NCBI GenBank assembly: GCA_028716245.1
Contig: JAQUQW010000002.1
Coordinates: 72,947 to 136,946 of the forward strand
From: Candidatus Omnitrophota bacterium
GTDB taxonomy: Bacteria; Omnitrophota; Gorgyraeia; Gygaellales; Profunditerraquicolaceae
Length of the DNA stretch: 64,000 nt
Reading direction: 5' to 3'
In this document: positions 1 to 64,000 of the stretch, one piece after another
Position numbering within the stretch: the first letter of the stretch is position 1
Layout: every line of letters begins with the position of its first letter
Notes under the pieces: generated by a model
What the model saw: only the letters and a program-made list of their open reading frames with translations
Database searches by the model: none
What the model was told of the DNA's origin: nothing
Made by a program: the position numbers and the translations under genes

Positions 1-611
1 AAGTTATCCTGTTTGATTTAGGAAGGGTTTTAGTGGATTTTGACCACCAGCGCGCGGCACAAAGAATATCAGCTTTTTGCCCGAAGACCGCGGTTGAGAT
101 CTACAATCTTTTTTTTGAATCCCAGGTAACGGTAGCTTTTGAAGCGGGAAAAATAACCCCGGAAAATTTTTATCGGGAAGTTAAAAACACGCTGAATTTA
201 AAACTCAGCTATGCATCGTTTGTGCCGATCTGGAATGACATTTTTTTCTTAAGCCCTAAGAACCGCTCGGTTTTCCGGTTAGCTAATTCCCTGCGCGCTT
301 ATTACAAAACAGCCCTGCTTTCCAATATTAATGTCCTGCACTATGAATACGTAAAGAAAAACTTTCCGGTATTGGGGGTTTTCGATGAAATTTTTCTTTC
401 TTTTGAACTGGGAGCCATTAAACCGGACAGAAAAATCTACGAACAGGTTATCGGCCAACTGCAGGTTAGCCCGCAGGAAATATTTTATACCGATGACCGG
501 GCGGAATTAGTGGAAAGCGCCAAATCCCTGGGTGTCAGAGGCTGCGTATTTACTAATTTCCAACAGTTGGTAAACGATATTGCCCAGGCCGGAATAACTT
601 TTAAAAAATAA
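1..611 (+). CDS. HAD-superfamily hydrolase (IA-like), 5' end outside window
   Basis: Frame is open back to base 1. N-terminal VILFDLGRVLVDFD resembles the HAD motif I region and C-terminal YTDDRAELVESAKSLGV resembles HAD motif III/IV. The ORF track starts it at a GTG at 33. Confidence 0.55.
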   Translation, partial: VILFDLGRVLVDFDHQRAAQRISAFCPKTAVEIYNLFFESQVTVAFEAGKITPENFYREVKNTLNLKLSYASFVPIWNDIFFLSPKNRSVFRLANSLRAYYKTALLSNINVLHYEYVKKNFPVLGVFDEIFLSFELGAIKPDRKIYEQVIGQLQVSPQEIFYTDDRAELVESAKSLGVRGCVFTNFQQLVNDIAQAGITFKK

Positions 612-665
612 CATTTCCCGACGGTAATCCTAATGGCTATTCCCTGCTTTTTGAGCAAAAAATGC

Positions 666-700
666 TTGACAATGACAATATATTGTGGTAAAAAATTAAC
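666..700 (+). promoter_or_regulatory. candidate sigma70-type promoter (TTGACA, 17 nt, TAAAAA) upstream of the ATP-grasp/KamA cluster
   Basis: TTGACA at 666-671 followed 17 nt later by TAAAAA. It lies in a 295-nt intergenic leader. Confidence 0.25.
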
Positions 701-906
701 ATAGACACAATATTTTGCATAAATTTTTGGAGGTTGATAAACTAAGTTGGAAAAAATTGGATAGATTCCTAAAGGGCTTGCGGCATAAGTAATTTAAACC
801 GGGCCCTTTTTTTATAATGCGGGGTTAAATTATCAAGGATTTCATTAAAAAATTACGGCAAGAAAGTTAAATCCGCGGATTAATGGCGGTAAAATGAGAT
901 AAAATT

Positions 907-1896
907 ATGAAAACTGTGGGATTAACCTACGATTTAAAAACCGATTATAAATTCAAAGAAGGGGATCCGCTGGACGCCAATGCGGAATTTGATGCTCCTT
1001 CGACAATCAATGTTATTGCCGAGGCTATTGTCGCCAACGGCTTTAAAGTAAAGAAAATAGGCAATGCCAATAATCTGTTGGAAAAAATTGATAATCTGGG
1101 AGTGGATATTGTTTTTAATATCTCCGAAGGCCTAACCGGCAGGAATCGCGAGTCCCAGGTGCCGATTTTACTGGAAATGGCCGGTATTCCTTTTGTCGGA
1201 GCCGATGCCTTGACTTTAGGCTTGACTTTGGATAAGGTTATGGCTAAAAAAATTTTTATCGCTGAAAAAATCCCCACTCCTAAGTTTTTTGAAGTAAGCT
1301 CGGCGGAGGCCTTAATTAATCAGGATCATTGCCGGTTCCCATTGATTGTTAAACCGCGCTTTGAGGGTTCCTCAAAAGGCTTGAGTGAAAGTTCTCGCGT
1401 AGAAAGTACCGATGAACTTAAAAAGCAGGTGGATTTTATTACTAAAACCTACAAACAGCCGGCTTTAGTTGAGGAGTTTATCTCGGGGCAGGAGTTTACC
1501 GTGGCTATCGTCGGTAACGAAAACCCCGAAGTTATGCCGGTAGTCCAGATAAAGATAGACGGAAAATTAAAATTAAATGACAAATTTTATACTTTCGCGC
1601 GGATCACTTCCGACAGGTTAGAGTATATTTGCCCGGCAAAAATAACCAATGATTTAAAGAATAAACTGGACGATCTGGCTTTAAAGGTTTATCGCAGTGT
1701 TGAGTGCCGGGATTTTGGCAGGGTGGATTTTAGGGTTGATAATGACGGCAACCCTTATGTGCTGGAGATAAATCCGCTGCCTTCTTTATCTACCGAAGAT
1801 GTTTTTATGCTCATTGCCAAAAATATCGGCATTACTTATGACCAGATGGTCGGCAAGATTTTAAACAGCGCCATTGCGCGCAACGGGTTAAACTAG
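907..1896 (+). CDS. ATP-grasp ligase, D-alanine--D-alanine ligase family (paralog 1)
   Basis: 329 aa with Ddl-like N-terminal and ATP-grasp regions (LIVKP..EGSSKG.., EEFISGQEFTVAIVGNE). It abuts paralog 2 with no gap. Confidence 0.75.
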   Translation: MKTVGLTYDLKTDYKFKEGDPLDANAEFDAPSTINVIAEAIVANGFKVKKIGNANNLLEKIDNLGVDIVFNISEGLTGRNRESQVPILLEMAGIPFVGADALTLGLTLDKVMAKKIFIAEKIPTPKFFEVSSAEALINQDHCRFPLIVKPRFEGSSKGLSESSRVESTDELKKQVDFITKTYKQPALVEEFISGQEFTVAIVGNENPEVMPVVQIKIDGKLKLNDKFYTFARITSDRLEYICPAKITNDLKNKLDDLALKVYRSVECRDFGRVDFRVDNDGNPYVLEINPLPSLSTEDVFMLIAKNIGITYDQMVGKILNSAIARNGLN

Positions 1897-2895
1897 ATGA
1901 AAGTTGCCTTGACCTATAATTTAAAAAAGAAGGATCCGCAAAAGCCGGCGGATTATTTCTCCGAATGCGATTCGCAAGAGACGATTAATTCCGTGGTTTG
2001 TGCCCTCAAAACCAAGGGCCATTCCGTCGAGGCAATCGACGTGGAGTATCCGGCCTTATTTTCATATTTTCGGAAAAACCGCGTCGATATGGTCTTTAAT
2101 ATCGCTGAAGGAAAGCACGGCAGATTTCGTGAATCCGAAGTGCCGGCAGTGCTGGATTATTTAAACATACCTTATACCGGTTCGGACACCTTCTCTTTAG
2201 CCCTGGCCTTAAATAAGGGGCTGACTAAAAAAATATTACAGGCGGAGAATATCCCCACTCCCAATTTTCAGCTTTTCGTGAAAGGGGATGAACCGCTGGA
2301 TGCGCAGCTGCGGTTTCCATTAATTGTCAAGCCTAATTGCGAAGGATCGGCAAAAGGGATAAACAAGACCAATGTAGTTGAGAATAAAGAAGATCTTTTT
2401 AAGAAGGTTAGGGAATCTATAGATGTGTATCAGCAGGAAGCCCTGGTTGAAGAATTTATCGAAGGCAAAGAGTTGACCGTGGGGATCTTAGAAAACGGAA
2501 AAACCCACGTGCTTCCGATTTTAGAGATCGATTTTTCCAACTGTAAAAAAAGCGGAGAATATTTTTATTCCTGGAAGATGAAAGAGTTCCAAGGCAATAG
2601 CGAATTGGGGTTGGTGCCTGAATTCCATTGCCCGGCCAGGCTGGATAAAGAGGTAGAGGCCAAGGTAAAAGATGTGGCTTTGCGCACGCACCGGGCCGTA
2701 GGCTGTTTGGATATTTCCCGCACCGATATCCGTTTGGATAAATTTAATGTGCCGTATGTCTTGGAGATTAACCCTTTACCGGGGTTAGACCCCAAAGAAT
2801 CCAATTTTCCGCTAATGGCATATGCCGCAGGGATGAAGTATGAGGATCTTATTGAGGCAATACTAATGAGTGCCTCAGAAAGGAAAAAGGCTTAA
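1897..2895 (+). CDS. ATP-grasp ligase, D-alanine--D-alanine ligase family (paralog 2)
   Basis: 332 aa with the same architecture as the upstream paralog (LIVKPNCEGSAKG, EEFIEGKELTVGILENG). Confidence 0.75.
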   Translation: MKVALTYNLKKKDPQKPADYFSECDSQETINSVVCALKTKGHSVEAIDVEYPALFSYFRKNRVDMVFNIAEGKHGRFRESEVPAVLDYLNIPYTGSDTFSLALALNKGLTKKILQAENIPTPNFQLFVKGDEPLDAQLRFPLIVKPNCEGSAKGINKTNVVENKEDLFKKVRESIDVYQQEALVEEFIEGKELTVGILENGKTHVLPILEIDFSNCKKSGEYFYSWKMKEFQGNSELGLVPEFHCPARLDKEVEAKVKDVALRTHRAVGCLDISRTDIRLDKFNVPYVLEINPLPGLDPKESNFPLMAYAAGMKYEDLIEAILMSASERKKA

Positions 2896-4084
2896 ATTGA
2901 ATAACCCCGAAGGTTTAGAAAACCAAAAAGGACAGGTTGAAACGCCGGTTATGCCGCGGCCTCCAAGGCGTTGGCGCGATTATCAGCAAATTCCCCTTTT
3001 TAAAGATGTTAACCCGCTGGATTGGGAAGATTGGCATTGGCAGCTCAAACACAGGATCCGCACCAAGGAAGAATTAGCCCAGATTATTAAGCTTACTCCC
3101 CAGGAGGAAAAAGGAATTGATAAAGCCAAAGGCAGGTTGGCCATGGCCATTACCCCTTATTGGGCAAGCCTGATTGATATTGAAGATCCGGATTGCCCCA
3201 TCCGCAGGCAGTCTGTGCCGGTCGGCGATGAATTCTCGATTTCCCCGCACGAAATGGCTGATCCTTGCGCCGAGGACCGCGATTCTCCGGCGCCGCATTT
3301 GGTGCACCGCTATCCGGACAGGGTCCTGTTGTTGGCTACGGAGCATTGCGCGATGTATTGCCGGCATTGTACCCGCCGCAGGCTCGTGGGTGATCATGAA
3401 GAAAAAGAAACAAACCCTGAAACTAAATTTGACGCGGCCATAGAGTATATCAAAGCTAACCGTAAGATAAGGGATGTGTTGATTTCCGGCGGGGATCCGC
3501 TTACCTTAGAGGATGAGGCATTGGAATCCCTGATTGCCAAGATCCGCGACATATCGCATGTTGAATTATTAAGGATCGGTACGCGTATTCCGGCAACTTT
3601 ACCGCAGCGCGTTACTGAAAATCTGGTAAACATGATCAAGAAATATTCTCCGATCTGGATGAGCATTCATTTTAATCATCCCAAGGAGATCACCAAGCGC
3701 TGTAAGAATGCCTGCGATATGCTTTCTGAAAGCGGCATACCTTTAGGCAGCCAGTCGGTGCTTCTTAAGGGCATCAACGACCGGCCATTCATTATGAAGC
3801 GCCTGATGCATGACCTTCTGCAAATGAGAGTAAGGCCGTATTATATTTACCAGTGCGATCCGGTAAGGGGCACGCAGCATTTTCGCACCCCGGTAGCCGT
3901 GGGGATAAATATTATCGAGAAATTACGCGGGCACACTTCCGGTTATGCCGTTCCGACCTATGTTATCGACGGGCCCGGCGGCGGCGGAAAGATCCCTGTG
4001 GGGCCGAATTATATTCTTTCCCAGGCCAAGGGTAAATATGTGTTGCGTAATTATAAGGGTAAGATCTATACCTACCTGGAATAA
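2870..4084 (+). CDS. lysine 2,3-aminomutase family radical SAM protein (KamA/EpmB family)
   Basis: CAMYCRHCTRRR CxxxCxxC motif, LFKDVNPLDWEDWHWQLKHRI N-terminal signature and a KamA-like C-terminal tail. The ORF track uses a GTG start at 2870. An in-frame ATG at 2951 is a more likely start. Confidence 0.85.
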   Translation: MPQKGKRLKLNNPEGLENQKGQVETPVMPRPPRRWRDYQQIPLFKDVNPLDWEDWHWQLKHRIRTKEELAQIIKLTPQEEKGIDKAKGRLAMAITPYWASLIDIEDPDCPIRRQSVPVGDEFSISPHEMADPCAEDRDSPAPHLVHRYPDRVLLLATEHCAMYCRHCTRRRLVGDHEEKETNPETKFDAAIEYIKANRKIRDVLISGGDPLTLEDEALESLIAKIRDISHVELLRIGTRIPATLPQRVTENLVNMIKKYSPIWMSIHFNHPKEITKRCKNACDMLSESGIPLGSQSVLLKGINDRPFIMKRLMHDLLQMRVRPYYIYQCDPVRGTQHFRTPVAVGINIIEKLRGHTSGYAVPTYVIDGPGGGGKIPVGPNYILSQAKGKYVLRNYKGKIYTYLE

Positions 4085-4094
4085 TCTTTAAAAT

Positions 4095-4153
4095 AAAGGG
4101 ACAGTTTCTATTTTTCTTTTGTTTAATTTGATTGAAAAATAGAAACGGTCCCT
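4095..4153. repeat. family-3 long inverted repeat (AAAGGGAC[A/C]GTTTCTATTTTT arm, loop, reverse complement)
   Basis: Left arm at 4095-4115 and right arm at 4135-4153 match in 17 of 19 positions as reverse complements. It lies directly after the KamA stop and overlaps the annotated start of the next ORF. Confidence 0.8.
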
Positions 4154-4863
4154 GGATTCCTATGAAAATAAGCGCTTTTGCCATACCCGAAGTTGTTTTG
4201 GGAAAACATAACGTTAAAAACGATAAACTGGACCAGGCGGATAAACTGGTTAAGGCCAAGAAAAAAACTTATCCTCAGGTAGAGTTGGCCGGCGAGGACG
4301 CGGCAGCCGAAGCAGACGCTATAATTATTCCCAAAGACGCCAAGATGGATTTAATTCTTCGCGATTTGGATTTTGTGGAAACCCGCCTGAGTAAATCTCC
4401 GGAAGAAAAAGAAAAAATTATATTGAATAAAATGAAGGCAGCCCTGGAGAAAGAGGAGCTTATTTCCGGAATCGGATTAACCAATCAGGAAAAAGAAGTT
4501 ATCTCAGGGTATGGCTTGCTTACGCTTAAGCCGGTGGTGGTGATAAATAAAGAAGAACTGGAGAATTTGGGTGTTTTGTTGGCCAGGGTATTGGCAGAGA
4601 GCGGTTTTATAAGTTTTCTCACTGTCGGCGATAAAGAAAATCGCGCCTGGTTAATTAAGCAAGGCACTACTGCCTGGGAGGCAGCCGGAGTAATCCATTC
4701 CGATATCCAGCAGGGTTTTATCCGCGCTGAAATCATAAGTTTCGCCGATTTTATTGCCTGCGGCGGAGAAACCGGAGCCAAGCAGGCGGGTAAAATGCGG
4801 CTTGAGCAAAAAGAATACGTTATGCAGGACGCCGATTTAGTTAATTTCCGGTTCAACAAATAA
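4132..4863 (+). CDS. YchF-like protein consisting only of the helical and TGS (C-terminal) domains, with no GTPase G domain
   Basis: C-terminus ENRAWLIKQGTTAWEAAGVIHSDIQQGFIRAEIISFADFIACGGETGAKQAGKMRLEQKEYVMQDADLVNFRFN aligns to the YchF TGS domain. No P-loop or G1-G4 motifs are present. The likely real start is the ATG at 4162 (MKISAF). The first ~10 annotated codons are the right arm of the family-3 repeat. Confidence 0.65.
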   Translation: MKNRNGPWIPMKISAFAIPEVVLGKHNVKNDKLDQADKLVKAKKKTYPQVELAGEDAAAEADAIIIPKDAKMDLILRDLDFVETRLSKSPEEKEKIILNKMKAALEKEELISGIGLTNQEKEVISGYGLLTLKPVVVINKEELENLGVLLARVLAESGFISFLTVGDKENRAWLIKQGTTAWEAAGVIHSDIQQGFIRAEIISFADFIACGGETGAKQAGKMRLEQKEYVMQDADLVNFRFNK

Positions 4864-4871
4864 TTTCAAAA

Positions 4872-6428
4872 ATGGTTAAAATCAAAAGGGCCCTGATTAG
4901 TCTATCGGATAAAACCGGCATTGTGGAATTAGCCGGGCAGTTGCGGAATTTCGGCGTGGAGATTATTTCTACCGGCGGCACGGCAAAACTTTTACGCCAA
5001 AATGATATCGTAGTAACCGAAGTTTCTGAGTATACGGGGTTCCCGGAAATACTCGATGGAAGGGTAAAAACCCTGCATCCCAAGATTCACGCCGGCCTGC
5101 TTGCCCTGCGCAATAATCCTGAACATTTGCGGACATTAGCTGAGCATAATATCTTCCCCATTGATATGGTCGTAGTTAATTTATACCCTTTTGAAAAGAC
5201 TGCGCAGAAACCCGGGGCAAGTATTGAAGAGGTTATTGAGAATATCGATATCGGCGGGCCTTCCATGCTGCGTTCAGCCGCTAAAAACCATCAGTCGGTA
5301 GCGGTAATTTGTAATCCGCAGCGTTATGCGCAGGTAATCGCTGAACTTAAAAAATATAACGGCGCTTTATCCGAGGATTTAATGCGTCAATTAGGCGTGG
5401 AAGTTTACGGGCACACCAGTAAATATGACGCGGCAATTTATAATTACTTATCTAATTTTTATCAAACTAAAAAAGAAGCAGAAAATTTTCCGCAAGAGCT
5501 AGACTTAGCTTTTGAAAAAATTCAAGATTTGCGTTACGGGGAAAATCCGCATCAAAAGGCAGCTTTCTACAGGGAAAAAGGAAAATCCTCCGGCTTAATT
5601 AATTTAAAACAACTGCAAGGCAAAGAGCTTTCTTTTAACAATATCCTGGATCTTGACTCCGCGCTGGAATTGGTCAAGGAGTTTAAAAATCCGGCGGCGG
5701 TAATCGTTAAACACAATAACCCTTGCGGAGCCGCGGAAGATAAAAAATTGGACCGGGCATATTTAAATGCCTGGAAAACCGATAAGCTTTCGGCTTTTGG
5801 CGGTATTGTGGCCTTAAACCGAAAAATGGATTTGGCAACCGCCAAAGTCATACTCAAGAGCGGATTCCTAGAATGCATTATCGCTCCCGGTTTTGATCAA
5901 GAAGCGATAAATTTATTTAAAGAAAAGAAAAATTTACGCCTGCTTGAGCTAAAGGATTTGAATATTATCGATGAGCCGCAGGTCAAACGCGTCAGCGGCG
6001 GCATGCTTTTGCAGGGGAAAGATTTAGCAACCCTGGATTTGAATAACCTGAAGGTTGTCACTAAAAAGAAGCCTAGTAAAAAAGAGTTGGCAACTTTAAT
6101 TTTTGCCTGGAAGGTAGCCAAGCATGTAAAATCAAACGCCATTGTTTTGGCTTGCGGAACCAGGACCGTCGGTATTGGCGCCGGGCAGATGTCCCGCGTA
6201 GATTCGGTAATGATCGCCAAAAATAAAGCCGGAACTTTAAGTAAAAATTGCTGTTTGGCTTCGGATGCCTTTTTCCCCAAAGCAGACGCCATCTCCTGGG
6301 CGCATAAAGCCGGGGCCAAGGCGATAATCCAGCCCGGAGGCTCTATCGCCGATCAAGAAATTATCGCTGCCTGCGATAAATATAAGATTGCCATGGTTAC
6401 TACCGGCCTGCGGCACTTCAAGCATTAA
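4872..6428 (+). CDS. purH: bifunctional AICAR formyltransferase / IMP cyclohydrolase
   Basis: 518 aa with the full-length PurH pattern (ALISLSDKTG..LHPKIHAGLLA..VVVNLYPF..; C-terminal AICARFT domain). Confidence 0.92.
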   Translation: MVKIKRALISLSDKTGIVELAGQLRNFGVEIISTGGTAKLLRQNDIVVTEVSEYTGFPEILDGRVKTLHPKIHAGLLALRNNPEHLRTLAEHNIFPIDMVVVNLYPFEKTAQKPGASIEEVIENIDIGGPSMLRSAAKNHQSVAVICNPQRYAQVIAELKKYNGALSEDLMRQLGVEVYGHTSKYDAAIYNYLSNFYQTKKEAENFPQELDLAFEKIQDLRYGENPHQKAAFYREKGKSSGLINLKQLQGKELSFNNILDLDSALELVKEFKNPAAVIVKHNNPCGAAEDKKLDRAYLNAWKTDKLSAFGGIVALNRKMDLATAKVILKSGFLECIIAPGFDQEAINLFKEKKNLRLLELKDLNIIDEPQVKRVSGGMLLQGKDLATLDLNNLKVVTKKKPSKKELATLIFAWKVAKHVKSNAIVLACGTRTVGIGAGQMSRVDSVMIAKNKAGTLSKNCCLASDAFFPKADAISWAHKAGAKAIIQPGGSIADQEIIAACDKYKIAMVTTGLRHFKH

Positions 6429-6431
6429 GGT

Positions 6432-7781
6432 ATGCCCTACCCACAAGTTTTAGAATACCTGAATTCTTTCGCTAACTACGAAAAAAACACAAACTATTCC
6501 TATAAAGAAACAATCCGGCTGGCCCGTATGCGGGATTTTTTGTCTTTAATCGGGGATCCCCAAAATTCTTTGCGCGTGATTCATGTTGCCGGCACCAAAG
6601 GCAAAGGCTCGACTTGCGCTTTCACGGCCTACATTCTCAGGGAAGCGGGTTTTTCCGTCGGGCTCTATACTTCCCCCCACCTGGATGATTTTAGAGAAAG
6701 AGTAAGAATTTTGATCCCCATAAAGCCGTCATTGCGAGGGCACAAAGTGTCCGAAGCAATCTCGTCCCTTGATTTTGAAGGCATGATCTCTAAAAATGAA
6801 CTAATCGGTTTAGTCCAGGAATTAAAACCGGTAATAAATAAATACAACCGCCATTCAAAATACGGGAGGCTTTCTTTTTTTGAAGTATATACCGCGCTGG
6901 CTTTCCTGCATTTTTTGCGCAAGCAGGTTGATTTTGCAATTTTAGAAACCGGCATGGGCGGCAGGTTAGACGCTACCAATACTGCCGACTCCCTTGCCTG
7001 CGGGATTGCCCCGCTTAGCCTTGAGCATACGCAGAAACTGGGTAAAACTCTGGCCAAGATCAGCGCGGAAAAAGCAGGGATCATCAAAAGCAAAGGGGCA
7101 ATCGTAGTTTCCGCCCGGCAAGATAAAGAAGCGGCAAAAGTTATTTATAATCGGTGCAAAAAATTCCGGGCCAGGTTTTTTGAAGTGGGCAGGCAGATTA
7201 AATATTTTAAGTCCGGCCGGGAGTTTACCATCAAAGGTTTGCATAAAATTTATAAGCATCTGCGCCTGCGCCTTTTGGGAGCTCATCAAATGGCCAATGC
7301 TTCCCTGGCTGTTGGATTAGTTGAGGTTTTGAGTTTTTACGGTTTTCATATCGGCAGCTGGGAAATCCGCAGGGGCCTCTATAACACAATTTGGCCCGGC
7401 AGGTGCGAAGTGATTCAAAACAACCCCCGGATTGTTTTGGACGGGGCGCAAAATTTTTCCTCCGTGGATGTTTTAAAGAAAGCGATAAAAGAGAACTTTA
7501 AATATAAAAAACTTGTTTTGGTCTTGGGAATCTCGGATGATAAGGATATCGCCGGAATATGCAGGGTACTTAGCTCTCTGGCGGATGAGGTTATCTTGAC
7601 GGCTGCCGCAACCCCCCGGGCGCTTGACCCTGTGAAATTATCCGGCTATTTTAAGAAAAAAGTATATTTGACGCAAAGCGTAAAAGAGGCTAAAATTTTA
7701 GCTAGGAAAATAGCGCGCAAAGAGGATTTAATTTTAGTGACCGGTTCATTATTTGTGGTTGGAGAATTCAGGGATGTTTAA
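6432..7781 (+). CDS. folC: folylpolyglutamate synthase / dihydrofolate synthase
   Basis: HVAGTKGKGST Mur-ligase P-loop, 449 aa, FolC-like length and order. Confidence 0.88.
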   Translation: MPYPQVLEYLNSFANYEKNTNYSYKETIRLARMRDFLSLIGDPQNSLRVIHVAGTKGKGSTCAFTAYILREAGFSVGLYTSPHLDDFRERVRILIPIKPSLRGHKVSEAISSLDFEGMISKNELIGLVQELKPVINKYNRHSKYGRLSFFEVYTALAFLHFLRKQVDFAILETGMGGRLDATNTADSLACGIAPLSLEHTQKLGKTLAKISAEKAGIIKSKGAIVVSARQDKEAAKVIYNRCKKFRARFFEVGRQIKYFKSGREFTIKGLHKIYKHLRLRLLGAHQMANASLAVGLVEVLSFYGFHIGSWEIRRGLYNTIWPGRCEVIQNNPRIVLDGAQNFSSVDVLKKAIKENFKYKKLVLVLGISDDKDIAGICRVLSSLADEVILTAAATPRALDPVKLSGYFKKKVYLTQSVKEAKILARKIARKEDLILVTGSLFVVGEFRDV

Positions 7782-9156
7782 AGATGATTTAGAAGATACG
7801 ATTTCTGCGATTTCAACCGCTCAAGGCGAAGGCGGTATTGGTATCGTGCGTATCAGCGGCCGCAAGGCCTTGTCTATCGCCGATAAAATATTTGTTCCCG
7901 CCGGCAAAAAAAAGGCGGTAGATTTTAAGAGCTACACCATGCATTATGGAAAAATCATTGATAACGGTAAGATCGCCGATGAGGTTATCCTTTCAGTTAT
8001 GCGCAAGCCCCGGTCTTATACCCGCCAAGATGTTGTGGAGATAAATTGCCATGGGGGAATTTTGGCCCTGCGCGAAGTTTTGGATTTAACTTTAAAGAAG
8101 GGGGCCCGGCTTGCCTGGCCCGGCGAATTTACCCGGCGCGCTTTTTTAAACGGCAGGATTGACCTAGCCCAGGCAGAAGCGGTAATCGATATAATCCGGG
8201 CGAAAACCGATTCGGCGCTTAAGGTTAGCTTAGGGCAGCTAAGCGGCGGCCTGTCAAAAGAAATAAATAAGCTGCGCAAGAAGCTGCTGGATATTTTAGT
8301 AACGATGGAGGCAAATATCGATTTTCCCGATGAGTCGATCCCGCAACAGGATGCCGCGGGGATGCTTCAGGGGTTTAGAGCTATTGAGGCGCAGTTAAAT
8401 AAATTGTTGGAAGGCGCTTCCTGCGGCAGGATATTGCGCGAAGGTATCCATGTGGTCATTTGCGGAAAACCCAACGTCGGCAAATCCTCCCTTTTAAATG
8501 TTTTGCTTAAAAAAGAACGCTCGATCGTTACTCCTATTGCCGGCACTACCCGCGATGCCATCGAAGAGACGCTTGATATTAAAGGCATACCGGTAAAAAT
8601 TGTCGATACCGCCGGTATTCTTAAGCCGCGCGATCTAATCGAGAAGAAAGCCGTCCAGCGTTCAAGGGAGCATATTAAATTAGCGGACCTGGTAATTATT
8701 TTATTTGATGCAAGCCATCGGCTGGATGAAGGAGACCGGAGATTAATCAAAGAAATAAAAAATAAACCGGCGATCGCGGTAATCAATAAAATCGACCTAA
8801 AAGTCCGCATTGAAAGAGATCAAATTAGCCGGGTATTTCAGAACGTAGTTGAGATTTGCGCCAGGAGCGCAAAAAATATCAATTTACTGGAAGATGCCCT
8901 TTGCAGCCTTGTCTATAAAGGTAAACTGCACAGCCCGGAGTTCACGTTAGTGAGTAATCTGCGCCATGCGCGCGCGCTTAAAAGCGCCCAGAAGCTAATC
9001 AATCAAGCCAGGGATGCTTTAACCGGTGGACTGCCGCCGGAATTCATCGCCCAGAACCTTAAGGATGCCTGTGTTTATTTAGATGAGATATTGGGCAGGA
9101 GTTTCTCGGAAGACCTTTTAGAGAGAATTTTTACTGATTTTTGTATCGGAAAATAA
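7753..9156 (+). CDS. mnmE: tRNA modification GTPase MnmE (TrmE)
   Basis: N-terminal AISTAQGEGGIGIVRISG, G domain GKPNVGKSSLLN..DTAG, C-terminal CIGK. The real start is probably the ATG at 7774 (MFKDD). Confidence 0.9.
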   Translation: MWLENSGMFKDDLEDTISAISTAQGEGGIGIVRISGRKALSIADKIFVPAGKKKAVDFKSYTMHYGKIIDNGKIADEVILSVMRKPRSYTRQDVVEINCHGGILALREVLDLTLKKGARLAWPGEFTRRAFLNGRIDLAQAEAVIDIIRAKTDSALKVSLGQLSGGLSKEINKLRKKLLDILVTMEANIDFPDESIPQQDAAGMLQGFRAIEAQLNKLLEGASCGRILREGIHVVICGKPNVGKSSLLNVLLKKERSIVTPIAGTTRDAIEETLDIKGIPVKIVDTAGILKPRDLIEKKAVQRSREHIKLADLVIILFDASHRLDEGDRRLIKEIKNKPAIAVINKIDLKVRIERDQISRVFQNVVEICARSAKNINLLEDALCSLVYKGKLHSPEFTLVSNLRHARALKSAQKLINQARDALTGGLPPEFIAQNLKDACVYLDEILGRSFSEDLLERIFTDFCIGK

Positions 9157-9168
9157 AGCTTTAAAAGC

Positions 9169-9564
9169 TCAAAACAGGTTTTCTTTATTGGTAAGGGCTT
9201 TGGATATTTCCTTGGATAGGCTGGCTAAGGAAAAAGGCTTGACCAGGTAACCGACCACCCCTAACGCGGAGGCCTTCTTTATATCCACCGAGTCACCAAG
9301 GCCGGAGATAATGATTATCGGGATAGCTTGGGTTTGCGGGTCATTATTTAAAATCTCGCAGATTTCAAATCCCCCAAGATCCGGCATAAGCAAATCTAGC
9401 AGTATAAGGTCGGGTTTAAATGAATTAATGGAACTTGAGACATCCTTGGATTCTTTACAAACCATGACTTCAAAACCCGAACCGCTTAGATAGTCTTTTA
9501 ATAGGGAGAGGACTTCTTCCTGATCGTCAACGACGAATATTCTTTTTTTCGGAGCCTTATCCAT
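9169..9564 (-). CDS. single-domain response regulator (CheY-like receiver)
   Basis: 131 aa with VVDD acidic pair, phospho-acceptor in LILLDLLMPDLGG and a conserved Lys in LVKPF. Confidence 0.8.
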   Translation of the reverse strand: MDKAPKKRIFVVDDQEEVLSLLKDYLSGSGFEVMVCKESKDVSSSINSFKPDLILLDLLMPDLGGFEICEILNNDPQTQAIPIIIISGLGDSVDIKKASALGVVGYLVKPFSLASLSKEISKALTNKENLF

Positions 9565-9676
9565 AATTAATAAAAGTTTATTTTATAGGGGTATTCAACT
9601 TTGCTTATTAGTATAATTATTTTTGGGCAATAGTCAATAAAACTTATTGCAGAAAGCCAATTTTCATTAGATAATA

Positions 9677-10270
9677 ATGGATAACTTTACTGTTTTATTG
9701 GCTTTAGGAAACGCGATGAATAAAATAAAAATTGAAAAAGCCGTGCGTCAGATTTTAGAAGCTATCGGTGAAGATCCCAAAAGGAAGGATCTTTTGGACA
9801 CTCCGCGCCGGGTTGCTCAAATGTACGAAGAGATATTCTCCGGGATTAAGCAGGATCCGGAAAAAGAGCTGGAGGTTATTCTTGACCAGAAGCACCATGA
9901 GATTATCCTTCTGCGCGACATACCGTTGTATTCTGTTTGCGAACACCATCTTTTGCCTTTTTTAGGCAAGGCAAATATCGCTTATATTCCCAAGAACGGT
10001 CGGGTAACCGGGTTAAGCAAGCTTGCCCGCATAGTGGATATTTTGGCCCGCCGGCCGCAGGTTCAGGAAAGGTTAACCACGCAAATTGCCGAGATCGTGA
10101 TGAGCAAGTTAAAGCCGCTGGGAGTAATGGTGGTTATCGAAGCTGAGCATTTATGTATGTCTATGCGCGGGGTAAGGAAACCCGGGACGATGACGGTAAC
10201 CAGCGCGGTGCGCGGGATCTTTAAAGAGAATGAGAAGACCCGTTCTGAAGCGCTGGCTTTAATGCGGTAA
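9677..10270 (+). CDS. folE: GTP cyclohydrolase I
   Basis: CEHHLLPF zinc-binding motif and FolE-like length. The start is probably the ATG at 9716 (MNKIKIE). Confidence 0.9.
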
Positions 10271-11271
10271 TGAAAGGAAAGGAAGAAAGAGCTTTGAGAA
10301 AAATTCTGATTTTGTTATTTTTCGCGTTTATTTTATCCGGCTGCGCTACTTATAAATTTCAGAAATCCGTTTCATCCGGAAATCAGGGTTATTTGGTTAC
10401 TTATGATGGGGATCCTATTTTGGAATATACCATTGGGAAAGAAAAAACCCTGCCGGATTTAGCTTTAGCCAAGGAGCGTTTTAAGCGCCGCCGGTCGACA
10501 ATTGAGTATTATTATAAGCAGAGCGGCCAGATTGAGTCCCGATTTAAAGAATTCCTCTGGGATGTGCCGGCAATGTGCATGGATTTTGTGAGCGGTGTTT
10601 TACGTTGGCCGTTTATTGCCGTATCCGATTATAAATACAACCATAATCCTAAATATAAAGAAAGAATGGACAGGCTGGATCAAGAGAGGGAGGCATTGGA
10701 GAAAGCCCGGATAAACAGCTTAAAAGAAAAACTTACTGCCTATATCGCTCAAGATCTAGCCAAAGAACATTTACCACAAAGTAAAGTTGTTGAAACCCCC
10801 GTTACGCCTAAATCTCCTGAGCCGGTTGTTTTGCCGTTTGCTCAGGGGGCCTTGCCGCCAGCCCCACCGGTATCTTTGGCAGTTCAGACGCAAGTTCCTA
10901 AAAAAATAGAAACACCTAAGACCGAAACACCAGTTATAAAAGAACCAATTTCTCCGGTCTTGGCCACCGCACCGGCACCAATCAAAACAGTATTGGAGCC
11001 TCCGGTTGCCGTGATTACTGCAAAACCCATAAAAGGTTATTCTCCGCTTACGGTAAAATTTTCCGGGCAGAAATCATATTCTAAAAACGGCAAAATCGTT
11101 TCTTATAATTGGGATTTTGGCGACGGAGATACCTCATCCAAGAAAAATCCCGAGAACACTTATTGGAGTACTGTTTATGGAGCGCGTAATTTTACCGTAA
11201 CCCTTACAGTCAAGGACGCAGCAGGCTCAACCTCCAGCGCCACTTCAATAATCGAAGTATCCACCCCCTAA
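10270..11271 (+). CDS. lipoprotein with proline-rich linker and C-terminal PKD domain
   Basis: Lipobox LSGC, a Pro/Thr/Val-rich spacer, and a PKD-like domain (YNWDFGDGDTS...FTVTLTVKDAAG). Confidence 0.7.
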   Translation: MKGKEERALRKILILLFFAFILSGCATYKFQKSVSSGNQGYLVTYDGDPILEYTIGKEKTLPDLALAKERFKRRRSTIEYYYKQSGQIESRFKEFLWDVPAMCMDFVSGVLRWPFIAVSDYKYNHNPKYKERMDRLDQEREALEKARINSLKEKLTAYIAQDLAKEHLPQSKVVETPVTPKSPEPVVLPFAQGALPPAPPVSLAVQTQVPKKIETPKTETPVIKEPISPVLATAPAPIKTVLEPPVAVITAKPIKGYSPLTVKFSGQKSYSKNGKIVSYNWDFGDGDTSSKKNPENTYWSTVYGARNFTVTLTVKDAAGSTSSATSIIEVSTP

Positions 11272-11311
11272 AGGCGAAACAGTTTCCCAGCTAATCGGGA
11301 AACAGGGTTAA
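11272..11311. repeat. family-2 repeat unit (CGAAACAGTTTCC + GCTAATCGGGAAACAG modules) flanking transposase 2
   Basis: Contains the near-palindrome GAAACAGTTTC and the AATCGGG module. Its inverted counterpart is at 11801-11847 on the other side of the transposase gene. Confidence 0.7.
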
Positions 11312-11788
11312 CTAAAGTAAAAATTTATTCAAAAGCCCGTAATTATTACCAAGATTTCTTTCCGTGTAACTGCAAAAAGTATAATCTTTGGGGCTGTTTA
11401 CTAATTTTGCCCTTACAGGGTTTGTTTCGATATAGGAAATACAGTCTAGCACATACCGATTTTTAACAATCAATTTCGCTTTAAATTTACCCTGCCAAAG
11501 ATGGCCAACCTTGTTGTATTTTTTATTATAATAAGCAGTATAGGAACGTTGCAGGCATTGCATAAAATTAGATAATTTTTCCGGCACGACCGGTTGCCCC
11601 ATCAAATGGACATGATTAGGCATTAAGCAGTAACCATATAGATGGAAAGAATACTTCATTTTGTAATGTTTTAGTTGTCCAAGGTAGAACCCGAAGTCAC
11701 TTTTTTCAATAAAAACTATTTGTTTCTGATTTCCTCTTGCATAAATATGATAACAGGCGTTTTCGATTAATATTCTTGTTTTTGTCAT
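11312..11788 (-). CDS. IS200-like Y1 (HUH) transposase, RAYT-like (copy 2)
   Basis: 158 aa with HUH motif (PNHVHLM), conserved YHIYARG N-terminus and the Tyr-containing C-terminal helix region (YIETNPVRAKLV). It has family-2 repeats on both sides. Confidence 0.8.
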   Translation of the reverse strand: MTKTRILIENACYHIYARGNQKQIVFIEKSDFGFYLGQLKHYKMKYSFHLYGYCLMPNHVHLMGQPVVPEKLSNFMQCLQRSYTAYYNKKYNKVGHLWQGKFKAKLIVKNRYVLDCISYIETNPVRAKLVNSPKDYTFCSYTERNLGNNYGLLNKFLL

Positions 11789-11800
11789 TTCTCCTCCTTA

Positions 11801-11847
11801 GCCCCCGTTTCCCGATTGGGTCGGAAACAGTTTCGGGTTTTGGGTTT
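11801..11847. repeat. family-2 repeat unit (CCCGATTGGG + GGAAACAGTTTCG modules)
   Basis: GCCCCCGTTTCCCGATTGGGTCGGAAACAGTTTCGGG is an inverted copy of the element at 11272-11311. Confidence 0.7.
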
Positions 11848-13375
11848 AATTTAGTAGTTTATCCAGGCTTCGGTATTGCACTGCCTCCGCAACATGCTCG
11901 GCGCAAATTATTTCCTCTTGGTTTAAATCCGCAATCGTCCGGGCAACTTTCAGTATTTTATCATAAGCCCTGGCGGAGAACCCTAATTCGGACATCGCCA
12001 TCCGTATCAACTTTTGCGCGTTCTCATCCAGAAGACAATGTTCCTTGATTAATTTACTCTGCATTTGGGCATTGCAAAATATTCCCGTTGATTTAAATCT
12101 TTCCCGTTGAATGGCGCGCGCATTTTCCACGCGCTGCCTGATTGCTTGCGAGGTTTCCGTGTTTTTTATCTCGGATAATTCCCGGTATTTTACCTGCGGA
12201 ACTTCAATATGTATATCAATCCGGTCAAGCAGGGGGCCGGAAATCTTGCCTAAATAATTCCTGATTTTTGTGGTATTGCAATGGCAGGTTTTCTGCGGGC
12301 TAAAATAATTCCCGCAGGGGCAAGGGTTAAGGGCTGCGGCCAAAATAAAATTAGCCGGAAAAACCAAAGTCCCTTTTAAGCGGCTGACGCAAATTAAATT
12401 ATCTTCCAGCGGTTGCCTCAATGCTTCCAAGGCCTTACGGCTGAACTCCGGTAATTCATCCAGAAATAAAACTCCATGATGAGACAGGCTTATTTCTCCC
12501 GGCTTAGGAATGCTGCCTCCGCCAATTAATGCGATATCTGAAATACTGTGGTGGGGAAAGCGGAAAGGCCGGGTTCCGATAAAACCATCCTTGTTTAACA
12601 ATGCCTTTGCTACTGAATGGATCCGGGTTATTTCCAGGGCTTCTTGTAAGCTGAGGCTGGGCATAATGGTGGGGATTCTTTTGGCAAGCATAGTTTTACC
12701 GCTGCCCGGCGGCCCCAGCAAAACAATATTGTGCCCGCCTGAGACAGCTACCTCAATAGCTCGCTTAGCAAAATATTGGCCTTTGACTTCGGAAAAATCC
12801 AGGCTGTAATTCGCGTTTGTCTTAAGGATTTCTTCGGGAGCCAGTTTAAATGGCTGCCTGAGGCCGGGGTCGGCTAAGAATTGCACGACTTCTTTTAAAG
12901 TTCTTAAAGGCCAGGCAGATATTTCCGGTATAATCCCGGCTTCTTTGGCATTTTCTTCGGGAAGTATAAGGTTCTTCAGCGGTAATTTTGCCATGGTTAA
13001 ACTTATTGCCAGGACTCCGTGAACTGGCCGTAGCTGCCCGTCCAGAGATAGCTCTCCCAGAAAAGAGTAATTTTTAATAAGATCCTCATTAATTTGTTTG
13101 GTTGCCGCCAGAATGCCTAAAGCAATGGCTAAGTCAAAGCATGCCCCCTCTTTTTTGATGTTGGAAGGGGCCAGGTTCACGGTTATTCTCTCCGCGGGCC
13201 ACTGGAAACCCGAATTTTTGATTGCCGAGCGCACCCTCTCTTTGCTTTCTTTTATCGCCGTGTCGGCTAAACCGACCAAGGTAACTACCGGAAGCCCCCT
13301 GGCAACATCGATTTCTATTTCAACCGGGTAGGCTTCCAGGCCCAAGAGGCCAAAGCTGTAAATTTTTGAGATCAT
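11846..13375 (-). CDS. comM: Mg-chelatase-like AAA+ ATPase ComM/YifB
   Basis: 509 aa with N-terminal Lon-like S5 fold domain, Walker A GPPGSGKT and a C-terminal ChlI/YifB region. Confidence 0.88.
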   Translation of the reverse strand: MISKIYSFGLLGLEAYPVEIEIDVARGLPVVTLVGLADTAIKESKERVRSAIKNSGFQWPAERITVNLAPSNIKKEGACFDLAIALGILAATKQINEDLIKNYSFLGELSLDGQLRPVHGVLAISLTMAKLPLKNLILPEENAKEAGIIPEISAWPLRTLKEVVQFLADPGLRQPFKLAPEEILKTNANYSLDFSEVKGQYFAKRAIEVAVSGGHNIVLLGPPGSGKTMLAKRIPTIMPSLSLQEALEITRIHSVAKALLNKDGFIGTRPFRFPHHSISDIALIGGGSIPKPGEISLSHHGVLFLDELPEFSRKALEALRQPLEDNLICVSRLKGTLVFPANFILAAALNPCPCGNYFSPQKTCHCNTTKIRNYLGKISGPLLDRIDIHIEVPQVKYRELSEIKNTETSQAIRQRVENARAIQRERFKSTGIFCNAQMQSKLIKEHCLLDENAQKLIRMAMSELGFSARAYDKILKVARTIADLNQEEIICAEHVAEAVQYRSLDKLLN

Positions 13376-13469
13376 CGTTTCTCCTTTCTAGGATAATAGA
13401 CGTATTGAACAGGGGAATCTAACCGAAAAAAGCTTGCTTTTTAGGCCGAGGATTATATAATATAGGCTT

Positions 13470-14048
13470 ATGAATAAGGATGCGGTTAAGAACATAGTGC
13501 TTATCTTATTACTGGGTATTACTGTTTTTAGTATGGTCAAGTACGTCAGTGAATTAAGGGAAAGATTTAGGCTCCAAGAAAGCTTGGTCCAAACCCAGGA
13601 CCAGGTTACCGTCTTAGCCCAAGAGAAGCAAAACCTATTGCAAGACTTAAAGAAAGAGAAAGAGTCCAAAGAGCAACTGGAGCTGAAAAACGCGAAACTT
13701 AAAGGATATCTACGGGCAGGCGGGAACAGGATTAGGCGCCTTTTTCGGGATAATGCCATAAGCCAGAATAATCTTGAGGACGCAAGCGCCAGGCTCTCCA
13801 TATTAAAGGCGGAGAATCGGGCTCTTATTGACAGCCATAAACGTATTTATATGGAAAATGAAGGATTTAAATTAAAATTAAGTTCGGTTGTTGAGTTAAA
13901 AAAAGCAATCAAAGAGTTAAAGGCCAAAAAGCGCAGAAGTCCCGATTCGGAAGCAGGAGGCAACCAGGGTTTTTTGATCAGGGATAGCCAGCCAACTGCT
14001 TTAGAGAAGGTTAAGATCGAAGTTCTTCCTGCCCAAACTAAAAAATAA
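13470..14048 (+). CDS. membrane-anchored coiled-coil protein (hypothetical)
   Basis: N-terminal TM segment followed by a Lys/Glu-rich heptad-like region. No recognised catalytic motif. Confidence 0.5.
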   Translation: MNKDAVKNIVLILLLGITVFSMVKYVSELRERFRLQESLVQTQDQVTVLAQEKQNLLQDLKKEKESKEQLELKNAKLKGYLRAGGNRIRRLFRDNAISQNNLEDASARLSILKAENRALIDSHKRIYMENEGFKLKLSSVVELKKAIKELKAKKRRSPDSEAGGNQGFLIRDSQPTALEKVKIEVLPAQTKK

Positions 14049-14503
14049 TGAGAGATTTTTTCGCGGAGATTTATAGGAACAAGGTTTTGATGACGACTAT
14101 CTCGGCTTGGTTGATTGCTCAGACGATTAAAGTGGCCATCGGAGTCATCCGGATGAAGAGGTTTGATTTCCGCTTATTTATCGGCAGCGGCGGGATGCCT
14201 TCTGCCCACGCGGCCGGGGCCGCATGTTTAGGGACAAGCATAGGAATTGAGCATGGATTTGACAGCGTTTATTTTGCTTTAGCGTTTGCTTTTGCCATTG
14301 TGGTTATGTTCGATGCTCAAGGAGTGCGCCGCTCAGCGGGTAAACAGGCCGGTATTTTAAATAAAATTATGGAGGATATATATTGGCAGGGCAAGATCCA
14401 GGAGTTGCGTTTGCGTGAACTTATCGGGCATACTCCCGTAGAAGTAATTGTGGGGTTATTTTTAGGTATTGTTATTGCTTTGGTATCTTACAGGAGGTCT
14501 TAA
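14048..14503 (+). CDS. divergent PAP2 family membrane protein (DUF212-like)
   Basis: GMPSAHAAGAACLGTSIG...MFDAQGVRRSAGKQ is characteristic of the acid-phosphatase/vanadium haloperoxidase-related DUF212 family. Confidence 0.7.
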   Translation: MRDFFAEIYRNKVLMTTISAWLIAQTIKVAIGVIRMKRFDFRLFIGSGGMPSAHAAGAACLGTSIGIEHGFDSVYFALAFAFAIVVMFDAQGVRRSAGKQAGILNKIMEDIYWQGKIQELRLRELIGHTPVEVIVGLFLGIVIALVSYRRS

Positions 14504-15312
14504 TGAATAAAAAATATTTGGTTATAATTATAGCGGTAGCGATAATCGCGGGAGTTTTGGTGGTTTTAGCCGGCAAAAAGATAAACAACCCGGTTGGCCC
14601 GGCCGGCCGTTCATCTGTGCGTATCTGGTTGAACCAAGCGCGCCAGTTTGAGGCCAAAGGCAACCTGCTTGAGGCAAAATTATTGTATCAGAAACTGGTG
14701 AATGATTTTCCGGAGTCCCCGGATGTAGCGTATTGGCAGAAGAAGGCTGAAGATATAAATATTAAATTATTATTTTCATCCGTGGTTACTCCGAAAAGCA
14801 TAGTCTATAAGATCAGGCCCGGAGACACCATCAATAAGATCGCCCGCGAACATAAAACCACTCCGGAGTTGATTATGAAGAGCAATAATATCAATGATGC
14901 GCTGATAATTCCGGGCCGGGCAATAAAGATTTGGAACGCGCCTTTTAGCGTCCTGGTTAATAAATCCCAGAACATACTTATGCTTAAAAGCGATGAAGAG
15001 ATATTCAAGACATACATCGTGTCCACCGGAAAAAATAACTGCACTCCCGTGGGCACATTTAAAATTGTCAATAAACTTACCAATCCCACCTGGTTTAAGG
15101 CCGGGGCGATAGTTCCGGCGCAAAGCGCGCAAAATGTGCTGGGTACCCGTTGGATGGGTTTTGATTTAGCCGGTTATGGCATCCACGGGACCACCGAGCC
15201 AAAAGAGCTGGGCAAACAGGTAACCCAGGGATGCGTGCGCTTGAATAATTCTGATGTTGAAGAACTTTACAATATTATCCCAGTCGGGACAGAAGTTACC
15301 GTCATTGATTAA
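14503..15312 (+). CDS. L,D-transpeptidase with LysM domain
   Basis: Signal anchor, LysM (DTINKIAREHKTTPELIMKSNNIND) and a YkuD catalytic domain (HGT...GCVRL). Confidence 0.85.
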   Translation: MNKKYLVIIIAVAIIAGVLVVLAGKKINNPVGPAGRSSVRIWLNQARQFEAKGNLLEAKLLYQKLVNDFPESPDVAYWQKKAEDINIKLLFSSVVTPKSIVYKIRPGDTINKIAREHKTTPELIMKSNNINDALIIPGRAIKIWNAPFSVLVNKSQNILMLKSDEEIFKTYIVSTGKNNCTPVGTFKIVNKLTNPTWFKAGAIVPAQSAQNVLGTRWMGFDLAGYGIHGTTEPKELGKQVTQGCVRLNNSDVEELYNIIPVGTEVTVID

Positions 15313-15317
15313 TCCTT

Positions 15318-16265
15318 ATGGCCGGACTAGATTTTGAAAAACCTATCCTAGAGCTAGAGAAAAAAATCCAAGAGCTTAAATCTTTTATGGCTGAAAAAAA
15401 GATTGATTTGTCTTCAGAAATCAAGAAGCTCGAAGAGAAGCTGGAGCATTTAAAAAAAGATACTTATATTAATCTTAGCGCTTGGCAAAAAGTGCAGCTT
15501 GCCCGCCATCCCAAGCGGCCTTATACATTGGATTATATCGGTATGATTATGTCGGACTTTGTGGAACTGCACGGCGACCGGCTTTTTAGCGATGATAAGG
15601 CGATGATTTGCGGTTTGGCAAAGCTGGATAAAATTAAGGTTATGGTCATCGGGCATCAAAAAGGCCGCGACACCAAGGAAAATTTAAAACGCAATTTTGG
15701 CTGCGCCCATCCGGAAGGATACCGCAAGGCCTTGCGGGTAATGCAATTGGCTGAAGAATTTGATTTGCCGATCGTAGTCCTTATTGATACCCCCGGAGCA
15801 TATCCGGGTATCGGGGCTGAAGAGCGCGGGCAGTCTCACGCGATCGCGCTGAATTTACGGGAGATGGCCTCGATTAGCGTGCCGATTATGGCGATTGTGA
15901 TTGGAGAAGGAGGCTCAGGAGGGGCTCTTGGGGTGGGGGTGGCTGACCGGGTGGCGGTTTTAGAAAATTCATATTATTCGGTTATTTCTCCGGAAGGATG
16001 CGCGGCAATCCTTTGGAAGGACGGGGCCAAGGCCCCTCAAGCGGCAGAGGTATTAAAACTTACCGGCCAGGATCTTTTAAAAATGGGCATTATCGACGAG
16101 GTAATCCCCGAACCCCTGGGCGGAGCGCATCGTGACGCGCAAAAAACCGCTTTAAACATCAAGGAAGCAATTTTAAGGAATTTTAAGGAATTAAGGCTTT
16201 TGGATAAAGAAGCATTGCTTAAATTAAGGTATAAGAAGTTCAGGTCAATGGGTGTTACCGGATGA
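15318..16265 (+). CDS. accA: acetyl-CoA carboxylase carboxyltransferase alpha subunit
   Basis: 315 aa, MAGLDFEKPILELEKKI start and carboxyltransferase domain (IDTPGAYPGIGAEERGQ). Confidence 0.9.
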   Translation: MAGLDFEKPILELEKKIQELKSFMAEKKIDLSSEIKKLEEKLEHLKKDTYINLSAWQKVQLARHPKRPYTLDYIGMIMSDFVELHGDRLFSDDKAMICGLAKLDKIKVMVIGHQKGRDTKENLKRNFGCAHPEGYRKALRVMQLAEEFDLPIVVLIDTPGAYPGIGAEERGQSHAIALNLREMASISVPIMAIVIGEGGSGGALGVGVADRVAVLENSYYSVISPEGCAAILWKDGAKAPQAAEVLKLTGQDLLKMGIIDEVIPEPLGGAHRDAQKTALNIKEAILRNFKELRLLDKEALLKLRYKKFRSMGVTG

Positions 16266-16777
16266 TTGAGCAGGAGCTAATTTTATTAGGCCTGTTACGC
16301 CAAAGCCCCAAGCACGGTTACGAAATTAAGGTAAAAGCGCGCGAAATCCTCTCCTCTTTTGCCGGAGTCCAGTTAAAGTCAATATATTACCCCCTAAGAA
16401 TTTTAGAAAAAAAAGGCCTGCTTACCAAGTGCGCGGATAAATTAGGCAGCAGGCCAAGGCGTTTTGTCTATTGCCTTACCGAAAAGGGTAAAGAGCGCTT
16501 TGAGATATTGCTTAATAAAAACCTGCTGGATTTTACGCGCCCCCAGTTTACTCTTGACCTAAGTTTATATTTCCTCAACTTCTTGAAACCAGCTTTAGCC
16601 CGGCGCCGGCTAAAGAAGAGGCTGGAAATTTTAGGAAAGATCTCCAGCGGCATAGAAAAGATGCTAAAAACCAAAGAATTAAAAGAATCCCTGGCGATTT
16701 CCCGGATTATGGAACATAATCTCTGCCTGCTGCGTGCCGAGTCTTCCTTCCTGAGTTCACTCCTCCAAAAAATTTAA
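16262..16777 (+). CDS. PadR-family transcriptional regulator
   Basis: PadR winged-helix signature (HGYEIKVKAREIL...YPLRILEKKGLL). The stop TAA at 16775-16777 overlaps the first bases of REPIN A. Confidence 0.75.
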   Translation: MIEQELILLGLLRQSPKHGYEIKVKAREILSSFAGVQLKSIYYPLRILEKKGLLTKCADKLGSRPRRFVYCLTEKGKERFEILLNKNLLDFTRPQFTLDLSLYFLNFLKPALARRRLKKRLEILGKISSGIEKMLKTKELKESLAISRIMEHNLCLLRAESSFLSSLLQKI

Positions 16778-16840
16778 ATAGGGACAGCGACCATTTTTCT
16801 CTAAGCTAAACTTCCAAAAAATGGTCGCTGTCCCTATTTA
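16776..16840. repeat. REPIN-like element A (family 1: AAATAGGGACAGCGACCATTTTT, 17-nt spacer, reverse complement)
   Basis: The left arm overlaps the PadR stop and the right arm AAAAAATGGTCGCTGTCCCTATTTA ends at 16840. Confidence 0.85.
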
Positions 16841-16896
16841 TTTAGGCATAAAAGACGTTGAAAATACTATGGTTAGAACAAGGTAACGGTTCAATA

Positions 16897-16949
16897 GGGG
16901 GACGTTTATATTTTTTTAAAGTTGAAGCTGTAAAAAATAGAAACGTCCC
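16897..16949. repeat. family-3 long inverted repeat (GGGACGTTT[A/C]TATTTTTT arms)
   Basis: Left arm at 16897-16917 and right arm at 16933-16949. It is itself bracketed by a 9-bp inverted repeat, GGCATAAAA at 16845-16853 and TTTTATGCC at 16976-16984. Confidence 0.7.
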
Positions 16950-17012
16950 ATTTCTTTTAAGGCGGACAGCAAGTTTTTATGCCCCCGTCGGCAAAATCAG
17001 TAAAAAAAGTAA

Positions 17013-17047
17013 AATAGTGCTTGACAAAACATATTATTTTATATATT
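17013..17047 (+). promoter_or_regulatory. candidate sigma70-type promoter in the AT-rich intergenic region upstream of the MerR-like/GspA-like/secretin operon
   Basis: TTGACA at 17013-17018 followed about 17 nt later by TATTAT/TATAAT-like sequences. Assigned by eye only. Confidence 0.3.
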
Positions 17048-17086
17048 ATTTCATATATAATATAGTAATTGCTATAACATACCATA

Positions 17087-17341
17087 ATGATTTTTTCAAA
17101 TGGAGGAAACATAATGGCTAAAATATTGATCTCACCGGGTGAAATCAGCAAAATCCACAATATCTCCTATCAGACGATAAACTACTATACAAATTTAGGC
17201 CTGTTGATGGTCAAGAAAAGGAACGCCAATAACCGGCTTTATAGTTCCCGGCAGGTAAGCGCCTGCTTAAAGAAGGTCAATGACCTTAAAAGCCGGGGGT
17301 ATTCCCTGAAACTTATCTGTGATCTGTTAAGAAAGGGTTAA
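17087..17341 (+). CDS. small MerR-type HTH DNA-binding protein
   Basis: HTH of MerR type (ISKIHNISYQTINYYTNLGLL). The likely start is the ATG at 17114 (MAKILISPGE). Confidence 0.6.
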   Translation: MIFSNGGNIMAKILISPGEISKIHNISYQTINYYTNLGLLMVKKRNANNRLYSSRQVSACLKKVNDLKSRGYSLKLICDLLRKG

Positions 17342-18166
17342 ATGAGCTATTATTCGGTCCTTGGACTAAAAAAAGAGCCTTTTTCCAACAGCCCTGACCC
17401 GGAATTTTTTTACGAGTCAAATGAGCATAAGGCGGCGCTGATGCGCCTGCTGGTTGAAATACGCCTGCGCCGGGGTTTGAGCGTCATCTTAGGCGATGTT
17501 GGAGTAGGCAAGACAACCCTTTCGCGTAAACTTTTTCAAATGCTCAAAGAGCGCCCGGATATGCTTTTTTATATGATTATGGACCCTACCGCCCAAAGCG
17601 AGGAGCTTTTTCTGGAATCATTAGTGCGCACATTCAATATCCAGGACCAGATCCAGGGCAAAGCAAGCATCCTTGATTATAAAGAGGCGATTAAAAAACA
17701 CCTTTTCCAAAAAGGGGTTGAAGAGAATAAAACCATAGTTTTGGTGGTGGATGAAGCGCAGAAGTTAAACGCCGATTCGCTGGAAATTTTACGCGTTTTA
17801 CTGAATTATGAAACAAATGAATTTAAATTACTGCAGTTGGTGCTTTTTGCGCAGATGGAACTTTTGCCGCGGATCAAGGAGATAAAAAACTTTTTTGACC
17901 GGATTGTGCTTAAATACGTGATCAATCCTTTGGATGAGCCGGAAACGCGGGATCTGATTAGTTTTCGCCTCAGGCAATCCGGGTTTAATACAGAGTTGAA
18001 ACTCTTTACAGACGAAGCAGTTAATGAAATCCAGCATTACAGCCAAGGGTATCCCCGCAGAATAAACCTGATTTGCCATAACGCGCTAAGAAACCTGATT
18101 ATGGGTAACAAAACGGTTATCGATGGGGCGCTTATCCGTGACTTAGTCGCAAGGAGCGTAGTGTAA
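17342..18166 (+). CDS. ExeA/GspA/MshM-like AAA+ ATPase (secretion system accessory)
   Basis: Walker A LGDVGVGKTTL, Walker B VVDEAQ, and ExeA-like length and context upstream of the secretins. Confidence 0.75.
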   Translation: MSYYSVLGLKKEPFSNSPDPEFFYESNEHKAALMRLLVEIRLRRGLSVILGDVGVGKTTLSRKLFQMLKERPDMLFYMIMDPTAQSEELFLESLVRTFNIQDQIQGKASILDYKEAIKKHLFQKGVEENKTIVLVVDEAQKLNADSLEILRVLLNYETNEFKLLQLVLFAQMELLPRIKEIKNFFDRIVLKYVINPLDEPETRDLISFRLRQSGFNTELKLFTDEAVNEIQHYSQGYPRRINLICHNALRNLIMGNKTVIDGALIRDLVARSVV

Positions 18167-18819
18167 TGATCGACAAGCAAACTTCTGACGAGAGGTTACT
18201 TAAACTTATTGAGGGCACCGGGGAACCTAAACACCCGGGAGCTATGTCCGTCGGGGCAAGAAGGCTGGCCGCCCATCCCCTGGCCGTTAAACTTAATTTT
18301 CTTGAACTAAAATCGAAGCTTAAAGACTTAAAGGTTAATTTACTCGTTTTAAATAAAGGCTTGATTGGTTTGGCAGTTTTCCTAACGTTTATGTTTTTGT
18401 ATATCCTTATCAGCGGTTCAATAATTTCTAAATCCAACTCTATTTCTTTTACCCCCAGGGATAGCTCGGCAATAATAAAATTAATATCCGCCGGAGAGGC
18501 TCAAGGGTTGATGCGCAAAAACATCGCCAATCAGAATATCACCAGGGATTTTTTTCTTCCCTTTGGCGAAAAACGCAGTGTTCCTGTGCAGGAGGAGGGC
18601 CCGGATATAACCGAAGAGGTCAAGGCCCTGAAACTTGTCGGCATTATCTGGTCGCGTAATCCTGAAGTGATGATTGAAAATTCCAAAGACTCTCGGACAT
18701 ATACTTTAAAAAAAGGCGAATCGCTTGGCGATAAGTTCAAGATTAAAGAGATTTCACGGACTTCGGCTATTTTGGTGGTAACCACCCCGGCCGGCTTAAA
18801 GGAATATGAGTTAAGATGA
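18166..18819 (+). CDS. single-pass membrane protein with C-terminal beta domain, GspC/PilP-like secretin partner (putative)
   Basis: One TM segment (LIGLAVFLTFMFLYILI) and a C-terminal TYTLKKGESLGDKFKIKEISRTSAILV resembling the HR domain of GspC/PilP. It lies between the GspA-like gene and the secretin. Confidence 0.4.
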   Translation: MIDKQTSDERLLKLIEGTGEPKHPGAMSVGARRLAAHPLAVKLNFLELKSKLKDLKVNLLVLNKGLIGLAVFLTFMFLYILISGSIISKSNSISFTPRDSSAIIKLISAGEAQGLMRKNIANQNITRDFFLPFGEKRSVPVQEEGPDITEEVKALKLVGIIWSRNPEVMIENSKDSRTYTLKKGESLGDKFKIKEISRTSAILVVTTPAGLKEYELR

Positions 18820-20327
18820 AGTTAGAAAAGCTTATTTTATGCGCGGTTTTTATTTTGTCCTTTGCAGGATTGGTTTTGGCCGAAGATATTATCGTTGAAG
18901 CTGCTAAAGCGTCTGAGCCGTCAGCAACATTTACCGATAAAGTTTCTTTGGATTTAAAGGGGGTTGATATTAACGAACTTTTTAAATTACTTTCCGCGAA
19001 AACCGGGATAACGATTATTCCGTCTCCGCAGGTCAGCGGGAGGATCACGGTATTTATGAATGATTTAAGCTTTTCCGATGCGCTGGATGTAATTGTTACC
19101 ATGCAGGATTTGGCTTATGAAAGAAAGGCAAATGTAGTCAAGGTAATGACTTTGGCAGAATATGAAAAGGCCTACGGAAAGAAATTCGGAGAGCGCAAGG
19201 AAACCCGCACCTTTAAGCTTGCTTATGCTAAGCCGGCAAACGTGCTCAATGTGATCAATTCCCTGAAATCCGAGCTGGGCAAGATTATTTCCGATGATTC
19301 AACCGGCACCGTCATTATTATAGATACTCCGCAATCCATGGAAGTTATGGCTAATACGATAAAAGAGCTTGACCGGCCCCTGGAGACGCTGGTCTTTGAT
19401 GTCAACTACGCGCGTTTTACCGATATAAAAAATTACCTTAATGAACTGATTACTCCGGGAGTCGGGCAGATAATCGTGGATGAAAGAAGCAGCAAGGTGG
19501 TTGTTTATGACCTGCCGCAGCGCTTAAACCGGATAAAGAAACTTATGCGGGAGTTTGACGAACAATCGCGCCAGGTGCTGATTACCGGCGAAATTATTGA
19601 AGTTACGATCGATGATAAATTCCAAAGCGGTATTGCCTGGGATAAGATTTTTAACCAAGCGGACCTGCATAACCTGGAGTTGGTGGGGAATTTTCCCATA
19701 AGCCCGGCGCTTTCCAATTATGGAAAGATCAGCTTAGGCACATTAGCCCAGGACCATTATAATATAGTAATGAATATGCTTAGTACTTACGGCTCTACGA
19801 AAGTGCTTACCCGGCCAAGGATTGTTGTGGTCAATAAGGAGGAAGCTAAAATACTTGTCGGTACGCGCGAGGCTTATGTAACCTCGACCCAAAGCCAGGG
19901 ACAATCCACGACCCTTACCGCGGAAAGCGTGCAGTTTATCGATGTTGGGTTAAAACTTGCGGTTGTGCCGACCATTGGCGCCGATGGTTTTATTACAATG
20001 AAGATAAAACCTGAAGTCAGTTCAGTGCAGAGCACATTAACCACAACTGCCGGCACGGTTGTGCCGATAGTGGAAACCTCGCAATCCGAGACAGTGGTTA
20101 AAGTAAAAGACGGCAATATGCTGATTATCGCCGGACTGCTTAGAGAAGAAAATGACAAAAGTGATTCAGGGTTGCCTGGCTTATCGCGCCTGCGCATCTT
20201 GGGCCATTTATTTTCTACGAGGGGAAGGGAAAAGAAAAGAAAAGAGTTGGTTATATTTATAACTCCTACAATAATAACCGGAACAAACAATATCAGCCGT
20301 GAGGTAAAGAGTGAAAGCAAACAATAA
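18816..20327 (+). CDS. gspD: secretin (GspD/PilQ family), paralog 1
   Basis: Signal peptide, N0/STN-like domain (LKGVDINELFKLLSAKTGITIIP), and a secretin C-domain (VLTRPRIVVVNKEEAKILVG...ITPTII). Confidence 0.85.
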   Translation: MKLEKLILCAVFILSFAGLVLAEDIIVEAAKASEPSATFTDKVSLDLKGVDINELFKLLSAKTGITIIPSPQVSGRITVFMNDLSFSDALDVIVTMQDLAYERKANVVKVMTLAEYEKAYGKKFGERKETRTFKLAYAKPANVLNVINSLKSELGKIISDDSTGTVIIIDTPQSMEVMANTIKELDRPLETLVFDVNYARFTDIKNYLNELITPGVGQIIVDERSSKVVVYDLPQRLNRIKKLMREFDEQSRQVLITGEIIEVTIDDKFQSGIAWDKIFNQADLHNLELVGNFPISPALSNYGKISLGTLAQDHYNIVMNMLSTYGSTKVLTRPRIVVVNKEEAKILVGTREAYVTSTQSQGQSTTLTAESVQFIDVGLKLAVVPTIGADGFITMKIKPEVSSVQSTLTTTAGTVVPIVETSQSETVVKVKDGNMLIIAGLLREENDKSDSGLPGLSRLRILGHLFSTRGREKKRKELVIFITPTIITGTNNISREVKSESKQ

Positions 20328-22524
20328 ACTCATAAATAGGGACAGCGACCATTTTTTCAAAAACCTTTGGATTCGTAAAAAATGGTCGCTGTCCCTATTT
20401 ATCCTGCTATCTTTAATCAGCCCGCTTGGCGCAAAAAGCGATTCCGCGCAGGAAGATCAGATAGTTGAAGAGAGTCCGAAGGATAAGATATCCTTGGACC
20501 TGAAAAATGTGGATATTGTTGAGTTATTGCGGATTGTCTCGCTTAAAACCGGAAGGACAATCGTTCCCAGCAAGGATGTTTCCGGCCGCATCACCATCTA
20601 TTTAAGCCAGGTTGCCTTTGATGACGTCCTGGATATTATCCTGCTTACTCAAGGGTTGGCCCTAAACAAAAAAGATAACGTGTATTATGTGATGAGTGAA
20701 GCCGAATACAAAAAAATGTATGGCCGGGATTATATTGACCAGAGAAAAATTGAAACAGTCAAGCTTTCCTACGCCAAGCCTTCCATAATTTTTAACGCGC
20801 TCGGCCAGCTTAAATCCGATGTCGGTAAAATCGTAGTTGATGAAGCCAGCGGCACGATAATCCTGATCGATATCCCGGAAAAGCTGGAACTGCTTCAAAA
20901 AACAATCAAAGAATTAGACCAGCCGTTGACTACCGCTATCTATGACCTTAATTACATTAAGCCTGCCGATGCCAAAACCCAGCTTAACGCCGCCATTACT
21001 CCGGGTACAGGCGAGGTAATTATCGATGAAAGAAACGGCAAGGCCATAATTTCGGACCTGCCCAGAAAAATAGATAAGTTAGGGATGCTGGTGCGTGAGA
21101 TAGACGAGGAATCCCGCCAGGTTTATATTGAAGCCGATATCGTCGAGCTTACTTTGGATAATCAATTCCAAAGGGGGATAGACTGGGAAAAGCTATGGAG
21201 TTCTGCGGCAATGAATGGATTGGATTTTTCCGGGAATTTTCCTTTAGCCGCTTTAACGGCAGTGGGGGCAATAACTCAGAAAATCTCAGTGGGTACCTTT
21301 GCCACCAATCATTACCAGGCGATCCTGAATTTTCTAAATACCTACGGAACTACGCATGTTGTTTCCCAGCCGAGGATTGCCGTAGTCAATAACGAAGAAG
21401 CCAATATTATGGTCGGTACGCGCGAGGCGTATATTACTCAGACGCAAAGCCAGGCAACCGCGACCACCGTAACTTCTGAAACCGTAGAGTTTATCGATGT
21501 TGGTGTTAAATTAAAAGTTGTACCTAAAATCAGCGCCGATGATTTTATTACGATGAAGATAAAACCTGAAGTCAGTTCTGTTACCAGGACGCTTACTACT
21601 TCTCTGGGTAGCGTTGTTCCAATAGTGCAAACTTCTCAGTCAGAAAGTGTCGTAAAAATAAAAGACGGGATGATGATTATGATCGCCGGAATGACTAAAG
21701 TTGAGAAGACCGACACAATCAACGGCTGGCCGGTATTGTCAAAAATCCCTTTCTTAGGAGTATTGTTTAGCAATCGCGTGAAGGATACCAAGAGGACCGA
21801 AGTAATTATTTTTCTTACCCCGCACCTGTCGCGCGGCGACGCGGGGTTAAGAGGGGATGAGATAACTAAAATATTGCCGATGGAGAATTTACCGGAGCGC
21901 TTGCAAAACAAGGTAGTCAGGGATAAAGCAATAGATAAGGGGCTATTTACTCCTGAAAAGATGAAGGAAGAATTGGCCAAGAAGCAGGCAATAGAGGTAG
22001 CTGCCGAAGAAACAGCCGAAAGGACCGCCGCAGACAAATTGGCAAAGGCGGCAGAAAAGGCAGAAAAGGCAGCGGTCAAACAAACAGTTGCCGCCGAAGT
22101 AAAGAAATCCAGCCCAAGAGAAGCCGCCAAAGAATATTACCAAAAAGGCCTGCGCGCGCAGGCGGATTCCGATAATGAAGAAGCAATCCGTAATTTTATA
22201 AGAGCCGCGCAGTTGGATAAAAAATACGCCGCCGCTTACAATAGTTTAGGGATTATTTATGAGCAGGAGAGTAAGCCCGAGAAATCCGAGGAGATGTATC
22301 TAAAGGCCGTTTCAGCTGACGAGCGTTATTGCCCGGCCTATTCAAATTTAGCTTTATTTAATGAAAATCGCAAAGATTTTACCAAAGCTTTAGAGTATTG
22401 GCGCAAACGCGTTTTATACGGCGATCAAAATAGCGAATGGACAAAAAAGGCTATACAGCGGATAAAAGAACTTGAGAGCAACAAAGGCGAAACTGTTTCC
22501 GATTCAATCGGGACAGGGGGGTAG
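20311..22524 (+). CDS. gspD: secretin (GspD/PilQ family), paralog 2, with C-terminal TPR extension
   Basis: N0-like domain (LKNVDIVELLRIVSLKTGRTIVP), secretin C-domain (VVSQPRIAVVNNEEANIMVG), then a Lys/Ala/Glu-rich linker and TPR repeats (AIRNFIRAAQLDKKYAAAYNSLGIIY...). Its ATG overlaps the paralog-1 stop by 17 nt. Confidence 0.85.
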   Translation: MKANNKLINRDSDHFFKNLWIRKKWSLSLFILLSLISPLGAKSDSAQEDQIVEESPKDKISLDLKNVDIVELLRIVSLKTGRTIVPSKDVSGRITIYLSQVAFDDVLDIILLTQGLALNKKDNVYYVMSEAEYKKMYGRDYIDQRKIETVKLSYAKPSIIFNALGQLKSDVGKIVVDEASGTIILIDIPEKLELLQKTIKELDQPLTTAIYDLNYIKPADAKTQLNAAITPGTGEVIIDERNGKAIISDLPRKIDKLGMLVREIDEESRQVYIEADIVELTLDNQFQRGIDWEKLWSSAAMNGLDFSGNFPLAALTAVGAITQKISVGTFATNHYQAILNFLNTYGTTHVVSQPRIAVVNNEEANIMVGTREAYITQTQSQATATTVTSETVEFIDVGVKLKVVPKISADDFITMKIKPEVSSVTRTLTTSLGSVVPIVQTSQSESVVKIKDGMMIMIAGMTKVEKTDTINGWPVLSKIPFLGVLFSNRVKDTKRTEVIIFLTPHLSRGDAGLRGDEITKILPMENLPERLQNKVVRDKAIDKGLFTPEKMKEELAKKQAIEVAAEETAERTAADKLAKAAEKAEKAAVKQTVAAEVKKSSPREAAKEYYQKGLRAQADSDNEEAIRNFIRAAQLDKKYAAAYNSLGIIYEQESKPEKSEEMYLKAVSADERYCPAYSNLALFNENRKDFTKALEYWRKRVLYGDQNSEWTKKAIQRIKELESNKGETVSDSIGTGG
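20334..20402. repeat. REPIN-like element B (family 1), 69 nt, lying in frame inside the 5' end of secretin paralog 2
   Basis: Arms are at 20334-20358 and 20378-20402. It is translated as INRDSDHFFKNLWIRKKWSLSLF within the predicted signal peptide. Confidence 0.85.
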
Positions 22525-22566
22525 GTATCATCCCCATGTCCCGAACAACTTGGAAACAGTTTCGAT
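22508..22566. repeat. GC-rich hairpin (CGGGACAGGGG...CCCCATGTCCCG) overlapping the secretin-2 stop, plus a family-2 core GGAAACAGTTTCG
   Basis: 12-bp stem with one mismatch at 22513-22548. The palindromic family-2 core is at 22551-22563. A likely terminator/REP-like site. Confidence 0.55.
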
Positions 22567-22571
22567 AAATA

Positions 22572-23924
22572 ATGAACATAAATTTTAAAGAAAAGAAATT
22601 GCTTCTGGCGTTTGCGTTTTTAATCCTGCTTACCTTTTTAATCGGCCTGTTTGGCATAGCCCAGATCCAGGGATTAAGCCGTAAGATCGAAGGTTTAGGC
22701 AGGTATAATTTAAAGCGGCAGAGCGCCGTGCTGGAGATGCGTATAAATAACGCGGTTTATGCCATGGGTATCCGCAATTATGTTTTTTGGCGCGCCTTCC
22801 GCTATTTGAACGCCATGCCGATAGCGGTAAACGTGGATAAAGTTTTTGCCGTAGGAGAAAATTTTAAAAACCAGCTTAAGATTTACCGCCAAAGCGCATA
22901 CTTAGGCCAGGAAAAAGAGTGGGCAAATCAAATTACTGTTTCATTCGATGAGGCTTTTACGCTTGGCAAAAAAATTATTCAATCAGCGGATAAAGAGGAA
23001 TCCGGAAAAATCAACGAGGCTACAAATAACCTGCTGATGAACTTTGAGAACCGTATTTATAAAATAGACGAGTTTTTGAATAATTTTATGGGTAAATCCA
23101 ATCTTGAAGATGTGCAGCGGCAGTTATTTTTGGCTAACGCGGATAAGCAGCAGGCGATTTTTTTCTTAAAAATCAGTTTAATCAGCGCGCTGATTGTGGG
23201 GATATTGATCGCGCTCTCTGTATATCGCCGAAGAATCAAGGAGCGCTCCTACCGCCAGCAAATTTTTAACCGGATGATTAATATTGAGGAGAACGAAAGG
23301 AAAAATCTTTCCGCGGCGGTGCATGATGAAATGGGCCAGGATTTAAGCGCGCTAAAAATTTACCTTGGGCTTGTTTCTCAGGAGCTGGCGGAAGCAAAAG
23401 AAGATTTGAAAGCAAAAGTCGAAGAATGCAAAAAGATAACCGCAGGACTTATTGACAAAAGCCACAACATTGCCTTTTTGCTCAGGCCTCCGGATTTGGA
23501 TGAAGTGGGATTGTTGGAAAGTTTAGAGTCGCTGCTTTTAGAATCCAGCCATCTCAGCGGCGTTGAATATATTTTTCAAAAACCCGCCGGCAGCCTTGCG
23601 TTGGCTCCGGAGTACAGCTTGTTAATTTACCGCATAGTGCAGGAACTGGTTACGAATATGATCAAGCACTCAAAAGCTAAAAATGTGGAAGTCAGTATCA
23701 ATAAAAACGCAAATTCCATAGAATTATTTTACCGCGATGACGGGCAGGGGTTTGATTACAATCAGGACGCCAGGAAATTCTTAAGGCGCAGGGAAGATAA
23801 ATTCCGGCTTGGGCTAATCGGCTTAAAAGAAAGGGTGGAGGTGCTCGACGGGTCAATGCAAATAAATTCATCTTCCGGAAAAGGGACGAGCATTACCGTA
23901 ACACTTCCGATAATATGCCCATAA
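22572..23924 (+). CDS. sensor histidine kinase (HisKA_3 / NarX-LiaS-type)
   Basis: Two TM segments, H-box AAVHDEMGQDLSALKIY (HisKA_3 type) and a HATPase_c domain (DDGQGFD...GLIGLKERVEVLDGSMQINS). Confidence 0.85.
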   Translation: MNINFKEKKLLLAFAFLILLTFLIGLFGIAQIQGLSRKIEGLGRYNLKRQSAVLEMRINNAVYAMGIRNYVFWRAFRYLNAMPIAVNVDKVFAVGENFKNQLKIYRQSAYLGQEKEWANQITVSFDEAFTLGKKIIQSADKEESGKINEATNNLLMNFENRIYKIDEFLNNFMGKSNLEDVQRQLFLANADKQQAIFFLKISLISALIVGILIALSVYRRRIKERSYRQQIFNRMINIEENERKNLSAAVHDEMGQDLSALKIYLGLVSQELAEAKEDLKAKVEECKKITAGLIDKSHNIAFLLRPPDLDEVGLLESLESLLLESSHLSGVEYIFQKPAGSLALAPEYSLLIYRIVQELVTNMIKHSKAKNVEVSINKNANSIELFYRDDGQGFDYNQDARKFLRRREDKFRLGLIGLKERVEVLDGSMQINSSSGKGTSITVTLPIICP

Positions 23925-24562
23925 AAATTGCGATCGTTGATGACCATGATATAATCCGCACCGGCGTAAAAAGCGTTTTGGAAAAACACACCCAGTATGA
24001 GGTTTGTGTTGAAGCAGCCAACGGAGAAGCGGCTTTAAAAGCCGCCGAAGACTTTAAACCGGACATTATGCTGTTGGACATTTCGATGCCCAAACTCAGC
24101 GGGCTGGATATAATCAGCCGGATAAAACGCCTCAGCCCACAGACAAAGATAATCATTATCTCGGTCTATAAATTAGGCACATATATCTTAAAGGCTTTAC
24201 GCTGCGGGGTTAACGGTTATATCAATAAAGATAATCTTGCCGAAGAGCTTATCCCGGCTTTATCGCGCATAAGTTCCGGAGGTTCTTATCTGGGTTCAGA
24301 AATCTCTGACTATTTGGCGCAGACAATGCAGGATTCCCAAAAAAAAGAAATACCAAAAGGGTTAAAGATTTTAAACGCGCGTGAACAGGATGTCCTGCGC
24401 CTGGTAGCGGAAGGTAAAACCGCCAGGGAGATCGCCGAAGTCATGTTCTTGAGCCGCCGCACAGTAGAAAATTACAAAAATAGCATACTTAAAAAGCTGA
24501 ATTTACATAAGACCAGCGACCTGATTAAATATTCATTGGAGAATAAATTTCTCGATGCTTAA
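23915..24562 (+). CDS. NarL/FixJ-family response regulator (REC + LuxR-type HTH)
   Basis: REC with VDDHD and DIMLLDISMPKLSG, and a C-terminal LuxR HTH (LNAREQDVLRLVAEGKTAREIAEVMFLSRRTVENYKNSILKKL). It overlaps the kinase gene by 10 nt. Confidence 0.88.
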   Translation: MPIKIAIVDDHDIIRTGVKSVLEKHTQYEVCVEAANGEAALKAAEDFKPDIMLLDISMPKLSGLDIISRIKRLSPQTKIIIISVYKLGTYILKALRCGVNGYINKDNLAEELIPALSRISSGGSYLGSEISDYLAQTMQDSQKKEIPKGLKILNAREQDVLRLVAEGKTAREIAEVMFLSRRTVENYKNSILKKLNLHKTSDLIKYSLENKFLDA

Positions 24563-24938
24563 GAAGGTAGATAAAATTTTGAAAATAGCACGGCAGGATG
24601 ATGAAATTCTGGCGGTATTTCTATTCGGCAGCCTAGCGCGGCGAGAAGGACATAAAACAAGTGATATAGATATTTGTTTAATATTGAAACCAGGCAGGTA
24701 TTCTTCTTTAGGCCTTTCTGAGAAAAGGTTTGAATATCTTAAGGTATTCGATTTAGATGTGCAGATTTTTCAACAGCTGCCTCTTTATATTAAAATGAGG
24801 GTGATAAAGGATGGGAAAAAACTTTTTTGCGCGAATGAAGATGAGTTATATCAAAGTGTTTTTAACACGATTACGGAATTTGAAGATTATAGAGATATTT
24901 ACCGTGATTATTTAATGGAGGTAGGAAATGTTAGATAA
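24555..24938 (+). CDS. MNT-type nucleotidyltransferase (antitoxin of a HepT/MNT pair)
   Basis: Pol-beta-type NTase motif GSLARREGHKTSDIDI, 127 aa. Confidence 0.8.
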   Translation: MLKKVDKILKIARQDDEILAVFLFGSLARREGHKTSDIDICLILKPGRYSSLGLSEKRFEYLKVFDLDVQIFQQLPLYIKMRVIKDGKKLFCANEDELYQSVFNTITEFEDYRDIYRDYLMEVGNVR

Positions 24939-25359
24939 AAATAGGATTTTGGTGAAAATTGATGAGCTTGATGGTTATCTTGATGAGCTTGAACAGATTG
25001 CCCCGGCAAAATTGAAATTTAAAGAATACCAGGTAATCGAAAAAAAACGCAGTTGTGAAAGGTTATTACAGCTTTCCATTGAAGCTGTAATCGATATTTG
25101 CAAATTTTTTGTTTCGGGGATGAGATTAGGATTGCCTGCTGAGGAGAATGACCTTTTTGATAAAATGCAAAAGAAAAAATTATTGTCTAAGGAGATGGCG
25201 GTGATTTTAAAAGAAATGAAAGGTTTTAGGAATATTTTGGTTCACGAATATGCAGCCGTGGATGACGAACTTGTATTTAAAGCAATAAAGACAAAATTAA
25301 AAGATTTTAGGAGATTTAAGAAAGAAATCTTAGCAGTATTGGCAAGAGTTAGCAGATAA
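24928..25359 (+). CDS. HepT-like HEPN toxin (DUF86)
   Basis: HEPN R-x4-HxY motif (FRNILVHEY). It overlaps the MNT gene by 11 nt. Confidence 0.8.
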   Translation: MLDKNRILVKIDELDGYLDELEQIAPAKLKFKEYQVIEKKRSCERLLQLSIEAVIDICKFFVSGMRLGLPAEENDLFDKMQKKKLLSKEMAVILKEMKGFRNILVHEYAAVDDELVFKAIKTKLKDFRRFKKEILAVLARVSR

Positions 25360-25423
25360 GGGGATATCATGTTTAAGATTAAAAATGTCCAATTTGAAAT
25401 GTCCAATGTGAATAAAATAGGGA

Positions 25424-25479
25424 CAGCGACCGTTTTTTGGTCGTTTTGCTTAGAGAAAAATGGTCGCTGTCCCTATTTA
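25424..25479. repeat. REPIN-like element C (family 1, CCG variant of the arm)
   Basis: AAAATAGGGACAGCGACCGTTTTTT, a 13-nt spacer, then AAAAATGGTCGCTGTCCCTATTTA. Confidence 0.85.
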
Positions 25480-25586
25480 AAAAAGAGTATAATGCGCAAT
25501 GAAAACGAGTAGTTTACCCATTGAAAGAATATATGATAAATAGTATATTATCTGTAGATGAAAGAAGGGCAGCAGAAGAGGATGAA

Positions 25587-26927
25587 ATGAATAAATATAC
25601 TGTTGGCATAATTCTGGGTATTTTAGGCGCGGGGTTAAATTGCCAGGCGCAGGCGAATCAGGTCTTAGAGCAGGCGCCTTTTGTCCTGGAAGATAATTTA
25701 GCCGGCCCGGCCACGGTAGAACCAGAGCCGATCTTTGCCACAGGAATAATCAAAACTATCTGTGTATCTTATGAGTTTACCGGCCAGGTGAGTTTAGAAG
25801 CCAGCACCAATGGAGGCGTTGATTACACAAAAATAATCAATGGCTCACCGCTTGTTGATGGATTTATTCCGGGAAACCAGCTGCGCTTTAGGGCAAATAT
25901 CGGACCGGCAAGCAGTTTAAAAAAATTAACCATTGGTTACACTGATTCATCAGGAGTATCCAGATTATACCGCAACCCCGATTTAGCAAATTATAAAAAT
26001 CACCGTGAAATTTATATTTCCGGAGGCAGCCAGGAAGTATTTAATTATCCCCTGGAAATAAAATTGGATCCTTTAGCAGCCGGCACTGAAATTTATTTTA
26101 CCGCGGCTGACGGTCAAACTCCGCTTTATTATTATTTAGAAGATCCCGCGCGCTGCTACGTGAAGGTTCTCCAGATCCCCAAAGAAGGCACAAAAATTTA
26201 TGTTTACTGGAAAAATAGGGACAGCGACCGTTTTTCTCCAAGTGAAACAACCAAAAAACGGTCGCTGTCCCTATTTTTAGACGGCAATAAAGTTTTTCCG
26301 TTTTTTGAGGATTTTAACGATGCCTCTTTAAACGCGGAAAAATGGGAAATAATTCCCGGGCTAAAAAAAGAATACAGCATTAAAGATGGATATTTACGGA
26401 TTAAAGATTGTTTAGTGGTAACGCGAAATTTTAAAACCCAACAGGGCATCCTGGAGTTCAAAGCCAAGGCGGAAGAGAACGCGGGGATCCAGGTAGTTGT
26501 GCGCACAAAAGTTTCCGCGGGGTTATCTCCTTACGAACAAATAGTTTACTCTTCGAATTATCCGGGAGCAGAACATACTATCGCGATCAATAACATTGCC
26601 AAGGTGAATATAAGTAATCCGATAAAACCGCTTACCTATTATATCTATCAAGCAACCATCAATTCCACCGGCATTCTTTTTGAAAGATACAGTGAAGACC
26701 GGAAGGAAAAACAGGCCGAGATAAAATTTTTGGATGTGGGGAATTTTAGTGAAGGTTATATTGGTTTAAAAGCGGATGCCGCGCCGTTTAATGCCGGCAG
26801 TGTTTATTTCGATTGGATCAGGGTCAGGCCGTATGTGGAAGTTGAACCAAAGGCGGTGATAAATAGGGACAGCGACCGTTTTTCTCTTCTAGGCGACCAT
26901 GAACCTGTTGCTGAGGTGATGAGATGA
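25587..26927 (+). CDS. secreted DUF2341-like + LamG/concanavalin-like domain protein, carrying an in-frame REPIN insertion
   Basis: Signal peptide MNKYTVGIILGILGAGLNCQAQA preceded by an AGAGGA RBS (the ORF track start at 25521 is probably too far upstream). PLEIKLDP...YYYLED...YVYW resembles DUF2341. NDASLNAEKWEII...GYLRI resembles LamG-like. The ORF is uninterrupted through REPIN D. Confidence 0.6.
   Translation: MNKYTVGIILGILGAGLNCQAQANQVLEQAPFVLEDNLAGPATVEPEPIFATGIIKTICVSYEFTGQVSLEASTNGGVDYTKIINGSPLVDGFIPGNQLRFRANIGPASSLKKLTIGYTDSSGVSRLYRNPDLANYKNHREIYISGGSQEVFNYPLEIKLDPLAAGTEIYFTAADGQTPLYYYLEDPARCYVKVLQIPKEGTKIYVYWKNRDSDRFSPSETTKKRSLSLFLDGNKVFPFFEDFNDASLNAEKWEIIPGLKKEYSIKDGYLRIKDCLVVTRNFKTQQGILEFKAKAEENAGIQVVVRTKVSAGLSPYEQIVYSSNYPGAEHTIAINNIAKVNISNPIKPLTYYIYQATINSTGILFERYSEDRKEKQAEIKFLDVGNFSEGYIGLKADAAPFNAGSVYFDWIRVRPYVEVEPKAVINRDSDRFSLLGDHEPVAEVMR
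26214..26277. repeat. REPIN-like element D (family 1, CCG variant) embedded in frame in a coding sequence
   Basis: Translated without a stop as NRDSDRFSPSETTKKRSLSLF between the DUF2341-like and LamG-like parts of the host ORF. Confidence 0.85.
26860..26886. repeat. solo family-1 REP arm (left arm only) forming the 3' end of the DUF2341/LamG ORF
   Basis: AAATAGGGACAGCGACCGTTTTTCTC with no intact right arm. It is translated as INRDSDRFSL at the C-terminus. Confidence 0.75.
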
Positions 26928-26932
26928 AAGCG

Positions 26933-26968
26933 GCCCTATTTCCCGATTGGGTTGGAAACTGTTTCGGA
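26933..26968. repeat. family-2 repeat unit (CCCGATTGGG + GGAAACTGTTTCGG) immediately upstream of the giant gene
   Basis: GGCCCTATTTCCCGATTGGGTTGGAAACTGTTTCGGAGG. Its 3' end supplies the GGAGG ribosome-binding site 9 nt before the ATG at 26980. Confidence 0.7.
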
Positions 26969-26979
26969 GGAGTGGTTAG

Positions 26980-29900
26980 ATGAGTAATCGGCAGAAAGCA
27001 AAAATAGCTACGCGGGTAATCCTGGTGATGCTCTTTACAGCCGCCTTCGGGATGTTCTTGTCTTACCTATATCATCACTCCATCGAAGCGGTAGAGACAA
27101 ACTCTGTTGTCATAAGTAACCCTACCGCCACCACGGCAAATGCCAGCCAGAGGAAATTAGCGCGCGCCACCAACGGAGATTTATACGCGGTTTATGCCCG
27201 TCTTGACGGGGCAAACCAGCAGATTTATTATGCCAAGTCCACGGATAACGGCGCAACCTGGATAGAACAGGGCAAGGCCCACGCCGATGTAGCGGCTGAG
27301 CAGAAAGAACCGGCAATCGCCATCGATTCTTCGGATAATCTTTACATTGCCTGGGCCGGCAAGGGCTGGGGAACCAACACCGCTAATTTTAATATTAAAT
27401 ACCGTAAATATAATAAAGCAACCGCGTTATGGGATACACAGGAATCCGTGACCGACGCTGCGTATGACCAATTCGCGCCGGCGTTAGCTTTGGACTCAAG
27501 CAATAACATTCATGTTGCCTGGTATGGCAAAGGCTGGGGAACCAACACCGCCAACAATAATATTCAATATCGCAAAAGGACAACCTCCTGGCAAACACAG
27601 GAATCCGTGACCGACGCTGCGTATGACCAATTCGCGCCGGCGTTAGCTTTGGACTCAAGCAATAACATTCATGTTGCCTGGTATGGCAAGGGCTGGGGAA
27701 CCAACACCGCCAACAATAATATTCAATATCGCAAAAAGACAGCCTCCTGGCAAAAACAGGAATCCGTAACCGACGCTGCTTACGATCAACTTTCGCCATC
27801 GCTTGCCCTGGACTCAGCAGATTACGTTTACGCGGTTTGGGCCGGCAAAGGCTGGGGAACCAACACCACTATTGATAACATTGAATATTCAAAACGCGCC
27901 ACTCTCAGCACTGACTGGGCAGCCAACCGTGAGTCAGTTACTGACAGCGCAAGCGCGCAACTTTCGCCATCGCTTGCCCTGGACTCAGCAGATTACGTTT
28001 ACGCGGTTTGGGCAGGCAAAGGCTGGGGAACCAACACCGCCAACAATAATATTCAATATCGCAAAAGGACAACCGCCTGGCAGGGGCAATCAGGAATTAC
28101 GGATTTGGCGTCAGACCAAACCAATCCCACGCTTTTTTGGCATCCACAGCCAACCATATTCACCAGCGTAAAAACAAACATTATTACCTCAGGCCACAGT
28201 TTTATCTGGACTACCGGTTCAGGAGTTAAATTCTACGCCAGCGACGGAATTATCTTCCCTAAGGTTTATTTTGTTTTGAGCCCGGCGAATTCCACGCCTA
28301 CTGTCGGCTCAAGCACGGATGTAACGATTACCGCCGCCAAAAAAGACGCGGCTAACGCCGATGTTACCGTAACCGATTATAATGTGGCAACCACAGTAAG
28401 TGTAAGCGCCGACGGGGCGGCTAAATTTACCGCGCCGAGTTCCGGAAACCCGATTTCTCTTCGGGATATTGATTGGAAAAGCGGCGCAGCCAGCGTAACG
28501 ATTACCGATGATACCGCCCAAAGCGTTACCGTTAAGGCGGCAGACCAGAATAATGCTTCGATCACCGGAACAACCTCAGTTTCCTTCCAGCCGACAGCGG
28601 CAGATAAATTACTCCTTAATCACCCCGCGGCTATTGATGCCGGCACCCGCGCCGCGTATATAGTAACCCTGGCGGATGCCCGTAACAATAACGTAAATGC
28701 CGGCTCAGGCGGACAGGTAATTTATCTGTTTACAACTTCCGCAAGCGCCAACGCGAAATTTTACAACGCGGCCTCCGGCGGCAAGGCGATTACCAGCGTA
28801 ACTATTCCCAGCGGCAGTTCTCTGGCGAGCGCCTGGTATTACGACGATACTGCCGGCACTTATACCATAACCGCTTCAGATGCTTCCCCTGCAAACGGCG
28901 CAATTGGGCTGGCTGACGCGCAGGATACAATCAAAGTTAACCCCGCAGCCGACCTGAGCAAAAAATATAAGATTAAATTTGACAATGATGAAGCGGAAAT
29001 CGGCGATTTCCGGGCCAAGGACTTCAAACCTCACGTAAAAATGAAACGCTGGGGCGAAGAATGTTACTTTAGCATCGAGTTTCCCGAGAGCAAAATACCC
29101 GCCAAGGATAAATCCGTAGGCGTAGAGGCAGACAAGATAAAATGGAAGTCACCGGATTCAGAGGCGCATTTTTACAAGAAGGGGAGCAAGCAAATCAGCG
29201 CCAAGGATAATAAAGGAAAAAGCCGCGGCTTTTTGAAGAATGAATCCGGCGCTTTGGAGTTTGAAGTGGTTTTGGATAAGAAACCGGCCTCCAATATAAT
29301 CAGCTTACCCATAGAAACCAAGGGCCTTAAATTCTATTATCAGGGGCCGTTAACTGCCGAAGAAATAAAGCAGGGAATAGTCCGGCCGGATGAGGTGGTG
29401 GGGTCTTACGCGGTGTATCATGAAAGTAAAAATGACGGCGCATATAACACCGGCAAGGCCTTCCATATTTACCGGCCAAAGGTCATCGATGCCACGGGGA
29501 ATACGATTTGGGGCCAGCTGGACATCGACGCAGTAAAAGGCGCCTTAACCATCACTATTGACCAGTCCTGGCTAAATAGCGCGGCTTATCCGGTAACCAT
29601 TGACCCTGAATTTGGTTATATGTCGATAGGTTCAAGCTCTATCCCTTTGAACAATATAACCCGCGGTTCAAAATTTACCGCCCTCGTAATGACGCCGGCT
29701 ACAATCGGAGCTTATTTGGGAAATACCGATGCCACTGCTTCTCACACCGCCAAGTTCGCTATTTATAAGGCGAGCGATTCATCCCTTGCAGGCCAGACCC
29801 AGGAAGTAACTATTCCCGCCTCATCTACAGGCTGGTATACGGGCGTCTATATTGTTGGCCCAAGCTTAACCGCCGTAGATTACGCCTTAGTGGCCAAAGC

Positions 29901-32900
29901 CAGCACCGCCGACATTATGATGTATTTTGACAGTGGCACTGCTAATCAGGGGGTTTCCCAGGCAAGCGTTTATTCGGATGCCTGGCCGCCAACCGCGAGT
30001 TTTACCAGTGATAATTATAAATATTCTATTTATGATCCCGCGGATATTACTCCGCCAACTCTGAGCAATCTCATCCTTTACGGCAATGTCAGCGGCTCAT
30101 CTGCCTACGTCAATGGCACTGCGCAGGATAATCAGATGGCCAAAGCTAAAGTAACCCTCTCCGATGATACCTCTATTACCTTAGATATCCAGTTTTCAGA
30201 AGACGGCTCAACCTGGGGTATCTATAACGGAGTTGCAAATGGGGCAGGTTCCAATAGCACCACCGGCGGCTCAACCTGGACAGCCGGGACTTATGTAACG
30301 GTTCCCGGCATAACTACAACTCCCACTGCCACGAATATAAATGTAAATGCTTCGGGAGCGTATGCTGCTACCGGCAACGGTGTCTGGAAATTCACTACTG
30401 ATGGCGCAAAGACCCTGTATGTCAGGATAAGGGATGCATCAGGTAATGTGACCAGCGGCTATGTTACATTGCCGGCTGATGATCTTACAGGCGCGACAAG
30501 TTTAACTAGCGCCAACTGTGGAACTTTAAGCGGAGGTGTCTGGAACGCAACCACTAGTAAATGCGATTGGACTCCGGTTAATGGCGCCACAATTTCTGGG
30601 AATTACAGCAATGTCGGCGTTTTTACAGTTACCAGTGGCTATACAGTGAATCTTACGGCCGGTACACCCCTAAAAGTACATGGGGTTACAGCTAATATCG
30701 CCGGGAATTTGAATGGGGATTATGCCGGCTATACCGGCGGCGCCGGCGGTTTAAAAACGAATTGGCCGACTGGCGCTACTGGCGGCTATGGTGGTATTAA
30801 TGGTGGCGGTATTGGTGGCACTGCCAATTCCAGTCCTAATAGCAGTGGTGGTGGTGGTGGTGGTGGTGGTTATGGTACTGCTGCCGGCTCCGGTGGCTCC
30901 GGTGACGCCGCCGGTGGCGCCGCCGGTGGCGCCGGTGGCCCTATTCTTGCCAGTAGCACTTTAAATGGTATCGATATTAATATGGGTGCTGGCGCAGGCG
31001 GAGGCGGAGGCGGAGGCGGAGGAGATACTTTATTAGGCATTAATGGTTATCAAGGTAATTCTGGCGGCGGAGCAGTTTATCTATACGCTTCAACCACTGC
31101 AACCGTGAGCGGAACTATTTCTATGAATGGCGGCGCCGGTGGCGCAGGTGGAGCCGGAGGAGGTTCTACGGATGGTTGTTATAGTAATAGGGCTGGCAAC
31201 GGTGGTGGTGGTGGTGGTGGTGGTGCCGGCGGCGGAATACTTATTAATGGAAATGCAGTCACGGTAAGCGGTACTTTAAGAACTAACGGCGGCGCCGGCG
31301 GCGCCGGCGGCGCCGGCGGCGATGTTGGTTGTTCCACCGGCGGCGCCGGCGGCAACCTTGGCGGCAGCGGAAGGATAAAGGTGTTTGGCGGTTCCTATAC
31401 CATTACCAACGCGACTTTTAGCGCCACCGGTTATAATACTACCTATAATTGCACTAGCACCAATAGTATCTGTAATAGCGGCACTATTTATACTCAGAAT
31501 CTTCCTGTCCTTGCTTCTATTACCTTAGATAGCACCGCGCCCGCAGGCGGAAGCATAACCTATGCGGATGGAAAAACGTCTTCTACCTCAACTACTATCA
31601 CATTGGTTGACGGCACTGACGCTCTTTCCGGCATAAGCTCAAAAATTTTACAAAGGGCATCAGCAACTTACACAAATGACAGCGTAGGCGTTTATTCAAG
31701 TTTTAGCATGCTTGCGACAAATCCCGTTTCACCCTATACCGACAGCACTATAACAGCGGGCAACGCTTATAAATACCAGTATGTAGTAACTGATGCCGCG
31801 GGTAACTCCGCTGTTTATGCATCAGCCAGCGTGGTCAAGGTATTTGGCGCCATCAATAATTATCTGGTAAGCGCCACTACGCCCCAGGCCGGAGGCATTG
31901 GCTGGAGTGAGACCGTAACCGCCAAGGACATCTCCGGCAATATAGTTACTACCGCCGCAAACACAGCGACAATGTCTTCATCCTCGGCAAATGTTAAGTT
32001 TTATACCAATAATACTTATACTACGCAAACCACCACTTACACCCTTTCTTCAGGCGCGGTAACGATTTATGTCCAGGATACCCCAGCCGTGCCGGAAACC
32101 ATAACTTTGACCGCAACAGATGCTGCTCTTAAAACCGGGACCAGCGGAAACATTACCGTAAATTATCCTTCTCCCGCGCCCGTAGCTCCTCCTGCGGGCT
32201 ACACTACTAAATACGCCCAGCCGATGTTTGTCTGGAACGCTCCTTCAGGATATACTGTTCAGCAGTATGCTTTATCCATAGACGGCGGCGCTGATATTAC
32301 CGGCATCACCAATACCTATTATCGCTATACCGGCGTAAACCTGAGCAATGCCGCGCACACCTGGCAAGTAAAAGCACAAATCGGCGGACTCTGGACTAGT
32401 TATTGCGCTACGGTTAATTTCACGGTAAATACCGCTTCAACCGCAAATGATATCACCGTCTCTACAGCAGTAACCTGGGACGGCACAAAAATATATGATG
32501 ATGTTACCATAACCGGCACTGGTTCGATAACACATAGCGCCAATACTGCTACGAAAACAAATTGGCTTAATCTGATTAGTATGGGAAGCGTAATGATTAA
32601 CTCGGGCGGCTTTATTGATGTTTCCGGAAAAGGGTATTCGGGGGGAAACGGCCCTGGCCCGGGAGTTACTTGGTTGGGTTATCCGACTGGCGGCGGAGCC
32701 CATGGGGGTAACGGCGGAGCCAGCGCTTCGGCGGGCGGCGTTGCTTACGATAACGTATTAATACCGGCTGATATGGGAAGCAGCGGTGGTAGCGATAATA
32801 TCTCGAATTCGAATGGGCCGGCCGGAGGAGGATTCATTAAGTTAAATGTTTCGGGAACTCTTACTAATAACGGATCAATTATCGCTAATGGCAATAATGG

Positions 32901-35900
32901 CGTTATTCAGACTTCTGTTTACGGGACCGGCGCGGGCGCCGGAGGCGGTATGTATCTTTTAACCGGCACGCTTGCGGGTTCCGGAGCATTTGCCGCAAAC
33001 GGAGGCAATGGTTATGTTGGAACAGGTTATGTAGGCGGCGGCGGCGGCGGCGGAAGGATCGCGGCTTATTATACTACTTATTCTTATACCGGAAGCGCAA
33101 CTGCTACCGGCGGCACAGGCGCTAATGCCGGCGGCACAGGCACCATTTACGGCTTAATTGACCATTATGTGTTTACGGTTACCAGCCCGCAGAGCGCAGG
33201 CACTGGCTTCACCGCCACAGTAACCGCCAAGGATGTCAACAATACCACTATTCCTTCCGGCGCTAACATTACTCTGACCACTACCGGCTCAGCTAAATTC
33301 TATACCGATAATACCTATATTACCGAGAAGATCCCGGCAACTTATACGCTTGTTTCAGGCGTAAGCCCGACTATTTACATCAAAGATAACGTAGTCCAAA
33401 ACATCATTTTAACCGCTACCGGAAACGGCATAAGCACTGCATCAAGCGCGATTACGGTTAATCCGGGCAACTTAGACCATTTTACAATTACCAGTTACCC
33501 AACAAGCACAACTGCCGGAGATAATTTCGGAGCAAACAATGTCGTGGTAACCGCCTATGATGCCGTTAATAACGTCAAGACTAACTATACCGGAAGCGTT
33601 TATTTTACCTCAACCGATGCCCAGGCAGTTTTGCCTTATACCAGCGCGTCTAAATATACCTTTATAGGCGGAGATAACGGAACGCACACCTTCGCCGGCA
33701 CAGGGTTTACTTTAAAGACAACACCATCTGAGACAATCACGGTTACCGACGGGACAATTTCCCAGGTATCAAGCGCGATTACGGTTAACCCTGCGGCAAC
33801 ACTCGGTTCTTTTACTATTGCGGGTTTTCCTGCAACCACTACGGCCGGCGTTCCTTTCGCCTCACCGGCTAATGATGTTGTAGTTACCGCTAAAGATACC
33901 TATAATAACGTCAAGACTAACTATACCGGAAGCGTTTATTTTACCTCAACCGATGCCCAGGCAGTTTTGCCTTATACCAGCGCGTCTAAATATACCTTTA
34001 TAGGCGGAGATAACGGAACGCACACCTTCGCCGGCACAGGGTTTACTTTAAAGACAACACCATCTGAGACAATCACGGTTACCGACGGGACAATTTCCCA
34101 GGTATCAAGCGCGATTACGGTTAACCCTGCGGCGATTGCTTCTTATGTAATTTCCGCCACTAGCCCGCAGACTGCAGGCGTGGGCTGGAGCGGAAGCGTA
34201 ACTGCCAAGGATGCCTTTGGGAATACGGTGACTACAGATCCGGGAACAGTTGTAACGCTGAGCAGTGCAAGCTCAGCCAAATTCTATGCTTCTCTAACAA
34301 ACGCGAATAGCGATACCGGCGGCAGCGCGACATTGTCATATACTTTATCTTCCGGTGTTATTCCTATATATGTTAGAGATAACAAGGTTGAAGCTATTGC
34401 TTTAACCGCTACGGATGCTCTAACTAAGACCGGAACCTCCAGCGCAATTAGCATTAACGTTGCCCCGGCTAATAAAATCGTCTTTACTTCTGCCGCGCAA
34501 ACTCTGGTCGCCGGAACTGTTTCAACCGCCTATACCGTTCAGGTGCAGGACCAGTATGGAAACTTAAGAACCAGCGACGCGCTGGCGCTAACACTTGGCT
34601 CTAATTCCACAACCGGTGCGTTTGATACCTCCGCGGCCGGAGCCTTTAACGGAACAGTTACCTCCATAACCACAGTAAACGGCATCGGCACCTTCTACTA
34701 CAAAGACACAGTTACCGGCTCGCCTGCAATTACCGTAGCCTACACCGGTCTGACTTCCGGCACCCAAACCCAGACCATTACTGCCGGCGCGATAACGCCA
34801 ACAATAACCTCTGCCTCTTACAAAGCAGGCGCAACCCCCAACACTACCGTTGCTTTTACCGCCGCTAACCCTATACCGATTGGCGGCAAGATCAAGGTAA
34901 CCTTTGACCAGGATTATGATTTAAGCGGAGTACTGGGAGTGGTTTCAGGTAATACCGGAGCAACTGTAACCGTCTCTGACCAGACCTTGATTATTAACGT
35001 CGGCACCGCAATCAGCGCAGGCAGCCCGGTGAGTATCGTTGTCTCAGGGATAAAGAATCCGCTGATCCTTGGTATAACCGGAACCTATGCGGTAAAAACC
35101 TATACCGTAGCTGATGTCTTAATTGACCAAGGCACAGCCGCGGTCAATACCATAGTTGCGCCAATCATAACTCTGCTTACACCTTCAGCCGCGGGAATTA
35201 CCTTAGGCGATACCCAGAGCTACCCGATTACCTGGAGTTATGATGGTGCAATATCCAACAACCTTTCCTTATATTATGCCAATGAGGGCGGATTGGTTTA
35301 TCCGGCAACGCCGAATATTGCTTCAGCAGTAACTAATAGCGGTACCTATACCTGGGTAGTTCCCGATGACCCGCGTTTAGCAACTAAGGTAAAAATAGAA
35401 GATATATTTTATCAGATAATGAAAGACACCACGGACACGCAGTTTAATGCCGGTACGCAGAGTAATACCGTTGTTTCGGGGACCGGCAATGCGGCGGGGG
35501 TAGTTTTATTACCTGGATCTGCACCATATTCTTCCTCTGGTATCTATACTTCCCGTTCTTTGGATACCGGTACCGGCGGAGCGCAGAGCTTTGGAAAATT
35601 AGAGTGGACTGCTAATGTTCCGGCGCAATGCGGAGCAAACGCGGTGAAATTCCAGGTTGCCGCAAACAACGATAATGCCACCTGGAACTTTGTCGGCCCT
35701 GACGGCACAGCGGCTACCTACTTTACTGTTTCCGGCACCAGCATTTCATCCACTCTTAACGGCTTACGTTATATTAAATATAAAGCGTATTTAGCCACTG
35801 CCGATATAAATTACACGCCTACATTACAGGAAGTAAAAGTCGGTTTTGCCAGCCCGACCAGCGCAAACCGCGTAATCTCCAGTGAATCGGCCAATACCTT

Positions 35901-38900
35901 TGTTATGGCAGGTAGGACCAGCGTTTATTATTTGAGCGCACCGGCGGATATCGTTGCCGGGACCACTGCCCAATACACACTCACGCGCAAAGATTCCAAC
36001 GGCACATTGGTAACCGTGGGGAATGAAGCGGCTACTCTGGCTTCCACCTCTACCGGCGCCAATAAGCAGTTCAGGGCCACTGCAGGCGGGGCGGCATTAA
36101 GCCCGTCTCAGATAACCATCCCCGACGGAAGTTCGGCGGTAACTTTCTACTATTACGACGAGAAGATGGGTACTTATAGTATAACTGCTTCGCGCACAGG
36201 CGTAACTTCGGCAACCGACAGCATTAATGTCCTGCACGCAGCCGCCGACCACTTAAGGTTCCAGAGTAATATTACCACTCCGCAGAAGGCCGGCGCTTCT
36301 TTTATGCTGCCCTTGCTTGAGGCGGTGGACCAATACGGGAATATCCTCACCGGCGACTACGGCGCCACTGCTTACGCCGGAACAAAAACGATTTCTTATT
36401 CTCTAAGCGGGCTGGCAAACGCGCCTAACGGGACTCCGAATGATTCCTGGACCACCAGCGTGCCTTTTACCAACGGCACTTCTAACGTAGCTACGAATTT
36501 AATTACTACCTTATACCGGGCGCAGACGACCAGCATCATTCCTAATGACCCGCTGCTTCCGGCATTAACCGCTAATGTCGCCTCTAATGCCATTGTGGTT
36601 AATCCTGAGTTGGCAGTCACCCTTAAATTTACGCAGCAGCCTTCAGCTACTTCATTGATAAATGTGGCGCTGGCCGTGCAGCCGAAAGTAAACATCCAGG
36701 ATACTTACGGCAACCAGACGCATGATACGACCGCAGTTACGCTTTATGATTCTACTCTCAATACCAGTTATCTGGACGGGACAGGCACGATCTCTGCCGT
36801 TGCTAATCCGGTTTCTGCGGTGGATGGCTTGGTAAGCTTTAGCGGGGTTAAATACAGCGGTTTCCCTACCAGCGCATCCAGCACTATTTACCTTTACGCG
36901 CAGGCAGCAGGCCTGGCGCCGGCTTATTCCACTGCCATTACCTTTAACGTTGCCAGCACCTCTACAGTTTCCGCGGTAACTGTGCCGGTGGCTAATTTCA
37001 ATCTTATACCTACCAATGATACTCAAGCGAAGAAATTCGCCGTGTTGAAATTTAGAGTGAATGATACCGGGGATGACGGCATTCCCACTTTAATTGACGG
37101 GATTAAGGTGGACATAGGAGGCACAGGGTTGAATGCTTCCACGGATATTGCTTGGGCCGAACTTTATGATGATACCGCTGCGGCCAGTGTTTCTTCGGTG
37201 ACCGGCGCTGCCATTACCAATACCCAGATACTCTTTGGTGCGGCGGCAAACAATGATTCCCTGGCCGGTTTAACAAGTATTGCCAGCGGGACAAGCCGCA
37301 ATTACACGGTTTATATCTATATGAAGCCGAGCAAGCTTACGGCAGTCGAGGGCAATACCTATACCTTTAATATTAATGAGACAGGGGTTTACGCGGATTT
37401 AGGCTATTCTTCCAAGATGGCCGGCAATAGCGCGGCGGTTACTCCGGTTATCGGGACTATCCAGGTAGACACATCGCATATTGAGGTAGTTAGCGATACA
37501 GGCGCCTCTTCTTTGAGCCTGACTGCCGGGGTGGGCGCCAATATTATCCTGCGCGCCACCGATGCCAATAAGAATATAGACAGCAATTATACCGGCAACC
37601 ACACATTTGTATTTTCAGGGTTAAATCCTGTAACCACTTATAACCCCATGGTGGATGCGACGAATTTTGGCGTGAATAAGACAATCGGTTTTACTAATGG
37701 CGTTTCTACCACGGCCCTTCTGAAAGCCTACAAGAAGGAAACAGGCACGGTATCTGTTACAGAATCCGGACAGAGTTATCTGTGCCATACGCTTTCTGCT
37801 AATGTGGCCGCTGCTTCTGTTAGCAAAATATCCATTGCCAGCGGGAACAGCCAGACTACTGCCATTAACACAGCCCTGTTGCAGCCGTATGTGGCGTTTA
37901 TTTCTGATCTTTATGGCAACCCTGTAAGCGCGGTAAGCGCGACTTTTGGCATCGCCAGCGTTCCTAGCGGAGCAACCGGCCAGTTATTAAGCGTTGTTCC
38001 AGCCTCAAGCGATGTCAACGGCCAGATATCTACTATTTTGACTACAGGTAATCTTGCCGGGACCTACGTGGTTTCCGCGACTTCTGTGGGCCTTACCGGT
38101 TCACCGCTCAGTTTTACTTCCAACGTTCTGGCACCGACGGCAATGAGCAAGATAAGCGGAGATAACCCGTTAGGAAAGAAAGTTACGGAAATCCTGGCTC
38201 CTTTTGTTATCCAGGTAGTTGATGCCACCAGCACGCCTATTCCTAATGTTACGGTGAATTTTGCCATAACCAGCACGCCTTCAGGCGCCACTGGCGCGCT
38301 TTCCGCTGCGCAAGCGGTAACGGATAACAACGGCCAGGCTTCGACTATTTTGACTTTAGGAAATAAAACCGGCACATATACTGTAACCGCTTCATACCTT
38401 TCTTACACTCAAACATTTACCGTAACCGCGAATCCGCAGCCGCCTTATAAAGTTGTTTTAAGCGGGCCCAGTTCCGTCAATGCCGGGGATGCCTCAACAG
38501 TATTTACGCTGAATATCCAGGATCAATATAGTAATGCCAGCCCTGTTTCTGCCAACACAGTGTTTAATTTAACCAATTCGCCTTCTACTACCGGCGGTTT
38601 CTATAGCGATAGCGGGGCAACAATCAGTTTAGGCACGCAGATCACTGTGGCCGGCGCCGCAAGCAGCAATACTTTTTATTACAAAGATACGGTTACCGGC
38701 GCGCCCGTGATTACGGCTGCCCGTTTTAGCGGAGATACGCTTACTACTGTAAGCGCATCGGTTCCTTTAAGCGTGGTGCCCGCGGGATTAAGTTACTTCA
38801 AGGTTAGCGCAGCCGATACCTCGGTAATGACCACCGGCGGTTCGCGCGCAATCACCGTTACCGCCTATGATCTGCAAAATAATATCAAGACAGATGTTAG

Positions 38901-41900
38901 CACAGTGAACGTGGTTTTCTCCGGAGCCAATTCTTCTCCTTCGGCTAGCGCTCCTACCTGCACGAATAACCTGGCAGCAGATACCGCTTTTGGCACAAGC
39001 ACGGCGCTTAATTTTGTAAACGGTGTGGCAACTACTACCTTTAAGGCGTATAAAGCGGAAGTCACGCATATCAAGGCTACTGCCGGCGCAGCGACTACTT
39101 CGGATATCAATGCTTTAAATATCACGGTTAAACATGGGGCAGCCAACCACCTGAAATTCAGCGCGGCATTTACCGAGCCGCAGGGCGGTTTTCAGGCAGG
39201 CGTGGGATTTACTTTAAGCGTGTTGAACGGGGTAGATTTATACGACAATATCTGTGACGGAGCAAATGGCGCGACTGCTTACAGCGGGACAAAGGCAATT
39301 ACCTATGCTTTGAGCGGGACAGCCAATGCGCCGGATGGTTCTGCCCAGGATACCTATACTAACAGCGTTGTATTCAATGCCGGCCTTTCCACTTCAACTT
39401 TAAATACCACTTTGTATCGTGCGCAGACTACCAGTATCACTGCCAGCGATGCGCTTCTAACCGGCATAAACGCCGCTTCAGGTTCAATCATGGTTAATCC
39501 CAAGCCGGTTTCCAAGCTTTTCTTTACGCAGCAGCCTTCGACCGCTTCATTGACAAACGTGGCGCTGACGCAGCAGCCGATAGTTTCCGTAGCGGATATG
39601 TATGGTAATGCCGTAACCTCGGCCGTCGACCAGGTCACCCTGAAGGCTTCCACTACCACCGGCATTTATACCGCGGCAACCAATGGCACTCTTTCCGGCA
39701 CAGCCCTATCGGTAAATCTTGTCAACGGCAAGGCAGTGTTTAGCGGCATAAAATATAGCTACCCTGAAACCATATACCTTAAAGCCTCGGCTGCCAATGC
39801 CGCTGTGGTGGATATATATTCTTTTGGCATCGCCTTTGGCACGGCTACCGACGGGACTCTTACTGCCGGGCCGTTAGTCGAGCCGGCAGAGATATCTTCT
39901 ACGGTCGATTCCGATGGTGCAAGGGTAAATATTTTTGATTTTAAAGTCAGCGATGCCGGCACGGACGGTTATGGCATACCGATAAAACAAATCAGGATTA
40001 ACCGCAATACACTGGCGGATACAACCGGCGGCTGGTCAACTTATATTGCCGGAGCCAAGATTTCCGACGGCACCACCACTCTCTTAGGTACGATTACGGA
40101 TAATGTCCTGACTTTTGGCGCCGGCACCAGCACGATTTACACGGTTGCCGACGCAGGTAATAAGACATTTACCTTAAGCATCTACCTGAAACAAAGCCTG
40201 CCTGTGGGCGCGGACGGAAAGTTCCTCGGCTTCAGTATTAACCCGAATACCGATATAACCGTGGATGCAGTAGGTTCCCAGTTTACCACCGCCACCGCCT
40301 TGACCAGTTCTACTAAGGTGCAGGTAACCATAACCAAATTTATGGTTAGCGCAAGCGCAAGCAGTATGCTGGCGGGTAATGGGATTGCCATCAACATTAA
40401 GGGCACGGACATCAACGGTAACATCGATACCGATTACATCGGAGACAAAGAGATAATCTTTAGCGGGGCAAGCGTTGCTTCAACCGGCACAAACCCTACC
40501 TGTACTAACTATTCCGCAGTAGGCATAAATTTTGGCGGCATAACCCTGGTAAGCTTTGCTGCAGGCCAGAGTTCCTCTACCATAACAATGAAACTATACA
40601 AAGCGGAGACCGCTGTCATTAAAGCCACTACCTCTGATTCTTTGTTTACTACTTCCGCCGCCGATGCTTTGAATATTACGGTTACCGGCGGCGTTGCAAG
40701 CAAGCTTTCCTGGAATACTCAGCCGGTGGCTACAGTAGCAGCTAATGCCCCGTGGTCTGCGTTTAAAGTGAGCGTAGTTGATGCTTATGGAAATACTGCT
40801 TCCAGCGCAATTAATGTAACGGTTGCCCCTACCGGAGGCACTTTGAGTGCGGCAGCAACTGCTCAAGTTGCAGCGGTATCCGGCATAGCGACCTTCGATA
40901 ATTTTGCGGTGTATTGCGCAGCTTATCCGGGGACAGTTACCTTAAATGCTACTGCTGCTGGAGTTACCGCCAGCGGCGCATCTAATAATGTAACCGTAGG
41001 AGAAAAATATGCGATTACAATGAAAGCATTTGATTCGGTAAACGGCAGCCCATTGACCGAAGTCACGCTTAAGATTATCGATTCAAACACCGGCCTACTG
41101 GTTTCCGGCCTTACTAACCCGATAATCGGTAATAGCCCGTTTTCGTTTAATCTGCCTTACGGAAAATATAGTTTTAATTTTAATAAAACCGCCTACGTAG
41201 AGAGCACGGTTAATAAGACTGCGGATGTTCCTGCGGATGCGGTTGACGGCGCCTACGACAATAATATCAGCTGGACGGTGTTTCTGATGTCCACTGCTGA
41301 ATCTCTGGCGGATTACCGGGTATTAAGTAACTTTGTCTATGATGAAACTAATGACCGGATAACCGGCTTGGTGCGGCTGGAGAAAAGAGGTAAGCAGATT
41401 ACCAGCGATGCCATAAATACCCTAAGAACCAGCGCTTTAAATATCTTCGATAGTTCCGACGCGGTTAACCCTAAATATACCGCTTCATTGGCTACCTCCG
41501 ATGCAAACGGCAATTATTATTTTAATATTGATAATGCCGTAGCAGCAAAGGGTTTTGTCAAGGGCAGGGATTATTTTGCCAAGATGACTATTCTCTACGG
41601 CGGAGTTGATTTATCAACGAATGTAACGTATTCGGCGGCTAATGATTTTACGATCTCGGTAATGTCAACTTTAAATACCCTAGCCAACCAGATTGTGGCC
41701 TCGGTTGCATCCGAAGGGGCTCTTACCAGATCACAACTGACCTCGACAATAGAATCTACGGCCGCGGCTACTCAGGCACAGGTTGCCCAGGTAAGTACTC
41801 AGGCAGCGCAGATCTTAACCGCTACAGGCACTACCATACCTGCGCAGATCACTACAGCACAAACAGCGGTAACCGATACCATTGCTACCAAGGTTGAGCC

Positions 41901-42603
41901 GCATGTTGAGTCCGGTATCCTTACCCGTCAAAATACGGTCAAACAGGGCGGAACAGCCACTATCCGTTATCGCGCCGCCGGCAGCGGGCTTGCGCCGGTC
42001 TTAAACGTTTATAACCCTAAGGATGTTTTGCTTCTTGCGAATAAGCCGATGAAAGAAATAGGTGCGACCGGTGTTTATGAATATGACCTGACTTTCCCGA
42101 TTTCCTGGGGCACGGGTGATTTCTCGGTAATCTGTTCTGAATCCACCAAAGGCACGGCAGACGCCTTGGTCATGACCGTTACCCAGTACGATATAGAAAC
42201 CGTCTCCAATAATGTTGCGGCTGTGTTGGGTAATACCGGAGGATTAACTAACTTAAAGGACGTTACTGCTACATTAAGCAGCCAATTTGATAGTATGGAT
42301 AAAATACTGGCCCAGATCAGCAAAGATGTTGCCGGTAAGCTCGGAGAAGCCAAGGGCGCGGTCAATGACCTGGCCGTTGCCTTTAAACAGCTGGAGGACA
42401 TGAGCAAGCAGATTAAGAATATCGGCGGGACAAAAGGCATCAATTTGGAAAAACTTTATGAAGTTTCCAAGGATAAGAAAGCGGACCTCGAGTATTTGAA
42501 GAATAAGAGCGAAGAATTAAAGGCGACCATGGAATTGAATCAGAAGATGCTGGAAAATGCCGGCAAGAAACCGGTAGTGCAGACCTGGTTTGAATTTAAG
42601 TAA
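26980..42603 (+). CDS. giant (5,207 aa) cell-surface protein with signal anchor, BNR/beta-propeller repeats, Gly-rich beta-helix-like regions, FN3-like and many Ig-like domains, and a C-terminal coiled coil
   Basis: Single uninterrupted 15,624-nt ORF with a GGAGG RBS. It has an N-terminal TM anchor and an Asp-box (STDNGATW) with 53-aa propeller-blade repeats. Long Gly/Ala-rich stretches resemble parallel beta-helix/GLUG-like repeats. Dozens of ~100-aa Ig-like (Big-type) units carry recurring TITLTATDA / VTAKD motifs. Confidence 0.85.
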   Translation: MSNRQKAKIATRVILVMLFTAAFGMFLSYLYHHSIEAVETNSVVISNPTATTANASQRKLARATNGDLYAVYARLDGANQQIYYAKSTDNGATWIEQGKAHADVAAEQKEPAIAIDSSDNLYIAWAGKGWGTNTANFNIKYRKYNKATALWDTQESVTDAAYDQFAPALALDSSNNIHVAWYGKGWGTNTANNNIQYRKRTTSWQTQESVTDAAYDQFAPALALDSSNNIHVAWYGKGWGTNTANNNIQYRKKTASWQKQESVTDAAYDQLSPSLALDSADYVYAVWAGKGWGTNTTIDNIEYSKRATLSTDWAANRESVTDSASAQLSPSLALDSADYVYAVWAGKGWGTNTANNNIQYRKRTTAWQGQSGITDLASDQTNPTLFWHPQPTIFTSVKTNIITSGHSFIWTTGSGVKFYASDGIIFPKVYFVLSPANSTPTVGSSTDVTITAAKKDAANADVTVTDYNVATTVSVSADGAAKFTAPSSGNPISLRDIDWKSGAASVTITDDTAQSVTVKAADQNNASITGTTSVSFQPTAADKLLLNHPAAIDAGTRAAYIVTLADARNNNVNAGSGGQVIYLFTTSASANAKFYNAASGGKAITSVTIPSGSSLASAWYYDDTAGTYTITASDASPANGAIGLADAQDTIKVNPAADLSKKYKIKFDNDEAEIGDFRAKDFKPHVKMKRWGEECYFSIEFPESKIPAKDKSVGVEADKIKWKSPDSEAHFYKKGSKQISAKDNKGKSRGFLKNESGALEFEVVLDKKPASNIISLPIETKGLKFYYQGPLTAEEIKQGIVRPDEVVGSYAVYHESKNDGAYNTGKAFHIYRPKVIDATGNTIWGQLDIDAVKGALTITIDQSWLNSAAYPVTIDPEFGYMSIGSSSIPLNNITRGSKFTALVMTPATIGAYLGNTDATASHTAKFAIYKASDSSLAGQTQEVTIPASSTGWYTGVYIVGPSLTAVDYALVAKASTADIMMYFDSGTANQGVSQASVYSDAWPPTASFTSDNYKYSIYDPADITPPTLSNLILYGNVSGSSAYVNGTAQDNQMAKAKVTLSDDTSITLDIQFSEDGSTWGIYNGVANGAGSNSTTGGSTWTAGTYVTVPGITTTPTATNINVNASGAYAATGNGVWKFTTDGAKTLYVRIRDASGNVTSGYVTLPADDLTGATSLTSANCGTLSGGVWNATTSKCDWTPVNGATISGNYSNVGVFTVTSGYTVNLTAGTPLKVHGVTANIAGNLNGDYAGYTGGAGGLKTNWPTGATGGYGGINGGGIGGTANSSPNSSGGGGGGGGYGTAAGSGGSGDAAGGAAGGAGGPILASSTLNGIDINMGAGAGGGGGGGGGDTLLGINGYQGNSGGGAVYLYASTTATVSGTISMNGGAGGAGGAGGGSTDGCYSNRAGNGGGGGGGGAGGGILINGNAVTVSGTLRTNGGAGGAGGAGGDVGCSTGGAGGNLGGSGRIKVFGGSYTITNATFSATGYNTTYNCTSTNSICNSGTIYTQNLPVLASITLDSTAPAGGSITYADGKTSSTSTTITLVDGTDALSGISSKILQRASATYTNDSVGVYSSFSMLATNPVSPYTDSTITAGNAYKYQYVVTDAAGNSAVYASASVVKVFGAINNYLVSATTPQAGGIGWSETVTAKDISGNIVTTAANTATMSSSSANVKFYTNNTYTTQTTTYTLSSGAVTIYVQDTPAVPETITLTATDAALKTGTSGNITVNYPSPAPVAPPAGYTTKYAQPMFVWNAPSGYTVQQYALSIDGGADITGITNTYYRYTGVNLSNAAHTWQVKAQIGGLWTSYCATVNFTVNTASTANDITVSTAVTWDGTKIYDDVTITGTGSITHSANTATKTNWLNLISMGSVMINSGGFIDVSGKGYSGGNGPGPGVTWLGYPTGGGAHGGNGGASASAGGVAYDNVLIPADMGSSGGSDNISNSNGPAGGGFIKLNVSGTLTNNGSIIANGNNGVIQTSVYGTGAGAGGGMYLLTGTLAGSGAFAANGGNGYVGTGYVGGGGGGGRIAAYYTTYSYTGSATATGGTGANAGGTGTIYGLIDHYVFTVTSPQSAGTGFTATVTAKDVNNTTIPSGANITLTTTGSAKFYTDNTYITEKIPATYTLVSGVSPTIYIKDNVVQNIILTATGNGISTASSAITVNPGNLDHFTITSYPTSTTAGDNFGANNVVVTAYDAVNNVKTNYTGSVYFTSTDAQAVLPYTSASKYTFIGGDNGTHTFAGTGFTLKTTPSETITVTDGTISQVSSAITVNPAATLGSFTIAGFPATTTAGVPFASPANDVVVTAKDTYNNVKTNYTGSVYFTSTDAQAVLPYTSASKYTFIGGDNGTHTFAGTGFTLKTTPSETITVTDGTISQVSSAITVNPAAIASYVISATSPQTAGVGWSGSVTAKDAFGNTVTTDPGTVVTLSSASSAKFYASLTNANSDTGGSATLSYTLSSGVIPIYVRDNKVEAIALTATDALTKTGTSSAISINVAPANKIVFTSAAQTLVAGTVSTAYTVQVQDQYGNLRTSDALALTLGSNSTTGAFDTSAAGAFNGTVTSITTVNGIGTFYYKDTVTGSPAITVAYTGLTSGTQTQTITAGAITPTITSASYKAGATPNTTVAFTAANPIPIGGKIKVTFDQDYDLSGVLGVVSGNTGATVTVSDQTLIINVGTAISAGSPVSIVVSGIKNPLILGITGTYAVKTYTVADVLIDQGTAAVNTIVAPIITLLTPSAAGITLGDTQSYPITWSYDGAISNNLSLYYANEGGLVYPATPNIASAVTNSGTYTWVVPDDPRLATKVKIEDIFYQIMKDTTDTQFNAGTQSNTVVSGTGNAAGVVLLPGSAPYSSSGIYTSRSLDTGTGGAQSFGKLEWTANVPAQCGANAVKFQVAANNDNATWNFVGPDGTAATYFTVSGTSISSTLNGLRYIKYKAYLATADINYTPTLQEVKVGFASPTSANRVISSESANTFVMAGRTSVYYLSAPADIVAGTTAQYTLTRKDSNGTLVTVGNEAATLASTSTGANKQFRATAGGAALSPSQITIPDGSSAVTFYYYDEKMGTYSITASRTGVTSATDSINVLHAAADHLRFQSNITTPQKAGASFMLPLLEAVDQYGNILTGDYGATAYAGTKTISYSLSGLANAPNGTPNDSWTTSVPFTNGTSNVATNLITTLYRAQTTSIIPNDPLLPALTANVASNAIVVNPELAVTLKFTQQPSATSLINVALAVQPKVNIQDTYGNQTHDTTAVTLYDSTLNTSYLDGTGTISAVANPVSAVDGLVSFSGVKYSGFPTSASSTIYLYAQAAGLAPAYSTAITFNVASTSTVSAVTVPVANFNLIPTNDTQAKKFAVLKFRVNDTGDDGIPTLIDGIKVDIGGTGLNASTDIAWAELYDDTAAASVSSVTGAAITNTQILFGAAANNDSLAGLTSIASGTSRNYTVYIYMKPSKLTAVEGNTYTFNINETGVYADLGYSSKMAGNSAAVTPVIGTIQVDTSHIEVVSDTGASSLSLTAGVGANIILRATDANKNIDSNYTGNHTFVFSGLNPVTTYNPMVDATNFGVNKTIGFTNGVSTTALLKAYKKETGTVSVTESGQSYLCHTLSANVAAASVSKISIASGNSQTTAINTALLQPYVAFISDLYGNPVSAVSATFGIASVPSGATGQLLSVVPASSDVNGQISTILTTGNLAGTYVVSATSVGLTGSPLSFTSNVLAPTAMSKISGDNPLGKKVTEILAPFVIQVVDATSTPIPNVTVNFAITSTPSGATGALSAAQAVTDNNGQASTILTLGNKTGTYTVTASYLSYTQTFTVTANPQPPYKVVLSGPSSVNAGDASTVFTLNIQDQYSNASPVSANTVFNLTNSPSTTGGFYSDSGATISLGTQITVAGAASSNTFYYKDTVTGAPVITAARFSGDTLTTVSASVPLSVVPAGLSYFKVSAADTSVMTTGGSRAITVTAYDLQNNIKTDVSTVNVVFSGANSSPSASAPTCTNNLAADTAFGTSTALNFVNGVATTTFKAYKAEVTHIKATAGAATTSDINALNITVKHGAANHLKFSAAFTEPQGGFQAGVGFTLSVLNGVDLYDNICDGANGATAYSGTKAITYALSGTANAPDGSAQDTYTNSVVFNAGLSTSTLNTTLYRAQTTSITASDALLTGINAASGSIMVNPKPVSKLFFTQQPSTASLTNVALTQQPIVSVADMYGNAVTSAVDQVTLKASTTTGIYTAATNGTLSGTALSVNLVNGKAVFSGIKYSYPETIYLKASAANAAVVDIYSFGIAFGTATDGTLTAGPLVEPAEISSTVDSDGARVNIFDFKVSDAGTDGYGIPIKQIRINRNTLADTTGGWSTYIAGAKISDGTTTLLGTITDNVLTFGAGTSTIYTVADAGNKTFTLSIYLKQSLPVGADGKFLGFSINPNTDITVDAVGSQFTTATALTSSTKVQVTITKFMVSASASSMLAGNGIAINIKGTDINGNIDTDYIGDKEIIFSGASVASTGTNPTCTNYSAVGINFGGITLVSFAAGQSSSTITMKLYKAETAVIKATTSDSLFTTSAADALNITVTGGVASKLSWNTQPVATVAANAPWSAFKVSVVDAYGNTASSAINVTVAPTGGTLSAAATAQVAAVSGIATFDNFAVYCAAYPGTVTLNATAAGVTASGASNNVTVGEKYAITMKAFDSVNGSPLTEVTLKIIDSNTGLLVSGLTNPIIGNSPFSFNLPYGKYSFNFNKTAYVESTVNKTADVPADAVDGAYDNNISWTVFLMSTAESLADYRVLSNFVYDETNDRITGLVRLEKRGKQITSDAINTLRTSALNIFDSSDAVNPKYTASLATSDANGNYYFNIDNAVAAKGFVKGRDYFAKMTILYGGVDLSTNVTYSAANDFTISVMSTLNTLANQIVASVASEGALTRSQLTSTIESTAAATQAQVAQVSTQAAQILTATGTTIPAQITTAQTAVTDTIATKVEPHVESGILTRQNTVKQGGTATIRYRAAGSGLAPVLNVYNPKDVLLLANKPMKEIGATGVYEYDLTFPISWGTGDFSVICSESTKGTADALVMTVTQYDIETVSNNVAAVLGNTGGLTNLKDVTATLSSQFDSMDKILAQISKDVAGKLGEAKGAVNDLAVAFKQLEDMSKQIKNIGGTKGINLEKLYEVSKDKKADLEYLKNKSEELKATMELNQKMLENAGKKPVVQTWFEFK
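27439..28086 (+). repeat. intragenic tandem repeat array (159-174-nt units encoding propeller-blade repeats), copies 1 and 2 near-identical
   Basis: CAGGAATCCGTGACCGACGCTGCGTATGACCAATTCGCGCCG... recurs at 27439, 27598 and 27757 with a 159-nt period. Copies 3 and 4 share a further near-identical ~78-nt segment (27788-27866 vs 27959-28037). Confidence 0.9.
30847..30870 (+). repeat. (GGT)8 triplet microsatellite encoding poly-Gly inside the giant gene
   Basis: Perfect GGT x8 run. Similar runs occur at 31201-31221 (GGT x7), 31291-31320 (GGCGGCGCC units) and 33037-33054 (GGC x6). Confidence 0.9.
33571..34130 (+). repeat. 333-nt tandem duplication of an Ig-like domain unit with a 227-nt block that is 100% identical
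   Basis: 33571-33797 is identical to 33904-34130. The encoded peptide VKTNYTGSVYFTSTDAQAVLPYTSASKYTFIGGDNGTHTFAGTGFTLKTTPSETITVTDGTISQVSSAITVNPA occurs twice. Confidence 0.9.
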
Positions 42604-42610
42604 GGACAGG

Positions 42611-42680
42611 AATAAAGGGACCGTTTCTATTTTTTAATAATAGAAACGAAGAAAAAAATAGAAGCGGTCCCTTTATTTTA
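42611..42680. repeat. family-3 long inverted repeat immediately after the giant-gene stop
   Basis: AATAAAGGGACCGTTTCTATTTTTT at 42611-42636, a 19-nt spacer, then AAAAAAATAGAAGCGGTCCCTTTATTTT. The spacer contains a partial extra arm copy (ATAGAAACG). Confidence 0.8.
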
Positions 42681-42735
42681 GAAACTTATTGAATATAGAA
42701 AGTTTCCTTGGTAAAATAAGCCTTGGAGGATTATT

Positions 42736-43422
42736 ATGAAAATTGGGAAGCTTGCTTTCCTATTTTTTGTTTTGGGCCTGTTATTATGCCAACCCGCGCA
42801 GGCAGGGATCTCAATGCGCCTTATGGCGTTAAATCCCGCGGATTCGGTACAGACGGTTACGATTAAAGCTTATCTTCCCCTGGAGGTAAAACCCGAGGAT
42901 GTAATTTATAAAGACGATCTGGAGGTTATTTACGATACTCAACAGGGCAGTTATTATGTTTACGGAGAATATGAGCTTAAGCCCAAAGAGGTCCTGGAAA
43001 AAGAAATAGAGTTAAGGGATATCTGGGTAATCGATGCTTCCCAGATAGCGATGATCCGCCAGGAGGCCAAAGAGATCCTGGAAGGTTTTAAGAAAACAGA
43101 TTCCATGGAGCGGGCAACGGTTCTTTACAATGGCATAGATAAGAAATTAAAAGATGTGGAACAGATGCAAGCCATCGCATCTGCCAGCCCGGGCTACAAG
43201 ATATCGAATTACCGCAATAGCATGACTCTTTTAAATTCCGCAAAAGCCGACCTGCTGGCGGCAAAGACGCTGTTAGCCGAAGTTACGCCCAAGGGAATGG
43301 CCAAGCTTACCTGGAAGATTATTTTATTTATCATTATATTTCTGGGTATTTTGGCCGCCGGGTTCTTTTTTGTCTGGCAGCGCCAGAGCAAACTGGAAGC
43401 GGAACAAAAACCCCCCGAATAA
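42736..43422 (+). CDS. exported protein with C-terminal membrane anchor (hypothetical)
   Basis: Signal peptide (LLCQPAQAGIS), a soluble domain and a C-terminal TM segment (LTWKIILFIIIFLGILAAGFFFVW). No recognisable catalytic motif. Confidence 0.5.
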   Translation: MKIGKLAFLFFVLGLLLCQPAQAGISMRLMALNPADSVQTVTIKAYLPLEVKPEDVIYKDDLEVIYDTQQGSYYVYGEYELKPKEVLEKEIELRDIWVIDASQIAMIRQEAKEILEGFKKTDSMERATVLYNGIDKKLKDVEQMQAIASASPGYKISNYRNSMTLLNSAKADLLAAKTLLAEVTPKGMAKLTWKIILFIIIFLGILAAGFFFVWQRQSKLEAEQKPPE

Positions 43423-43435
43423 ATATCATGAGAAT

Positions 43436-43551
43436 AAATAGGGACAGCGACCATTTTTCCCATTCTTTCCGTCATTCCCGCGTAAGTGGGAATCTGATCC
43501 CCGCTTTTGCGGATATGACAATTTTGAAAAAATGGTCGCTGTCCCTATTTA
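43436..43551. repeat. REPIN-like element F (family 1) with an extended 65-nt spacer containing two additional small hairpins
   Basis: Left arm at 43436-43460 and right arm at 43526-43550. The spacer has ATTCCCGCGTAAGTGGGAAT and CCGCTTTTGCGG hairpins. The right arm encodes residues KKWSLSLFI of the downstream signal peptide. Confidence 0.8.
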
Positions 43552-44297
43552 TTTTGTTTTTTATCCCAGCCTGTGCCTGGGCTGAAGTGAGCACTTCGCT
43601 TTGGCAGACCAAAAAATCCCAGCATTTTATTATTTATTATCAGGAAAGCGCCGATGATTTTGTCAATGAGCTGGATGTTTCAGCGGAAAATTATTATAAC
43701 AGCATCGTCGAAGAATTAGGTTTCCGCCGGATGGATTTCTGGAGCTGGGATGACCGGGCAAAGATATATTTATTCAATAACAGCGCCGATTATTTAAATG
43801 AGACCGGCGGCTTGGCCTGGAGCGGGGCGCAGGTTTCGGTAAAGCTACGCACGATCAAGACCTTTATCGGCCAGGAGACTTTTTTCGATTCTATACTTCC
43901 GCATGAGCTGACGCATATAATCTTCCGGGAATTTATCGGTACCAAAACAGAGCTGCCGCTTTGGCTGGATGAAGGTATCGCCTGTTCTCAGGAAAAAAGC
44001 AGCCTGATTTCGCGGATGGATTCAGCCAGGGCGCTGGTTAAGCAGGATACATATTTAAAATTTGATAAACTCTTCCAGATATATAACTCCACGCTTATCG
44101 TGCCGAATGTATTTTATTCCGAGTCCGCATCGATTATCGTTTTTTTGCTAAAAAAATATGACCGGGAATTATTTTTGGATTTCAGCCGGAAGCTTCGCGA
44201 CGGCATGCAGTGGAAAAACGCCCTTTTAAACACGTATCATTTTTCAAATTTTGAAGAAATGGAATCTGCCTGGAAGGATTTTATGTTGAATAAATAG
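43515..44297 (+). CDS. secreted putative zinc metallopeptidase (HExxH ... E)
   Basis: Signal peptide MTILKKWSLSLFILFFIPACAWA. HELTH plus a downstream LDEGIA is consistent with a gluzincin-like fold, but family assignment is uncertain. The stop TAG at 44295-44297 lies inside the REP arm. The ORF track start at 43428 would include the whole of REPIN F. Confidence 0.5.
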   Translation: MTILKKWSLSLFILFFIPACAWAEVSTSLWQTKKSQHFIIYYQESADDFVNELDVSAENYYNSIVEELGFRRMDFWSWDDRAKIYLFNNSADYLNETGGLAWSGAQVSVKLRTIKTFIGQETFFDSILPHELTHIIFREFIGTKTELPLWLDEGIACSQEKSSLISRMDSARALVKQDTYLKFDKLFQIYNSTLIVPNVFYSESASIIVFLLKKYDRELFLDFSRKLRDGMQWKNALLNTYHFSNFEEMESAWKDFMLNK

Positions 44298-44315
44298 GGA
44301 CAGCGACCATTTTTC
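44292..44315. repeat. family-1 REP arm (left) upstream of the RAYT gene
   Basis: AAATAGGGACAGCGACCATTTTTCC. It has no local partner; its inverted partner lies 3' of the transposase gene. Confidence 0.85.
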
Positions 44316-44412
44316 CTTCAGTCGTTCTTTGATAGATTAGCTTAAATATTTTAGTTAGATTTCCTTTTTTCTGGCGTCTATTGATAATAGAAGAAAGGGA
44401 GGAAAAACTAAT

Positions 44413-45084
44413 ATGCCTAGAATTGCCAGAGTTGTAGCGATAGGTCAACCTCACCACATTACACAAAGAGGTAACTATCGGCAAGACGTATTCCTTAACG
44501 CGGATAACCGAAAACAATACCTTGCCTGGATTAATGAATATAGCGTAAAATACGGGGTTCTCGTTTTGGCCCATTGCCTGATGGCAAATCATGTTCACTT
44601 TATCGCTATTCCTAATGAAAGCGATTCGCTGGCTAAAACATTCAATACCGCTCATATGCGTTATTCCCAGTATTTTAATAAAAAGTTGAAGCAGAGCGGG
44701 CATCTTTGGCAGGGACGTTTTTATTCTTGTGTGTTGGATCAATCTCATCTTATACTTGCCGCTCGTTATATTGAAAGGAATCCTGTGCGCGCAGGACGCG
44801 TAGAGAAACCTTGGCAGTGGCCATGGTCAAGCGCCGCCGCCCATACGAATAGGAAGGATAATAAATCGATTGAGTTTGGGGATCTTCTCGGGATTATCGG
44901 CATGTCAAGCACCGCGTGGGAAAAATACATTGATTCCGCGGAAGAGGACAATTTTTTACAGGATATAAGAAAGCATACGTATGCCGGTCGTCCCCTCGGG
45001 GCGCCGGAATTTACTATAGGTTTAGAGGAAAAATGTGGTAGAAGGTTATGCGCGTTACCGATAGGGAGGCCAAGAAAAAGCTAG
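44413..45084 (+). CDS. REP-associated tyrosine transposase (RAYT; IS200-like Y1 HUH transposase), copy 1
   Basis: 223 aa with HUH motif (ANHVHFIAI) and a conserved C-terminal Tyr-helix region (YIERNPVRAGRV). Inverted family-1 REP arms lie 97 nt upstream and directly after the stop. Confidence 0.85.
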   Translation: MPRIARVVAIGQPHHITQRGNYRQDVFLNADNRKQYLAWINEYSVKYGVLVLAHCLMANHVHFIAIPNESDSLAKTFNTAHMRYSQYFNKKLKQSGHLWQGRFYSCVLDQSHLILAARYIERNPVRAGRVEKPWQWPWSSAAAHTNRKDNKSIEFGDLLGIIGMSSTAWEKYIDSAEEDNFLQDIRKHTYAGRPLGAPEFTIGLEEKCGRRLCALPIGRPRKS

Positions 45085-45108
45085 AAAAATGGTCGCTGTC
45101 CCTATTTA
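45085..45108. repeat. family-1 REP arm (right) directly after the RAYT stop codon
   Basis: AAAAATGGTCGCTGTCCCTATTTA, the reverse complement of the arm at 44292-44315. Confidence 0.85.
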
Positions 45109-45123
45109 TTAAAGGAGGATTAG

Positions 45124-46002
45124 ATGCAGCAGGAGATTAATATTTTAGTAGTTGAGGATGACCCGTCCGCGGCCAGTTGTTTAGAGGCAGCTTTAAAACT
45201 CGCGGATTACCACGTTTGGCTAGCCGCCACTCCGCAGGAAGGCCTGGAACTCCTGCATTCAAATACATTTCCCGTGGCAATCACGGAGTTACGTTCACCA
45301 AAGATGAACGGGATCCAGTTTACCCGCCAAGCGCATAAAATTTCCGCGGGGACAAATATTTTGGTTTTAACGCCCTACTCTTTTGTCGGTTCAGCCATAG
45401 AAGCAATGGAGGAAGGGGCTTACGGTTATATCACCAAGCCTTTAAACAATTCAGAGATACGCATTGTAGTCGAGCGGGCGGTAGAAAGGTATTTTTTGCT
45501 TTCCACCAGTGATGAAAAAGACTATTTTGTGGACCTGGCCGTGCGCGACGGGCTCACCGGTTTGTTTAACCGACGGTATTTCAATGAGTTAATTAACGTG
45601 GAAGTCAACCGCGTAAAACGGTTCCCGACGGCATTATCCTTACTAATGCTTGACATCGATAATTTTAAAAACTATAATGATACCCAAGGCCATCAGGCCG
45701 GAGACGAATTGCTTAAGAGCGCGGCAAAAGTATTTAGGAATTCCGTGCGCGCGGTAGATATCGTCAGCCGTTACGGCGGAGAAGAATTTATTATTATACT
45801 TCCTCAGGCCGATAAAAAAGCCGCGCAGATTATCGCCGAACGCCTGCGGGTGCAGGTAAGTCTCTATCTTCCGACAACGGTAAGTATCGGCATTGCTACT
45901 TTGCCGGATGACGCCAGCGAAGTAGAACAGTTGATTGAAAAAGCGGACAACGCTCTTTATCAGGCAAAAAAAACCGGTAAAAACAAGTGGTGCGTAGCTT
46001 AA
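45124..46002 (+). CDS. REC-GGDEF protein (diguanylate cyclase) with Glu at the phospho-acceptor position
   Basis: GGDEF active site RYGGEEF with an upstream RxxD I-site (RAVD). The receiver has the acidic pair VVEDD, but the position aligned to CheY D57 reads VAITELRSPKMNG (E, not D). Confidence 0.8.
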   Translation: MQQEINILVVEDDPSAASCLEAALKLADYHVWLAATPQEGLELLHSNTFPVAITELRSPKMNGIQFTRQAHKISAGTNILVLTPYSFVGSAIEAMEEGAYGYITKPLNNSEIRIVVERAVERYFLLSTSDEKDYFVDLAVRDGLTGLFNRRYFNELINVEVNRVKRFPTALSLLMLDIDNFKNYNDTQGHQAGDELLKSAAKVFRNSVRAVDIVSRYGGEEFIIILPQADKKAAQIIAERLRVQVSLYLPTTVSIGIATLPDDASEVEQLIEKADNALYQAKKTGKNKWCVA

Positions 46003-46008
46003 AAAATT

Positions 46009-46233
46009 ATGCGTTTTGCGATTTTAGAGCCTAAAGGGGCAATCTGGCGGGGAATGGCTAAAAAAGTAAATCTGCCGGCGGCGGAGGGAGAAATGTGCGT
46101 GCTGGATTTTCACCAGCCTTTTGTAGCCCGGCTTAAAAAAGGCAATATTGTTTTTTCCAATACGCGTATCGCGATAAAAGACGGAATCGCCTTTATGCGT
46201 TCGAATAACCTGACGGTTTTTGCGAATAAATAG
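46009..46233 (+). CDS. atpC: F-type ATPase epsilon subunit, N-terminal beta-sandwich domain only
   Basis: 74 aa. AEGEMCVLDFHQPFVARLKKGNIVF matches the epsilon GE.GILPGHAPL...L.PG core. The C-terminal helical hairpin is absent. Confidence 0.6.
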   Translation: MRFAILEPKGAIWRGMAKKVNLPAAEGEMCVLDFHQPFVARLKKGNIVFSNTRIAIKDGIAFMRSNNLTVFANK

Positions 46234-46235
46234 AT

Positions 46236-46299
46236 AAATAGGGACAGCGACCATTTTTTCTTGGTCGTTTAGATAAAAAATGGTCGCTGTCCCTATTTA
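46236..46299. repeat. REPIN-like element H (family 1) between epsilon and c subunit genes
   Basis: Arms are at 46236-46260 and 46275-46299. The spacer contains the inner mini-hairpin CGACCA...TGGTCG. Confidence 0.85.
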
Positions 46300-46307
46300 A
46301 TTAACCT

Positions 46308-46520
46308 ATGTCCACACTGGCATTAACAATCCTGATGTTTTTAAGCACTGCCGGCCCTTCCGCGGTGATTGCCTTTGTGGGATATTCCGCTGTTAAATCT
46401 ATTGCCCGTAATCCTTCCGCAAGCCCAAAAATATTTATTGTCATGATTTTATCTTTTATTTTTGCCGAAGCAATCGCGATTTTAGCGCTTTTGATTTTAT
46501 ATAACCTGTTCTCTAAATAG
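46308..46520 (+). CDS. atpE: F-type ATPase c subunit (proteolipid)
   Basis: 70 aa with two TM helices, an ARNP loop and a conserved carboxylate in FAEAIAILALL. Confidence 0.8.
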   Translation: MSTLALTILMFLSTAGPSAVIAFVGYSAVKSIARNPSASPKIFIVMILSFIFAEAIAILALLILYNLFSK

Positions 46521-46532
46521 GGCCAATATATA

Positions 46533-47246
46533 ATGCTTATCCAGCTTTTAATTCTCCAGTTCATTACTTTTATTGGAATTATTTTCCTTCTGCGTTTTTT
46601 ATTTGCCCGCCAGCTGAAATCAGCCCTTGAGAGGCTGAATATCCTGCACGAAGAGAATCTATCTAAAGAAGAGGAACTTAAAGAAGAGTTGCGCCGGGCT
46701 AAGGAAGAAAGCCAGGTGCAGATCCAGCAGGGTAAGGATGAAGCGGAACTGATTATTGAAGAGGCAGGCAAGGAGGCCCAGCGTATACGGATGAATATGG
46801 AAGTTCAGGCCAAACAGCAGGCAGAGAAAATTATTGCCGACAGCCACCTAGAAGTTGAAAAGCTTAAAGTAAGCGTAATTAAGGATGTTCAGGCGCAAAG
46901 CGTTGAGCTTGCCTCCCGGATGATTGCCGAACTGCTTACGGAAACCGATAAGATTGCCCTGCAGTATGAGTTTGCCAATGGTGTTATCGAAGAGATCTCC
47001 CGCCTGCCGAAAGAACAGTTTAATGTGCGGGGAAATCAAGTTAAGGTTGTTTCCAGCTTTCTGCTTTTAGACAGGCAAAAAAACGCGATTAAGCGCGTTT
47101 TAGCAGAGAAGATCGGCAAGGAGATAGAATTAAATGAGCAGATAGATCCCAAGCTTATCGGGGGCCTGACCATAGAGCTGGGCGGTATGGTTATCGACGG
47201 AACGCTAAAGAGCAAGCTCCAGAGAATCATTCCTCATCTTAAATAA
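46533..47246 (+). CDS. F-type ATPase b subunit fused to delta (OSCP) subunit
   Basis: N-terminal TM plus a long charged coiled coil (b-like). The C-terminal IDPKLIGGLTIELGGMVIDGTLKSKLQRI matches the conserved delta C-terminus. Confidence 0.7.
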   Translation: MLIQLLILQFITFIGIIFLLRFLFARQLKSALERLNILHEENLSKEEELKEELRRAKEESQVQIQQGKDEAELIIEEAGKEAQRIRMNMEVQAKQQAEKIIADSHLEVEKLKVSVIKDVQAQSVELASRMIAELLTETDKIALQYEFANGVIEEISRLPKEQFNVRGNQVKVVSSFLLLDRQKNAIKRVLAEKIGKEIELNEQIDPKLIGGLTIELGGMVIDGTLKSKLQRIIPHLK

Positions 47247-47250
47247 AAAA

Positions 47251-48708
47251 ATGAAGATTGAAGCCTTAGACATAAAAGAAATCGGAAGGATCGAAGAGCT
47301 TAAGCAGGGGATTGTGAAAATCAGCGGTTTGCCTAATTGCGCCTATGGGGCTGTAATCGAATTCGATAATGGATTAAAAGGAATGATCGTTGAATTTGAC
47401 GCGCAATTTGCCTTTGGGATTGTTTTTGGGGATGAACGCAGGATTAAGGTCGGCGATACGGTTTCCACCCGCGGCCAGCTGCTTAATGTTCCGGTAGGGG
47501 ATAATTTTATCGGCAGAGTGGTTGATCCTTTGGGTAACCCGATAGACGCAAAAGGTAAAATTGAGCCGGCAGCGGTAAATCCGGTCTTCCATCAGGCATC
47601 CGGGGTTATGGAGCGCGAGCCAATAAGCCATCCTTTGCATACTGGGATAAAAATTATCGATATGCTTATCCCGCTGGGCAAAGGCCAGCGGGAATTGATC
47701 GTCGGAGACCGGCAGATCGGCAAAACCAGCATCAGTTTGGATATGATCATCAATCAAAAAGGCAAAAATGTTATCTGCATTTACTGTTGGATCGGAGGAA
47801 GCAGCGCGGCTTTTAATAAGATTATCCAGGTGCTTAACCAACAGGGTTGTATGGACTTTTGCCTTGCTGTCTGCGCCTCGGCAAGCGCCTCGGCAAGCGA
47901 ACAATATATTTGTCCTTATACCGCCGCGGCATTAGGTGAATATTTTATGTATAATGGTAAGGATGTCCTGGTAATTTTTGACGATTTGACTAAGCACAGC
48001 TGGGTTTACCGGCAGATGTCTTTGCTGCTTGAGCGGGCCCCGGGAAGGGAAGCGTATCCGGGAGATATCTTTTTCTTACATTCACAGCTTATGGAGCGCG
48101 CCGGCCGCCTGAAGAAAGAATTCGGAGGCGGGACAATGACATTCTTGCCGTTAGCCGAAACACTGCAAGGTGATATTACCGGTTATATCTGCTCGAATAT
48201 CGTTTCGATGACCGACGGGCAGATTTATTTAAACTCCGGGCTTTTTCAGGAAGGTTTCAAACCGGCGATCGATTTGGAACTTTCAGTTTCGCGTATCGGA
48301 AGCAAGGTGCAATGCCCGGCCATCCGTAAATTAAGTGAAGGCCTGCGTTATGAATACGTGCAATACCGTTCTTTACTGCGTTTGACCCGCCTGCGCACCA
48401 AACTTAGCCCGGAGAGCGCCCAGCAACTGCAGCGGGGCCGGGCCCTTTATGAGCTTTTGATTCAGGAAAACGGTTCTCCTTTATCTCAGGCAGAGGAGAT
48501 CGCTGTTTTTTTTGCCTTTCGCCAGAAGATACTTGAGTCAATCAGTATCGAGCAGGTAAAATTGTTTAAAAATAATTTCTTTGCCTATTTAGGCAAGCAT
48601 CAGCAGAATTTAGTGGGGCAACTGGATAGCAAAGGTGAGCTTACGGAAGAAATTAAACTGCTTTTGGATAAAACGATAAAAGATTTTTTCCGCAGCCAGG
48701 ATAAATAG
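47251..48708 (+). CDS. atpA: F-type ATPase alpha subunit (divergent)
   Basis: Walker A GDRQIGKTS and alpha-like N-terminal beta-barrel and C-terminal helical domains. It contains a 12-nt exact tandem duplication (47875-47898) encoding ASASASAS. The stop TAG overlaps the REPIN I arm. Confidence 0.8.
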   Translation: MKIEALDIKEIGRIEELKQGIVKISGLPNCAYGAVIEFDNGLKGMIVEFDAQFAFGIVFGDERRIKVGDTVSTRGQLLNVPVGDNFIGRVVDPLGNPIDAKGKIEPAAVNPVFHQASGVMEREPISHPLHTGIKIIDMLIPLGKGQRELIVGDRQIGKTSISLDMIINQKGKNVICIYCWIGGSSAAFNKIIQVLNQQGCMDFCLAVCASASASASEQYICPYTAAALGEYFMYNGKDVLVIFDDLTKHSWVYRQMSLLLERAPGREAYPGDIFFLHSQLMERAGRLKKEFGGGTMTFLPLAETLQGDITGYICSNIVSMTDGQIYLNSGLFQEGFKPAIDLELSVSRIGSKVQCPAIRKLSEGLRYEYVQYRSLLRLTRLRTKLSPESAQQLQRGRALYELLIQENGSPLSQAEEIAVFFAFRQKILESISIEQVKLFKNNFFAYLGKHQQNLVGQLDSKGELTEEIKLLLDKTIKDFFRSQDK

Positions 48709-48768
48709 GGACAGCGACCATTTTTTTGGCCGCTACACTTAGAGAAAAATGGTCGCTGTCCCTATTTT
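48703..48768. repeat. REPIN-like element I (family 1) between alpha and gamma subunit genes
   Basis: Arms are at 48703-48727 and 48745-48768. The first arm contains the atpA stop codon. Confidence 0.85.
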
Positions 48769-48780
48769 ATTTATTATTAA

Positions 48781-49623
48781 ATGATACCCGTAGGAAAGTT
48801 AAAATCAAACCTGCAATTTAATAAAAACCTCGGGGATTTAATTGAGGTAATGAAGTTGGCGGCAACCCTGCAGTTTAACCAGTTCCGCCTGAAACAGGAG
48901 CCTTCCGAAGATTCTGTCCGGTTTTTGGAAGAGATCCTTGGCATATTGTTTTCTTCGGGGGTAAAAGATGGCTTGCTGCAGCCGAAGGAGAACCTGCCTT
49001 CGCTTTTGCTTTTGATAAGTTCCGACGAAGGATTTTTAGGCGAACTAAACTTTCTTCTGGTAAATAAGCTGCTTTCTGGCCGAAGGCAGCAGGATAGAAT
49101 CGTCTGCTCAGGCCAGCAGGGGGCCAATTATCTAAGAGAGATCCAGATAGATTTTTCTTTTTTTGATTCACCGGGCGAAAAAATAGAAACTCAGCCATTG
49201 GCCAAGATAAGGGATTATCTCTTACGCCAGTATTTTGACCGTAAGGTCGGCAGGATTTATGTCGTTTATTCGCGTTTCACCAACATTACCCAGCAGCAGG
49301 CAGAGTTTGAAATCCTGCTGCCTTTGCCCCTAACTCCCGGTGCTTCCGGAAAGGGGCTGGCGCATCTTTTGATTGAGCCTGATTCTCGAGAGGTAATCAA
49401 AGGATGGATTAAATGCTGGTTGGATTTTCGCCTTTATCAAATATTCTGGTCAAGCAAGCTGGCGGAGTTTGCCGCCCGGGTTATGCATTTAGAAGGCAGC
49501 GTGCAGGAATTAGGCAAGATCAACAGCCATTTGCGCATGGAGTATTTTAAATACCTGCACGGTTTATCTGATAAATCAGTGCGTGAATTGACTGCGGCCC
49601 GGCTAATCGGGAAAGAAAGATAA
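48781..49623 (+). CDS. atpG: F-type ATPase gamma subunit (divergent)
   Basis: 280 aa. The N-terminal helix GKLKSNLQFNKNLGDLIEVMKLAATLQF and the C-terminal helix are gamma-like. Confidence 0.65.
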   Translation: MIPVGKLKSNLQFNKNLGDLIEVMKLAATLQFNQFRLKQEPSEDSVRFLEEILGILFSSGVKDGLLQPKENLPSLLLLISSDEGFLGELNFLLVNKLLSGRRQQDRIVCSGQQGANYLREIQIDFSFFDSPGEKIETQPLAKIRDYLLRQYFDRKVGRIYVVYSRFTNITQQQAEFEILLPLPLTPGASGKGLAHLLIEPDSREVIKGWIKCWLDFRLYQIFWSSKLAEFAARVMHLEGSVQELGKINSHLRMEYFKYLHGLSDKSVRELTAARLIGKER

Positions 49624-51021
<1,398 letters not shown>

Positions 51022-51023
51022 AT

Positions 51024-52643
51024 ATGTCGACGAATAAATTATTAGGGGAGATGCTGGTAAAAAGAAATTGTATTACCCAGGAGCAGCTTGATCAGGTGCT
51101 TAAGGACTCTGTCTGCCAGGAGGATATGCTTGGGGCTATTCTGGTGAACAAGGGCCTGTTAAAAGAAGAGGATTTGCTCAAAGCGCTTTCTGAACAGTTC
51201 AATTTACCGTTTTTTGCCCGCTTAAAAGACGCCCATATCTCTACGGAGGCGATTAAAGCCGTGCCGGCAAAATTCGTCAAGCACTATGGTTTTATGCCGA
51301 TTAGTTTGGAGGGTGAGGCTTTGACTGTGGCGGTATTTAATCCCATGGATGTTTGGCTGGCGGAAAATATCAAATTGAACCTGGGGTTTAGGGTCAGCCG
51401 GATTTTAACTTCCCGCCGCGAGGTGGAGGCGGCGATACATAAATATTACGGGGCAGTGGCCGGAACCGTCGATAAGATCATGGAAGAGAAGATCGGCCAG
51501 GGCACAAAGTTAGCCAAGGATGAGAGCGTTGAAGATATTGAAAAAAACGCGGGCGAAGCATCGGTGATCGAGCTGGTTAACCAGATAATCAGCGAGGCAA
51601 TCAAGATGCGCGCCACGGATATCCATATTGAGATATACGTGGACAAGGTAGTCTTACGTTACCGTATTGACGGGGTCCTTCGGGAAATGAAGATGCCCCA
51701 GGACGCTTATTATATAGAGCCGGCGATTGTTTCGCGGATTAAAATTATGTGCCATTTGGATGTTGTCGAACACCGCATTCCGCAGGACGGCCGGGCAAAG
51801 GTGCGCTTGCTTGACGGGCAGGAAGTAGATTTAAGGGTTTCGATATTACAGGGGTATTTCGGAGAAAATGTGGTTATCCGGATCCTTCCTTCCCAGGTGT
51901 TGTTAGATTTAGATAAAATTGGGTTTGCCCCCGAAGATTTAAAAACGATCGTGAAGCTTTTGCAAAAACCGCACGGGATTATCTTAATTACCGGGCCTAC
52001 CGGAAGCGGTAAGACCACCACGCTTTATACCTGTTTAAGCCGCCTGAACCGTAAGGAGGTAAAAATTATCAGTATTGAAGACCCGGTTGAATACGCCATT
52101 GAAGGGATAACCCAGATCCATGTTAATCCCAAGGTGGGCTTAACTTTTGCCAGCGCCTTGAGAAGCGTCTTAAGGCATGACCCGGATATTATGATGATCG
52201 GTGAGATTCGTGATTCTGAGACCGCCGACCTGGCAATCCGCTCATCCCTTACCGGGCATTTGGTTTTCTCCACCTTGCATACTAATGATTCTGCCAGTGG
52301 TATTGCCCGGCTTATGGATATGGGTATTGAGCCCTACCTTTTAGCTTCTTCGGTTGAGGTAATTATCGCCCAGCGCCTGGTGCGCCTGCTCTGCCCGTTG
52401 TGTAAAGGCAAGGGGTGCGAATCTTGCAGTGAGACGGGATTTAAAGGGAGAAAGCCGATATATGAAATTATGCTTATCGATAATGAAATCCGCGGGATGA
52501 TTACCGAACATAAGAACGCCCAGGATATTAAGGCCAAAGCCAGGGAAAAAGGCATGCGCACGCTTATGGAGAATGGTATGCTTTTGGTCCAAGAAGGTTT
52601 AACGACTAAGGAAGAGATCATGCGCGTGGTGGAGTTGGAATAA
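51024..52643 (+). CDS. gspE: type II secretion / type IV pilus assembly ATPase GspE/PilB
   Basis: N-terminal T2SSE_N-like domain, Walker A GPTGSGKTT and the tetracysteine motif CPLCKGKGCESC. The ATG at 51024 follows a GGAGAG RBS. The ORF track start at 50997 overlaps atpD. Confidence 0.9.
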   Translation: MSTNKLLGEMLVKRNCITQEQLDQVLKDSVCQEDMLGAILVNKGLLKEEDLLKALSEQFNLPFFARLKDAHISTEAIKAVPAKFVKHYGFMPISLEGEALTVAVFNPMDVWLAENIKLNLGFRVSRILTSRREVEAAIHKYYGAVAGTVDKIMEEKIGQGTKLAKDESVEDIEKNAGEASVIELVNQIISEAIKMRATDIHIEIYVDKVVLRYRIDGVLREMKMPQDAYYIEPAIVSRIKIMCHLDVVEHRIPQDGRAKVRLLDGQEVDLRVSILQGYFGENVVIRILPSQVLLDLDKIGFAPEDLKTIVKLLQKPHGIILITGPTGSGKTTTLYTCLSRLNRKEVKIISIEDPVEYAIEGITQIHVNPKVGLTFASALRSVLRHDPDIMMIGEIRDSETADLAIRSSLTGHLVFSTLHTNDSASGIARLMDMGIEPYLLASSVEVIIAQRLVRLLCPLCKGKGCESCSETGFKGRKPIYEIMLIDNEIRGMITEHKNAQDIKAKAREKGMRTLMENGMLLVQEGLTTKEEIMRVVELE

Positions 52644-52644
52644 A

Positions 52645-53883
52645 ATGATATTTTTATATAAGGCTAAGAAAAACCTTAAGGAGGTTGTCGAGGGCAAAAT
52701 CGACGGGGGCAGTGTCGAGCAGGTGCTTGAAGATCTGCAGGCAAAAGGGCTTGTGCCGATTTCCGTCGAGCCGTTAATCGGCCCGCCTGTTTCCGCAGCG
52801 GCATCCGCAAAAACTTCCCCCAAACCCGAAACAGTTTCCAACCCAATCGGGAAATGGGGTTTAAAAAACCTAGTTTTGTTCACCCAGAAACTTTACAATC
52901 TGGTTAATTCCCGCGTAGAGTTACTTAGCGCCTTAAGGCTTTTAGAAAAGGACTGCCAAAATCAGACCGAAAAATTATTACTTTCCGATATCATAAAGAA
53001 TATTAAAGACGGTGTTTCATTTTCCAATTGCCTTAGCCGCTACCCGCAGTATTTCCCGCAATTTTACGTCAATATTGTCCACACCGGCGAGGCAACCGGC
53101 AAGCTCAAAGATTCCCTGATCCAACTTTTGGACTATCTGCGCCGGTTTGAAGATTTAAGGACCAAGGTAAAACAGGCGCTTGCTTATCCAATATTTATGA
53201 CTTTGGTTGGCGTAGGCACGATATTTGTAATGCTTACTTTTGTCCTGCCGAGGCTGGCCGGGATGTTTGAAGATTTTCAGGCGCAGCTGCCCTTACCCAC
53301 ACTTATTTTACTCAATATCGCGAATTTCCTTAAAGCTTATTGGGTATTTGTAATCGGATTTATTGTTATTCTTGTCTTTGCGTTTAAGGTCAACGGCGCA
53401 GGCAAGGAAAGTGTTTTTAGCCGCCTGAAATATCATATTCCCATTGCCAAAGATATTGTTTATAAACAGTCGGTGGCCAACTTTTCCAGAAGTTTATCCC
53501 TGCTTTTGCAAAGCGGAGTGAACCTGCTTTCCGCCTTGGCCGACGCCGGTCCGATAATCGGCAATCCGGTTTATGTCAGCCAACTTGAACAGGTGCGCCG
53601 TGATATCAGCCAAGGCATGCCTTTTTCAGACTCCTTGGCCAAATTCAAAATCTTCCCGGATTTTTTTGTGCAGATGATCCGCGTCGGCGAAGAAGGCGGC
53701 AGGCTGGACAGCGTACTGGCGGATATCGCCGAGTCTTATGAAAAAGAGATTGAGGCAGATTTAAAGGTCGTCAGTTCCCTTATTGAACCGGCGATAATTT
53801 TGGTCCTGGGCCTGGTGATCGGGGCGATGGTTATTGCCATGCTCCTGCCGATATTTAATATGAACAGCCTTGTCGGTGGCTAA
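52645..53883 (+). CDS. gspF: platform protein GspF/PilC
   Basis: 412 aa. The N-terminal FLYKAKKNLKEVVEGKIDGGSVEQVLEDLQAKGLVPISVEP is the typical GspF/PilC start, followed by two T2SSF domains with three TM segments. It carries a family-2 repeat in frame at 52825-52859. Confidence 0.85.
   Translation: MIFLYKAKKNLKEVVEGKIDGGSVEQVLEDLQAKGLVPISVEPLIGPPVSAAASAKTSPKPETVSNPIGKWGLKNLVLFTQKLYNLVNSRVELLSALRLLEKDCQNQTEKLLLSDIIKNIKDGVSFSNCLSRYPQYFPQFYVNIVHTGEATGKLKDSLIQLLDYLRRFEDLRTKVKQALAYPIFMTLVGVGTIFVMLTFVLPRLAGMFEDFQAQLPLPTLILLNIANFLKAYWVFVIGFIVILVFAFKVNGAGKESVFSRLKYHIPIAKDIVYKQSVANFSRSLSLLLQSGVNLLSALADAGPIIGNPVYVSQLEQVRRDISQGMPFSDSLAKFKIFPDFFVQMIRVGEEGGRLDSVLADIAESYEKEIEADLKVVSSLIEPAIILVLGLVIGAMVIAMLLPIFNMNSLVGG
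52825..52859. repeat. family-2 repeat unit (CGAAACAGTTTCC + CCCAATCGGG + GGAAATGGGG modules) embedded in frame in gspF
   Basis: Translated as PKPETVSNPIGKWG in the linker after the N-terminal cytoplasmic domain. The ORF stays open. Confidence 0.75.
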
Positions 53884-53884
53884 T

Positions 53885-53950
53885 AAATAGGGACAGCGAC
53901 CATTTTTTGTTCGCTATCCCTATTAAAAAAATGGTCGCTGTCCCTATTTA
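53885..53950. repeat. REPIN-like element J (family 1) directly after the gspF stop
   Basis: Arms are at 53885-53908 and 53925-53950. The spacer contains a partial extra arm copy (TCGCTATCCCTATT). Confidence 0.85.
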
Positions 53951-53961
53951 TTAAGATAATT

Positions 53962-55335
53962 ATGAGAACTAAAGTAATCATAGAGCTTGCGGAGTCCTGC
54001 CTTAAGGTTGTTATCGGCCGTAAGGTTGCGGTTGAGCCTCTGGCCAGCACTGAACCGGCGGTTATTTCCAACACTTTAAGCTTGATATTAAAACAAAATA
54101 AATGCGGCAAAAATTTTGATGTTTTCGTGGTGTTTAACCGCAATAAAATAACTGTGCGCCGCCTAGACCTGCCCTCCCAAGACCCCAAGGAACTCGAACA
54201 GATGCTGGGCCTCTGCCTCGTGCGCCAGATCCCCTATCATAAAGAAGAGGTTTGCTGGGCATATCAGAATTTAGGGTTTGACGGCACAAGCAACAGCCAC
54301 CTGATTTTGGCCATTGCCTTAAAAAATGTTTTTAAAAATGTGGTCAACGCTTTTATTCCCATAAATATCCTTCCGGAAGCCATATTAATGAGCTCGCAAG
54401 GTCTCCTGCATTATGTGGCTGAAGCATGCAAAGATAAATCTTTACTGCAGGGTTCATACCTGATCCTGGATATTGACGCAAACTATAGCGACCTGGTGCT
54501 GGTGGATGAGCGTAAGTTAGGCTCAAGCGTGGTGATACCGCAGGGGGCAGTCCAGTTAAAAAACGAGCAGGAAAAAGAAAAATTTGCCATTGAATTGAAG
54601 CAGGCGCTGGTTGCCTTGAATAACGAAATCCCCGATGCCAAATGCGACAGATTATTCTTAACCGGCGCCTCAGCAGCGTATCTTACCCTTATCGAGTCAG
54701 CCCTGGCCAGGGATTTTAATTTGAAGGCGCAGTATATCTCTTCCAAGGAGTACGATAATTTCATCTCCGGAGGCTTAAAGGATATTTCTTTATCCGCGGT
54801 GCTGGGGTTTAGTTCGCAGATAGCCAAAGATGATATTAAATTTGTTGTCCCCGAGCTGCAGGTAAAAAAAGAAATGAAATCCAAGGTGCAGCAACTGATG
54901 ATCCTGGGGGTGGTCCTGGTTTATATCCTGATTTCTTTAGGCGGAATTGCTTTGCTCAGGCTTATTCAGCAGCAGCTTTATTCAGCCAGCCTTAAGGAGA
55001 GGGTCGTTTCTTTAGGTAAAAAAACCAAGGACCTGGAGGATATTACCGAAAAATTAAAAATTGCCAAACAATACGCGGATCCCAAGTCTTCGGTATTATC
55101 TTCCCTGTATTCGCTAAATAGGTTGTGCCCGGAGAGCGTAACCATTACCAATTTTAATTGGGAACTTCAAAAGAGCCTGTCTTTTAGAGGATACGCTCAA
55201 CAGATACCCGATATTTTAACTTTTACCAATACTCTTAGTAATTCCGAATCTTTTAAGGGCGCGCAAAACCGTTACACCCGCAGGCGTAAATTAAAAGATA
55301 AAGATGTGGTTGATTTTGAGGTGGTCGTAAAATGA
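53962..55335 (+). CDS. PilM-PilN fusion (GspL-like inner-membrane assembly protein)
   Basis: 457 aa. The N-terminal ~300 aa is an actin-like PilM/GspL cytoplasmic domain. This is followed by a TM segment (LMILGVVLVYILISLGGIALL) and a PilN-like periplasmic domain. Confidence 0.6.
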   Translation: MRTKVIIELAESCLKVVIGRKVAVEPLASTEPAVISNTLSLILKQNKCGKNFDVFVVFNRNKITVRRLDLPSQDPKELEQMLGLCLVRQIPYHKEEVCWAYQNLGFDGTSNSHLILAIALKNVFKNVVNAFIPINILPEAILMSSQGLLHYVAEACKDKSLLQGSYLILDIDANYSDLVLVDERKLGSSVVIPQGAVQLKNEQEKEKFAIELKQALVALNNEIPDAKCDRLFLTGASAAYLTLIESALARDFNLKAQYISSKEYDNFISGGLKDISLSAVLGFSSQIAKDDIKFVVPELQVKKEMKSKVQQLMILGVVLVYILISLGGIALLRLIQQQLYSASLKERVVSLGKKTKDLEDITEKLKIAKQYADPKSSVLSSLYSLNRLCPESVTITNFNWELQKSLSFRGYAQQIPDILTFTNTLSNSESFKGAQNRYTRRRKLKDKDVVDFEVVVK

Positions 55336-55865
55336 GAAAACTAACCACCAAGGAAAAAATATTATCGCTATGTATCGGTTTATTGTTAGGGTTATTTGCG
55401 GTTAAAAGTTTTGTCCTGGGCCCGATATATGAAAAAACCGCTGTTTTTTCCGCAGAGATCGAACAGTCTAAAATGGCCATCCATAAATACCTGGCCTTGG
55501 AACATAATCGCCCGGGAATTCTTAAGGCGCAGAAACAAATCGAAGGTTATTCCAGCCTTCGGGGCTCTGATGAAGAGAAATCAGCGATGGTGATGAGCAA
55601 AGTTGAGGCTGAGGCCAGGAAATCCAAACTGCAAATATTAGATATGAATGTTATCGGTTCCACCAAGGTAAAAGGCGGAGTAGTGACGCTTTACCGCGTT
55701 TCCTTGCGCGCCGAAGGCCAGCTGAAAAATATTTTGGATTTTATTTCCGGTATTGAAGGGGCCAACATTTTGTTGCAAGTTGAGAAAATCACTTTGTCTG
55801 CCAAGGATGAAACTGGGAGCGTCTTAAAAATAGACACCACTATATTAGGAGTTTCATTTTCATAG
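55332..55865 (+). CDS. PilO/GspM-like inner-membrane protein
   Basis: 177 aa with an N-terminal TM, a coiled-coil region and a periplasmic domain. Its position between the PilMN-like gene and the pseudopilin gene supports the call. Confidence 0.55.
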   Translation: MRKLTTKEKILSLCIGLLLGLFAVKSFVLGPIYEKTAVFSAEIEQSKMAIHKYLALEHNRPGILKAQKQIEGYSSLRGSDEEKSAMVMSKVEAEARKSKLQILDMNVIGSTKVKGGVVTLYRVSLRAEGQLKNILDFISGIEGANILLQVEKITLSAKDETGSVLKIDTTILGVSFS

Positions 55866-55866
55866 A

Positions 55867-55921
55867 CCCCATTTCCCCTTCAGGTCCGAAACAGTTTCGA
55901 TTCTAAAGAGGAAATGGGGCC
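55867..55921. repeat. family-2 repeat: 10-bp stem CCCCATTTCC/GGAAATGGGG enclosing the palindrome CGAAACAGTTTCG
   Basis: Perfect inverted repeat at 55867-55876 and 55912-55921, with the palindromic core at 55888-55900. It lies between the pilO-like and gspG genes. Confidence 0.8.
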
Positions 55922-55943
55922 ATAAAGCTATAAGGAGATTATC

Positions 55944-56369
55944 ATGAAAAAAGTTTTCGCTCCGTTAGGAATAAGACAAGGATTCACTTTGATTGAGTTA
56001 ATACTGGTAGTAATTATTATCGGAATTTTGTCGGCGATGGTCGTGCCGCGGCTTGCCGGCCGCTCCGAGCAGGCGCGCGCGCAGGCGGCAAAAACAGATA
56101 TTAATTCCAGCATCCCTCTTGCCCTGGATCTTTATGAAATGGATATGGGCCATTATCCCGAATCCCTGGATTACCTGAGGACGCGTCCGGCAGGGGACGC
56201 CGATAACTGGCATGGGCCATACTTAAAGAAGAAGCCGGTGGATCCCTGGAATAAGCCTTATCTATATAAAGCCCCGGGCGACCATAATCAGGAGGGCTAT
56301 GATCTTTCTTCTGCCGGCAAGGATGGGCAACCCGGCACAGCAGATGATATTGTAAATTGGAGTGAATAA
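55944..56369 (+). CDS. gspG: major pseudopilin GspG (type II secretion)
   Basis: Prepilin leader with QGFTLIELILV cleavage/methylation motif and the GspG signature DPWNKPYLYKAPGDHNQEGYDLSSAGKDGQPGTADDI. Confidence 0.88.
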   Translation: MKKVFAPLGIRQGFTLIELILVVIIIGILSAMVVPRLAGRSEQARAQAAKTDINSSIPLALDLYEMDMGHYPESLDYLRTRPAGDADNWHGPYLKKKPVDPWNKPYLYKAPGDHNQEGYDLSSAGKDGQPGTADDIVNWSE

Positions 56370-56778
56370 GGTGAATAATTTGAAAGGGTTCGCCCCTTCG
56401 GGGTTCACTTTAGTTGAGGTGATGATTAGCGTGCTGATACTGGGGGTTGGCTTGACCCTGGTAGCCAATTCTTATATCGTTGCCTTAAGGGGAGTAAACT
56501 CTACGGCTAACAATATCGGAGCTTTGCGCCTGGGGCGAGAAAAGTTGGATGAACTTGAGCTCTTAAGTTTAAAAGACGGCTTATCCGCTTCCGTTACCCA
56601 GGATATTTTAAAATCTCCTGCTAAAAGTTATGATTATAAACAGGAAATCATTGAAATAACCCAGCCAAAAGATTTGGCTAAATTCCTTGTACAGGCCTGC
56701 CTGAGCCTTAGTTGGCAGGAACAGAATGCCACAAAAAATGTCACTTTTTCCACATACCTGCCCAGGCAAAAACAATAA
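56362..56778 (+). CDS. minor pseudopilin (GspH/GspI-like)
   Basis: Prepilin-type N-terminus GFTLVEVMISVLILGVGL, 138 aa. Confidence 0.65.
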   Translation: MNKVNNLKGFAPSGFTLVEVMISVLILGVGLTLVANSYIVALRGVNSTANNIGALRLGREKLDELELLSLKDGLSASVTQDILKSPAKSYDYKQEIIEITQPKDLAKFLVQACLSLSWQEQNATKNVTFSTYLPRQKQ

Positions 56779-57334
56779 ACTAAGCGCTTTTACTTTAGTG
56801 GAACTGCTTATTGCGGTTTCTATATTTTCCGTCGTCAGCATCGCGATTTATTCGACTTTTAGTTCAGGAACTTCTGTTTTAGGCCGGGTAAAGAATATTG
56901 ATTTTATCCAACAGAGGATTTTACTTAAAACCGAGAGATTTTCCAGGGAATTAAGAGAGCTTCCCGCCTGTAGAAAACAGCTGTTTTCGGGTACGAAAAC
57001 AAAGATTAGTTTCCCCGGGAATCCAGATTATATCCCCTGCCGCATAACTTATTATTTTGACAGTTCCTCTTTTTGTCTTATGCGCGTAGTAGATAAACTC
57101 AGCCAGATCATTACGCCCGAGGGGAAAGTGGATGCGCAATTTAAATCAAAACCGGCGGTTTTTTTATCCAAGATTAAAGAAGTAAAATTTAGCTATCTTA
57201 ATTTAGATCTGATTAAGAATGAATATAACTGGATAGATGAGTGGAGGCAGGATTATTTGCCTGTTGCTGTTAAATTGACTGTTACCAGCCAAACCCAAGA
57301 ATATGTCTCGACAGTATTTTTACCTAAAGCGTAA
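56726..57334 (+). CDS. minor pseudopilin (GspJ-like)
   Basis: Prepilin-like N-terminus KLSAFTLVELLIAVSIF (Ala rather than Gly at -1), ~200 aa. The likely start is the ATG at 56738. Confidence 0.55.
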   Translation: MPQKMSLFPHTCPGKNNKLSAFTLVELLIAVSIFSVVSIAIYSTFSSGTSVLGRVKNIDFIQQRILLKTERFSRELRELPACRKQLFSGTKTKISFPGNPDYIPCRITYYFDSSSFCLMRVVDKLSQIITPEGKVDAQFKSKPAVFLSKIKEVKFSYLNLDLIKNEYNWIDEWRQDYLPVAVKLTVTSQTQEYVSTVFLPKA

Positions 57335-58241
57335 GCCGCAAGGCAATAAGAAAGCAAGCATCCTGGTGCTCTGCCTCTGGGCAATAATGATCCTCTCCAT
57401 ATTGGGCATGGGCTTAACCGGATTGGTTTTTCAGGAGATACGGTTTGCCAGAACTTACCAACGATTAAGTTTCTCTTTGCCTGCCGCCAGAGGGGCGCTA
57501 AAAACAGTGTTCTACTTAAGAGAAAAAGACGCCACACCTACTTTTGATACCTTTGGGGAATTAGCCGAAGAAAATGAGATGGCTTTATGCGGGAACAACT
57601 CTTATAAATACTATTTTGCGGATAAAAGTAATTCGGCTGATAAAAGCCTGGCTGTTACCAGCCAGATTATCGATGAGAGCGCGTTGATTAATTTAAACAC
57701 CGCTTCTAAGGACGTGCTGATGCGGCTGCCGGGGATGGATGAAGAGTTGGCGGAAAAAACAGTTAATTCCGGGTTGCGCCCTTTTAGCTCAATCAATGAA
57801 GTGCTTTTAGTTGAAGGCATGAGCCGCGATAATTTTATACTTTTTAAGGATTTGGTTACTGTGTATGGGGCAGGAAAAATAAACATTAATACCGCAAGCA
57901 AGGCAGTACTTTTAGCTTTAGGTTTAGATGACCAGCTGGTAGAGGCGATTTTGCGTTTTCGGCAAGAGCACAAAATCATCAATCCTGATCCGGTAGCTAT
58001 TCCCCAAGTGCTGGGCTATGGTTTTTCCAGCACTGATAAGATACTTGATGATTTAAGGGCATTTACTTTTTTGAGTTTAAAGCAGGAGCAGGATCTCCTG
58101 GCGCTGGTTTCTATATTGGGTGTAAAATCAGAGTATCTGCGTTTTAATATTATCCCTTACTCCGGTAGCAGGCAGGGGCTGCACTATAGCATTGTTATCC
58201 ATCCCGCAAGTAAGAAGATTCTCTCCTGGAACGAACAATAA
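57303..58241 (+). CDS. GspK-like pseudopilin with helix-hairpin-helix motifs
   Basis: N-terminal TM (ILVLCLWAIMILSILGM) without a prepilin cleavage motif, and tandem HhH-like motifs (LINLNTASKDVLMRLPGM; ININTASKAVLLALGL) as in GspK. Confidence 0.65.
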   Translation: MSRQYFYLKRKPQGNKKASILVLCLWAIMILSILGMGLTGLVFQEIRFARTYQRLSFSLPAARGALKTVFYLREKDATPTFDTFGELAEENEMALCGNNSYKYYFADKSNSADKSLAVTSQIIDESALINLNTASKDVLMRLPGMDEELAEKTVNSGLRPFSSINEVLLVEGMSRDNFILFKDLVTVYGAGKININTASKAVLLALGLDDQLVEAILRFRQEHKIINPDPVAIPQVLGYGFSSTDKILDDLRAFTFLSLKQEQDLLALVSILGVKSEYLRFNIIPYSGSRQGLHYSIVIHPASKKILSWNEQ

Positions 58242-58246
58242 TTGAC

Positions 58247-58294
58247 TTGACAAAGAACCCTCTATTTACTAAAATTAAATAGTAAAATTTTACT
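58247..58294 (+). promoter_or_regulatory. candidate promoter (TTGACA, 16 nt, TAAAAT) followed by a perfect 16-bp palindrome TAGTAAAATTTTACTA (candidate operator)
   Basis: TTGACA at 58247-58252, TAAAAT at 58269-58274 and the palindrome at 58279-58294. It lies upstream of REPIN K and the small ORF / PanE / KS cluster. Confidence 0.3.
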
Positions 58295-58306
58295 ATATTA
58301 AATAGA

Positions 58307-58371
58307 TAAATAGGGACAGCGACCATTTTTTCTTGGTCGCGTAGATGAAAAAATGGTCGCTGTCCCTATTT
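58307..58371. repeat. REPIN-like element K (family 1)
   Basis: Arms are at 58307-58331 and 58347-58371, with the inner mini-hairpin CGACCA...TGGTCGC in the spacer. Confidence 0.85.
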
Positions 58372-58386
58372 AAATGAGGTTAAGTT

Positions 58387-58653
58387 ATGATTTGGGAAAC
58401 TAAGACTGAAAGTAAGTTCAAAACTCTGATTTCCAAAATACCCGTATTCCATCGGCGGATTACCGAATCAGTGGTCAGCCGTCAAGCCGAGAAAATCGCC
58501 GGTAATCGTAATTGCCGCCAGGTGGAAGATCAGGATGTAATTGCCGCTTTTTTCTCCGATGTCCCGTCGCCGTTCTACAGCATGATGGTCCGTCTTCTTG
58601 AGCAGAATGGTTTTGATTATAAAAAGTATGGTTTTCCAAAGGAGACTCGGTAA
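58387..58653 (+). CDS. small hypothetical protein (88 aa)
   Basis: ORF with an AGGT-rich RBS region. No recognised motif, and no DSL motif, so it is not an ACP. Its stop overlaps the next gene's start (ATGA). Confidence 0.4.
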   Translation: MIWETKTESKFKTLISKIPVFHRRITESVVSRQAEKIAGNRNCRQVEDQDVIAAFFSDVPSPFYSMMVRLLEQNGFDYKKYGFPKETR

Positions 58654-59657
58654 TGCGTATCGCCATCATTGGCGCCGGGGCCATCGGTTGTTTAGTTGCC
58701 GCTTATCTTAAGGAAAAGGGCGAAGAGGTAACCTTAGTCGGCCGCAGCGGGGCGGTCAAGGTGATCAGAGAAAACGGCATCGTTGTTTCGGGGGTCAGGG
58801 GCAATTTTCTGGCGCATATCGGTATTTCCGACACCCTAAATTATGTTCCGGATTTAGCCATCTTGGCTACTAAAACACAGGATATCAATTCTGTTTTGCA
58901 GGACAACTCCCATTTACTGCAGAATTCCCTCTTATTAACTGTGCAAAACGGCGTACGTGCGGATAACTTGGTTGCCCGATACGTCCCTGCGGAAAAGGTC
59001 ATTTCCAGTATAGTTATGTTCGGGGCAACTAGCTTAGAGCCGGGCAAAGTAGTGCATAATTTTGAAGGCAGCTGGGTATTGGGGAGCTTCTTTAATCCCA
59101 ATCCTTCCGAGTCCTTACTTTCCGTAAGCCTGGTTTTAGATAAGGCATTTCCGACAATAATAAGCAAAGACATAAAAGGGATGAAATATTTAAAGATTTT
59201 TGTCAATGCCAACAACTGCCTGCCGGCAATCATCGGCAAGAGTATGCAGGAGGTCTTTAGCGACCTGGCGATCAGCCGGATCAGTATTGCCATCTGGAGA
59301 GAAGCTTTCAGGATTATCGATTATATCGGGATAGATTTGGTTTCTCTCCCCGGATTCCCGCTGGAAAACCTTACCAAGCTTACGGCTATGCCCAGCGAGT
59401 TGGCAGCCCAGGTTTTTTCGGAGCGCATGAAAAACCTGAGCAAAGAACCGTTATACGGTTCGATATTGCAGAGTATAATGCGCGGTAACCTTTCGGAGAT
59501 TGATTATATTAATGGCGAATTTGTGCGTCTGGCCGAAGAAAATAATATGCCGGCGCCTTTAAATAAGATTTTAGTGGAGATGGTGCATCAGGTGGAAAAG
59601 AATAACCGGTTTTTCAGCAAAGAAGATTTGATCCAAAAGACCAGGGAACTAATTTAG
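58653..59657 (+). CDS. 2-dehydropantoate 2-reductase family (PanE/ApbA) NAD(P)-dependent oxidoreductase
   Basis: Rossmann N-terminus MRIAIIGAGAIGCLVAAYL, 334 aa, and an ApbA-like C-terminal helical domain. Confidence 0.7.
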   Translation: MRIAIIGAGAIGCLVAAYLKEKGEEVTLVGRSGAVKVIRENGIVVSGVRGNFLAHIGISDTLNYVPDLAILATKTQDINSVLQDNSHLLQNSLLLTVQNGVRADNLVARYVPAEKVISSIVMFGATSLEPGKVVHNFEGSWVLGSFFNPNPSESLLSVSLVLDKAFPTIISKDIKGMKYLKIFVNANNCLPAIIGKSMQEVFSDLAISRISIAIWREAFRIIDYIGIDLVSLPGFPLENLTKLTAMPSELAAQVFSERMKNLSKEPLYGSILQSIMRGNLSEIDYINGEFVRLAEENNMPAPLNKILVEMVHQVEKNNRFFSKEDLIQKTRELI

Positions 59658-59661
59658 AAAA

Positions 59662-60258
59662 ATGAAAGAAGTTAAAACCCCTTTTCCCCGCTTGAAACTT
59701 ACCGTAACGCAAGTTTTAGGAGATTGTTACCACGGTTATAAGAGCGGCGATGAAATCATTTTAGAAGATTTTACCCATGCCCCGGTCCATTTCTGTTTGG
59801 GGCTGGCGCACGCGCTTTTTCCGGTAATCTATGCTTTAAGTTTTGGGGCAAAATTCGGGTTCCGCGATAACCAGCGTTCTTTGCTGGTGACCTGTCCCGA
59901 CGGAGGAAAGCTGGAATTTAAAGCCGAAATTCTGGATAAGCAGGGCAAGCTTGAGGTTGTTCCAAGAGACCCCCAACATAAAGGGCCAAATCCTAAGAAG
60001 ATGATTATTGAGGTAGCTGAGGCAAAAGGAAAATGCGCCTTTGGATATAAAGTCGGGGATAAATGGGAAACGCAGGGTTTAAAATGTATCCCGGGTTTTT
60101 GCGGGGCGGCATTCCACACGGCATTCCCGGCTTTGTTTGCTTTAAATTTTGGAGCCAAGTTTTTCTTTGTGCCGGATCCGGATTCAATTGATACGGTTAC
60201 CTGTCCGGACGGGGGCAATATTGTTTTTAAGGTTACCAGAATTGGGGAGAAGAAATAA
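59662..60258 (+). CDS. tandem two-repeat Cys/His-containing protein (each ~95-aa half has GxC..GYKxGD ... FC..xH..FP..FGAKF ... VTCPDGG..FK)
   Basis: Internal duplication is visible by eye. Each half has three Cys in conserved positions. I recall an uncharacterised TIGR04076-like family with a CPDGG motif, but I cannot verify that assignment. Confidence 0.5.
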   Translation: MKEVKTPFPRLKLTVTQVLGDCYHGYKSGDEIILEDFTHAPVHFCLGLAHALFPVIYALSFGAKFGFRDNQRSLLVTCPDGGKLEFKAEILDKQGKLEVVPRDPQHKGPNPKKMIIEVAEAKGKCAFGYKVGDKWETQGLKCIPGFCGAAFHTAFPALFALNFGAKFFFVPDPDSIDTVTCPDGGNIVFKVTRIGEKK

Positions 60259-60262
60259 TTTT

Positions 60263-61525
60263 ATGGCTAAACGCAGAGTAGTAATAACCGGTATAGGAGT
60301 AATCTCGCCTAATGGCATCGGTAAACATAACGCCTGGGAAGGTTTTTCCAGCGGAAAAAGCGGGGTGCGTTTAGTTGACGGCTTTGATGTTTCTGTTTTT
60401 AATACCAAGATTGCCGCCGAAGTCAGGGATTTTGACCCTTTTAAATTGGGTCTGAATCACCAGGAGGCCATGCGCATGGATCGCTATGTGCAGTTTGGAG
60501 TGACTGCCGGCAAGATGGCAATAGAGGACAGTAAATTAGATTTTTCCCAAGAAGATACCCGGCGTATCGGGGTTTGTTTAGCCAATGCCATCTGCGGGAC
60601 AAAATATATGGAAGAGGAGTTTGCTTTAGTTACCGAGGACGGGAAAAAACCGATCAACCCGGCGCAGGTTAGGCCCGATCTCTATGACGCAGCGATGTTT
60701 AACACTCCTTCGATAGAAATCAGCGCGCGTTTTGGCTTAAAAGGGATTTGTAACACTATTTCTACGGGATGCACTGCCGGCACAGACTCATTGGGTTTTG
60801 GTTTAGAAAGCATTCAGGATGGGGAGCAGGATGTAATGATCTGCGGAGCTGCGGAAGCCCCGCTTACCCCGATTACCTTCGGCGCTTTTGATGTGGTCAA
60901 TGTTTTATCCGTGCGTAATGATGAGCCGCAGAAAGCCTCGCGTCCTTTTGATAATAAGCGTGACGGATTTGTGCTCGGAGAAGGAGCGGGAATCTTAATT
61001 CTTGAAGAATTAAATCACGCCTTAAAACGCAATGCCCCGATTTATTGCGAAGTTTTAGGTTTTGGCACCAGCTGTAATGCCTTTCACATGACCGACCTGC
61101 CTTCTGACGGACGGGCGATGGAAACCTGCATCAGTTTGGCCTTAAAAGATGCGCAGGTCAAGCCCGGCGAGATTGATTATATCAACGCGCACGGCTCAAG
61201 CACGCGGATGAACGATATCTTTGAGACCAATGCTTACAAGGCAATTTTTGGCCAGTATGCTTATAAGCTGCCGATCAGTTCGCTTAAATCCATGATCGGC
61301 CATCCTCTGGCCGCGGCAAACGCCATTGAGATGACCATGGTCTCGATGATTTTTGAGAAAAATATCCTTCCTCCGACGATAAATCAGGATGAAAAAGATC
61401 CGCAGTGCGATTTGTATTATATTCCCAACCAGGCAATCCAGAAAAAAGTTAACACAATTATAAAAACCAGCAGCGGTTTTTCGGGGATACATTCTTCGCT
61501 TATTTTAAGAAGGTTCGGTGGATAA
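60263..61525 (+). CDS. beta-ketoacyl-ACP synthase (KAS I/II family, FabF-like)
   Basis: Active-site Cys in ISTGCTAGTDSLG and the two His in NAHGSSTRMND and KSMIGHPLAAANA. A GGGGAGAAG RBS sits before the ATG at 60263. The ORF track start at 60149 overlaps the upstream gene. Confidence 0.88.
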   Translation: MAKRRVVITGIGVISPNGIGKHNAWEGFSSGKSGVRLVDGFDVSVFNTKIAAEVRDFDPFKLGLNHQEAMRMDRYVQFGVTAGKMAIEDSKLDFSQEDTRRIGVCLANAICGTKYMEEEFALVTEDGKKPINPAQVRPDLYDAAMFNTPSIEISARFGLKGICNTISTGCTAGTDSLGFGLESIQDGEQDVMICGAAEAPLTPITFGAFDVVNVLSVRNDEPQKASRPFDNKRDGFVLGEGAGILILEELNHALKRNAPIYCEVLGFGTSCNAFHMTDLPSDGRAMETCISLALKDAQVKPGEIDYINAHGSSTRMNDIFETNAYKAIFGQYAYKLPISSLKSMIGHPLAAANAIEMTMVSMIFEKNILPPTINQDEKDPQCDLYYIPNQAIQKKVNTIIKTSSGFSGIHSSLILRRFGG

Positions 61526-62754
61526 TGGAAAAAATCGCAATTACCGGTATTGGAGTTGTCAGTCCTTCGGGTATCGGAAAGCGGCAGTTTTGGGCAAACC
61601 TTAAAAGCGGTCGTTCATTTATTAAAGAGATTACCCGTTTTGACGCTTCACTATACGCTGCGCATATCGCCGGACAGATTGATGATTTGGAAAAATACAG
61701 CCATATCTCCGAAAGGCTTTTAAAAAAAATCGATGCTTTTTCGCATATGGCGCTGGTTGCTTCGGAGATGGCCCTGCAGGATGCCGGGATCGATATTAAA
61801 AATGAGGATCCCAATCTTGTGGGGATTTTTTTGGGCAACGCTATCGGCGGCTGGCTCTATGCCGAAACTGAATTAAGGGATTTATATTTAGAGGGCCGGG
61901 AAGGTGTTTCACCTTATATGGCCTCTGCCTGGTTTCCCGCCGCTCCCCAGGGACAGGTCTCCATTTATTATGGAATAAAAGGTTTTAGTAAGACCGTGGT
62001 CAGCGACCGGGCCAGTTCTTCGATGGCTTTAGGGTACGCCCGGAAAGTTTTAGCGAAAAATAAACTGAATATGATTTTGGCAGGCGGTATGGAGGCTCCG
62101 GTTACCCCTTATGCCTTATTATGCTGTAATACCTATGGGGCGCTATCCAAAAATAATCATAATCCCCAGGGGGCGTACCGGCCATTTGATAAACAGCGCA
62201 ATGGTTTTGTAATCGGCGAGGGCGCCGGAATTGTAGTCATGGAAAGTGTCCGGCGCGCCCAAAAAAGAGGCGCAAATATCTTGGGGGCAATCTGCGGATA
62301 CGGCACGACTTGCGACGGGGTGGACAGGATCAATTGTGCCAGCGACGGAAAAGAGCTGGCGCGGGCAATTAATATGGCGCTTAGTGACGCCAAGGTAAAT
62401 CCCGAAGAGATCGGTTATATTAGTTTAGATGGTTTAGCAGTTGATCTCTGGGATAATTCTGAAATCAAAGCTTTAAAGATGGTTTTCGGGGATAATTTAA
62501 AGAATATTCCGTTGAGTTGCCCCAAATCCATGTTTGGAAATTTGCTTGGAGCATCGGGTGTGCTGGATATGATTATCGCGCTTTTAACTATGAAGCATAG
62601 TTTAGTCGCCCCGACTTTAAATTTAGAGGTTCCGGCTTTAAATAATTTAAATTATGTGGCCAAGAAAGCCAGGGAATATAAAGTAAACAAGTCTTTGATC
62701 ATCTCGCGCGGCCGCGGCGGGATTAATGCGGTTTTAGTAGTTGAAAAAAACTAG
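61525..62754 (+). CDS. ketosynthase-like protein lacking the Cys-His-His triad (chain-length-factor-like partner)
   Basis: KS fold (ITGIGVVSP..., GGMEAPVTP), but the active-site Cys position reads SDRASSSMA, the first His position reads ISLDGLAV and the second reads KSMFGNLLGASG. Its start overlaps the upstream KS stop (ATAATGG). Confidence 0.75.
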   Translation: MEKIAITGIGVVSPSGIGKRQFWANLKSGRSFIKEITRFDASLYAAHIAGQIDDLEKYSHISERLLKKIDAFSHMALVASEMALQDAGIDIKNEDPNLVGIFLGNAIGGWLYAETELRDLYLEGREGVSPYMASAWFPAAPQGQVSIYYGIKGFSKTVVSDRASSSMALGYARKVLAKNKLNMILAGGMEAPVTPYALLCCNTYGALSKNNHNPQGAYRPFDKQRNGFVIGEGAGIVVMESVRRAQKRGANILGAICGYGTTCDGVDRINCASDGKELARAINMALSDAKVNPEEIGYISLDGLAVDLWDNSEIKALKMVFGDNLKNIPLSCPKSMFGNLLGASGVLDMIIALLTMKHSLVAPTLNLEVPALNNLNYVAKKAREYKVNKSLIISRGRGGINAVLVVEKN

Positions 62755-62840
62755 AAACAGTTTCCAAGCTAATCGGGAAACAGTTTCTGCTTTAACTTGG
62801 AAACAGTTTCGAAGTTAAAGAGGAAATGGGGGTAAAGGGA
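62754..62840. repeat. composite family-2 repeat cluster (three GAAACAGTTTC cores plus AATCGGG and GGAAATGGGG modules)
   Basis: AGAAACAGTTTCCAAGCTAATCGGGAAACAGTTTCTGCTTTAACTTGGAAACAGTTTCGAAGTTAAAGAGGAAATGGGGG. It includes the hairpin TTAACTTGGAAACAGTTTCGAAGTTAA. Confidence 0.8.
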
Positions 62841-62847
62841 GGGTAAA

Positions 62848-64000
62848 ATGAAGATATTATTTGTTATGCCCAGGGTCGGCGCATGGGCAACGCACGGCAT
62901 ACACCGGTCACCAAACCAGCTTTACGCGCACTGGGCTGCGTATGTGCGGGAGAGGGGTTATGAAGATGTCGCGGTCATCGACGGAAGAGCACTGGAAATA
63001 CCCATGGACCAGCTGGTGGAGCAGGTAAAGGCAAAAAACCCGGATGTCGTGGTTATGGGCGAGCAATTGCACGGTTATGGCGGCTACGGCGTATTACGGC
63101 ATTTTAAAGAGGCAGCGATCAACATTAAAAAAGCGCTGCCTAAAACAAAAATAATTCTCGGCGGGTTATGGTATTCGGCGATGCCGGTGCCGACATTAGA
63201 AGAGAACCCTGCGGTTGACTTTGTGGTTATGGGGGAAGAGGAATCTTTTGGAGATTTGATCGAAGCCATCGATAAAAAGAAAAATTTTAAGGATGTTGGC
63301 GGGGTAACTTCGCGGGTTGACGGACAAATCGTCATGGGCCCGCATAAGCCGCTGATGGAAGATCTAGACAAGCTTCCTTTACCGGCCTATGACTTATTTC
63401 CGATGGATAAATATGTCGGCCACACTTATTGGAAACCATTTGTGGATATGGTTACTTCGCGGGGCTGCCCTTCAGCATGCACCTTTTGTTATGAATGGGA
63501 CCAGTTTGATCCGCGTTCGCCTTCGGATTTCTTGAAATGGCGGGCTAAATCTCCGGAAAGAGTTATGGAAGAGATGAATCTTCTGCATAGAAAATACGGG
63601 GTTAAAGTCGCGGTTATCCAGGACGATAATTTTAATGTCGACCCCAAAAGAGTGCAGAAATTTTGTGAACTTAAAAAAGCATCGAATAATCCAATTAAAT
63701 GGGTATCTTTGGGCCGGGCTATTGATTGGGTTAATTGCGAATCGATCTTGCCCCTGATGAAAGAAAATGGTTTATTCATGGGTGTTTTTGGCATCGAGGT
63801 GACAACTCAGTCAGAGCTCAAGCGAATCGCTAAAGGTATTACTATCGACCAGATTAAGAAAACCATCGAGATCTTGCGTAAAAATGATATCGCGATTGTC
63901 GCGGATATCATGATGGGTTTTGATTATGATACCGAGGCCATTGTTAAGCAGCGTTTTGAGTTTACGGATCAGGTTGATCCGGATATCCTTTGGGTAGGCT
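62848..64000 (+). CDS. B12-binding domain radical SAM protein (3' end outside window)
   Basis: ATG at 62848 after a GGGAGGG RBS. The N-terminal B12-binding-like Rossmann region (KILFVMP..VVVMGEQ...KIILGG) is followed by TSRGCPSACTFC (CxxxCxxC). The frame is open to the end of the window. It is not in the ORF track because no stop codon falls in the window. Confidence 0.8.
   Translation, partial: MKILFVMPRVGAWATHGIHRSPNQLYAHWAAYVRERGYEDVAVIDGRALEIPMDQLVEQVKAKNPDVVVMGEQLHGYGGYGVLRHFKEAAINIKKALPKTKIILGGLWYSAMPVPTLEENPAVDFVVMGEEESFGDLIEAIDKKKNFKDVGGVTSRVDGQIVMGPHKPLMEDLDKLPLPAYDLFPMDKYVGHTYWKPFVDMVTSRGCPSACTFCYEWDQFDPRSPSDFLKWRAKSPERVMEEMNLLHRKYGVKVAVIQDDNFNVDPKRVQKFCELKKASNNPIKWVSLGRAIDWVNCESILPLMKENGLFMGVFGIEVTTQSELKRIAKGITIDQIKKTIEILRKNDIAIVADIMMGFDYDTEAIVKQRFEFTDQVDPDILWVG

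Follow-up and report, generated by a model that had tools for sequence, protein, structure and literature searches.

The question raised by this locus is what kind of mobile system is formed by a gene for a Y1 transposase and the short repeats that flank it and recur between the neighbouring genes, a system that a sequence-only reading had taken for a canonical REP/RAYT arrangement. The window, i.e., the whole stretch of DNA analysed, is 64 kb long and comes from a member of the Omnitrophota. The repeat, called the arm below, reads AAATAGGGACAGCGACC(A/G)TTTTT and was searched for as the 23-mer AAATAGGGACAGCGACCRTTTTT, which has 21 exact matches in the window against 0 expected (100 shuffles, largest count 0). 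Of the 21 arms, two bracket the 223-aa gene, 18 are paired as nine inverted doublets, and one stands solo, so that both the bracketing of the gene and the dispersed inverted pairs described earlier were recovered. The features are as follows; TIRYT denotes the transposase class of the TIRtrons described, together with their GGGGWSAS repeat motif, by Di Nocera, De Gregorio & Rocco (2013, PMC3733652).

16776–16839: doublet, spacer family B in reversed orientation; exact arm matches; single-stranded DNA hairpin of −25.5 kcal/mol, z = −12.9
20334–20400: doublet, spacer of 21 nt, unique; exact arm matches
25415–25478: doublet, spacer family B; the A/G position is G in the left arm and A in the right arm
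26213–26276: doublet, spacer family B reversed; in-frame read-through within the DUF2341 ORF 25521–26927
26861–26883, + strand: solo arm within the 3′ end of ORF 25521–26927, in-frame read-through
43436–43550: doublet, 69-nt spacer holding an unrelated small palindrome; right arm probably within the coding sequence of the Peptidase_MA_2 gene, at its 5′ end
44292–44314, + strand: left terminal inverted repeat (arm), exact 23-mer; homologues have an equivalent repeat upstream of the ATG
44315–44412, + strand: leader, 98 nt from the left arm to the ATG; kept in the relatives L206 and L208 in the alignment and lying inside the high-identity tract
44413–45084, + strand: TIRYT gene, 223 aa, with H60-V-H62, Y119 in YIERNP and a helical C-terminal tail
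45085–45107, − strand: right terminal inverted repeat, exact 23-mer, first base directly after the TAG stop
46236–46298: doublet, spacer family A, between the 74-aa ATP-synt_DE_N gene and atpE; site empty in L122, L123, L124 and L208
48703–48767: doublet, spacer family B; the ATP synthase gene upstream takes its TAG stop from the arm; doublet missing from L206
53885–53949: doublet with a degenerate third arm as its spacer; site empty in L004 and L206, occupied in L208 by a doublet of another spacer family
58308–58371: doublet, spacer family A; exact arm matches

The positions first proposed for the doublets and the solo arm mostly held, those at 25424, 26214, 26860 and 58307 being off by 1–9 nt, while the spacers between the 23-nt arms, put at 13–65 nt in that reading, measure 17–21 nt and, at 43436, 69 nt. 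A density of about one arm site per 6 kb was likewise borne out, but the sites are unevenly spread along the window, with no copies in the first 16.7 kb (1–16.7 kb) or inside the 15.6-kb ORF 26980–42603. Most sites lie at gene boundaries, as had been claimed, with the exception of the doublet at 26213 and the solo arm at 26861, both inside ORF 25521–26927, and of the right arm of the doublet at 43436. The intergenic doublets sit between co-directional genes, 0–7 nt past a stop codon and 10–20 nt ahead of the next start. The 87-aa neighbour of the doublet at 16776 gave no match in a look-up, and Rfam gave 0 matches in the window. It was also observed that the repeats alter gene ends through new stop codons, in-frame insertions and a segment of a signal peptide.

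The Pfam profile Y1_Tnp (PF01797) matches residues 15–123 of the protein (profile positions 8–121 of 121) with 53.2 bits against a cut-off of 23, and H60-V-H62 and Y119 are invariant in alignments of 18 and of 26 homologues, in which W99 and Q100 are also invariant or nearly so. The AF2 model (pLDDT 86.6) has 4er8, the TnpA-REP structure, as its top Foldseek match in the PDB (E = 2.8e-9), followed by the TnpA structures of IS608, ISDra2 and IS200. The model places a helical C-terminal tail at residues 141–208; a Pfam scan of this tail alone gave no match at E up to 10, and similarity to helix-turn-helix domains (Bac_DnaA_C, HTH_23, HTH_28) has been reported for the C-terminal domain of subclass 2.1 (Quentin et al. 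2018, PMC6006769). The 223-aa protein is a Y1 HUH enzyme with a predicted fold nearest to that of E. coli TnpA-REP and putative catalytic activity, and its 98-nt leader presumably carries the promoter and a ribosome-binding site (AAGGGAGG). One gene copy was found in the 64-kb window and one in each 20-kb relative, and single-copy status is meant in this scope.

Within the Y1 enzymes, REP_Tyr_transpos (NF047646) is the top NCBIfam match, with 70.7 bits, below the cut-off of 80, and with NF033573, the IS200 model, the score is 19.9 (cut-off 55). Full-length blastp identity to TIRYT sequences taken from the published alignment is 47% for GSU2396 (E = 2e-67), 45% for aba 2776 and 41% for pca 3049, over about 212–226 aligned positions each, whereas identity to canonical RAYTs is 24–28% and confined to the core. 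It has been reported that RAYT Group 1 corresponds to TnpA-Y1 subclass 2.1 and that 20 of 26 TIRYTs fall in this subclass (Quentin et al. 2018, PMC6006769); among the five RAYT groups, Group 1 was found to be closest to an IS in character (duplicates 6.3%, on plasmids 1.2%; Bertels 2017, PMC5581495), and according to Bertels & Rainey only Groups 2 and 3 are tied to REPINs.

The arm itself points in the same direction. It has no 5′ GT[AG]G tag and, folded alone, gives only −0.9 kcal/mol with z = 0.0, i.e., no self-structure, and for these two reasons it is regarded as a terminal inverted repeat and not as the REP that it had been called. A hairpin within the single arm, for which related variants and a bulged AAAT(a)GG/CCATTT pairing had given a hint, was ruled out by the same values; certain variants of related arms can pair with themselves (L128, z = −3.9; L132, z = −4.7), and 102 repeat variants together show a weak self-pairing signal (mean stem 5.5; control, 4.6). 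Nor does the arm, whose sequence had not been recognised in the earlier reading, appear to be unfamiliar in kind, since its motif AGGGACAG agrees with the published GGGGWSAS (PMC3733652) at 7 of 8 positions, the first motif base being A; the corresponding region reads GGGGACAG in the relatives L128 and L130 and GGGGACGC, GGGGACAC or GGGGTCAG in other clades. The earlier association of such systems with Proteobacteria proved too narrow: among the matches listed, the exact 20-mer of the arm occurs in MAGs labelled as many phyla (at least 120 stretches), labels that may reflect mis-binning, and the exact arm was not found in viral contigs. A DNA uptake sequence was considered and ruled out because the arm is common to many phyla and linked to a transposase. 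As a side observation, metagenome assemblies are broken or wrongly joined at the arm repeats (L121, L205).

The link between arm and protein was followed across homologues. The identical arm brackets homologues of 50–65% identity, and nearly all of 80 metagenome homologues are bracketed by repeats with a GGGAC core, typically about 35–40 nt ahead of the ATG. In about 60 homologues, protein divergence is accompanied by divergence of the 7 nt that follow GGGAC (rho = −0.35, reached by 0 of 500 permutations), and these putative specificity bases differ by clade, an example from one other clade being ACGCTACCC. On these grounds, the arm is the predicted cognate site of the window protein. Homologues of 76% identity are located in unrelated gene contexts; on plasmids, only relatives of ≤35% identity were found (28 plasmids), and in phages one partial match and no close relatives.

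As for the doublets, their modal length is 64 nt (54 distinct doublets from many genomes), and, as the folding check suggested by the sequence-only reading has now shown, they fold at −25.5 to −26.2 kcal/mol with z = −11 to −13 into a hairpin of 23 bp, behind which comes a T-rich tail. They share with REPINs two inverted units, a short spacer, a long hairpin, a copy number of nine in 64 kb and a cognate enzyme gene that is single in the window; the self-palindromic unit (REP) is absent from the window arm. No target-site duplication was found, since 35 of the 54 distinct doublets lack direct repeats at their edges and the repeat lengths overall are distributed no higher than in shuffled pairings, and a MITE of a DDE transposon, which is recognised by such a duplication, was rejected. 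Because the spacers are about 15–20% diverged between species with the arms intact, the doublets are not short-lived; the doublet at 25415–25478 has 95.7% identity with 7577–7645 of L208, and that at 58308–58371 about 94% with 18608–18674 of the same relative. A partial third arm in the spacer gives an orientation bias of about 12–13 against 3 by hand count and 8 against 2 by automated count (p = 0.11), so that a strand or orientation bias of the doublets is suggestive only.

The doublets and the gene behave differently in related genomes. The same intergenic sites are found with or without a doublet across the window, L004, L122–L124, L206 and L208; one site may hold different repeat families in different genomes, and L206 has no doublets in the operons that carry them in the window. 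The sites are not orthologous, which ruled out the idea of ancient conserved regulatory sites. When filled and empty sites were compared, the right junction was clean and the left junctions were rearranged and AT-rich, and no insertion rule was derived. In L206, L209 and L211, the gene and its arms are present without doublets (12–21 kb each); hence, the gene does not always yield a doublet population. In three genomes (window, L206/L207 and L208), the gene is flanked by the Peptidase_MA_2 gene on one side and the RR-GGDEF gene on the other, and its dS is 0.27–0.37, compared with 1.2–2.6 or saturation for six syntenic neighbours. The tract of high identity around the gene ends at the arms; together with the low dS, this suggests lateral replacement of the gene cassette.

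The locus is probably best explained as a TIRtron, in which a single-copy TIRYT gene is flanked by its own 23-nt arms and accompanied by doublets of about 64 nt and some solo arms that are most likely moved in trans. Recognition of the arm by the protein would depend on the conserved GGGAC core together with the approximately 7 specificity bases behind it. Tyr119, with the metal bound by the HUH motif, would nick and rejoin one DNA strand; the enzyme would act on single-stranded DNA, where the doublet may snap into its 23-bp hairpin, and the doublets could be excised in this form and pasted into AT-rich intergenic DNA beside stop codons, without target-site duplication. Meanwhile, the gene would keep one locus per lineage, and the cassette between the arms would be laterally replaceable with breakpoints at the arms. 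A literature search found no experimentally tested TIRYT. It is also possible, more tentatively, that Group 1 RAYTs sustain large populations of REPIN-like doublets and that the cassette is replaced laterally exactly at the arms, which may serve as Y1 recombination/integration sites or as portable homology.

Other explanations share part of this evidence. A Group 2/3-type RAYT recognising palindromic, GTAG-tagged REP units arranged as REPINs would present the same layout, with one Y1 gene enclosed by inverted repeats, inverted doublets scattered elsewhere and a fixed locus, and it agrees with REP_Tyr_transpos as the top NCBIfam match and E. coli TnpA-REP as the top structural match; what survives of the earlier claim of a RAYT mobilising REPIN doublets is the arm-bracketed Y1 gene, the insertion-polymorphic doublets and the fixed gene locus. 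The word canonical does not survive, since the NCBIfam score stays below its cut-off, full-length identity favours the TIRYTs, the arm has neither tag nor self-structure, and its exact sequence is common to many phyla, unlike lineage-specific REPs; this reading is largely refuted and very improbable. An ordinary autonomous IS, with the gene and its two arms as a horizontally spreading, transposing unit and the doublets as short-lived MITEs, is less remote but still unlikely. The arms bracket the gene tightly, as IS ends do, and bound the low-dS, high-identity tract, and such a unit fits the 76%-identity homologues in unrelated contexts, the exact arm in many phyla and the IS-like character of Group 1 (Bertels 2017, PMC5581495). 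However, there is one copy in 64 kb and one per 20-kb relative, three genomes share the locus even though the neighbouring genes are saturated at synonymous sites, the IS200 model is far from its cut-off, close plasmid or phage relatives and exact arms in viral contigs were not found, and the doublets are not short-lived.

The position of the doublets between co-directional genes and their 23-bp hairpin with a T-rich tail also call to mind host regulatory hairpins in operons (terminators, attenuators, mRNA stabilisers) that would be kept by host selection, with the transposase link being secondary, and arms that stay invariant while spacers drift agree with this idea. Nevertheless, presence and absence vary at the same sites in close relatives, with none in the L206 operons, one site is occupied by different repeat families in different genomes, the arm type tracks the transposase clade, and the full doublet hairpins were not picked up in a scan for terminators. 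Regulation as the primary role is accordingly rather improbable, although the doublets may have a regulatory side-effect.

The TIRtron reading matters because no other RAYT group is as large or as widespread as the TIRYTs, and the current summary in the field is that TIRYTs have no REPINs. Arm–protein co-divergence, insertion polymorphism, the absence of target duplication and the suggested low-dS cassette replacement had not been described before for the class. The locus offers a clean set of substrates (an invariant arm of 23 nt, doublets about 64 nt long, a 223-aa enzyme and natural filled and empty sites), and, combined with a code shared by the whole family, in which the GGGAC core is followed by about 7 specificity bases, it makes the recognition and cleavage rules of Group 1 directly testable. 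If true, lateral replacement of the cassette at the arms would explain how a 20-nt arm can be common to many phyla with a gene that seems fixed in each lineage. The practical effects, i.e., assembly breaks or mis-joins and altered gene ends, are smaller.

Among known systems, the published TIRtrons are closest. They likewise have a gene between terminal inverted repeats at a set distance, repeat copies elsewhere in the genome as singles and dimers, and a wide phylogenetic spread, and their GGGGWSAS motif is approximated by the window arm at 7 of 8 positions; the window protein shares with published TIRYTs the motifs NHVH, WQ and Y..xNP and the C-terminal tail IR.H..GRP.G..F...LE...R.L....GRP. 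The differences are the A as first motif base, a host from the Omnitrophota, which the published TIRYT surveys did not sample, and an unusual abundance of repeats, 21 arms per 64 kb compared with a reported Group 1 mean of about 12 flanking-16-mer copies per replicon. The REPIN-RAYT systems of Pseudomonas and enterobacteria (Bertels & Rainey 2011; Groups 2 and 3) have the same repeat-flanked, single-copy Y1 gene at a fixed locus, non-autonomous inverted doublets with long hairpins, gain and loss at intergenic sites, and repeat–enzyme co-evolution, but the window unit is not itself palindromic and has no GTAG tag, its enzyme comes from another group, its arm is common to many phyla, and its gene seems to have undergone lateral replacement, in contrast to the vertical inheritance described for REPIN-RAYT systems. 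The E. coli REPtron, i.e., TnpA-REP with REP and BIME (Ton-Hoang 2012; Messing 2012; 4er8), provides the best structural match, the same HUH and tyrosine chemistry and target repeats flanking the gene; however, identity is 19–25%, TnpA-REP has 165 aa without the long C-terminal tail, and its substrate is a GTAG-tagged imperfect hairpin that is absent from the window system. IS200/IS605 elements and their palindrome-associated miniature derivatives are similar in the Y1 HUH domain, the absence of target-site duplication and the small non-autonomous derivatives, whereas the window system has no subterminal hairpins and no tnpB, ends in true inverted repeats and is single-copy at a fixed locus. 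The window system is a TIRtron with REPIN-like satellites, a member of the already described TIRYT type and not a canonical REP/RAYT system.

The 23-nt arm AAATAGGGACAGCGACC(A/G)TTTTT occurs in 21 exact copies in the window, against none expected from 100 dinucleotide-preserving shuffles. Two of these copies flank the gene of a TIR-associated Y1 HUH tyrosine transposase (TIRYT), the three parts making up a TIRtron:

44292-44314, left arm, inverted relative to the right arm, ending 98 nt before the ATG
44413-45084, + strand, TIRYT gene (223 aa)
45085-45107, right arm, inverted relative to the left arm, its first base directly after the stop codon

Of the remaining copies, eighteen pair up as nine inverted doublets and one is solo; the sequence-only reading, that inverted arms bracket a transposase gene and recur as pairs, thus holds, and its coordinates were correct give or take a few bases. 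The doublet spacers in the window measure 17–21 nt, except for one of 69 nt at 43436; among doublets pooled from many genomes, length peaks at 63–65 nt. Most spacers in the window lineage start with (C)TGGTCG, which represents a third, degenerate arm copy; the spacers sort into families. Across 183 arm copies outside the window, only AATAGGGACAGCGACC[A/G]TTTT is conserved, together with a weak AT-rich palindromic extension of 1–3 nt. A lone arm has no structure as single-stranded DNA (-0.9 kcal/mol, z = 0). It is the doublet, not the single arm, that makes up the palindromic unit, folding at -25.5 to -26.2 kcal/mol (z = -11 to -13).

The 223-aa protein is a Y1 HUH enzyme. It scores 53.2 bits against Pfam Y1_Tnp (cut-off 23), and H60-V-H62 and Y119, the latter part of YIERNP, do not vary among 18 or among 26 aligned homologues. 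The AlphaFold model is confident (pLDDT 86.6), and its top structural match is E. coli TnpA-REP (4er8, E = 2.8e-9), followed by the IS608, ISDra2 and IS200 transposases. The sequence-only reading went further and called the locus a canonical RAYT/REP arrangement, RAYT being a REP-associated tyrosine transposase; the Y1 HUH enzyme, the bracketing arms and the dispersed doublets stand, but the word canonical does not. The protein reaches 70.7 against the NCBI REP_Tyr_transpos equivalog (cut-off 80) and 19.9 against the IS200 model (cut-off 55), and the arm has no GT[AG]G tag. In comparisons with sequences rebuilt from a published RAYT/TIRYT alignment (Di Nocera et al. 2013, PMC3733652), full-length identity to the TIRYTs GSU2396, aba 2776 and pca 3049 is 47%, 45% and 41%, whereas identity to canonical RAYTs is just 24–28% and confined to the catalytic core, which, with the sub-cut-off score, rules out a canonical RAYT. 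AGGGACAG of the arm agrees at seven of eight positions with GGGGWSAS, the motif that TIRtron inverted repeats are reported to carry (Di Nocera et al. 2013, PMC3733652). Of the 26 TIRYTs, 20 have been assigned to subclass 2.1, along with 291 of the 292 RAYTs in Bertels' Group 1 (Quentin et al. 2018, PMC6006769). In the same work, members of subclass 2.1 share the motifs NHVH, W[EQ] and Y..xNP, have a median length of 238 aa and carry a conserved SS in the C-terminal tail; the 223-aa protein fits this description.

More than 7,600 relatives of the TIRYT were found in a protein collection at E <= 1e-10. At least 120 stretches of species-representative genomes contain the exact 20-mer arm core, and among the matches listed the hosts are, by their MAG labels, mostly Omnitrophota, with Planctomycetes, Nitrospirota, several Deltaproteobacteria, Clostridia, Desantisbacteria and more. 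Full-length homologues of 50–65% identity sit between the same arms as the window gene. A metagenome scan gave 80 homologues of 41–65% identity, nearly all flanked by inverted repeats, typically about 35–40 nt before the ATG and about 5–20 nt after the stop. These repeats have a common (A/G)GGGAC core, and the following bases vary (ACAGCGACC, ACAGACACC, ACAGCGCCC, ACAGTCACC, ACGCTACCC, ACACCATAC and others); within the 7 nt that follow GGGAC, mismatches climb as protein identity falls, from 0.5 at >=70% to about 4 at 40–45% (Spearman rho = -0.35, reached by none of 500 label permutations). A paralogue in the related stretch L049 (30% identical) has its own repeat, GGGGTCAG..., as does a Desulfobulbaceae TIRYT in L065 (43% identical; GGGGACAC...). 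The latter has GGGGACACTATACC repeats of its own on either side (3932-3950 and 4825-4843), with one window-type arm (4770-4792) in the interval from the upstream repeat to the gene, so that a single TIRtron combines different arm types. Since a TTGAC/T box lies directly behind the upstream repeat in 39 of 62 loci, binding there could repress the TIRYT gene.

Doublets are polymorphic at syntenic sites. The doublet at 53885 is missing from L004, the closest (77% nt identity across a single gene block) of the species-representative genomes, which do not include that of the window, and from the related stretch L206; that at 46236 is present in L121 (97.6% identity) and missing in L122 (92% nt identity), L123, L124 and L208. 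Three junctions with doublets in L208 are empty in the window, and the junction of T2SSF with the next gene is occupied in both, by different spacer families. L206 has no doublet of the window arm type in 20.7 kb, and it has a doublet of another GGGAC-type family where L208 has a window-type one. No target-site duplication was found in 54 distinct doublets, a result consistent with HUH chemistry that speaks against a DDE-type MITE. Unrelated small palindromic elements share junctions with doublets (window 43459-43527, within the spacer of 43436; L206 9035-9110; L208 14375-14420), the window having the GTCATTCCCGCGTAAGTGGGAATC… type and the relatives GTCATTGCGAGG…CTCGCAATGAC types, and operon junctions look like common landing sites for several miniature elements. 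In L205 (Logan SRR22315504, 467-1039), only a family A doublet separates the 74-aa ATP-synt_DE_N gene (window 46009-46233) from the 88-aa gene of window 58387; the contig was probably assembled as a chimera through the repeat, a real 12-kb deletion being less likely. Contig L121 begins within an arm.

Nearly all window genes lie on the + strand, and the genes on either side of an intergenic doublet run in the same direction. Two upstream genes take their stop codons from arms (44295-44297 and 48706-48708), and two further upstream stops abut or overlap an arm. In the DUF2341 ORF at 25521-26927, the reading frame continues through a complete doublet (…NRDSDRFSPSETTKKRSLSLF…) and, near the 3' end, a solo arm; a Pfam domain match in this ORF (residues 188-277) spans the doublet insertion. 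The right arm of 43436 codes for part of the next gene's likely signal peptide.

In the window, L206/L207 and L208, the TIRYT gene is flanked by Peptidase_MA_2 and response-regulator/GGDEF genes upstream of the ATP synthase operon, with amino acid identities to the window of 91% (L206/L207) and 85% (L208); homologues of 76% identity have unrelated gene contexts and no doublets nearby. The Nei-Gojobori dS of the TIRYT is 0.37 between the window and L208 and 0.27 between the window and L206, against 1.2–2.6 or saturation for six syntenic neighbours. The high-identity tract against L208 is the TIRtron interior (44345-45065), between the arms, and that against L206 runs from about 42.84 kb up to the right arm, where it ends. 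Between the window and L208, the arms of family A and family B doublets are identical and the spacers are 80–85% identical, roughly as expected from a dS of 0.37. Constraint at the nucleotide level across the whole gene is an unlikely source of the low cassette dS; the simplest reading of these alignments is that cassette and doublet families would have a more recent common ancestor than the host genomes, which points to lateral cassette replacement with putative breakpoints at the arms.

Other repeat systems occur nearby. A second Y1 gene (157 aa, 34% identical to the TIRYT; Pfam Y1_Tnp 42 bits, NCBIfam REP_Tyr_transpos 77.4 against a cut-off of 80) has its own inverted repeat, CGAAACTGTTTCC...GGGAAACGGGGG, with 11 matches in the window against 0.36 expected; gene and repeats are a second RAYT-like system within 64 kb:

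11312-11788, - strand, 157-aa Y1 gene
near 11275-11289 and 11821-11835, its arms
22488-22564, 26952-26968, 52825-52841, 55867-55919 and 62774-62811, copies related to its repeat

A third family, AATAAAGGGACCGTTTCTATTTTTT, has the GGGAC core, the same doublet architecture, two doublets (4092-4158 and 42611-42677) and no cognate gene within the window; a similar family (GGGGACGGTTCTATTT) is present in L206, at the T2SSE|T2SSF junction. Window 26980-42603 is a single 5,207-aa ORF of repetitive Ig-like and glycine-rich segments with no arms inside; homologues lie upstream of the same locus in L208 (4,317 aa called, running past the locus end) and L206 (1,536 aa), and a bAvd and reverse-transcriptase pair upstream of the homologue in relatives (L206 1-1458) has the look of a diversity-generating retroelement. 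Small GIY-YIG ORFs occur at differing positions (L206 7908-8198; L208 14421-14711), one inside the L208 ATP synthase operon.

We infer that the TIRYT is the catalyst: it would recognise the GGGAC core and the specificity bases, Tyr119 would cut and rejoin one DNA strand, doublets would be moved in trans while single-stranded and folded, and the arms may double as breakpoints during cassette exchange. TIRYTs are sparsely mentioned in the literature searched, and a text search for the arm strings returned no microbial paper, the sole match being a human-genetics study of hearing-loss loci. The system is a TIRtron (Di Nocera 2013, PMC3733652) of subclass 2.1 and, by membership, Group 1. It would work like a REPIN/RAYT pair; according to Bertels & Rainey, REPINs go only with RAYT Groups 2 and 3. 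Group 1 has about 12 flanking 16-mer copies per replicon (Bertels 2017, PMC5581495), whereas there are 21 arms in the 64-kb window and 12 in 20.7 kb of L208. New for TIRtrons are the arm "code", the doublet polymorphism and the putative cassette replacement.

Follow-up and report, generated by a model that had tools for sequence, protein, structure and literature searches.

In Escherichia coli, BIMEs are clusters of REPs in alternating orientation that lie in intergenic or operon-internal spacers, influence mRNA stability and bind IHF and gyrase. By definition REPs are extragenic, and copies within genes are generally regarded as neutral. In-gene repeats are already known, both as intragenic REPs and as the Rickettsia palindromic elements (RPEs). 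RPEs were reportedly described by Ogata et al. in 2000 as mobile palindromes that lie in frame in protein-coding genes. These elements have been reviewed (PMC10969869). Passages of Di Nocera, De Gregorio and Rocco (2013, BMC Genomics 14:522; PMC3733652) describe REPs inside annotated genes that are translated in frame, and propose that they lie in flexible linkers, loops or protein termini. REP/REPIN-RAYT systems include TnpA_REP/YafM of E. coli with its REP/BIME sequences and the REPINs of Pseudomonas fluorescens (Bertels & Rainey 2011, PMC3116915; Bertels et al. 2017, PMC5581495).

Here we analysed a 64-kb stretch of an Omnitrophota MAG (the window) with a repeat family, family-2, that has one copy within a gspF/pilC gene. 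A literature search found no paper that pairs Omnitrophota with "repetitive extragenic palindromic". In the window, as in the REP/REPIN-RAYT systems, one small HUH/Y1 transposase gene sits between short palindromic repeats of its own family, the units lie predominantly outside genes and inverted doublets can fold into hairpins. A further parallel is the varying number of units per cluster at orthologous sites, and the RAYT gene is syntenic and may be vertically inherited. Family-2 differs in its host, an uncultured Omnitrophota lineage, in a perfect 11-nt palindrome, GAAACWGTTTC, with arrays at an exact 23-nt period, in the absence of a GTAG/CGTC tag, and in a RAYT score slightly below the equivalog cut-off of NCBIfam. 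Tandem clusters of units in spacers are shared with BIMEs, although period and sequence are unrelated.

The gspF copy also has counterparts among repeats inside genes. As with RPEs, the frame used is open, the place is one tolerated by the fold, and the copy is retained across species. However, RPEs measure 100–150 bp and add 30–50 residues, whereas the gspF unit measures 35 nt and adds no net length; in addition, RPE-1 has no established link to a RAYT. The gspF copy likewise resembles the intragenic REPs in the passages of PMC3733652, of which the tail of the secretin in the same window is a textbook case. In those passages intragenic REPs are insertions relative to shorter homologs, whereas the gspF linker has kept its length and its unit ends in a 3′ third of ancestral coding sequence. 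Furthermore, the gspF copy is retained in the orthologs of many species with conservation of synonymous sites, and these passages mention no such case.

A REP/REPIN family and a RAYT-like gene

Judged from its sequence, family-2 belongs to the REP/REPIN type of repeats. Its 11-nt core, GAAACWGTTTC, occurs at 10 sites in the 64-kb window, which count as 21 strand matches against 1.2 expected, and related loci contain 46 further distinct family-2 units. The family consensus, ..AAAnnC-GAAACWGTTTC-CnnnnnAATCGGGAAAYGGGG, has neither a GTAG nor a CGTC tag, which places family-2 outside both super-families of Di Nocera et al. Eight of the 10 cores lie within the 5.7% of the window that is outside long ORFs. 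A search of the whole window against Rfam at the gathering threshold returned no family.

Doublets and arrays of family-2 are predicted to fold strongly into REPIN-type hairpins, with single-stranded DNA folds at 22470–22570 (z −7.75), 55860–55925 (z −4.41) and 62740–62845 (z −4.8). The first of these contains an inverted doublet of REPIN type at the end of the secretin gene (22486–22566, unstranded; −27.2 kcal/mol). The last 11 codons of the secretin ORF (20311–22524), ETVSDSIGTGG*, are encoded by the first unit of the doublet and are read in the same ETVS frame as the gspF copy, in agreement with the proposal that two genes in the window carry an in-frame repeat; most secretin orthologs end about 13 aa earlier. 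The second fold corresponds to a palindromic doublet with one shared core between a gspM-like gene and gspG (55867–55919, unstranded). Among related loci, for which gspG was located by tblastn, 12 of 33 hold a family-2 element in this spacer, and in close relatives the copy is absent or replaced by unrelated palindromes. The third is an array downstream of fabF whose three cores repeat every 23 nt exactly (62751–62831, + strand), and one related locus, L008, carries an array at the same position. Between atpG and atpD, locus L013 has a REPIN and the window has an empty site. Family-2 thus shows presence/absence polymorphism between relatives, of a kind in which insertion and deletion are indistinguishable. 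An oppositely oriented singlet at 26934–26968 (− strand), which matches the gspF copy at 33 of 35 positions, abuts the ribosome-binding site (GGAGGAG-N9-ATG) of a 5207-aa ORF (26980–42603).

The window encodes, in one copy within its 64 kb, a RAYT-like Y1 (HUH) tyrosine transposase of 158 aa (11312–11788, − strand; Pfam Y1_Tnp, PF01797, E 1e-10). Its sole NCBIfam match, NF047646 REP_Tyr_transpos, is full length and reaches 77.4 bits, just below the curated cut-off of 80. A PDB search with the single RAYT sequence gave no match; only the family profile reached TnpArep (4ER8, E 3e-6), with ISDra2 TnpA at 0.011. The protein contains the sequences MPNHVHLM and YIETNPV. Residues H58, H60, Y118, N122 and P123 are invariant in 40 homologs and line up with the corresponding motifs of 4ER8; the HxH motif and predicted catalytic tyrosine in a YI..NP context are the features by which a RAYT is recognised.

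The RAYT gene is flanked on both sides by one to three GAAACWGTTTC cores, in the window as well as in four other genomes (L051/L052, L053, L054/L055). In the window, one unit lies just past the 3′ end of the gene (11273–11307, + strand) and points the opposite way to the unit on the other side, which lies directly upstream of the RAYT ribosome-binding site and is 32/35 identical to the gspF copy (11803–11837, − strand). RAYT orthologs with 65–85% identity are syntenic, always directly downstream of a ComM/Mg-chelatase-like gene. The original prediction, which had named family-2, did not connect it with REP/REPIN repeats or with the RAYT gene of the window.

The in-frame copy in gspF

The gspF/pilC platform-protein gene (52645–53883, + strand) has an intact ORF of 412 aa, as predicted, and its product is orthologous throughout. 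The product matches T2SSF (PF00482) in two stretches (E 2.6e-57) and is 100% identical to an NCBI Omnitrophota MAG protein (P0001). The neighbouring ORF, 50997–52643, matches T2SSE (E 3.6e-129), while genes downstream match PilN and T2SSG, both above the Pfam cut-off, and T2SSM_b, below it (E 0.0082, 16.5 vs 21.7 bits). Two T2SSF domains, a length of ~400 aa and an adjacent GspE ATPase gene identify the product as a GspF/PilC platform protein.

The sequence at 52825–52859 (+ strand), CCCGAAACAGTTTCCAACCCAATCGGGAAATGGGG, is exactly the 35-mer quoted in the original prediction. It begins on a codon boundary and is read as residues 61–72, PETVSNPIGKWG, or PETVSNPIGKW(G). At up to three mismatches, the 35-mer recurs in the window at 11803–11837 (− strand) and 26934–26968 (− strand, 33/35), with 0.00 recurrences expected from shuffles, and the gspF copy agrees with the consensus of the other copies at 36 of 38 defined positions. 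The 11-nt palindromic core, GAAACAGTTTC (52828–52838, + strand), encodes E-T-V-S from either strand, and the REP unit is stop-free in all six frames.

The AlphaFold2 model (m1105aadb2e97) contains an N-terminal beta-beta-alpha-beta domain at residues 2–43 (52648–52773, + strand; pLDDT about 85), which is conserved across all GspF orthologs, a predicted disordered inter-domain linker at residues 46–68 (52780–52848, + strand; pLDDT <50), and a helix that begins at residue 73. The in-frame unit therefore lies where it had been predicted, in the linker after the conserved N-terminal domain, and the fold would be expected to tolerate it there. Linker lengths range from 12 to 30 aa among orthologs, and in the alignment of 120 orthologs the linker varies in length and sequence, except for its REP-encoded 3′ part.

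The unit had been called complete, but not all of it is repeat-derived. Specifically, the ortholog alignment assigns the last 11 nt, GGGAAATGGGG (52849–52859, + strand), to the ancestral G-K-W-G codons capping the helix at residue 73. GK(W/Y/F)G is kept in 120 of 120 orthologs, G69 and G72 are nearly invariant, and the exact 11-mer is found in REP-less orthologs (L021, L025, L029, L031–33). The same 11 nt coincide with the terminal half-core plus GGGG of the REP family. In the window, eight of nine matches to GGGAAAYGGGG are REP termini; 3.5 such sites are expected by chance per window, counting both strands. The last 11 nt are pre-existing coding sequence, older than the REP, and the REP-derived part of the gspF copy comprises at most about 24–27 nt. 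In the window this body is CCC GAA ACA GTT TCC AAC CCA ATC, encoding PETVSNPI (52825–52848, + strand). A "complete repeat unit" within a gene can thus be partly ancestral coding DNA that resembles a repeat terminus.

The alignment did not reveal the predicted ~12-aa insertion relative to orthologs. The median linker length is 22.5 aa with the repeat (n = 18) and 21 aa without it (n = 96), the alignment of REP-bearing and REP-less orthologs is gap-free over the site, and REP-less orthologs have unrelated codons, equal in number, in place of the REP body. Linker lengths and the gap-free alignment together rule out a simple insertion of 12 aa or 8 aa. Homologs that lack the repeat are shorter by about its length for the secretin tail, but not for the gspF linker. 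Because REP-bearing linkers are not longer and there is no clean insertion footprint, the acquisition event is not reconstructable.

Several other candidates were rejected. The gspF unit is a singlet (ssDNA fold z −1.07) and, folded alone on both strands, does no better than shuffles (z about −1); a stable local hairpin was discarded as an explanation of the copy on this ground, and for the same reason a structural role of the unit has no energetic support. A −1 frameshift at an A_AAA_AAC heptamer (52863–52869) after the G-rich stretch was dropped, the heptamer being present only in the window, L013 and L056, as was a small ORF from an ATG within GGGAAATGGGG, since many family copies have GGGAAACGGGG. 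As a separate motif, AATCGGGAAA is not enriched (12 matches vs 9.6 expected).

Conservation of the gspF copy among orthologs

Repeat-like DNA occupies the same codons in 14 independent assemblies including the window (NCBI, JGI and Logan), at 78–93% amino-acid identity. The REP body is present only in the clade with at least 78% amino-acid identity, and in a neighbour-joining tree REP-less orthologs either fall outside the REP-bearing group or are degenerate members nested inside it. The core is intact in 12 of the 14 orthologs, where only the centre base toggles between A and T. Decay is seen in L018, with a broken core plus a 7-codon insertion, and in L061, with GTTAC; several proteins (P0008–P0011, P0015, P0021, P0022) have amino-acid changes at the repeat, and the spacer codon varies among almost all orthologs. 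The comparison shows the gspF copy to be real and old, and no assembly artefact.

The synonymous sites of the gspF repeat are the most conserved in the gene. The sample for the statistics comprises 8 codons from 14 related sequences. Top-codon frequency at the repeat is 0.924, compared with 0.719 gene-wide, the best of 283 windows along the gene (P = 8e-5 in an amino-acid-matched test). Individual counts are 13/13 for GAA, 14/14 for GTT, 13/13 for ATC, 14/14 for AAA, 13/14 for GGG and 11/12 for CCA; the same GK codons in REP-less orthologs are GGA, GGC, GGT or GGG, and AAA or AAG. By Fitch parsimony, the repeat has 0.88 synonymous steps per column vs 2.86 for the gene (P = 1e-4), and of its seven steps five are either at the W position or in the first position of the spacer. 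Per-site conservation in gspF is correlated with the profile of the REP family (Spearman 0.51, P = 0.002), a relation somewhat inflated by the pattern filter with which the profile was gathered.

Synonymous positions are frozen unless the REP family leaves them free, which implies constraint at the nucleotide level, though not a universal one in view of the decayed copies. The gspF copy appears to evolve as a REP and not as ordinary coding DNA, with variation at the positions that vary across the family. The original prediction had described the repeat as tolerated in a gene that it presumed essential; the open ORF and the disordered linker agree with this, but the word understates the conservation of synonymous sites across 14 orthologs.

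Origin and maintenance of the gspF copy

We favour, with a probability of roughly 70%, the reading that the gspF 35-mer belongs to the REP/REPIN family of its own genome, was acquired once in the ancestor of the sub-clade and has since then been under nucleotide-level constraint. The route of acquisition and the reason for the constraint can be pictured as follows. The REP family is linked to the one RAYT-type Y1 transposase of the window (11312–11788), which presumably mobilises it. In the ancestor of a sub-clade of Omnitrophota, a REP body of about 24–27 nt would have come into the disordered linker that joins the N-terminal domain of GspF/PilC to its first helical bundle, directly 5′ of pre-existing GKWG codons that by chance equalled the REP terminus. 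The join would look like a complete unit because GGGAAATGGGG equals the family's own terminus, and the protein would tolerate the unit because it is stop-free in six frames and the segment is flexible; net linker length would have remained unchanged. Most likely, we infer, REP-specific machinery still recognises the site, with the RAYT or host factors acting on a DNA or RNA hairpin, GTTTCC-N10-GGAAAT; alternatively, the gspF site may be homogenised against the other REP copies.

One alternative is that an old REP fragment persists as linker codons, with protein-level selection on ETVS-x-PI-GKWG and shared ancestry as the only forces, which we regard as unlikely. The predicted disordered linker, where inserts are harmless, the decay in L018, L061, P0008–P0011, P0015, P0021 and P0022, the lack of a significant fold in the single unit, and the view in passages of Di Nocera et al. 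2013 (PMC3733652) that linker-located intragenic REPs are probably neutral are all in line with such a passenger. It is at odds with a synonymous substitution about 3-fold below the gene average, at the extreme of 283 windows, with variation at the free positions of the REP family and not simply at third codon positions, and with the hypervariability of the remaining linker. It is also doubtful that family-2 serves the host mainly for regulation (as an operator, promoter-proximal site or RNA element), a proposal compatible with REP origin, under which the gspF copy could be an internal control point of a gspEFLMG operon or could pair in trans with oppositely oriented copies, for example at the ribosome-binding site of the 5207-aa ORF. 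Nucleotide-level constraint at the gspF copy would fit such a role, as would the many copies that end 10–27 nt ahead of a start codon or ribosome-binding site, the exact 23-nt period of the arrays, the copy at 26934–26968 (− strand), 33/35 complementary to the gspF copy at the RNA level and abutting the giant-ORF ribosome-binding site, and the presence of copies at secretion and surface genes (secretin, gspF, gspG, a PKD protein and the giant ORF). However, a promoter and terminator scan of 52500–56200 found nothing at the repeat, with sigma-70-type counts no higher than in shuffles, on a consensus that may not suit Omnitrophota; no Rfam family matched, copies occur in both orientations relative to their neighbours and also between convergent genes, and close relatives lack the gspM–gspG copy or have unrelated palindromes instead. 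Dimeric helix-turn-helix operators do not typically have half-sites at a distance of 6 bp, which also counts against regulation of this kind.

Recurrent events, in which GGGAAATGGGG serves as target or microhomology anchor and REPs are repeatedly inserted or gene-converted without host-level selection, are improbable. IS200/IS605-type enzymes insert beside short specific targets, which counts in their favour, together with the greater age of the exact 11-mer, the rarity of such sites and their near-restriction to REP termini, and a spacer codon that differs in nearly every ortholog, fitting different donors. Nevertheless, REP-bearing orthologs form a clade, consistent with one acquisition; L029, with the exact 11-mer and family-2 repeats nearby, and L007, with the 10/11 variant GGAAAATGGGG and 24 cores, both have a REP-less gspF; a 23-nt unit would break the frame; and the REPIN insertion at atpG/atpD in L013 lacks such a target. 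Chance resemblance and an assembly artefact, both raised in the original prediction, and likewise a chimera, have a negligible probability: 0.00 chance matches are expected, and the same sequence recurs at the same codons of an intact ORF in 13 further independent assemblies.

Under the single acquisition followed by constraint that we favour, a conserved secretion/pilus gene has retained a REP across many species of an uncultured phylum. The REP-RAYT family of Omnitrophota, with its 11-nt palindromic core, 23-nt-period arrays and no GTAG/CGTC tag, is itself undescribed. We put forward only speculatively that the in-gene REP is a selected cis-element kept for use at the DNA or RNA level, as a site for the RAYT or a host factor or as an RNA–RNA pairing partner. 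If this is true, pairing with the REP on the ribosome-binding site of the 5207-aa ORF (33/35 complementary) would couple platform expression to REP-bearing transcripts, and the REP would be a dual-use coding-plus-regulatory sequence conserved across species. The favoured reading, if upheld, would provide direct comparative evidence of nucleotide-level selection or homogenisation at a single REP locus, and would bear on what REP-RAYT systems do for their hosts.

A family-2 repeat unit in the GspF linker

The 35-mer that had been noted in frame within a platform-protein gene is present at window positions 52825–52859 (+). Its first base opens a codon of ORF 52645..53883, in which it specifies residues 61–72, PETVSNPIGKW(G). 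The ORF contains two T2SSF stretches (E 2.6e-57), identifying its product as the GspF/PilC platform protein. It is preceded by a gene for the GspE ATPase and followed by a PilN-like gene, by a gene whose weak T2SSM_b similarity (E 0.0082) does not reach the Pfam cut-off, and by gspG. A Candidatus Omnitrophota MAG at NCBI encodes a GspF protein 100% identical to that of the window. The repeat identity of the 35-mer is far above chance. Specifically, two other copies occur at three or fewer mismatches, versus 0.00 expected, the 11-nt core GAAACWGTTTC is found at 10 sites (21 strand hits versus 1.2 expected), and the gspF copy agrees with the consensus of the other copies at 36 of 38 defined positions. 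An A_AAA_AAC heptamer (52863–52869), 3′ of the G-rich end of the repeat, is in a frame that fits −1 slippage; it is probably incidental, since it is seen only in the window and in the related loci L013 and L056.

In an AlphaFold2 model of GspF made from 59 orthologs (mean pLDDT 79.8), residues 2–43 form a beta-beta-alpha-beta N-terminal domain, residues 46–68 have pLDDT below 50, and a helix starts at residue 73. The REP-derived residues 61–68 lie within this predicted disordered linker, and GKWG, the conserved motif directly after the linker, is modelled as a helix cap. All six frames of the 35-mer are free of stop codons, and its palindromic core encodes ETVS on either strand.

The genes for F1-type ATP synthase alpha, gamma and beta (47251–51021) run straight into gspE (50997–52643), whose start overlaps the end of atpD, an unusual neighbourhood that recurs in locus L057. 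In L013 (9914–10010) and L018 (149–210), the gspF frame extends upstream, starting …LEFKYKAKKNL versus MIFLYKAKKNL, so the gspE–gspF junction differs, and another inserted element is possibly behind it.

Family-2 as a REP/REPIN family with its probable RAYT

Family-2 is a REP/REPIN family with its probable REP-associated tyrosine transposase (RAYT), because the repeats behave as REPs and a RAYT-like gene is flanked by family-2 units. The gene, 11312..11788 (−), encodes a 158-aa Y1/HUH transposase (PF01797) whose sole NCBIfam match, at full length, is NF047646, 'REP-associated tyrosine transposase' (77.4 bits, just below the cut-off of 80). By a profile built from 40 homologs, its best solved relative is E. 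coli TnpArep (PDB 4ER8, E 3e-6), with ISDra2 TnpA at 0.011, and the HxH and YI..NPV motifs align between the family and 4ER8. Inverted family-2 units lie on either flank of the gene in the window; RAYTs 65–85% identical, also with flanking units, are found in four other Omnitrophota genomes, and in all those genomes a ComM/Mg-chelatase-like gene is directly upstream.

Eight of the 10 cores fall within the 5.7% of the window outside long ORFs, and inverted doublets and arrays have ssDNA fold z scores of −4.4 to −7.8. The atpG–atpD gap carries a ~80-nt REPIN doublet in L013 (6852–6923), a 92%-identical relative, and is empty in the window (49615–49630), with a 3-nt spacer. Relatives contain arrays of 3–5 cores with an exact 23-nt period, six of them in L007 (551–653, 6753–6855, 9870–9972, 13157–13213, 17568–17624 and 18168–18224). 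Each L007 array is palindromic as a whole, T-centred units being followed by A-centred units, and one array separates gspE from gspF; a possible reading of the unit is a hairpin, GTTTCC-N10/11-GGAAAC, with a single W before the next. REP–RAYT systems and REPINs have been described in detail (PMC3116915, PMC5581495). Family-2 has neither the GTAG nor the CGTC tag by which the known REP super-families are marked (PMC3733652), and no paper in the library searched pairs Omnitrophota with "repetitive extragenic palindromic".

The secretin+TPR gene (20311–22524) has a 13-aa C-terminal tail, SNKGETVSDSIGTGG and stop, which comes from the first unit of a REPIN doublet (22486–22566) read in the ETVS frame, as in GspF. 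Most secretin orthologs end …RVKELE(Q/N), and only the homologous proteins P0242 and P0244 also have the tail, a clear-cut example of a REP that landed on a stop codon. The family-2 copy in the gspM–gspG spacer, 3 kb 3′ of the gspF copy, is missing from close relatives or has other palindromic repeats in its place. This spacer (window 55866–55943; loci L001, L006, L007, L008, L013, L014, L016, L017, L021, L056, L058, L059 and L062) is an operon-internal hotspot with different palindromic families in different genomes: 12 of 33 loci have family-2; elsewhere the element is GTAG-tagged (GTAGGGGAGGTTTAAACCTCCCCTAC type) or belongs to the GGGGACGGTTCT or the CATTGCGAGG type, and some genomes lack any. 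This suggests either that a hairpin is repeatedly needed ahead of the major pseudopilin gene or that the spacer is permissive to landing repeats. Another repeat family, family-1, forms inverted pairs (AAATAGGGACAGCGACCATTTTT ... AAAAATGGTCGCTGTCCCTATTT) at 53881–53963 and at at least 11 more, intergenic, sites (e.g. 16772–16853, 25411–25492, 43432–43564 and 58304–58385). These pairs lie directly after stop codons and look terminator-like; in P0245, from one relative, family-1 is read through as the protein tail NRDSDHF.

Origin of the in-gene unit

Comparison of 120 GspF orthologs (65–100% identity, 398–415 aa) reveals no trace of the ~12-aa insertion that had been anticipated. G-K-(W/Y/F)-G is kept in all 120, and the median distance between VE and GKWG, taken as linker length, is 22.5 aa in the 18 orthologs that have the repeat and 21 aa in the 96 that lack it. 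'ETVS-x-PI' together with repeat-like DNA (28–35 of 35 identical) is confined to the closest clade, at ~78% identity or above; orthologs farther out have unrelated codons in equal number and no gap at the site. The original reading of a complete family-2 unit holds for the match to the repeat and fails for its 3′ third: the exact 11-mer GGGAAATGGGG is plain coding sequence in REP-less orthologs (e.g. L021, L025, L029, L031–33), so this part is older than the repeat. A REP body of ~24–27 nt may have replaced part of the length-plastic linker, or been compensated within it. GGGAAAYGGGG is a rare sequence, with 3.5 matches expected per window, and eight of the nine observed are REP termini, so it is unlikely to be by accident that a REP body abuts an older sequence resembling its own terminus. 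By inference, this suggests that acquisition was target-directed or microhomology-directed.

Constraint on the in-gene repeat

In codon alignments of 14 orthologous gspF genes from independent assemblies (78–93% amino-acid identity), the REP segment uses GAA (13/13), only ACA or ACT (13/13), GTT (14/14), TCC (12/14), CCA (11/12), ATC (13/13), GGG (13/14) and AAA (14/14), in contrast to a hypervariable upstream linker and conserved flanking residues with mixed codons. Its mean top-codon frequency is 0.924 versus 0.719 gene-wide, the top of 283 8-column windows (P = 8e-5, amino-acid-matched resampling). The in-frame unit had been described as tolerated, which it is, but it is more than that: by Fitch counting along a neighbour-joining tree, the REP segment has 0.88 synonymous steps per column versus 2.86 (again the extreme window, P = 1e-4), and its seven steps include five at the W of the palindrome centre and the first base of the spacer. 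In addition, per-nucleotide conservation in gspF correlates (Spearman 0.51, P = 0.002) with the conservation profile of 46 family units from outside gspF, with some circularity from the filter by which those units were collected.

The constraint is not absolute. The L018 linker (380–430) has a broken core, GAAATTGTTTC, and a 21-nt, 7-codon insertion inside the unit (GGC CGG CAG GCA GGC AGT TCA, containing a GGCA-type repeat); in this lineage the in-gene repeat is decaying and GspF is intact. L061 reads GTTAC instead of GAAAC, and ETVS is altered in several GspF proteins.

The ssDNA fold of the single gspF unit is not significant, Rfam matched no family, and no sigma-70-type promoter signal is found at the gspF repeat. 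A REP singlet at 26934–26968, identical to the gspF copy at 33 of 35 positions and in opposite orientation, sits (26934–26979 region) immediately at the ribosome-binding site, GGAGGAG, of a 5207-aa ORF (26980–42603). This giant ORF includes tandem repeats of 159 nt as well as long Gly-rich (GGN)n tracts (27319–28065, 30724–31357). RNA from this singlet would be a near-perfect complement (33/35) of the gspF mRNA segment.

The classic example of palindromic inserts read in frame is the RPEs of Rickettsia (reviewed in PMC10969869). Intragenic REPs have been catalogued, with the proposal that those in linkers are neutral (PMC3733652). The in-frame REP of gspF belongs to this already known kind, but differs in its Omnitrophota host and repeat architecture, in having no net insertion and a partly ancestral 'unit', and in its synonymous conservation across species. 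The best-supported reading is that an ancestor of the sub-clade captured a resident RAYT–REP unit, in frame, in the GspF linker, and that the captured unit is still under the nucleotide-level constraint typical of the REP family. This constraint may come from a RAYT or host factors recognising the GTTTCC-N10-GGAAAT hairpin and core, from a role of the RNA, which may include pairing with REPs of opposite orientation, or from repeated gene conversion.

Follow-up and report, generated by a model that had tools for sequence, protein, structure and literature searches.

The last part of the window (the whole 64,000-nucleotide stretch of DNA analysed), positions 58387-64000, probably covers the first (5') half of a cluster for a type II, i.e. 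iterative and dissociated, aromatic polyketide synthase (PKS) in an Omnitrophota MAG of GTDB class Koll11. The cluster would be of the 'ancestral' non-actinomycete kind that occurs in anaerobes, examples being the clostrubin, dendrubin and AQ-256 clusters. ORF calls and profile searches identified six closely packed genes, all on the + strand. They correspond to the six-gene block described in a first-pass annotation, whose core reading, a cryptic biosynthetic cluster with a ketosynthase (KS)/chain-length-factor (CLF) pair at its core, was supported. The features of the region are the following:

58247..58275, + strand: promoter-like site TTGACA-17-TAAAAT, 11 of 12 consensus positions, consensus match only
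58309..58370, no strand: perfect hairpin, copy of a REP-like element with arms AATAGGGACAGCGACCAT, between the promoter-like site and the first gene
58387..58653, + strand: small conserved ORF, 88 aa, first gene of the conserved block
58653..59657, + strand: PanE/ApbA-family NAD(P)H-dependent reductase, 334 aa, with ApbA and ApbA_C domains
59662..60258, + strand: tandem TIGR04076 protein, 198 aa, two domains of roughly 90 aa
60263..61525, + strand: KS-alpha of type II PKS (KS1), 420 aa, Cys171/His311/His347, STGCTAGTD motif
61525..62754, + strand: KS-beta/chain-length factor (KS2), 409 aa, Arg163/Asp303/Asn343 in place of Cys/His/His
62753..62810, no strand: dispersed palindrome GGAAACAGTTTC, three copies, in the KS2-radical SAM spacer
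62848..64000, + strand: B12-binding radical SAM enzyme, truncated at the window end (N-terminal 384 of about 486 aa)

Gene organization and dispersed repeats

The six ORFs are real genes and not chance reading frames, because the dN/dS between the window and a relative is 0.02-0.10 for all of them, including the small ORF (0.05-0.10) and the 'dead' ketosynthase KS2 (0.02-0.06). A TAATG stop/start overlap joins the small ORF to the PanE-like gene and KS1 to KS2, the latter in agreement with the translational coupling proposed earlier for the KS pair, and gaps of 4 nt separate the TIGR04076 gene from the PanE-like gene and from KS1.

The promoter-like site lies directly 3' of the stop codon of an unrelated T2SS/pilus operon and, judged by its sequence, probably marks where the cluster operon starts. 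In most relatives synteny does not extend to these upstream T2SS genes, and therefore the conserved block begins after them. The arm of the hairpin, AATAGGGACAGCGACCAT, has 22 matches within the window against 0.03 expected, and all the copies examined are intergenic; this is a genome-wide element and is not specific to the cluster. The palindrome GGAAACAGTTTC has 14 matches within the window (0.37 expected), and the insert in the KS2-radical SAM spacer is missing from four related loci (L001, L007, L009 and L018) and present in another (L013). These spacer copies are probably a variable REP-like insertion rather than a cluster-specific operator.

The ketosynthase pair

KS1 is a KS-alpha with the intact Cys-His-His triad that had been claimed for it. 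Its start is ATG 60263; TTG 60149, which overlaps the preceding gene, was rejected. Among solved structures KS1 scores best with AntD (383 bits) and the actinorhodin KS-alpha (372 bits), whereas every FabF gives at most 352 bits. Like the KS-alphas it has a 5-residue insertion, and it contains the STGC(T/A)xGxD motif. The phylogeny suggested in the first-pass annotation was built as a small neighbour-joining tree with few reference sequences and weakly supported deep CLF nodes, in which KS1 groups with AntD, the actinorhodin KS-alpha and the C. beijerinckii PKS KS (100% bootstrap) and not with FabF. Although KS1 shares with FabF the fold, the catalytic triad and high HMM scores, it reaches 461 bits against a FabF equivalog cutoff of 494, pairs with a dead partner and has PKS cyclases as neighbours, and no fab genes were found near it. 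Housekeeping FabF, already judged unlikely, is made very improbable by the tree, the sub-cutoff score and the neighbourhood.

KS2 is the KS-beta, or chain-length factor, of KS1. It lacks the catalytic triad, as had been read from the sequence, with Arg163, Asp303 and Asn343 at the Cys, His and His columns, and keeps the Lys. The three substitutions are invariant in 80 orthologues from 80 species. Outside the Omnitrophota it is most closely related to the CLFs from a Deltaproteobacteria MAG (57%) and from the C. beijerinckii/C. puniceum type II PKS (44%); the nearest named relatives are the CLFs of these two clostridia and that of Ktedonobacter. In canonical actinomycete CLFs the Cys position is reportedly occupied by Gln, a statement attributed to Bisang et al. 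1999 and Keatinge-Clay et al. 2004. Since KS2 has Arg instead, chain initiation may differ from the canonical type. The actinorhodin minimal PKS (PDB 1TQY), with Gln at this position, follows the same heterodimer logic with adjacent genes, and its KS-beta gives 248 bits with KS2; however it is associated with O2-dependent tailoring, whereas the enzyme types of the Omnitrophota cluster are anaerobic.

Accessory genes and the continuation of the cluster

For the small ORF the Pfam search returned only weak sub-threshold matches to DUF2621 and PCP_red. It was found in 64 of the loci, and a homologue with 35% identity occurs in the related cluster L085. The PanE-like reductase exceeds the cutoff of TIGR00745 (175 bits against 141) and met no equivalog-level model in the profile search; among solved structures it comes closest to ketopantoate reductases (98 bits). 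Two other cluster types have homologues beside their TIGR04076 and KS genes (L082, 54%; L084/L085, 40%), and because of this association with clusters the protein is probably a tailoring or keto reductase and not a housekeeping ketopantoate reductase.

The TIGR04076 protein contains an internal repeat. In each of its two domains three Cys and one His are invariant, and each domain ends in VTCPDGG (C78-G82, C181-G185). No solved relative was found by sequence or fold search, and the AF2 model (pLDDT 75) presents a beta-beta-alpha-beta-beta arrangement twice. Two such domains were found in each of the four related PKS loci examined, so that this is an uncharacterised but recurrent partner of these PKSs.

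The radical SAM enzyme has a B12-binding domain (42 bits), a Radical_SAM domain (71 bits) and, from residue 207, the CxxxCxxC motif CPSACTFC. Orthologues occur at 67 loci with 77-100% identity. The profile search reached no curated family cutoff. The two top-scoring curated families for the full-length orthologue are BchE, the anaerobic Mg-protoporphyrin monomethyl ester cyclase (200 bits, cutoff 481), and HpnJ (152 bits, cutoff 578), which share its N-terminal B12-binding domain and radical SAM core but belong to tetrapyrrole and hopanoid pathways rather than to a PKS context. The nearest solved structure is AprD4 (62 bits). From these profiles the enzyme appears to fall in a BchE/HpnJ-like family as a member of neither.

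The first-pass annotation correctly saw no ACP, KR, DH or AT gene in the window. An ACP and an SDR gene are found just beyond its end in syntenic relatives, where the search for an ACP recommended earlier was successful. The genes that would follow the window are predicted from locus L001 (94-96% identical and syntenic) and 79 others. After the radical SAM gene these loci encode the ACP, a PF04199 cyclase of OxyN type, an SRPBCC cyclase of TcmN type, the SDR, (CBM11), a 137-aa protein and an ACMSD/LigW-type amidohydrolase, whose best solved matches are LigW, gamma-resorcylate decarboxylase and ACMSD. The only solved relatives of the PF04199 protein are isatin hydrolases, with weak matches. The SDR is generic and FabG-like, with no ActIII-type KR among its matches at E <= 1e-25, and is missing from the Deltaproteobacteria MAG and L084 versions of the cluster. 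No acyltransferase is encoded in the cluster.

This gene content bears on two other readings of the locus. One is an unusual lipid pathway, in which a FabF-type KS pair makes a ladderane-like or radical SAM-modified fatty acid, or else housekeeping fatty acid synthesis. In its favour, FabF models give high scores with KS1 and with KS2 (376 bits for the latter), the best solved matches of KS2 are FabFs (295 bits), the operon contains a B12-radical SAM gene, as do the proposed ladderane clusters, a primary function would agree with the extreme conservation, and genes for an MMPL/RND exporter and a DUF1329 protein occur in the Deltaproteobacteria MAG relative. We nevertheless regard this reading as very improbable: KS1 falls under the FabF cutoff and groups with KS-alphas, the radical SAM enzyme reaches 67 bits with the ladderane model TIGR04072 (cutoff 360), the cluster ACP scores below the AcpP cutoffs, and FabZ/FabA dehydratase, enoyl reductase, FabH and FabD are all missing from the Omnitrophota block, which instead contains two polyketide cyclase families and a homologue of aromatic-acid decarboxylases.

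The other is a highly reducing type II PKS-like system of the aryl polyene, ishigamide or cispentacin type, leading to a polyene or small carbocycle. Such systems likewise have KS/CLF heterodimers in which the CLF is without the canonical Gln, the PanE-like protein and the SDR give a reductase-rich context, and there are weak NCBIfam matches to the cispentacin proteins AmcF (168 and 141 bits, cutoff 325) and AmcB, an ACP. It is improbable all the same, since the dehydratase genes required for polyenes, aryl-polyene ones included, are absent from the block, as are a second ACP, thioesterase, acyl- and glycosyltransferases and LolA-like/MMPL or other lipid-export genes; moreover SRPBCC and PF04199 cyclases are present, and KS1 is nearer to AntD and the actinorhodin KS-alpha than to the ishigamide KS 6kxd (241 bits). 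The cluster is very probably neither a ladderane, an aryl-polyene nor a FAS locus. Of the three analogies first offered, that with type II PKS therefore held, whereas those with ladderane and aryl-polyene clusters failed on the radical SAM model score and gene content.

Relatives, conservation and possible role

The type II aromatic PKS reading is in accordance with the architecture KS-CLF-ACP-TcmN-OxyN, the hallmark of ancestral non-actinomycete type II PKSs (PMC7693217). This architecture is shared by the AQ-256 anthraquinone PKS of Photorhabdus (AntD/AntE/AntF; PDB 6SMO), which provides the best solved match to KS1, and by the dendrubin den cluster; the two clusters were compared here from their published description (PMC7693217). 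They differ in their duplicated TcmN cyclases and known products. The den cluster has no methyltransferase or oxidase/oxygenase genes, and its description mentions no radical SAM, PanE or TIGR04076 genes; dendrubins undergo terminal decarboxylation and an unexplained anthrone methylation/oxygenation (PMC7693217).

The C. beijerinckii/C. puniceum locus (L086), which we infer from species and gene content rather than an accession match to be the clostrubin clr cluster, resides in a strictly anaerobic host and resembles the Omnitrophota block in its KS-alpha (46%), CLF (44%), PF04199 cyclase (45%), SRPBCC (37%) and Amidohydro_2 (36%) proteins, its ACP, its two TIGR04076 domains and the Arg at the lost-Cys position of the CLF. 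However it lacks the B12-radical SAM and PanE-like genes, its CLF retains the second His, one TIGR04076 domain is fused to an ACP, and the locus further encodes PPTases, KAS III, hydrolases, DUF362/DUF169 and regulators. It is also found in few strains only, whereas the Omnitrophota block is lineage-wide.

Closer still is the uncharacterised cluster of the Deltaproteobacteria MAG (GCA_964580455.1, L082), with nine genes in common: B12-radical SAM (51%), PanE (54%), tandem TIGR04076 (57%), KS (65%), CLF (57%, with the same Arg/Asp/Asn), cyclase (45%), SRPBCC (54%), Amidohydro_2 (49%) and ACP. The radical SAM gene is upstream in this cluster rather than between CLF and ACP; two tungsten-type aldehyde:ferredoxin oxidoreductases, MMPL and MFS transporters and an amine-oxidase-like flavoprotein are added, and the SDR, CBM11 and 137-aa genes are absent. 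In both lineages the cluster is followed by genes for a nucleoside phosphorylase, an MtnA-like isomerase and a class II aldolase (12 of 12 informative Omnitrophota loci). This trio resembles 5'-deoxyadenosine salvage, and the DHAP-shunt literature bears on it (PMC10986504, PMC8102628).

These observations raise the alternative that the locus is an ordinary antibiotic or pigment cluster, acquired horizontally and with no special physiological role, the trio being chance housekeeping neighbours. The Deltaproteobacteria cluster, followed by the same three genes, is compatible with transfer as one large block, clostrubin and the dendrubins, from the characterised relatives, are antibiotics or pigments (PMC7693217), and the Velamenicoccia are suspected predators or parasites (PMC10066038). 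We consider this alternative rather unlikely but a serious one. Against it, the comparative genomics called for in the first-pass annotation showed that the 13 genes keep one collinear order at every locus of sufficient length from 80 species, with 76-96% protein identity over at least 80 species of two or more orders and synonymous sites near saturation. Strong purifying selection acts on the block throughout (dN/dS 0.02-0.10). The cluster is carried almost unchanged by at least 127 species of Omnitrophota, which are tiny, uncultured anaerobes, and is kept in genomes of 1.2-1.9 Mb. Such conservation and retention are atypical of dispensable secondary-metabolite clusters, yet compatible with an ecological role, for instance as a toxin.

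If the locus does encode a type II aromatic PKS, the KS1/KS2 heterodimer would build a poly-beta-keto chain by condensing malonyl units on the ACP of the cluster, with the KS2 tunnel setting the chain length. Since the cluster encodes no acyltransferase, malonyl loading is proposed to occur via the cellular FabD or self-malonylation. Folding and aromatisation of this chain by the SRPBCC and PF04199 cyclases could then give a bi- or tricyclic phenol or anthrone-type acid, a keto group may be reduced by the SDR, the PanE-like protein or both, and the Amidohydro_2 enzyme could remove the terminal carboxylate non-oxidatively. The B12-radical SAM enzyme would perform an O2-independent tailoring step, either C-methylation of an unactivated carbon or anaerobic oxidation/ring closure, and the linked trio may clear the 5'-deoxyadenosine that it releases. 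The two TIGR04076 Cys/His domains, probably a metal-binding pseudo-heterodimer, might act on or with the ACP-bound intermediate.

Ca. Omnitrophica were listed in a 2023 catalogue among the phyla with KS-CLF pairs (PMC10132072). What is unusual here is the set formed by the B12-radical SAM enzyme, PanE-like reductase, two TIGR04076 domains, Arg-type CLF, family-wide conservation and linked trio. Because the cluster is nearly invariant in streamlined genomes, we speculate that its product has a physiological role, serving for example as a redox-active phenol or quinone, as a protectant or as a predation factor, and that a dispensable antibiotic may be the less likely product.

The ketosynthase pair and its gene block

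Six genes on the plus strand, with hardly any spacing between them, run from 58387 to the end of the window:

58387-58653, +, small ORF of 88 aa
58653-59657, +, PanE/ApbA-family reductase (Pfam/NCBIfam)
59662-60258, +, 198-aa protein with two TIGR04076 domains, each with a terminal VTCPDGG (NCBIfam)
60263-61525, +, ketosynthase KS1, true start ATG at 60263 (Pfam/NCBIfam)
61525-62754, +, KS2, a second KS-fold protein (Pfam/NCBIfam)
62848-64000, +, B12-binding radical SAM enzyme (rSAM), 384 residues before the window end (Pfam/NCBIfam)

At two junctions, small ORF/PanE and KS1/KS2, stop and start overlap as TAATG, the latter in agreement with the translational coupling of the KS pair proposed by the first-pass annotation. 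A near-consensus promoter-like site was found at 58247-58275, just past the stop codon that ends the unrelated type II secretion/pilus operon upstream, and Rfam identified no riboswitch or any other RNA family in the window. Comparison of the window with a relative gave dN/dS values of 0.02-0.10 for all six genes, with synonymous sites near saturation, and therefore both the "dead" KS2 and the small ORF are functional genes. The proposed six-gene cluster with a KS/dead-KS pair is borne out by gene calls, Pfam/NCBIfam domains, the triad alignment and dN/dS. The locus is a real, well-delimited biosynthetic cluster and a variant form of the type II PKS known from anaerobes.

In an alignment to FabF structures, AntD and actinorhodin KS-alpha, KS1 presents the intact Cys-His-His triad that had been claimed for one KS (Cys171/His311/His347). 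It is nearer to PKS KS-alphas than to FabF: its top solved-sequence matches are AntD (6SMO_B, 383 bits) and actinorhodin KS-alpha (372 bits), all FabFs reaching at most 352 bits, and it has an STGCxxGxD motif and a 5-residue insertion in common with the AntD and actinorhodin KS-alphas. In a small neighbour-joining (NJ) tree of 24 sequences, including three FabFs, with 100 bootstraps, KS1 and its orthologues join AntD, Act KS-alpha and the C. beijerinckii PKS KS with 100% bootstrap, the FabFs standing apart. The cutoff of the FabF equivalog TIGR03150 (494 bits) was missed by both KS1 (461) and KS2 (376), and no fab gene neighbours were found in the window or its flanks. A housekeeping FabF had been considered unlikely for KS1, and its grouping with KS-alphas in the tree and its sub-cutoff TIGR03150 score support this; housekeeping fatty acid synthesis is rejected on HMM cutoffs, NJ tree and gene neighbours.

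In the same alignment the triad columns of KS2 are occupied by Arg163/Asp303/Asn343, with the conserved Lys kept, confirming that the second KS has lost all three catalytic residues (Cys to Arg, His to Asp, His to Asn). The adjacent paralogue is thus a chain-length factor (CLF) without the active-site Cys; its Arg, Asp and Asn are invariant in 80 orthologues, and in the NJ tree it falls among CLFs, with the CLF of a Deltaproteobacteria MAG (Delta MAG) as sister at 100% support. Gln at the position equivalent to the KS Cys is a hallmark of actinomycete CLFs. This canonical Gln is absent from KS2, which has Arg163 instead; Arg is also found there in the CLFs of the C. beijerinckii PKS, Ktedonobacter and the Delta MAG, and therefore the Gln feature fails across the non-actinomycete group and not at one locus. 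KS2 is 100% identical to a Candidatus Omnitrophica MAG protein. Its nearest relatives beyond the phylum, retrieved from 50%-identity representatives and name look-ups in a list crowded with giant multi-KS type I PKSs, are a Delta MAG protein (57%, same Arg/Asp/Asn) and a MAG protein (47%), followed by the CLFs of C. beijerinckii/C. puniceum (44%, Arg) and Ktedonobacter (40%, Arg). Two further KS-CLF relatives, P0304/L087 and, from Chitinivibrionales, P0364/L088, were set aside as different cluster types.

Dispersed repeats and upstream genes

The spacer between KS2 and rSAM is filled by three copies of the palindrome GGAAACAGTTTC, an insert that four close relatives lack and that a further relative (L013) has in four copies. 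This palindrome, the second dispersed one in the window, has 14 matches there against 0.37 expected. A role as operator 5' of rSAM was dropped, the repeat being a dispersed and variably present REP-like element. The other dispersed element is a perfect hairpin with arms AATAGGGACAGCGACCAT / ATGGTCGCTGTCCCTATT (22 arm matches against 0.03 expected), whose copies are intergenic and look REP-like. Spurious ORFs run through these hairpins, with recurrent peptides such as NRDSDHFF and MVAVPIY.

11275, 11823, 22489, 22552, 26954, 52827, 55887 and 62753-62810: copies of GGAAACAGTTTC
16777-16838, 20335-20399, 25416-25477, 26214-26275, 43437-43549, 46237-46297, 48704-48766, 53886-53948 and 58309-58370: hairpin copies
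26862, 44293 and 45089: single hairpin arms

The cluster is preceded by ATP-synthase-like genes (46533-51021, with an F1 beta-like ORF at 49627-51021), followed by a type II secretion/type IV pilus-like operon (50997-58241) encoding GspE/PilB, GspF, PilM/N-like proteins, four pseudopilins and a GspK-like protein. Both sets are syntenic with the cluster in the closest relatives only. A single 5207-aa ORF (26980-42603, +) spans a stretch of about 50% G+C (44% elsewhere); very large proteins have been described as a trait of Omnitrophota. Two overlapping small ORFs (127 and 143 aa) are found at 24555-25359, the first with a nucleotidyltransferase-like GS...R...SD.D motif, and judged by eye they may be an MNT/HEPN-type toxin-antitoxin system.

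Continuation, distribution and related clusters

The continuation past the window end was read from L001, a syntenic Omnitrophota relative with proteins 94-96% identical to those of the window. In order, it encodes:

rSAM, 486 aa
ACP, 79 aa
PF04199 "cyclase", 98 bits
SRPBCC polyketide cyclase, Polyketide_cyc2/Polyketide_cyc 29 and 24 bits, barely over cutoffs
SDR
CBM11-like secreted protein with a signal peptide, L001 15265-15876
137-aa protein
Amidohydro_2 enzyme, top solved relatives 5-carboxyvanillate, gamma-resorcylate and ACMS decarboxylases

With the window genes these make up a 13-gene block. The search for a neighbouring ACP thus succeeded just after rSAM in relatives and not within the window, which ends earlier: the 79-aa PP-binding protein, with its DS motif, is directly 3' of rSAM in L001 and 65 loci. 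Aromatases/cyclases of both kinds, TcmN-type SRPBCC and OxyN/ActIV-type PF04199, are present in the syntenic relatives. The type II PKS logic suggested for the KS/CLF pair is therefore upheld by the NJ tree, the lost triad, and the ACP and cyclases of relatives. The two other analogies that had been drawn did not hold. For an aryl-polyene or highly reducing system, cyclases are present and hallmark genes are missing, since no dehydratases, second ACP, thioesterase, acyl/glycosyltransferases or LolA-like/MMPL export genes were found in the 13-gene Omnitrophota block. For a ladderane-type (anammox-like) lipid cluster, the TIGR04072 "lipid biosynthesis" rSAM model requires 360 bits and gave 67.

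With one genome scanned for each GTDB species, relatives were found in 127 species, and the 80 loci fetched from these are all Omnitrophota, some of them auto-labelled Planctomycetales. More than 120 database clusters are at least 83% identical to KS2, and all those carrying a source name are Omnitrophota; likewise, the best 120 matches of the homologue search were Omnitrophota orthologues only. The named MAGs among the loci belong to GTDB class Koll11 (Velamenicoccia), orders Gygaellales (Profunditerraquicolaceae) and Ghiorseimicrobiales. Host genomes are of 1.2-1.9 Mb and are predicted to be those of anaerobic acetogens or syntrophs (PMC10066038). By tblastn against all loci, the 13 proteins are strictly collinear wherever the contig is long enough, with identities across loci of 76-96% for KS1, 76-94% for KS2, 77-100% for rSAM and 74-96% for the tandem TIGR04076 protein. 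Conservation across loci does not extend to the secretion genes upstream, and therefore the block starts at 58387. Presence of the CBM11-like gene is variable (detectable in about 34 of the ~56 loci spanning its position), and it may be an unrelated insertion in the PKS block. KS-CLF matches in Ca. Omnitrophica had already been listed, without further analysis, by a 2023 catalogue (PMC10132072).

In all 12 Omnitrophota loci that extend more than 4 kb beyond the cluster, three genes follow it on the same strand, encoding a nucleoside phosphorylase (PNP_UDP_1), an MtnA-like ribose-1-phosphate isomerase (TIGR00524, 204 bits, cutoff 186) and a class II aldolase. The same trio, again on the cluster strand, follows the Delta MAG cluster (L001 18172-20985; L082, the Delta MAG locus, 18447-21242). 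An aldehyde dehydrogenase gene comes after the trio in L001, and CrcB/DUF190 fluoride-resistance genes lie between block and trio in some genomes. The trio resembles the DHAP shunt for 5'-deoxyadenosine/MTA, and we infer a functional tie to rSAM; this shunt clears 5'-deoxyadenosine, an inhibitory by-product of radical SAM enzymes (PMC10986504, PMC8102628).

Outside Omnitrophota, the Delta MAG cluster shares the B12-rSAM (51%), PanE (54%), tandem TIGR04076 protein (57%), KS (65%) and CLF (57%), as well as the ACP, PF04199 cyclase, SRPBCC and Amidohydro_2, and has aldehyde:ferredoxin oxidoreductases and transporters of its own. In a third type (L084/L085), PanE is accompanied by two TIGR04076 ORFs of one domain each, KS, CLF, ACP, both cyclases, Amidohydro_2 and flavoproteins. 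The type II PKS locus of C. beijerinckii (L086) contains KS, CLF, a natural TIGR04076-ACP fusion (11260-11787), PF04199 cyclase, SRPBCC, a second TIGR04076 ORF, Amidohydro_2 and ACP; its SRPBCC and PF04199 cyclases are 37% and 45% identical to those of the Omnitrophota block. The fusion, labelled in databases either "TIGR04076 family protein" or "acyl carrier protein", is confined to C. beijerinckii, C. puniceum and one Bacillota MAG. Two clostrubin producers are known, C. beijerinckii and C. puniceum, and their locus is presumably clr (clostrubin). The Omnitrophota block fits the ancestral non-actinomycete KS-CLF-ACP-TcmN-OxyN architecture (PMC7693217).

Accessory enzymes and proposed pathway

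By domain and motif (PF02310 42 bits, cutoff 32; PF04055 71 bits; CPSACTFC at 207-214), rSAM is of the class B, cobalamin-binding type, cobalamin binding itself being predicted. Among solved structures AprD4 (62 bits) is nearest to it; AprD4 has a B12-type domain but is not known to bind cobalamin. The full-length orthologue scores under the equivalog cutoffs of BchE (TIGR02026, 200 against 481) and HpnJ (TIGR03471, 152 against 578). With these two far below cutoff and AprD4 at 62 bits, rSAM therefore lies outside every characterised family. The reductase belongs to the PanE/ApbA family (ApbA N- and C-terminal domains 106 and 66 bits; TIGR00745 175 against 141), and no equivalog-level PanE model of NCBIfam was matched by it.

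The tandem protein exceeds the TIGR04076 cutoff (95 against 33 bits, two domains). Three Cys and one His are invariant in each domain, and exactly two such domains occur in each related PKS cluster. In an AF2 model (pLDDT 75) a beta-beta-alpha-beta-beta unit occurs twice, and no match to this fold was found in the PDB. The TIGR04076-ACP fusion suggests that these domains may work on a carrier-bound intermediate.

One conserved operon thus encodes a KS-alpha/CLF pair with an ACP, cyclases of two families, reductases, a member of a decarboxylase family and an rSAM of class B type. In the pathway that we propose, KS1/KS2 would condense malonyl units into an ACP-bound poly-beta-keto chain, which would be aromatised by the SRPBCC and PF04199 cyclases, and the SDR and/or the PanE-like enzyme would reduce a carbonyl. 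Loss of the terminal carboxylate, a step also proposed for dendrubins and pyxidicyclines, would be catalysed by Amidohydro_2, and rSAM would perform an O2-independent step, C-methylation or anaerobic oxidation/cyclisation being candidates. For dendrubins, the enzymes of anthrone methylation/oxygenation are placed outside the cluster and await identification (PMC7693217).

As to what keeps the block so tightly in streamlined genomes, its product could be a protectant, a predation factor or a redox-active aromatic. It seems to us rather improbable that the block and the 5'-deoxyadenosine-salvage genes form a vertically inherited, quasi-essential Koll11 pathway making, free of O2, a redox-active aromatic polyketide such as a quinone/quinol carrier or protectant. 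Here the BchE-like rSAM would do the oxidation or C-methylation left to oxygenases or SAM methyltransferases in aerobes, and the paired TIGR04076 domains would be a hitherto overlooked metal-binding subunit that associates with the ACP in ancestral type II PKSs. Menaquinone genes are found in only some Velamenicoccia (PMC10066038).

Whatever the product of this type II PKS, fixation across a lineage of ultra-small streamlined anaerobes together with strong purifying selection points to a physiological or ecological role over that of an accessory antibiotic. Type II PKSs are usually seen as actinomycete antibiotic machinery; to our knowledge only a handful have been characterised from anaerobes, and these are regarded as ancestral. 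The notable marks of the present cluster are its lineage-wide conservation in Omnitrophota, the B12-rSAM, the PanE-type reductase, the paired TIGR04076 domains and the Arg-type CLF. Its minimal PKS is joined by tailoring enzymes that need no O2, namely the B12-rSAM, the PanE-type reductase and the decarboxylase, which is non-oxidative. Its Arg-type CLF offers a test case for chain initiation without the canonical Gln, and the paired TIGR04076 domains, as a recurrent component, are a concrete target for learning how early type II PKSs worked.
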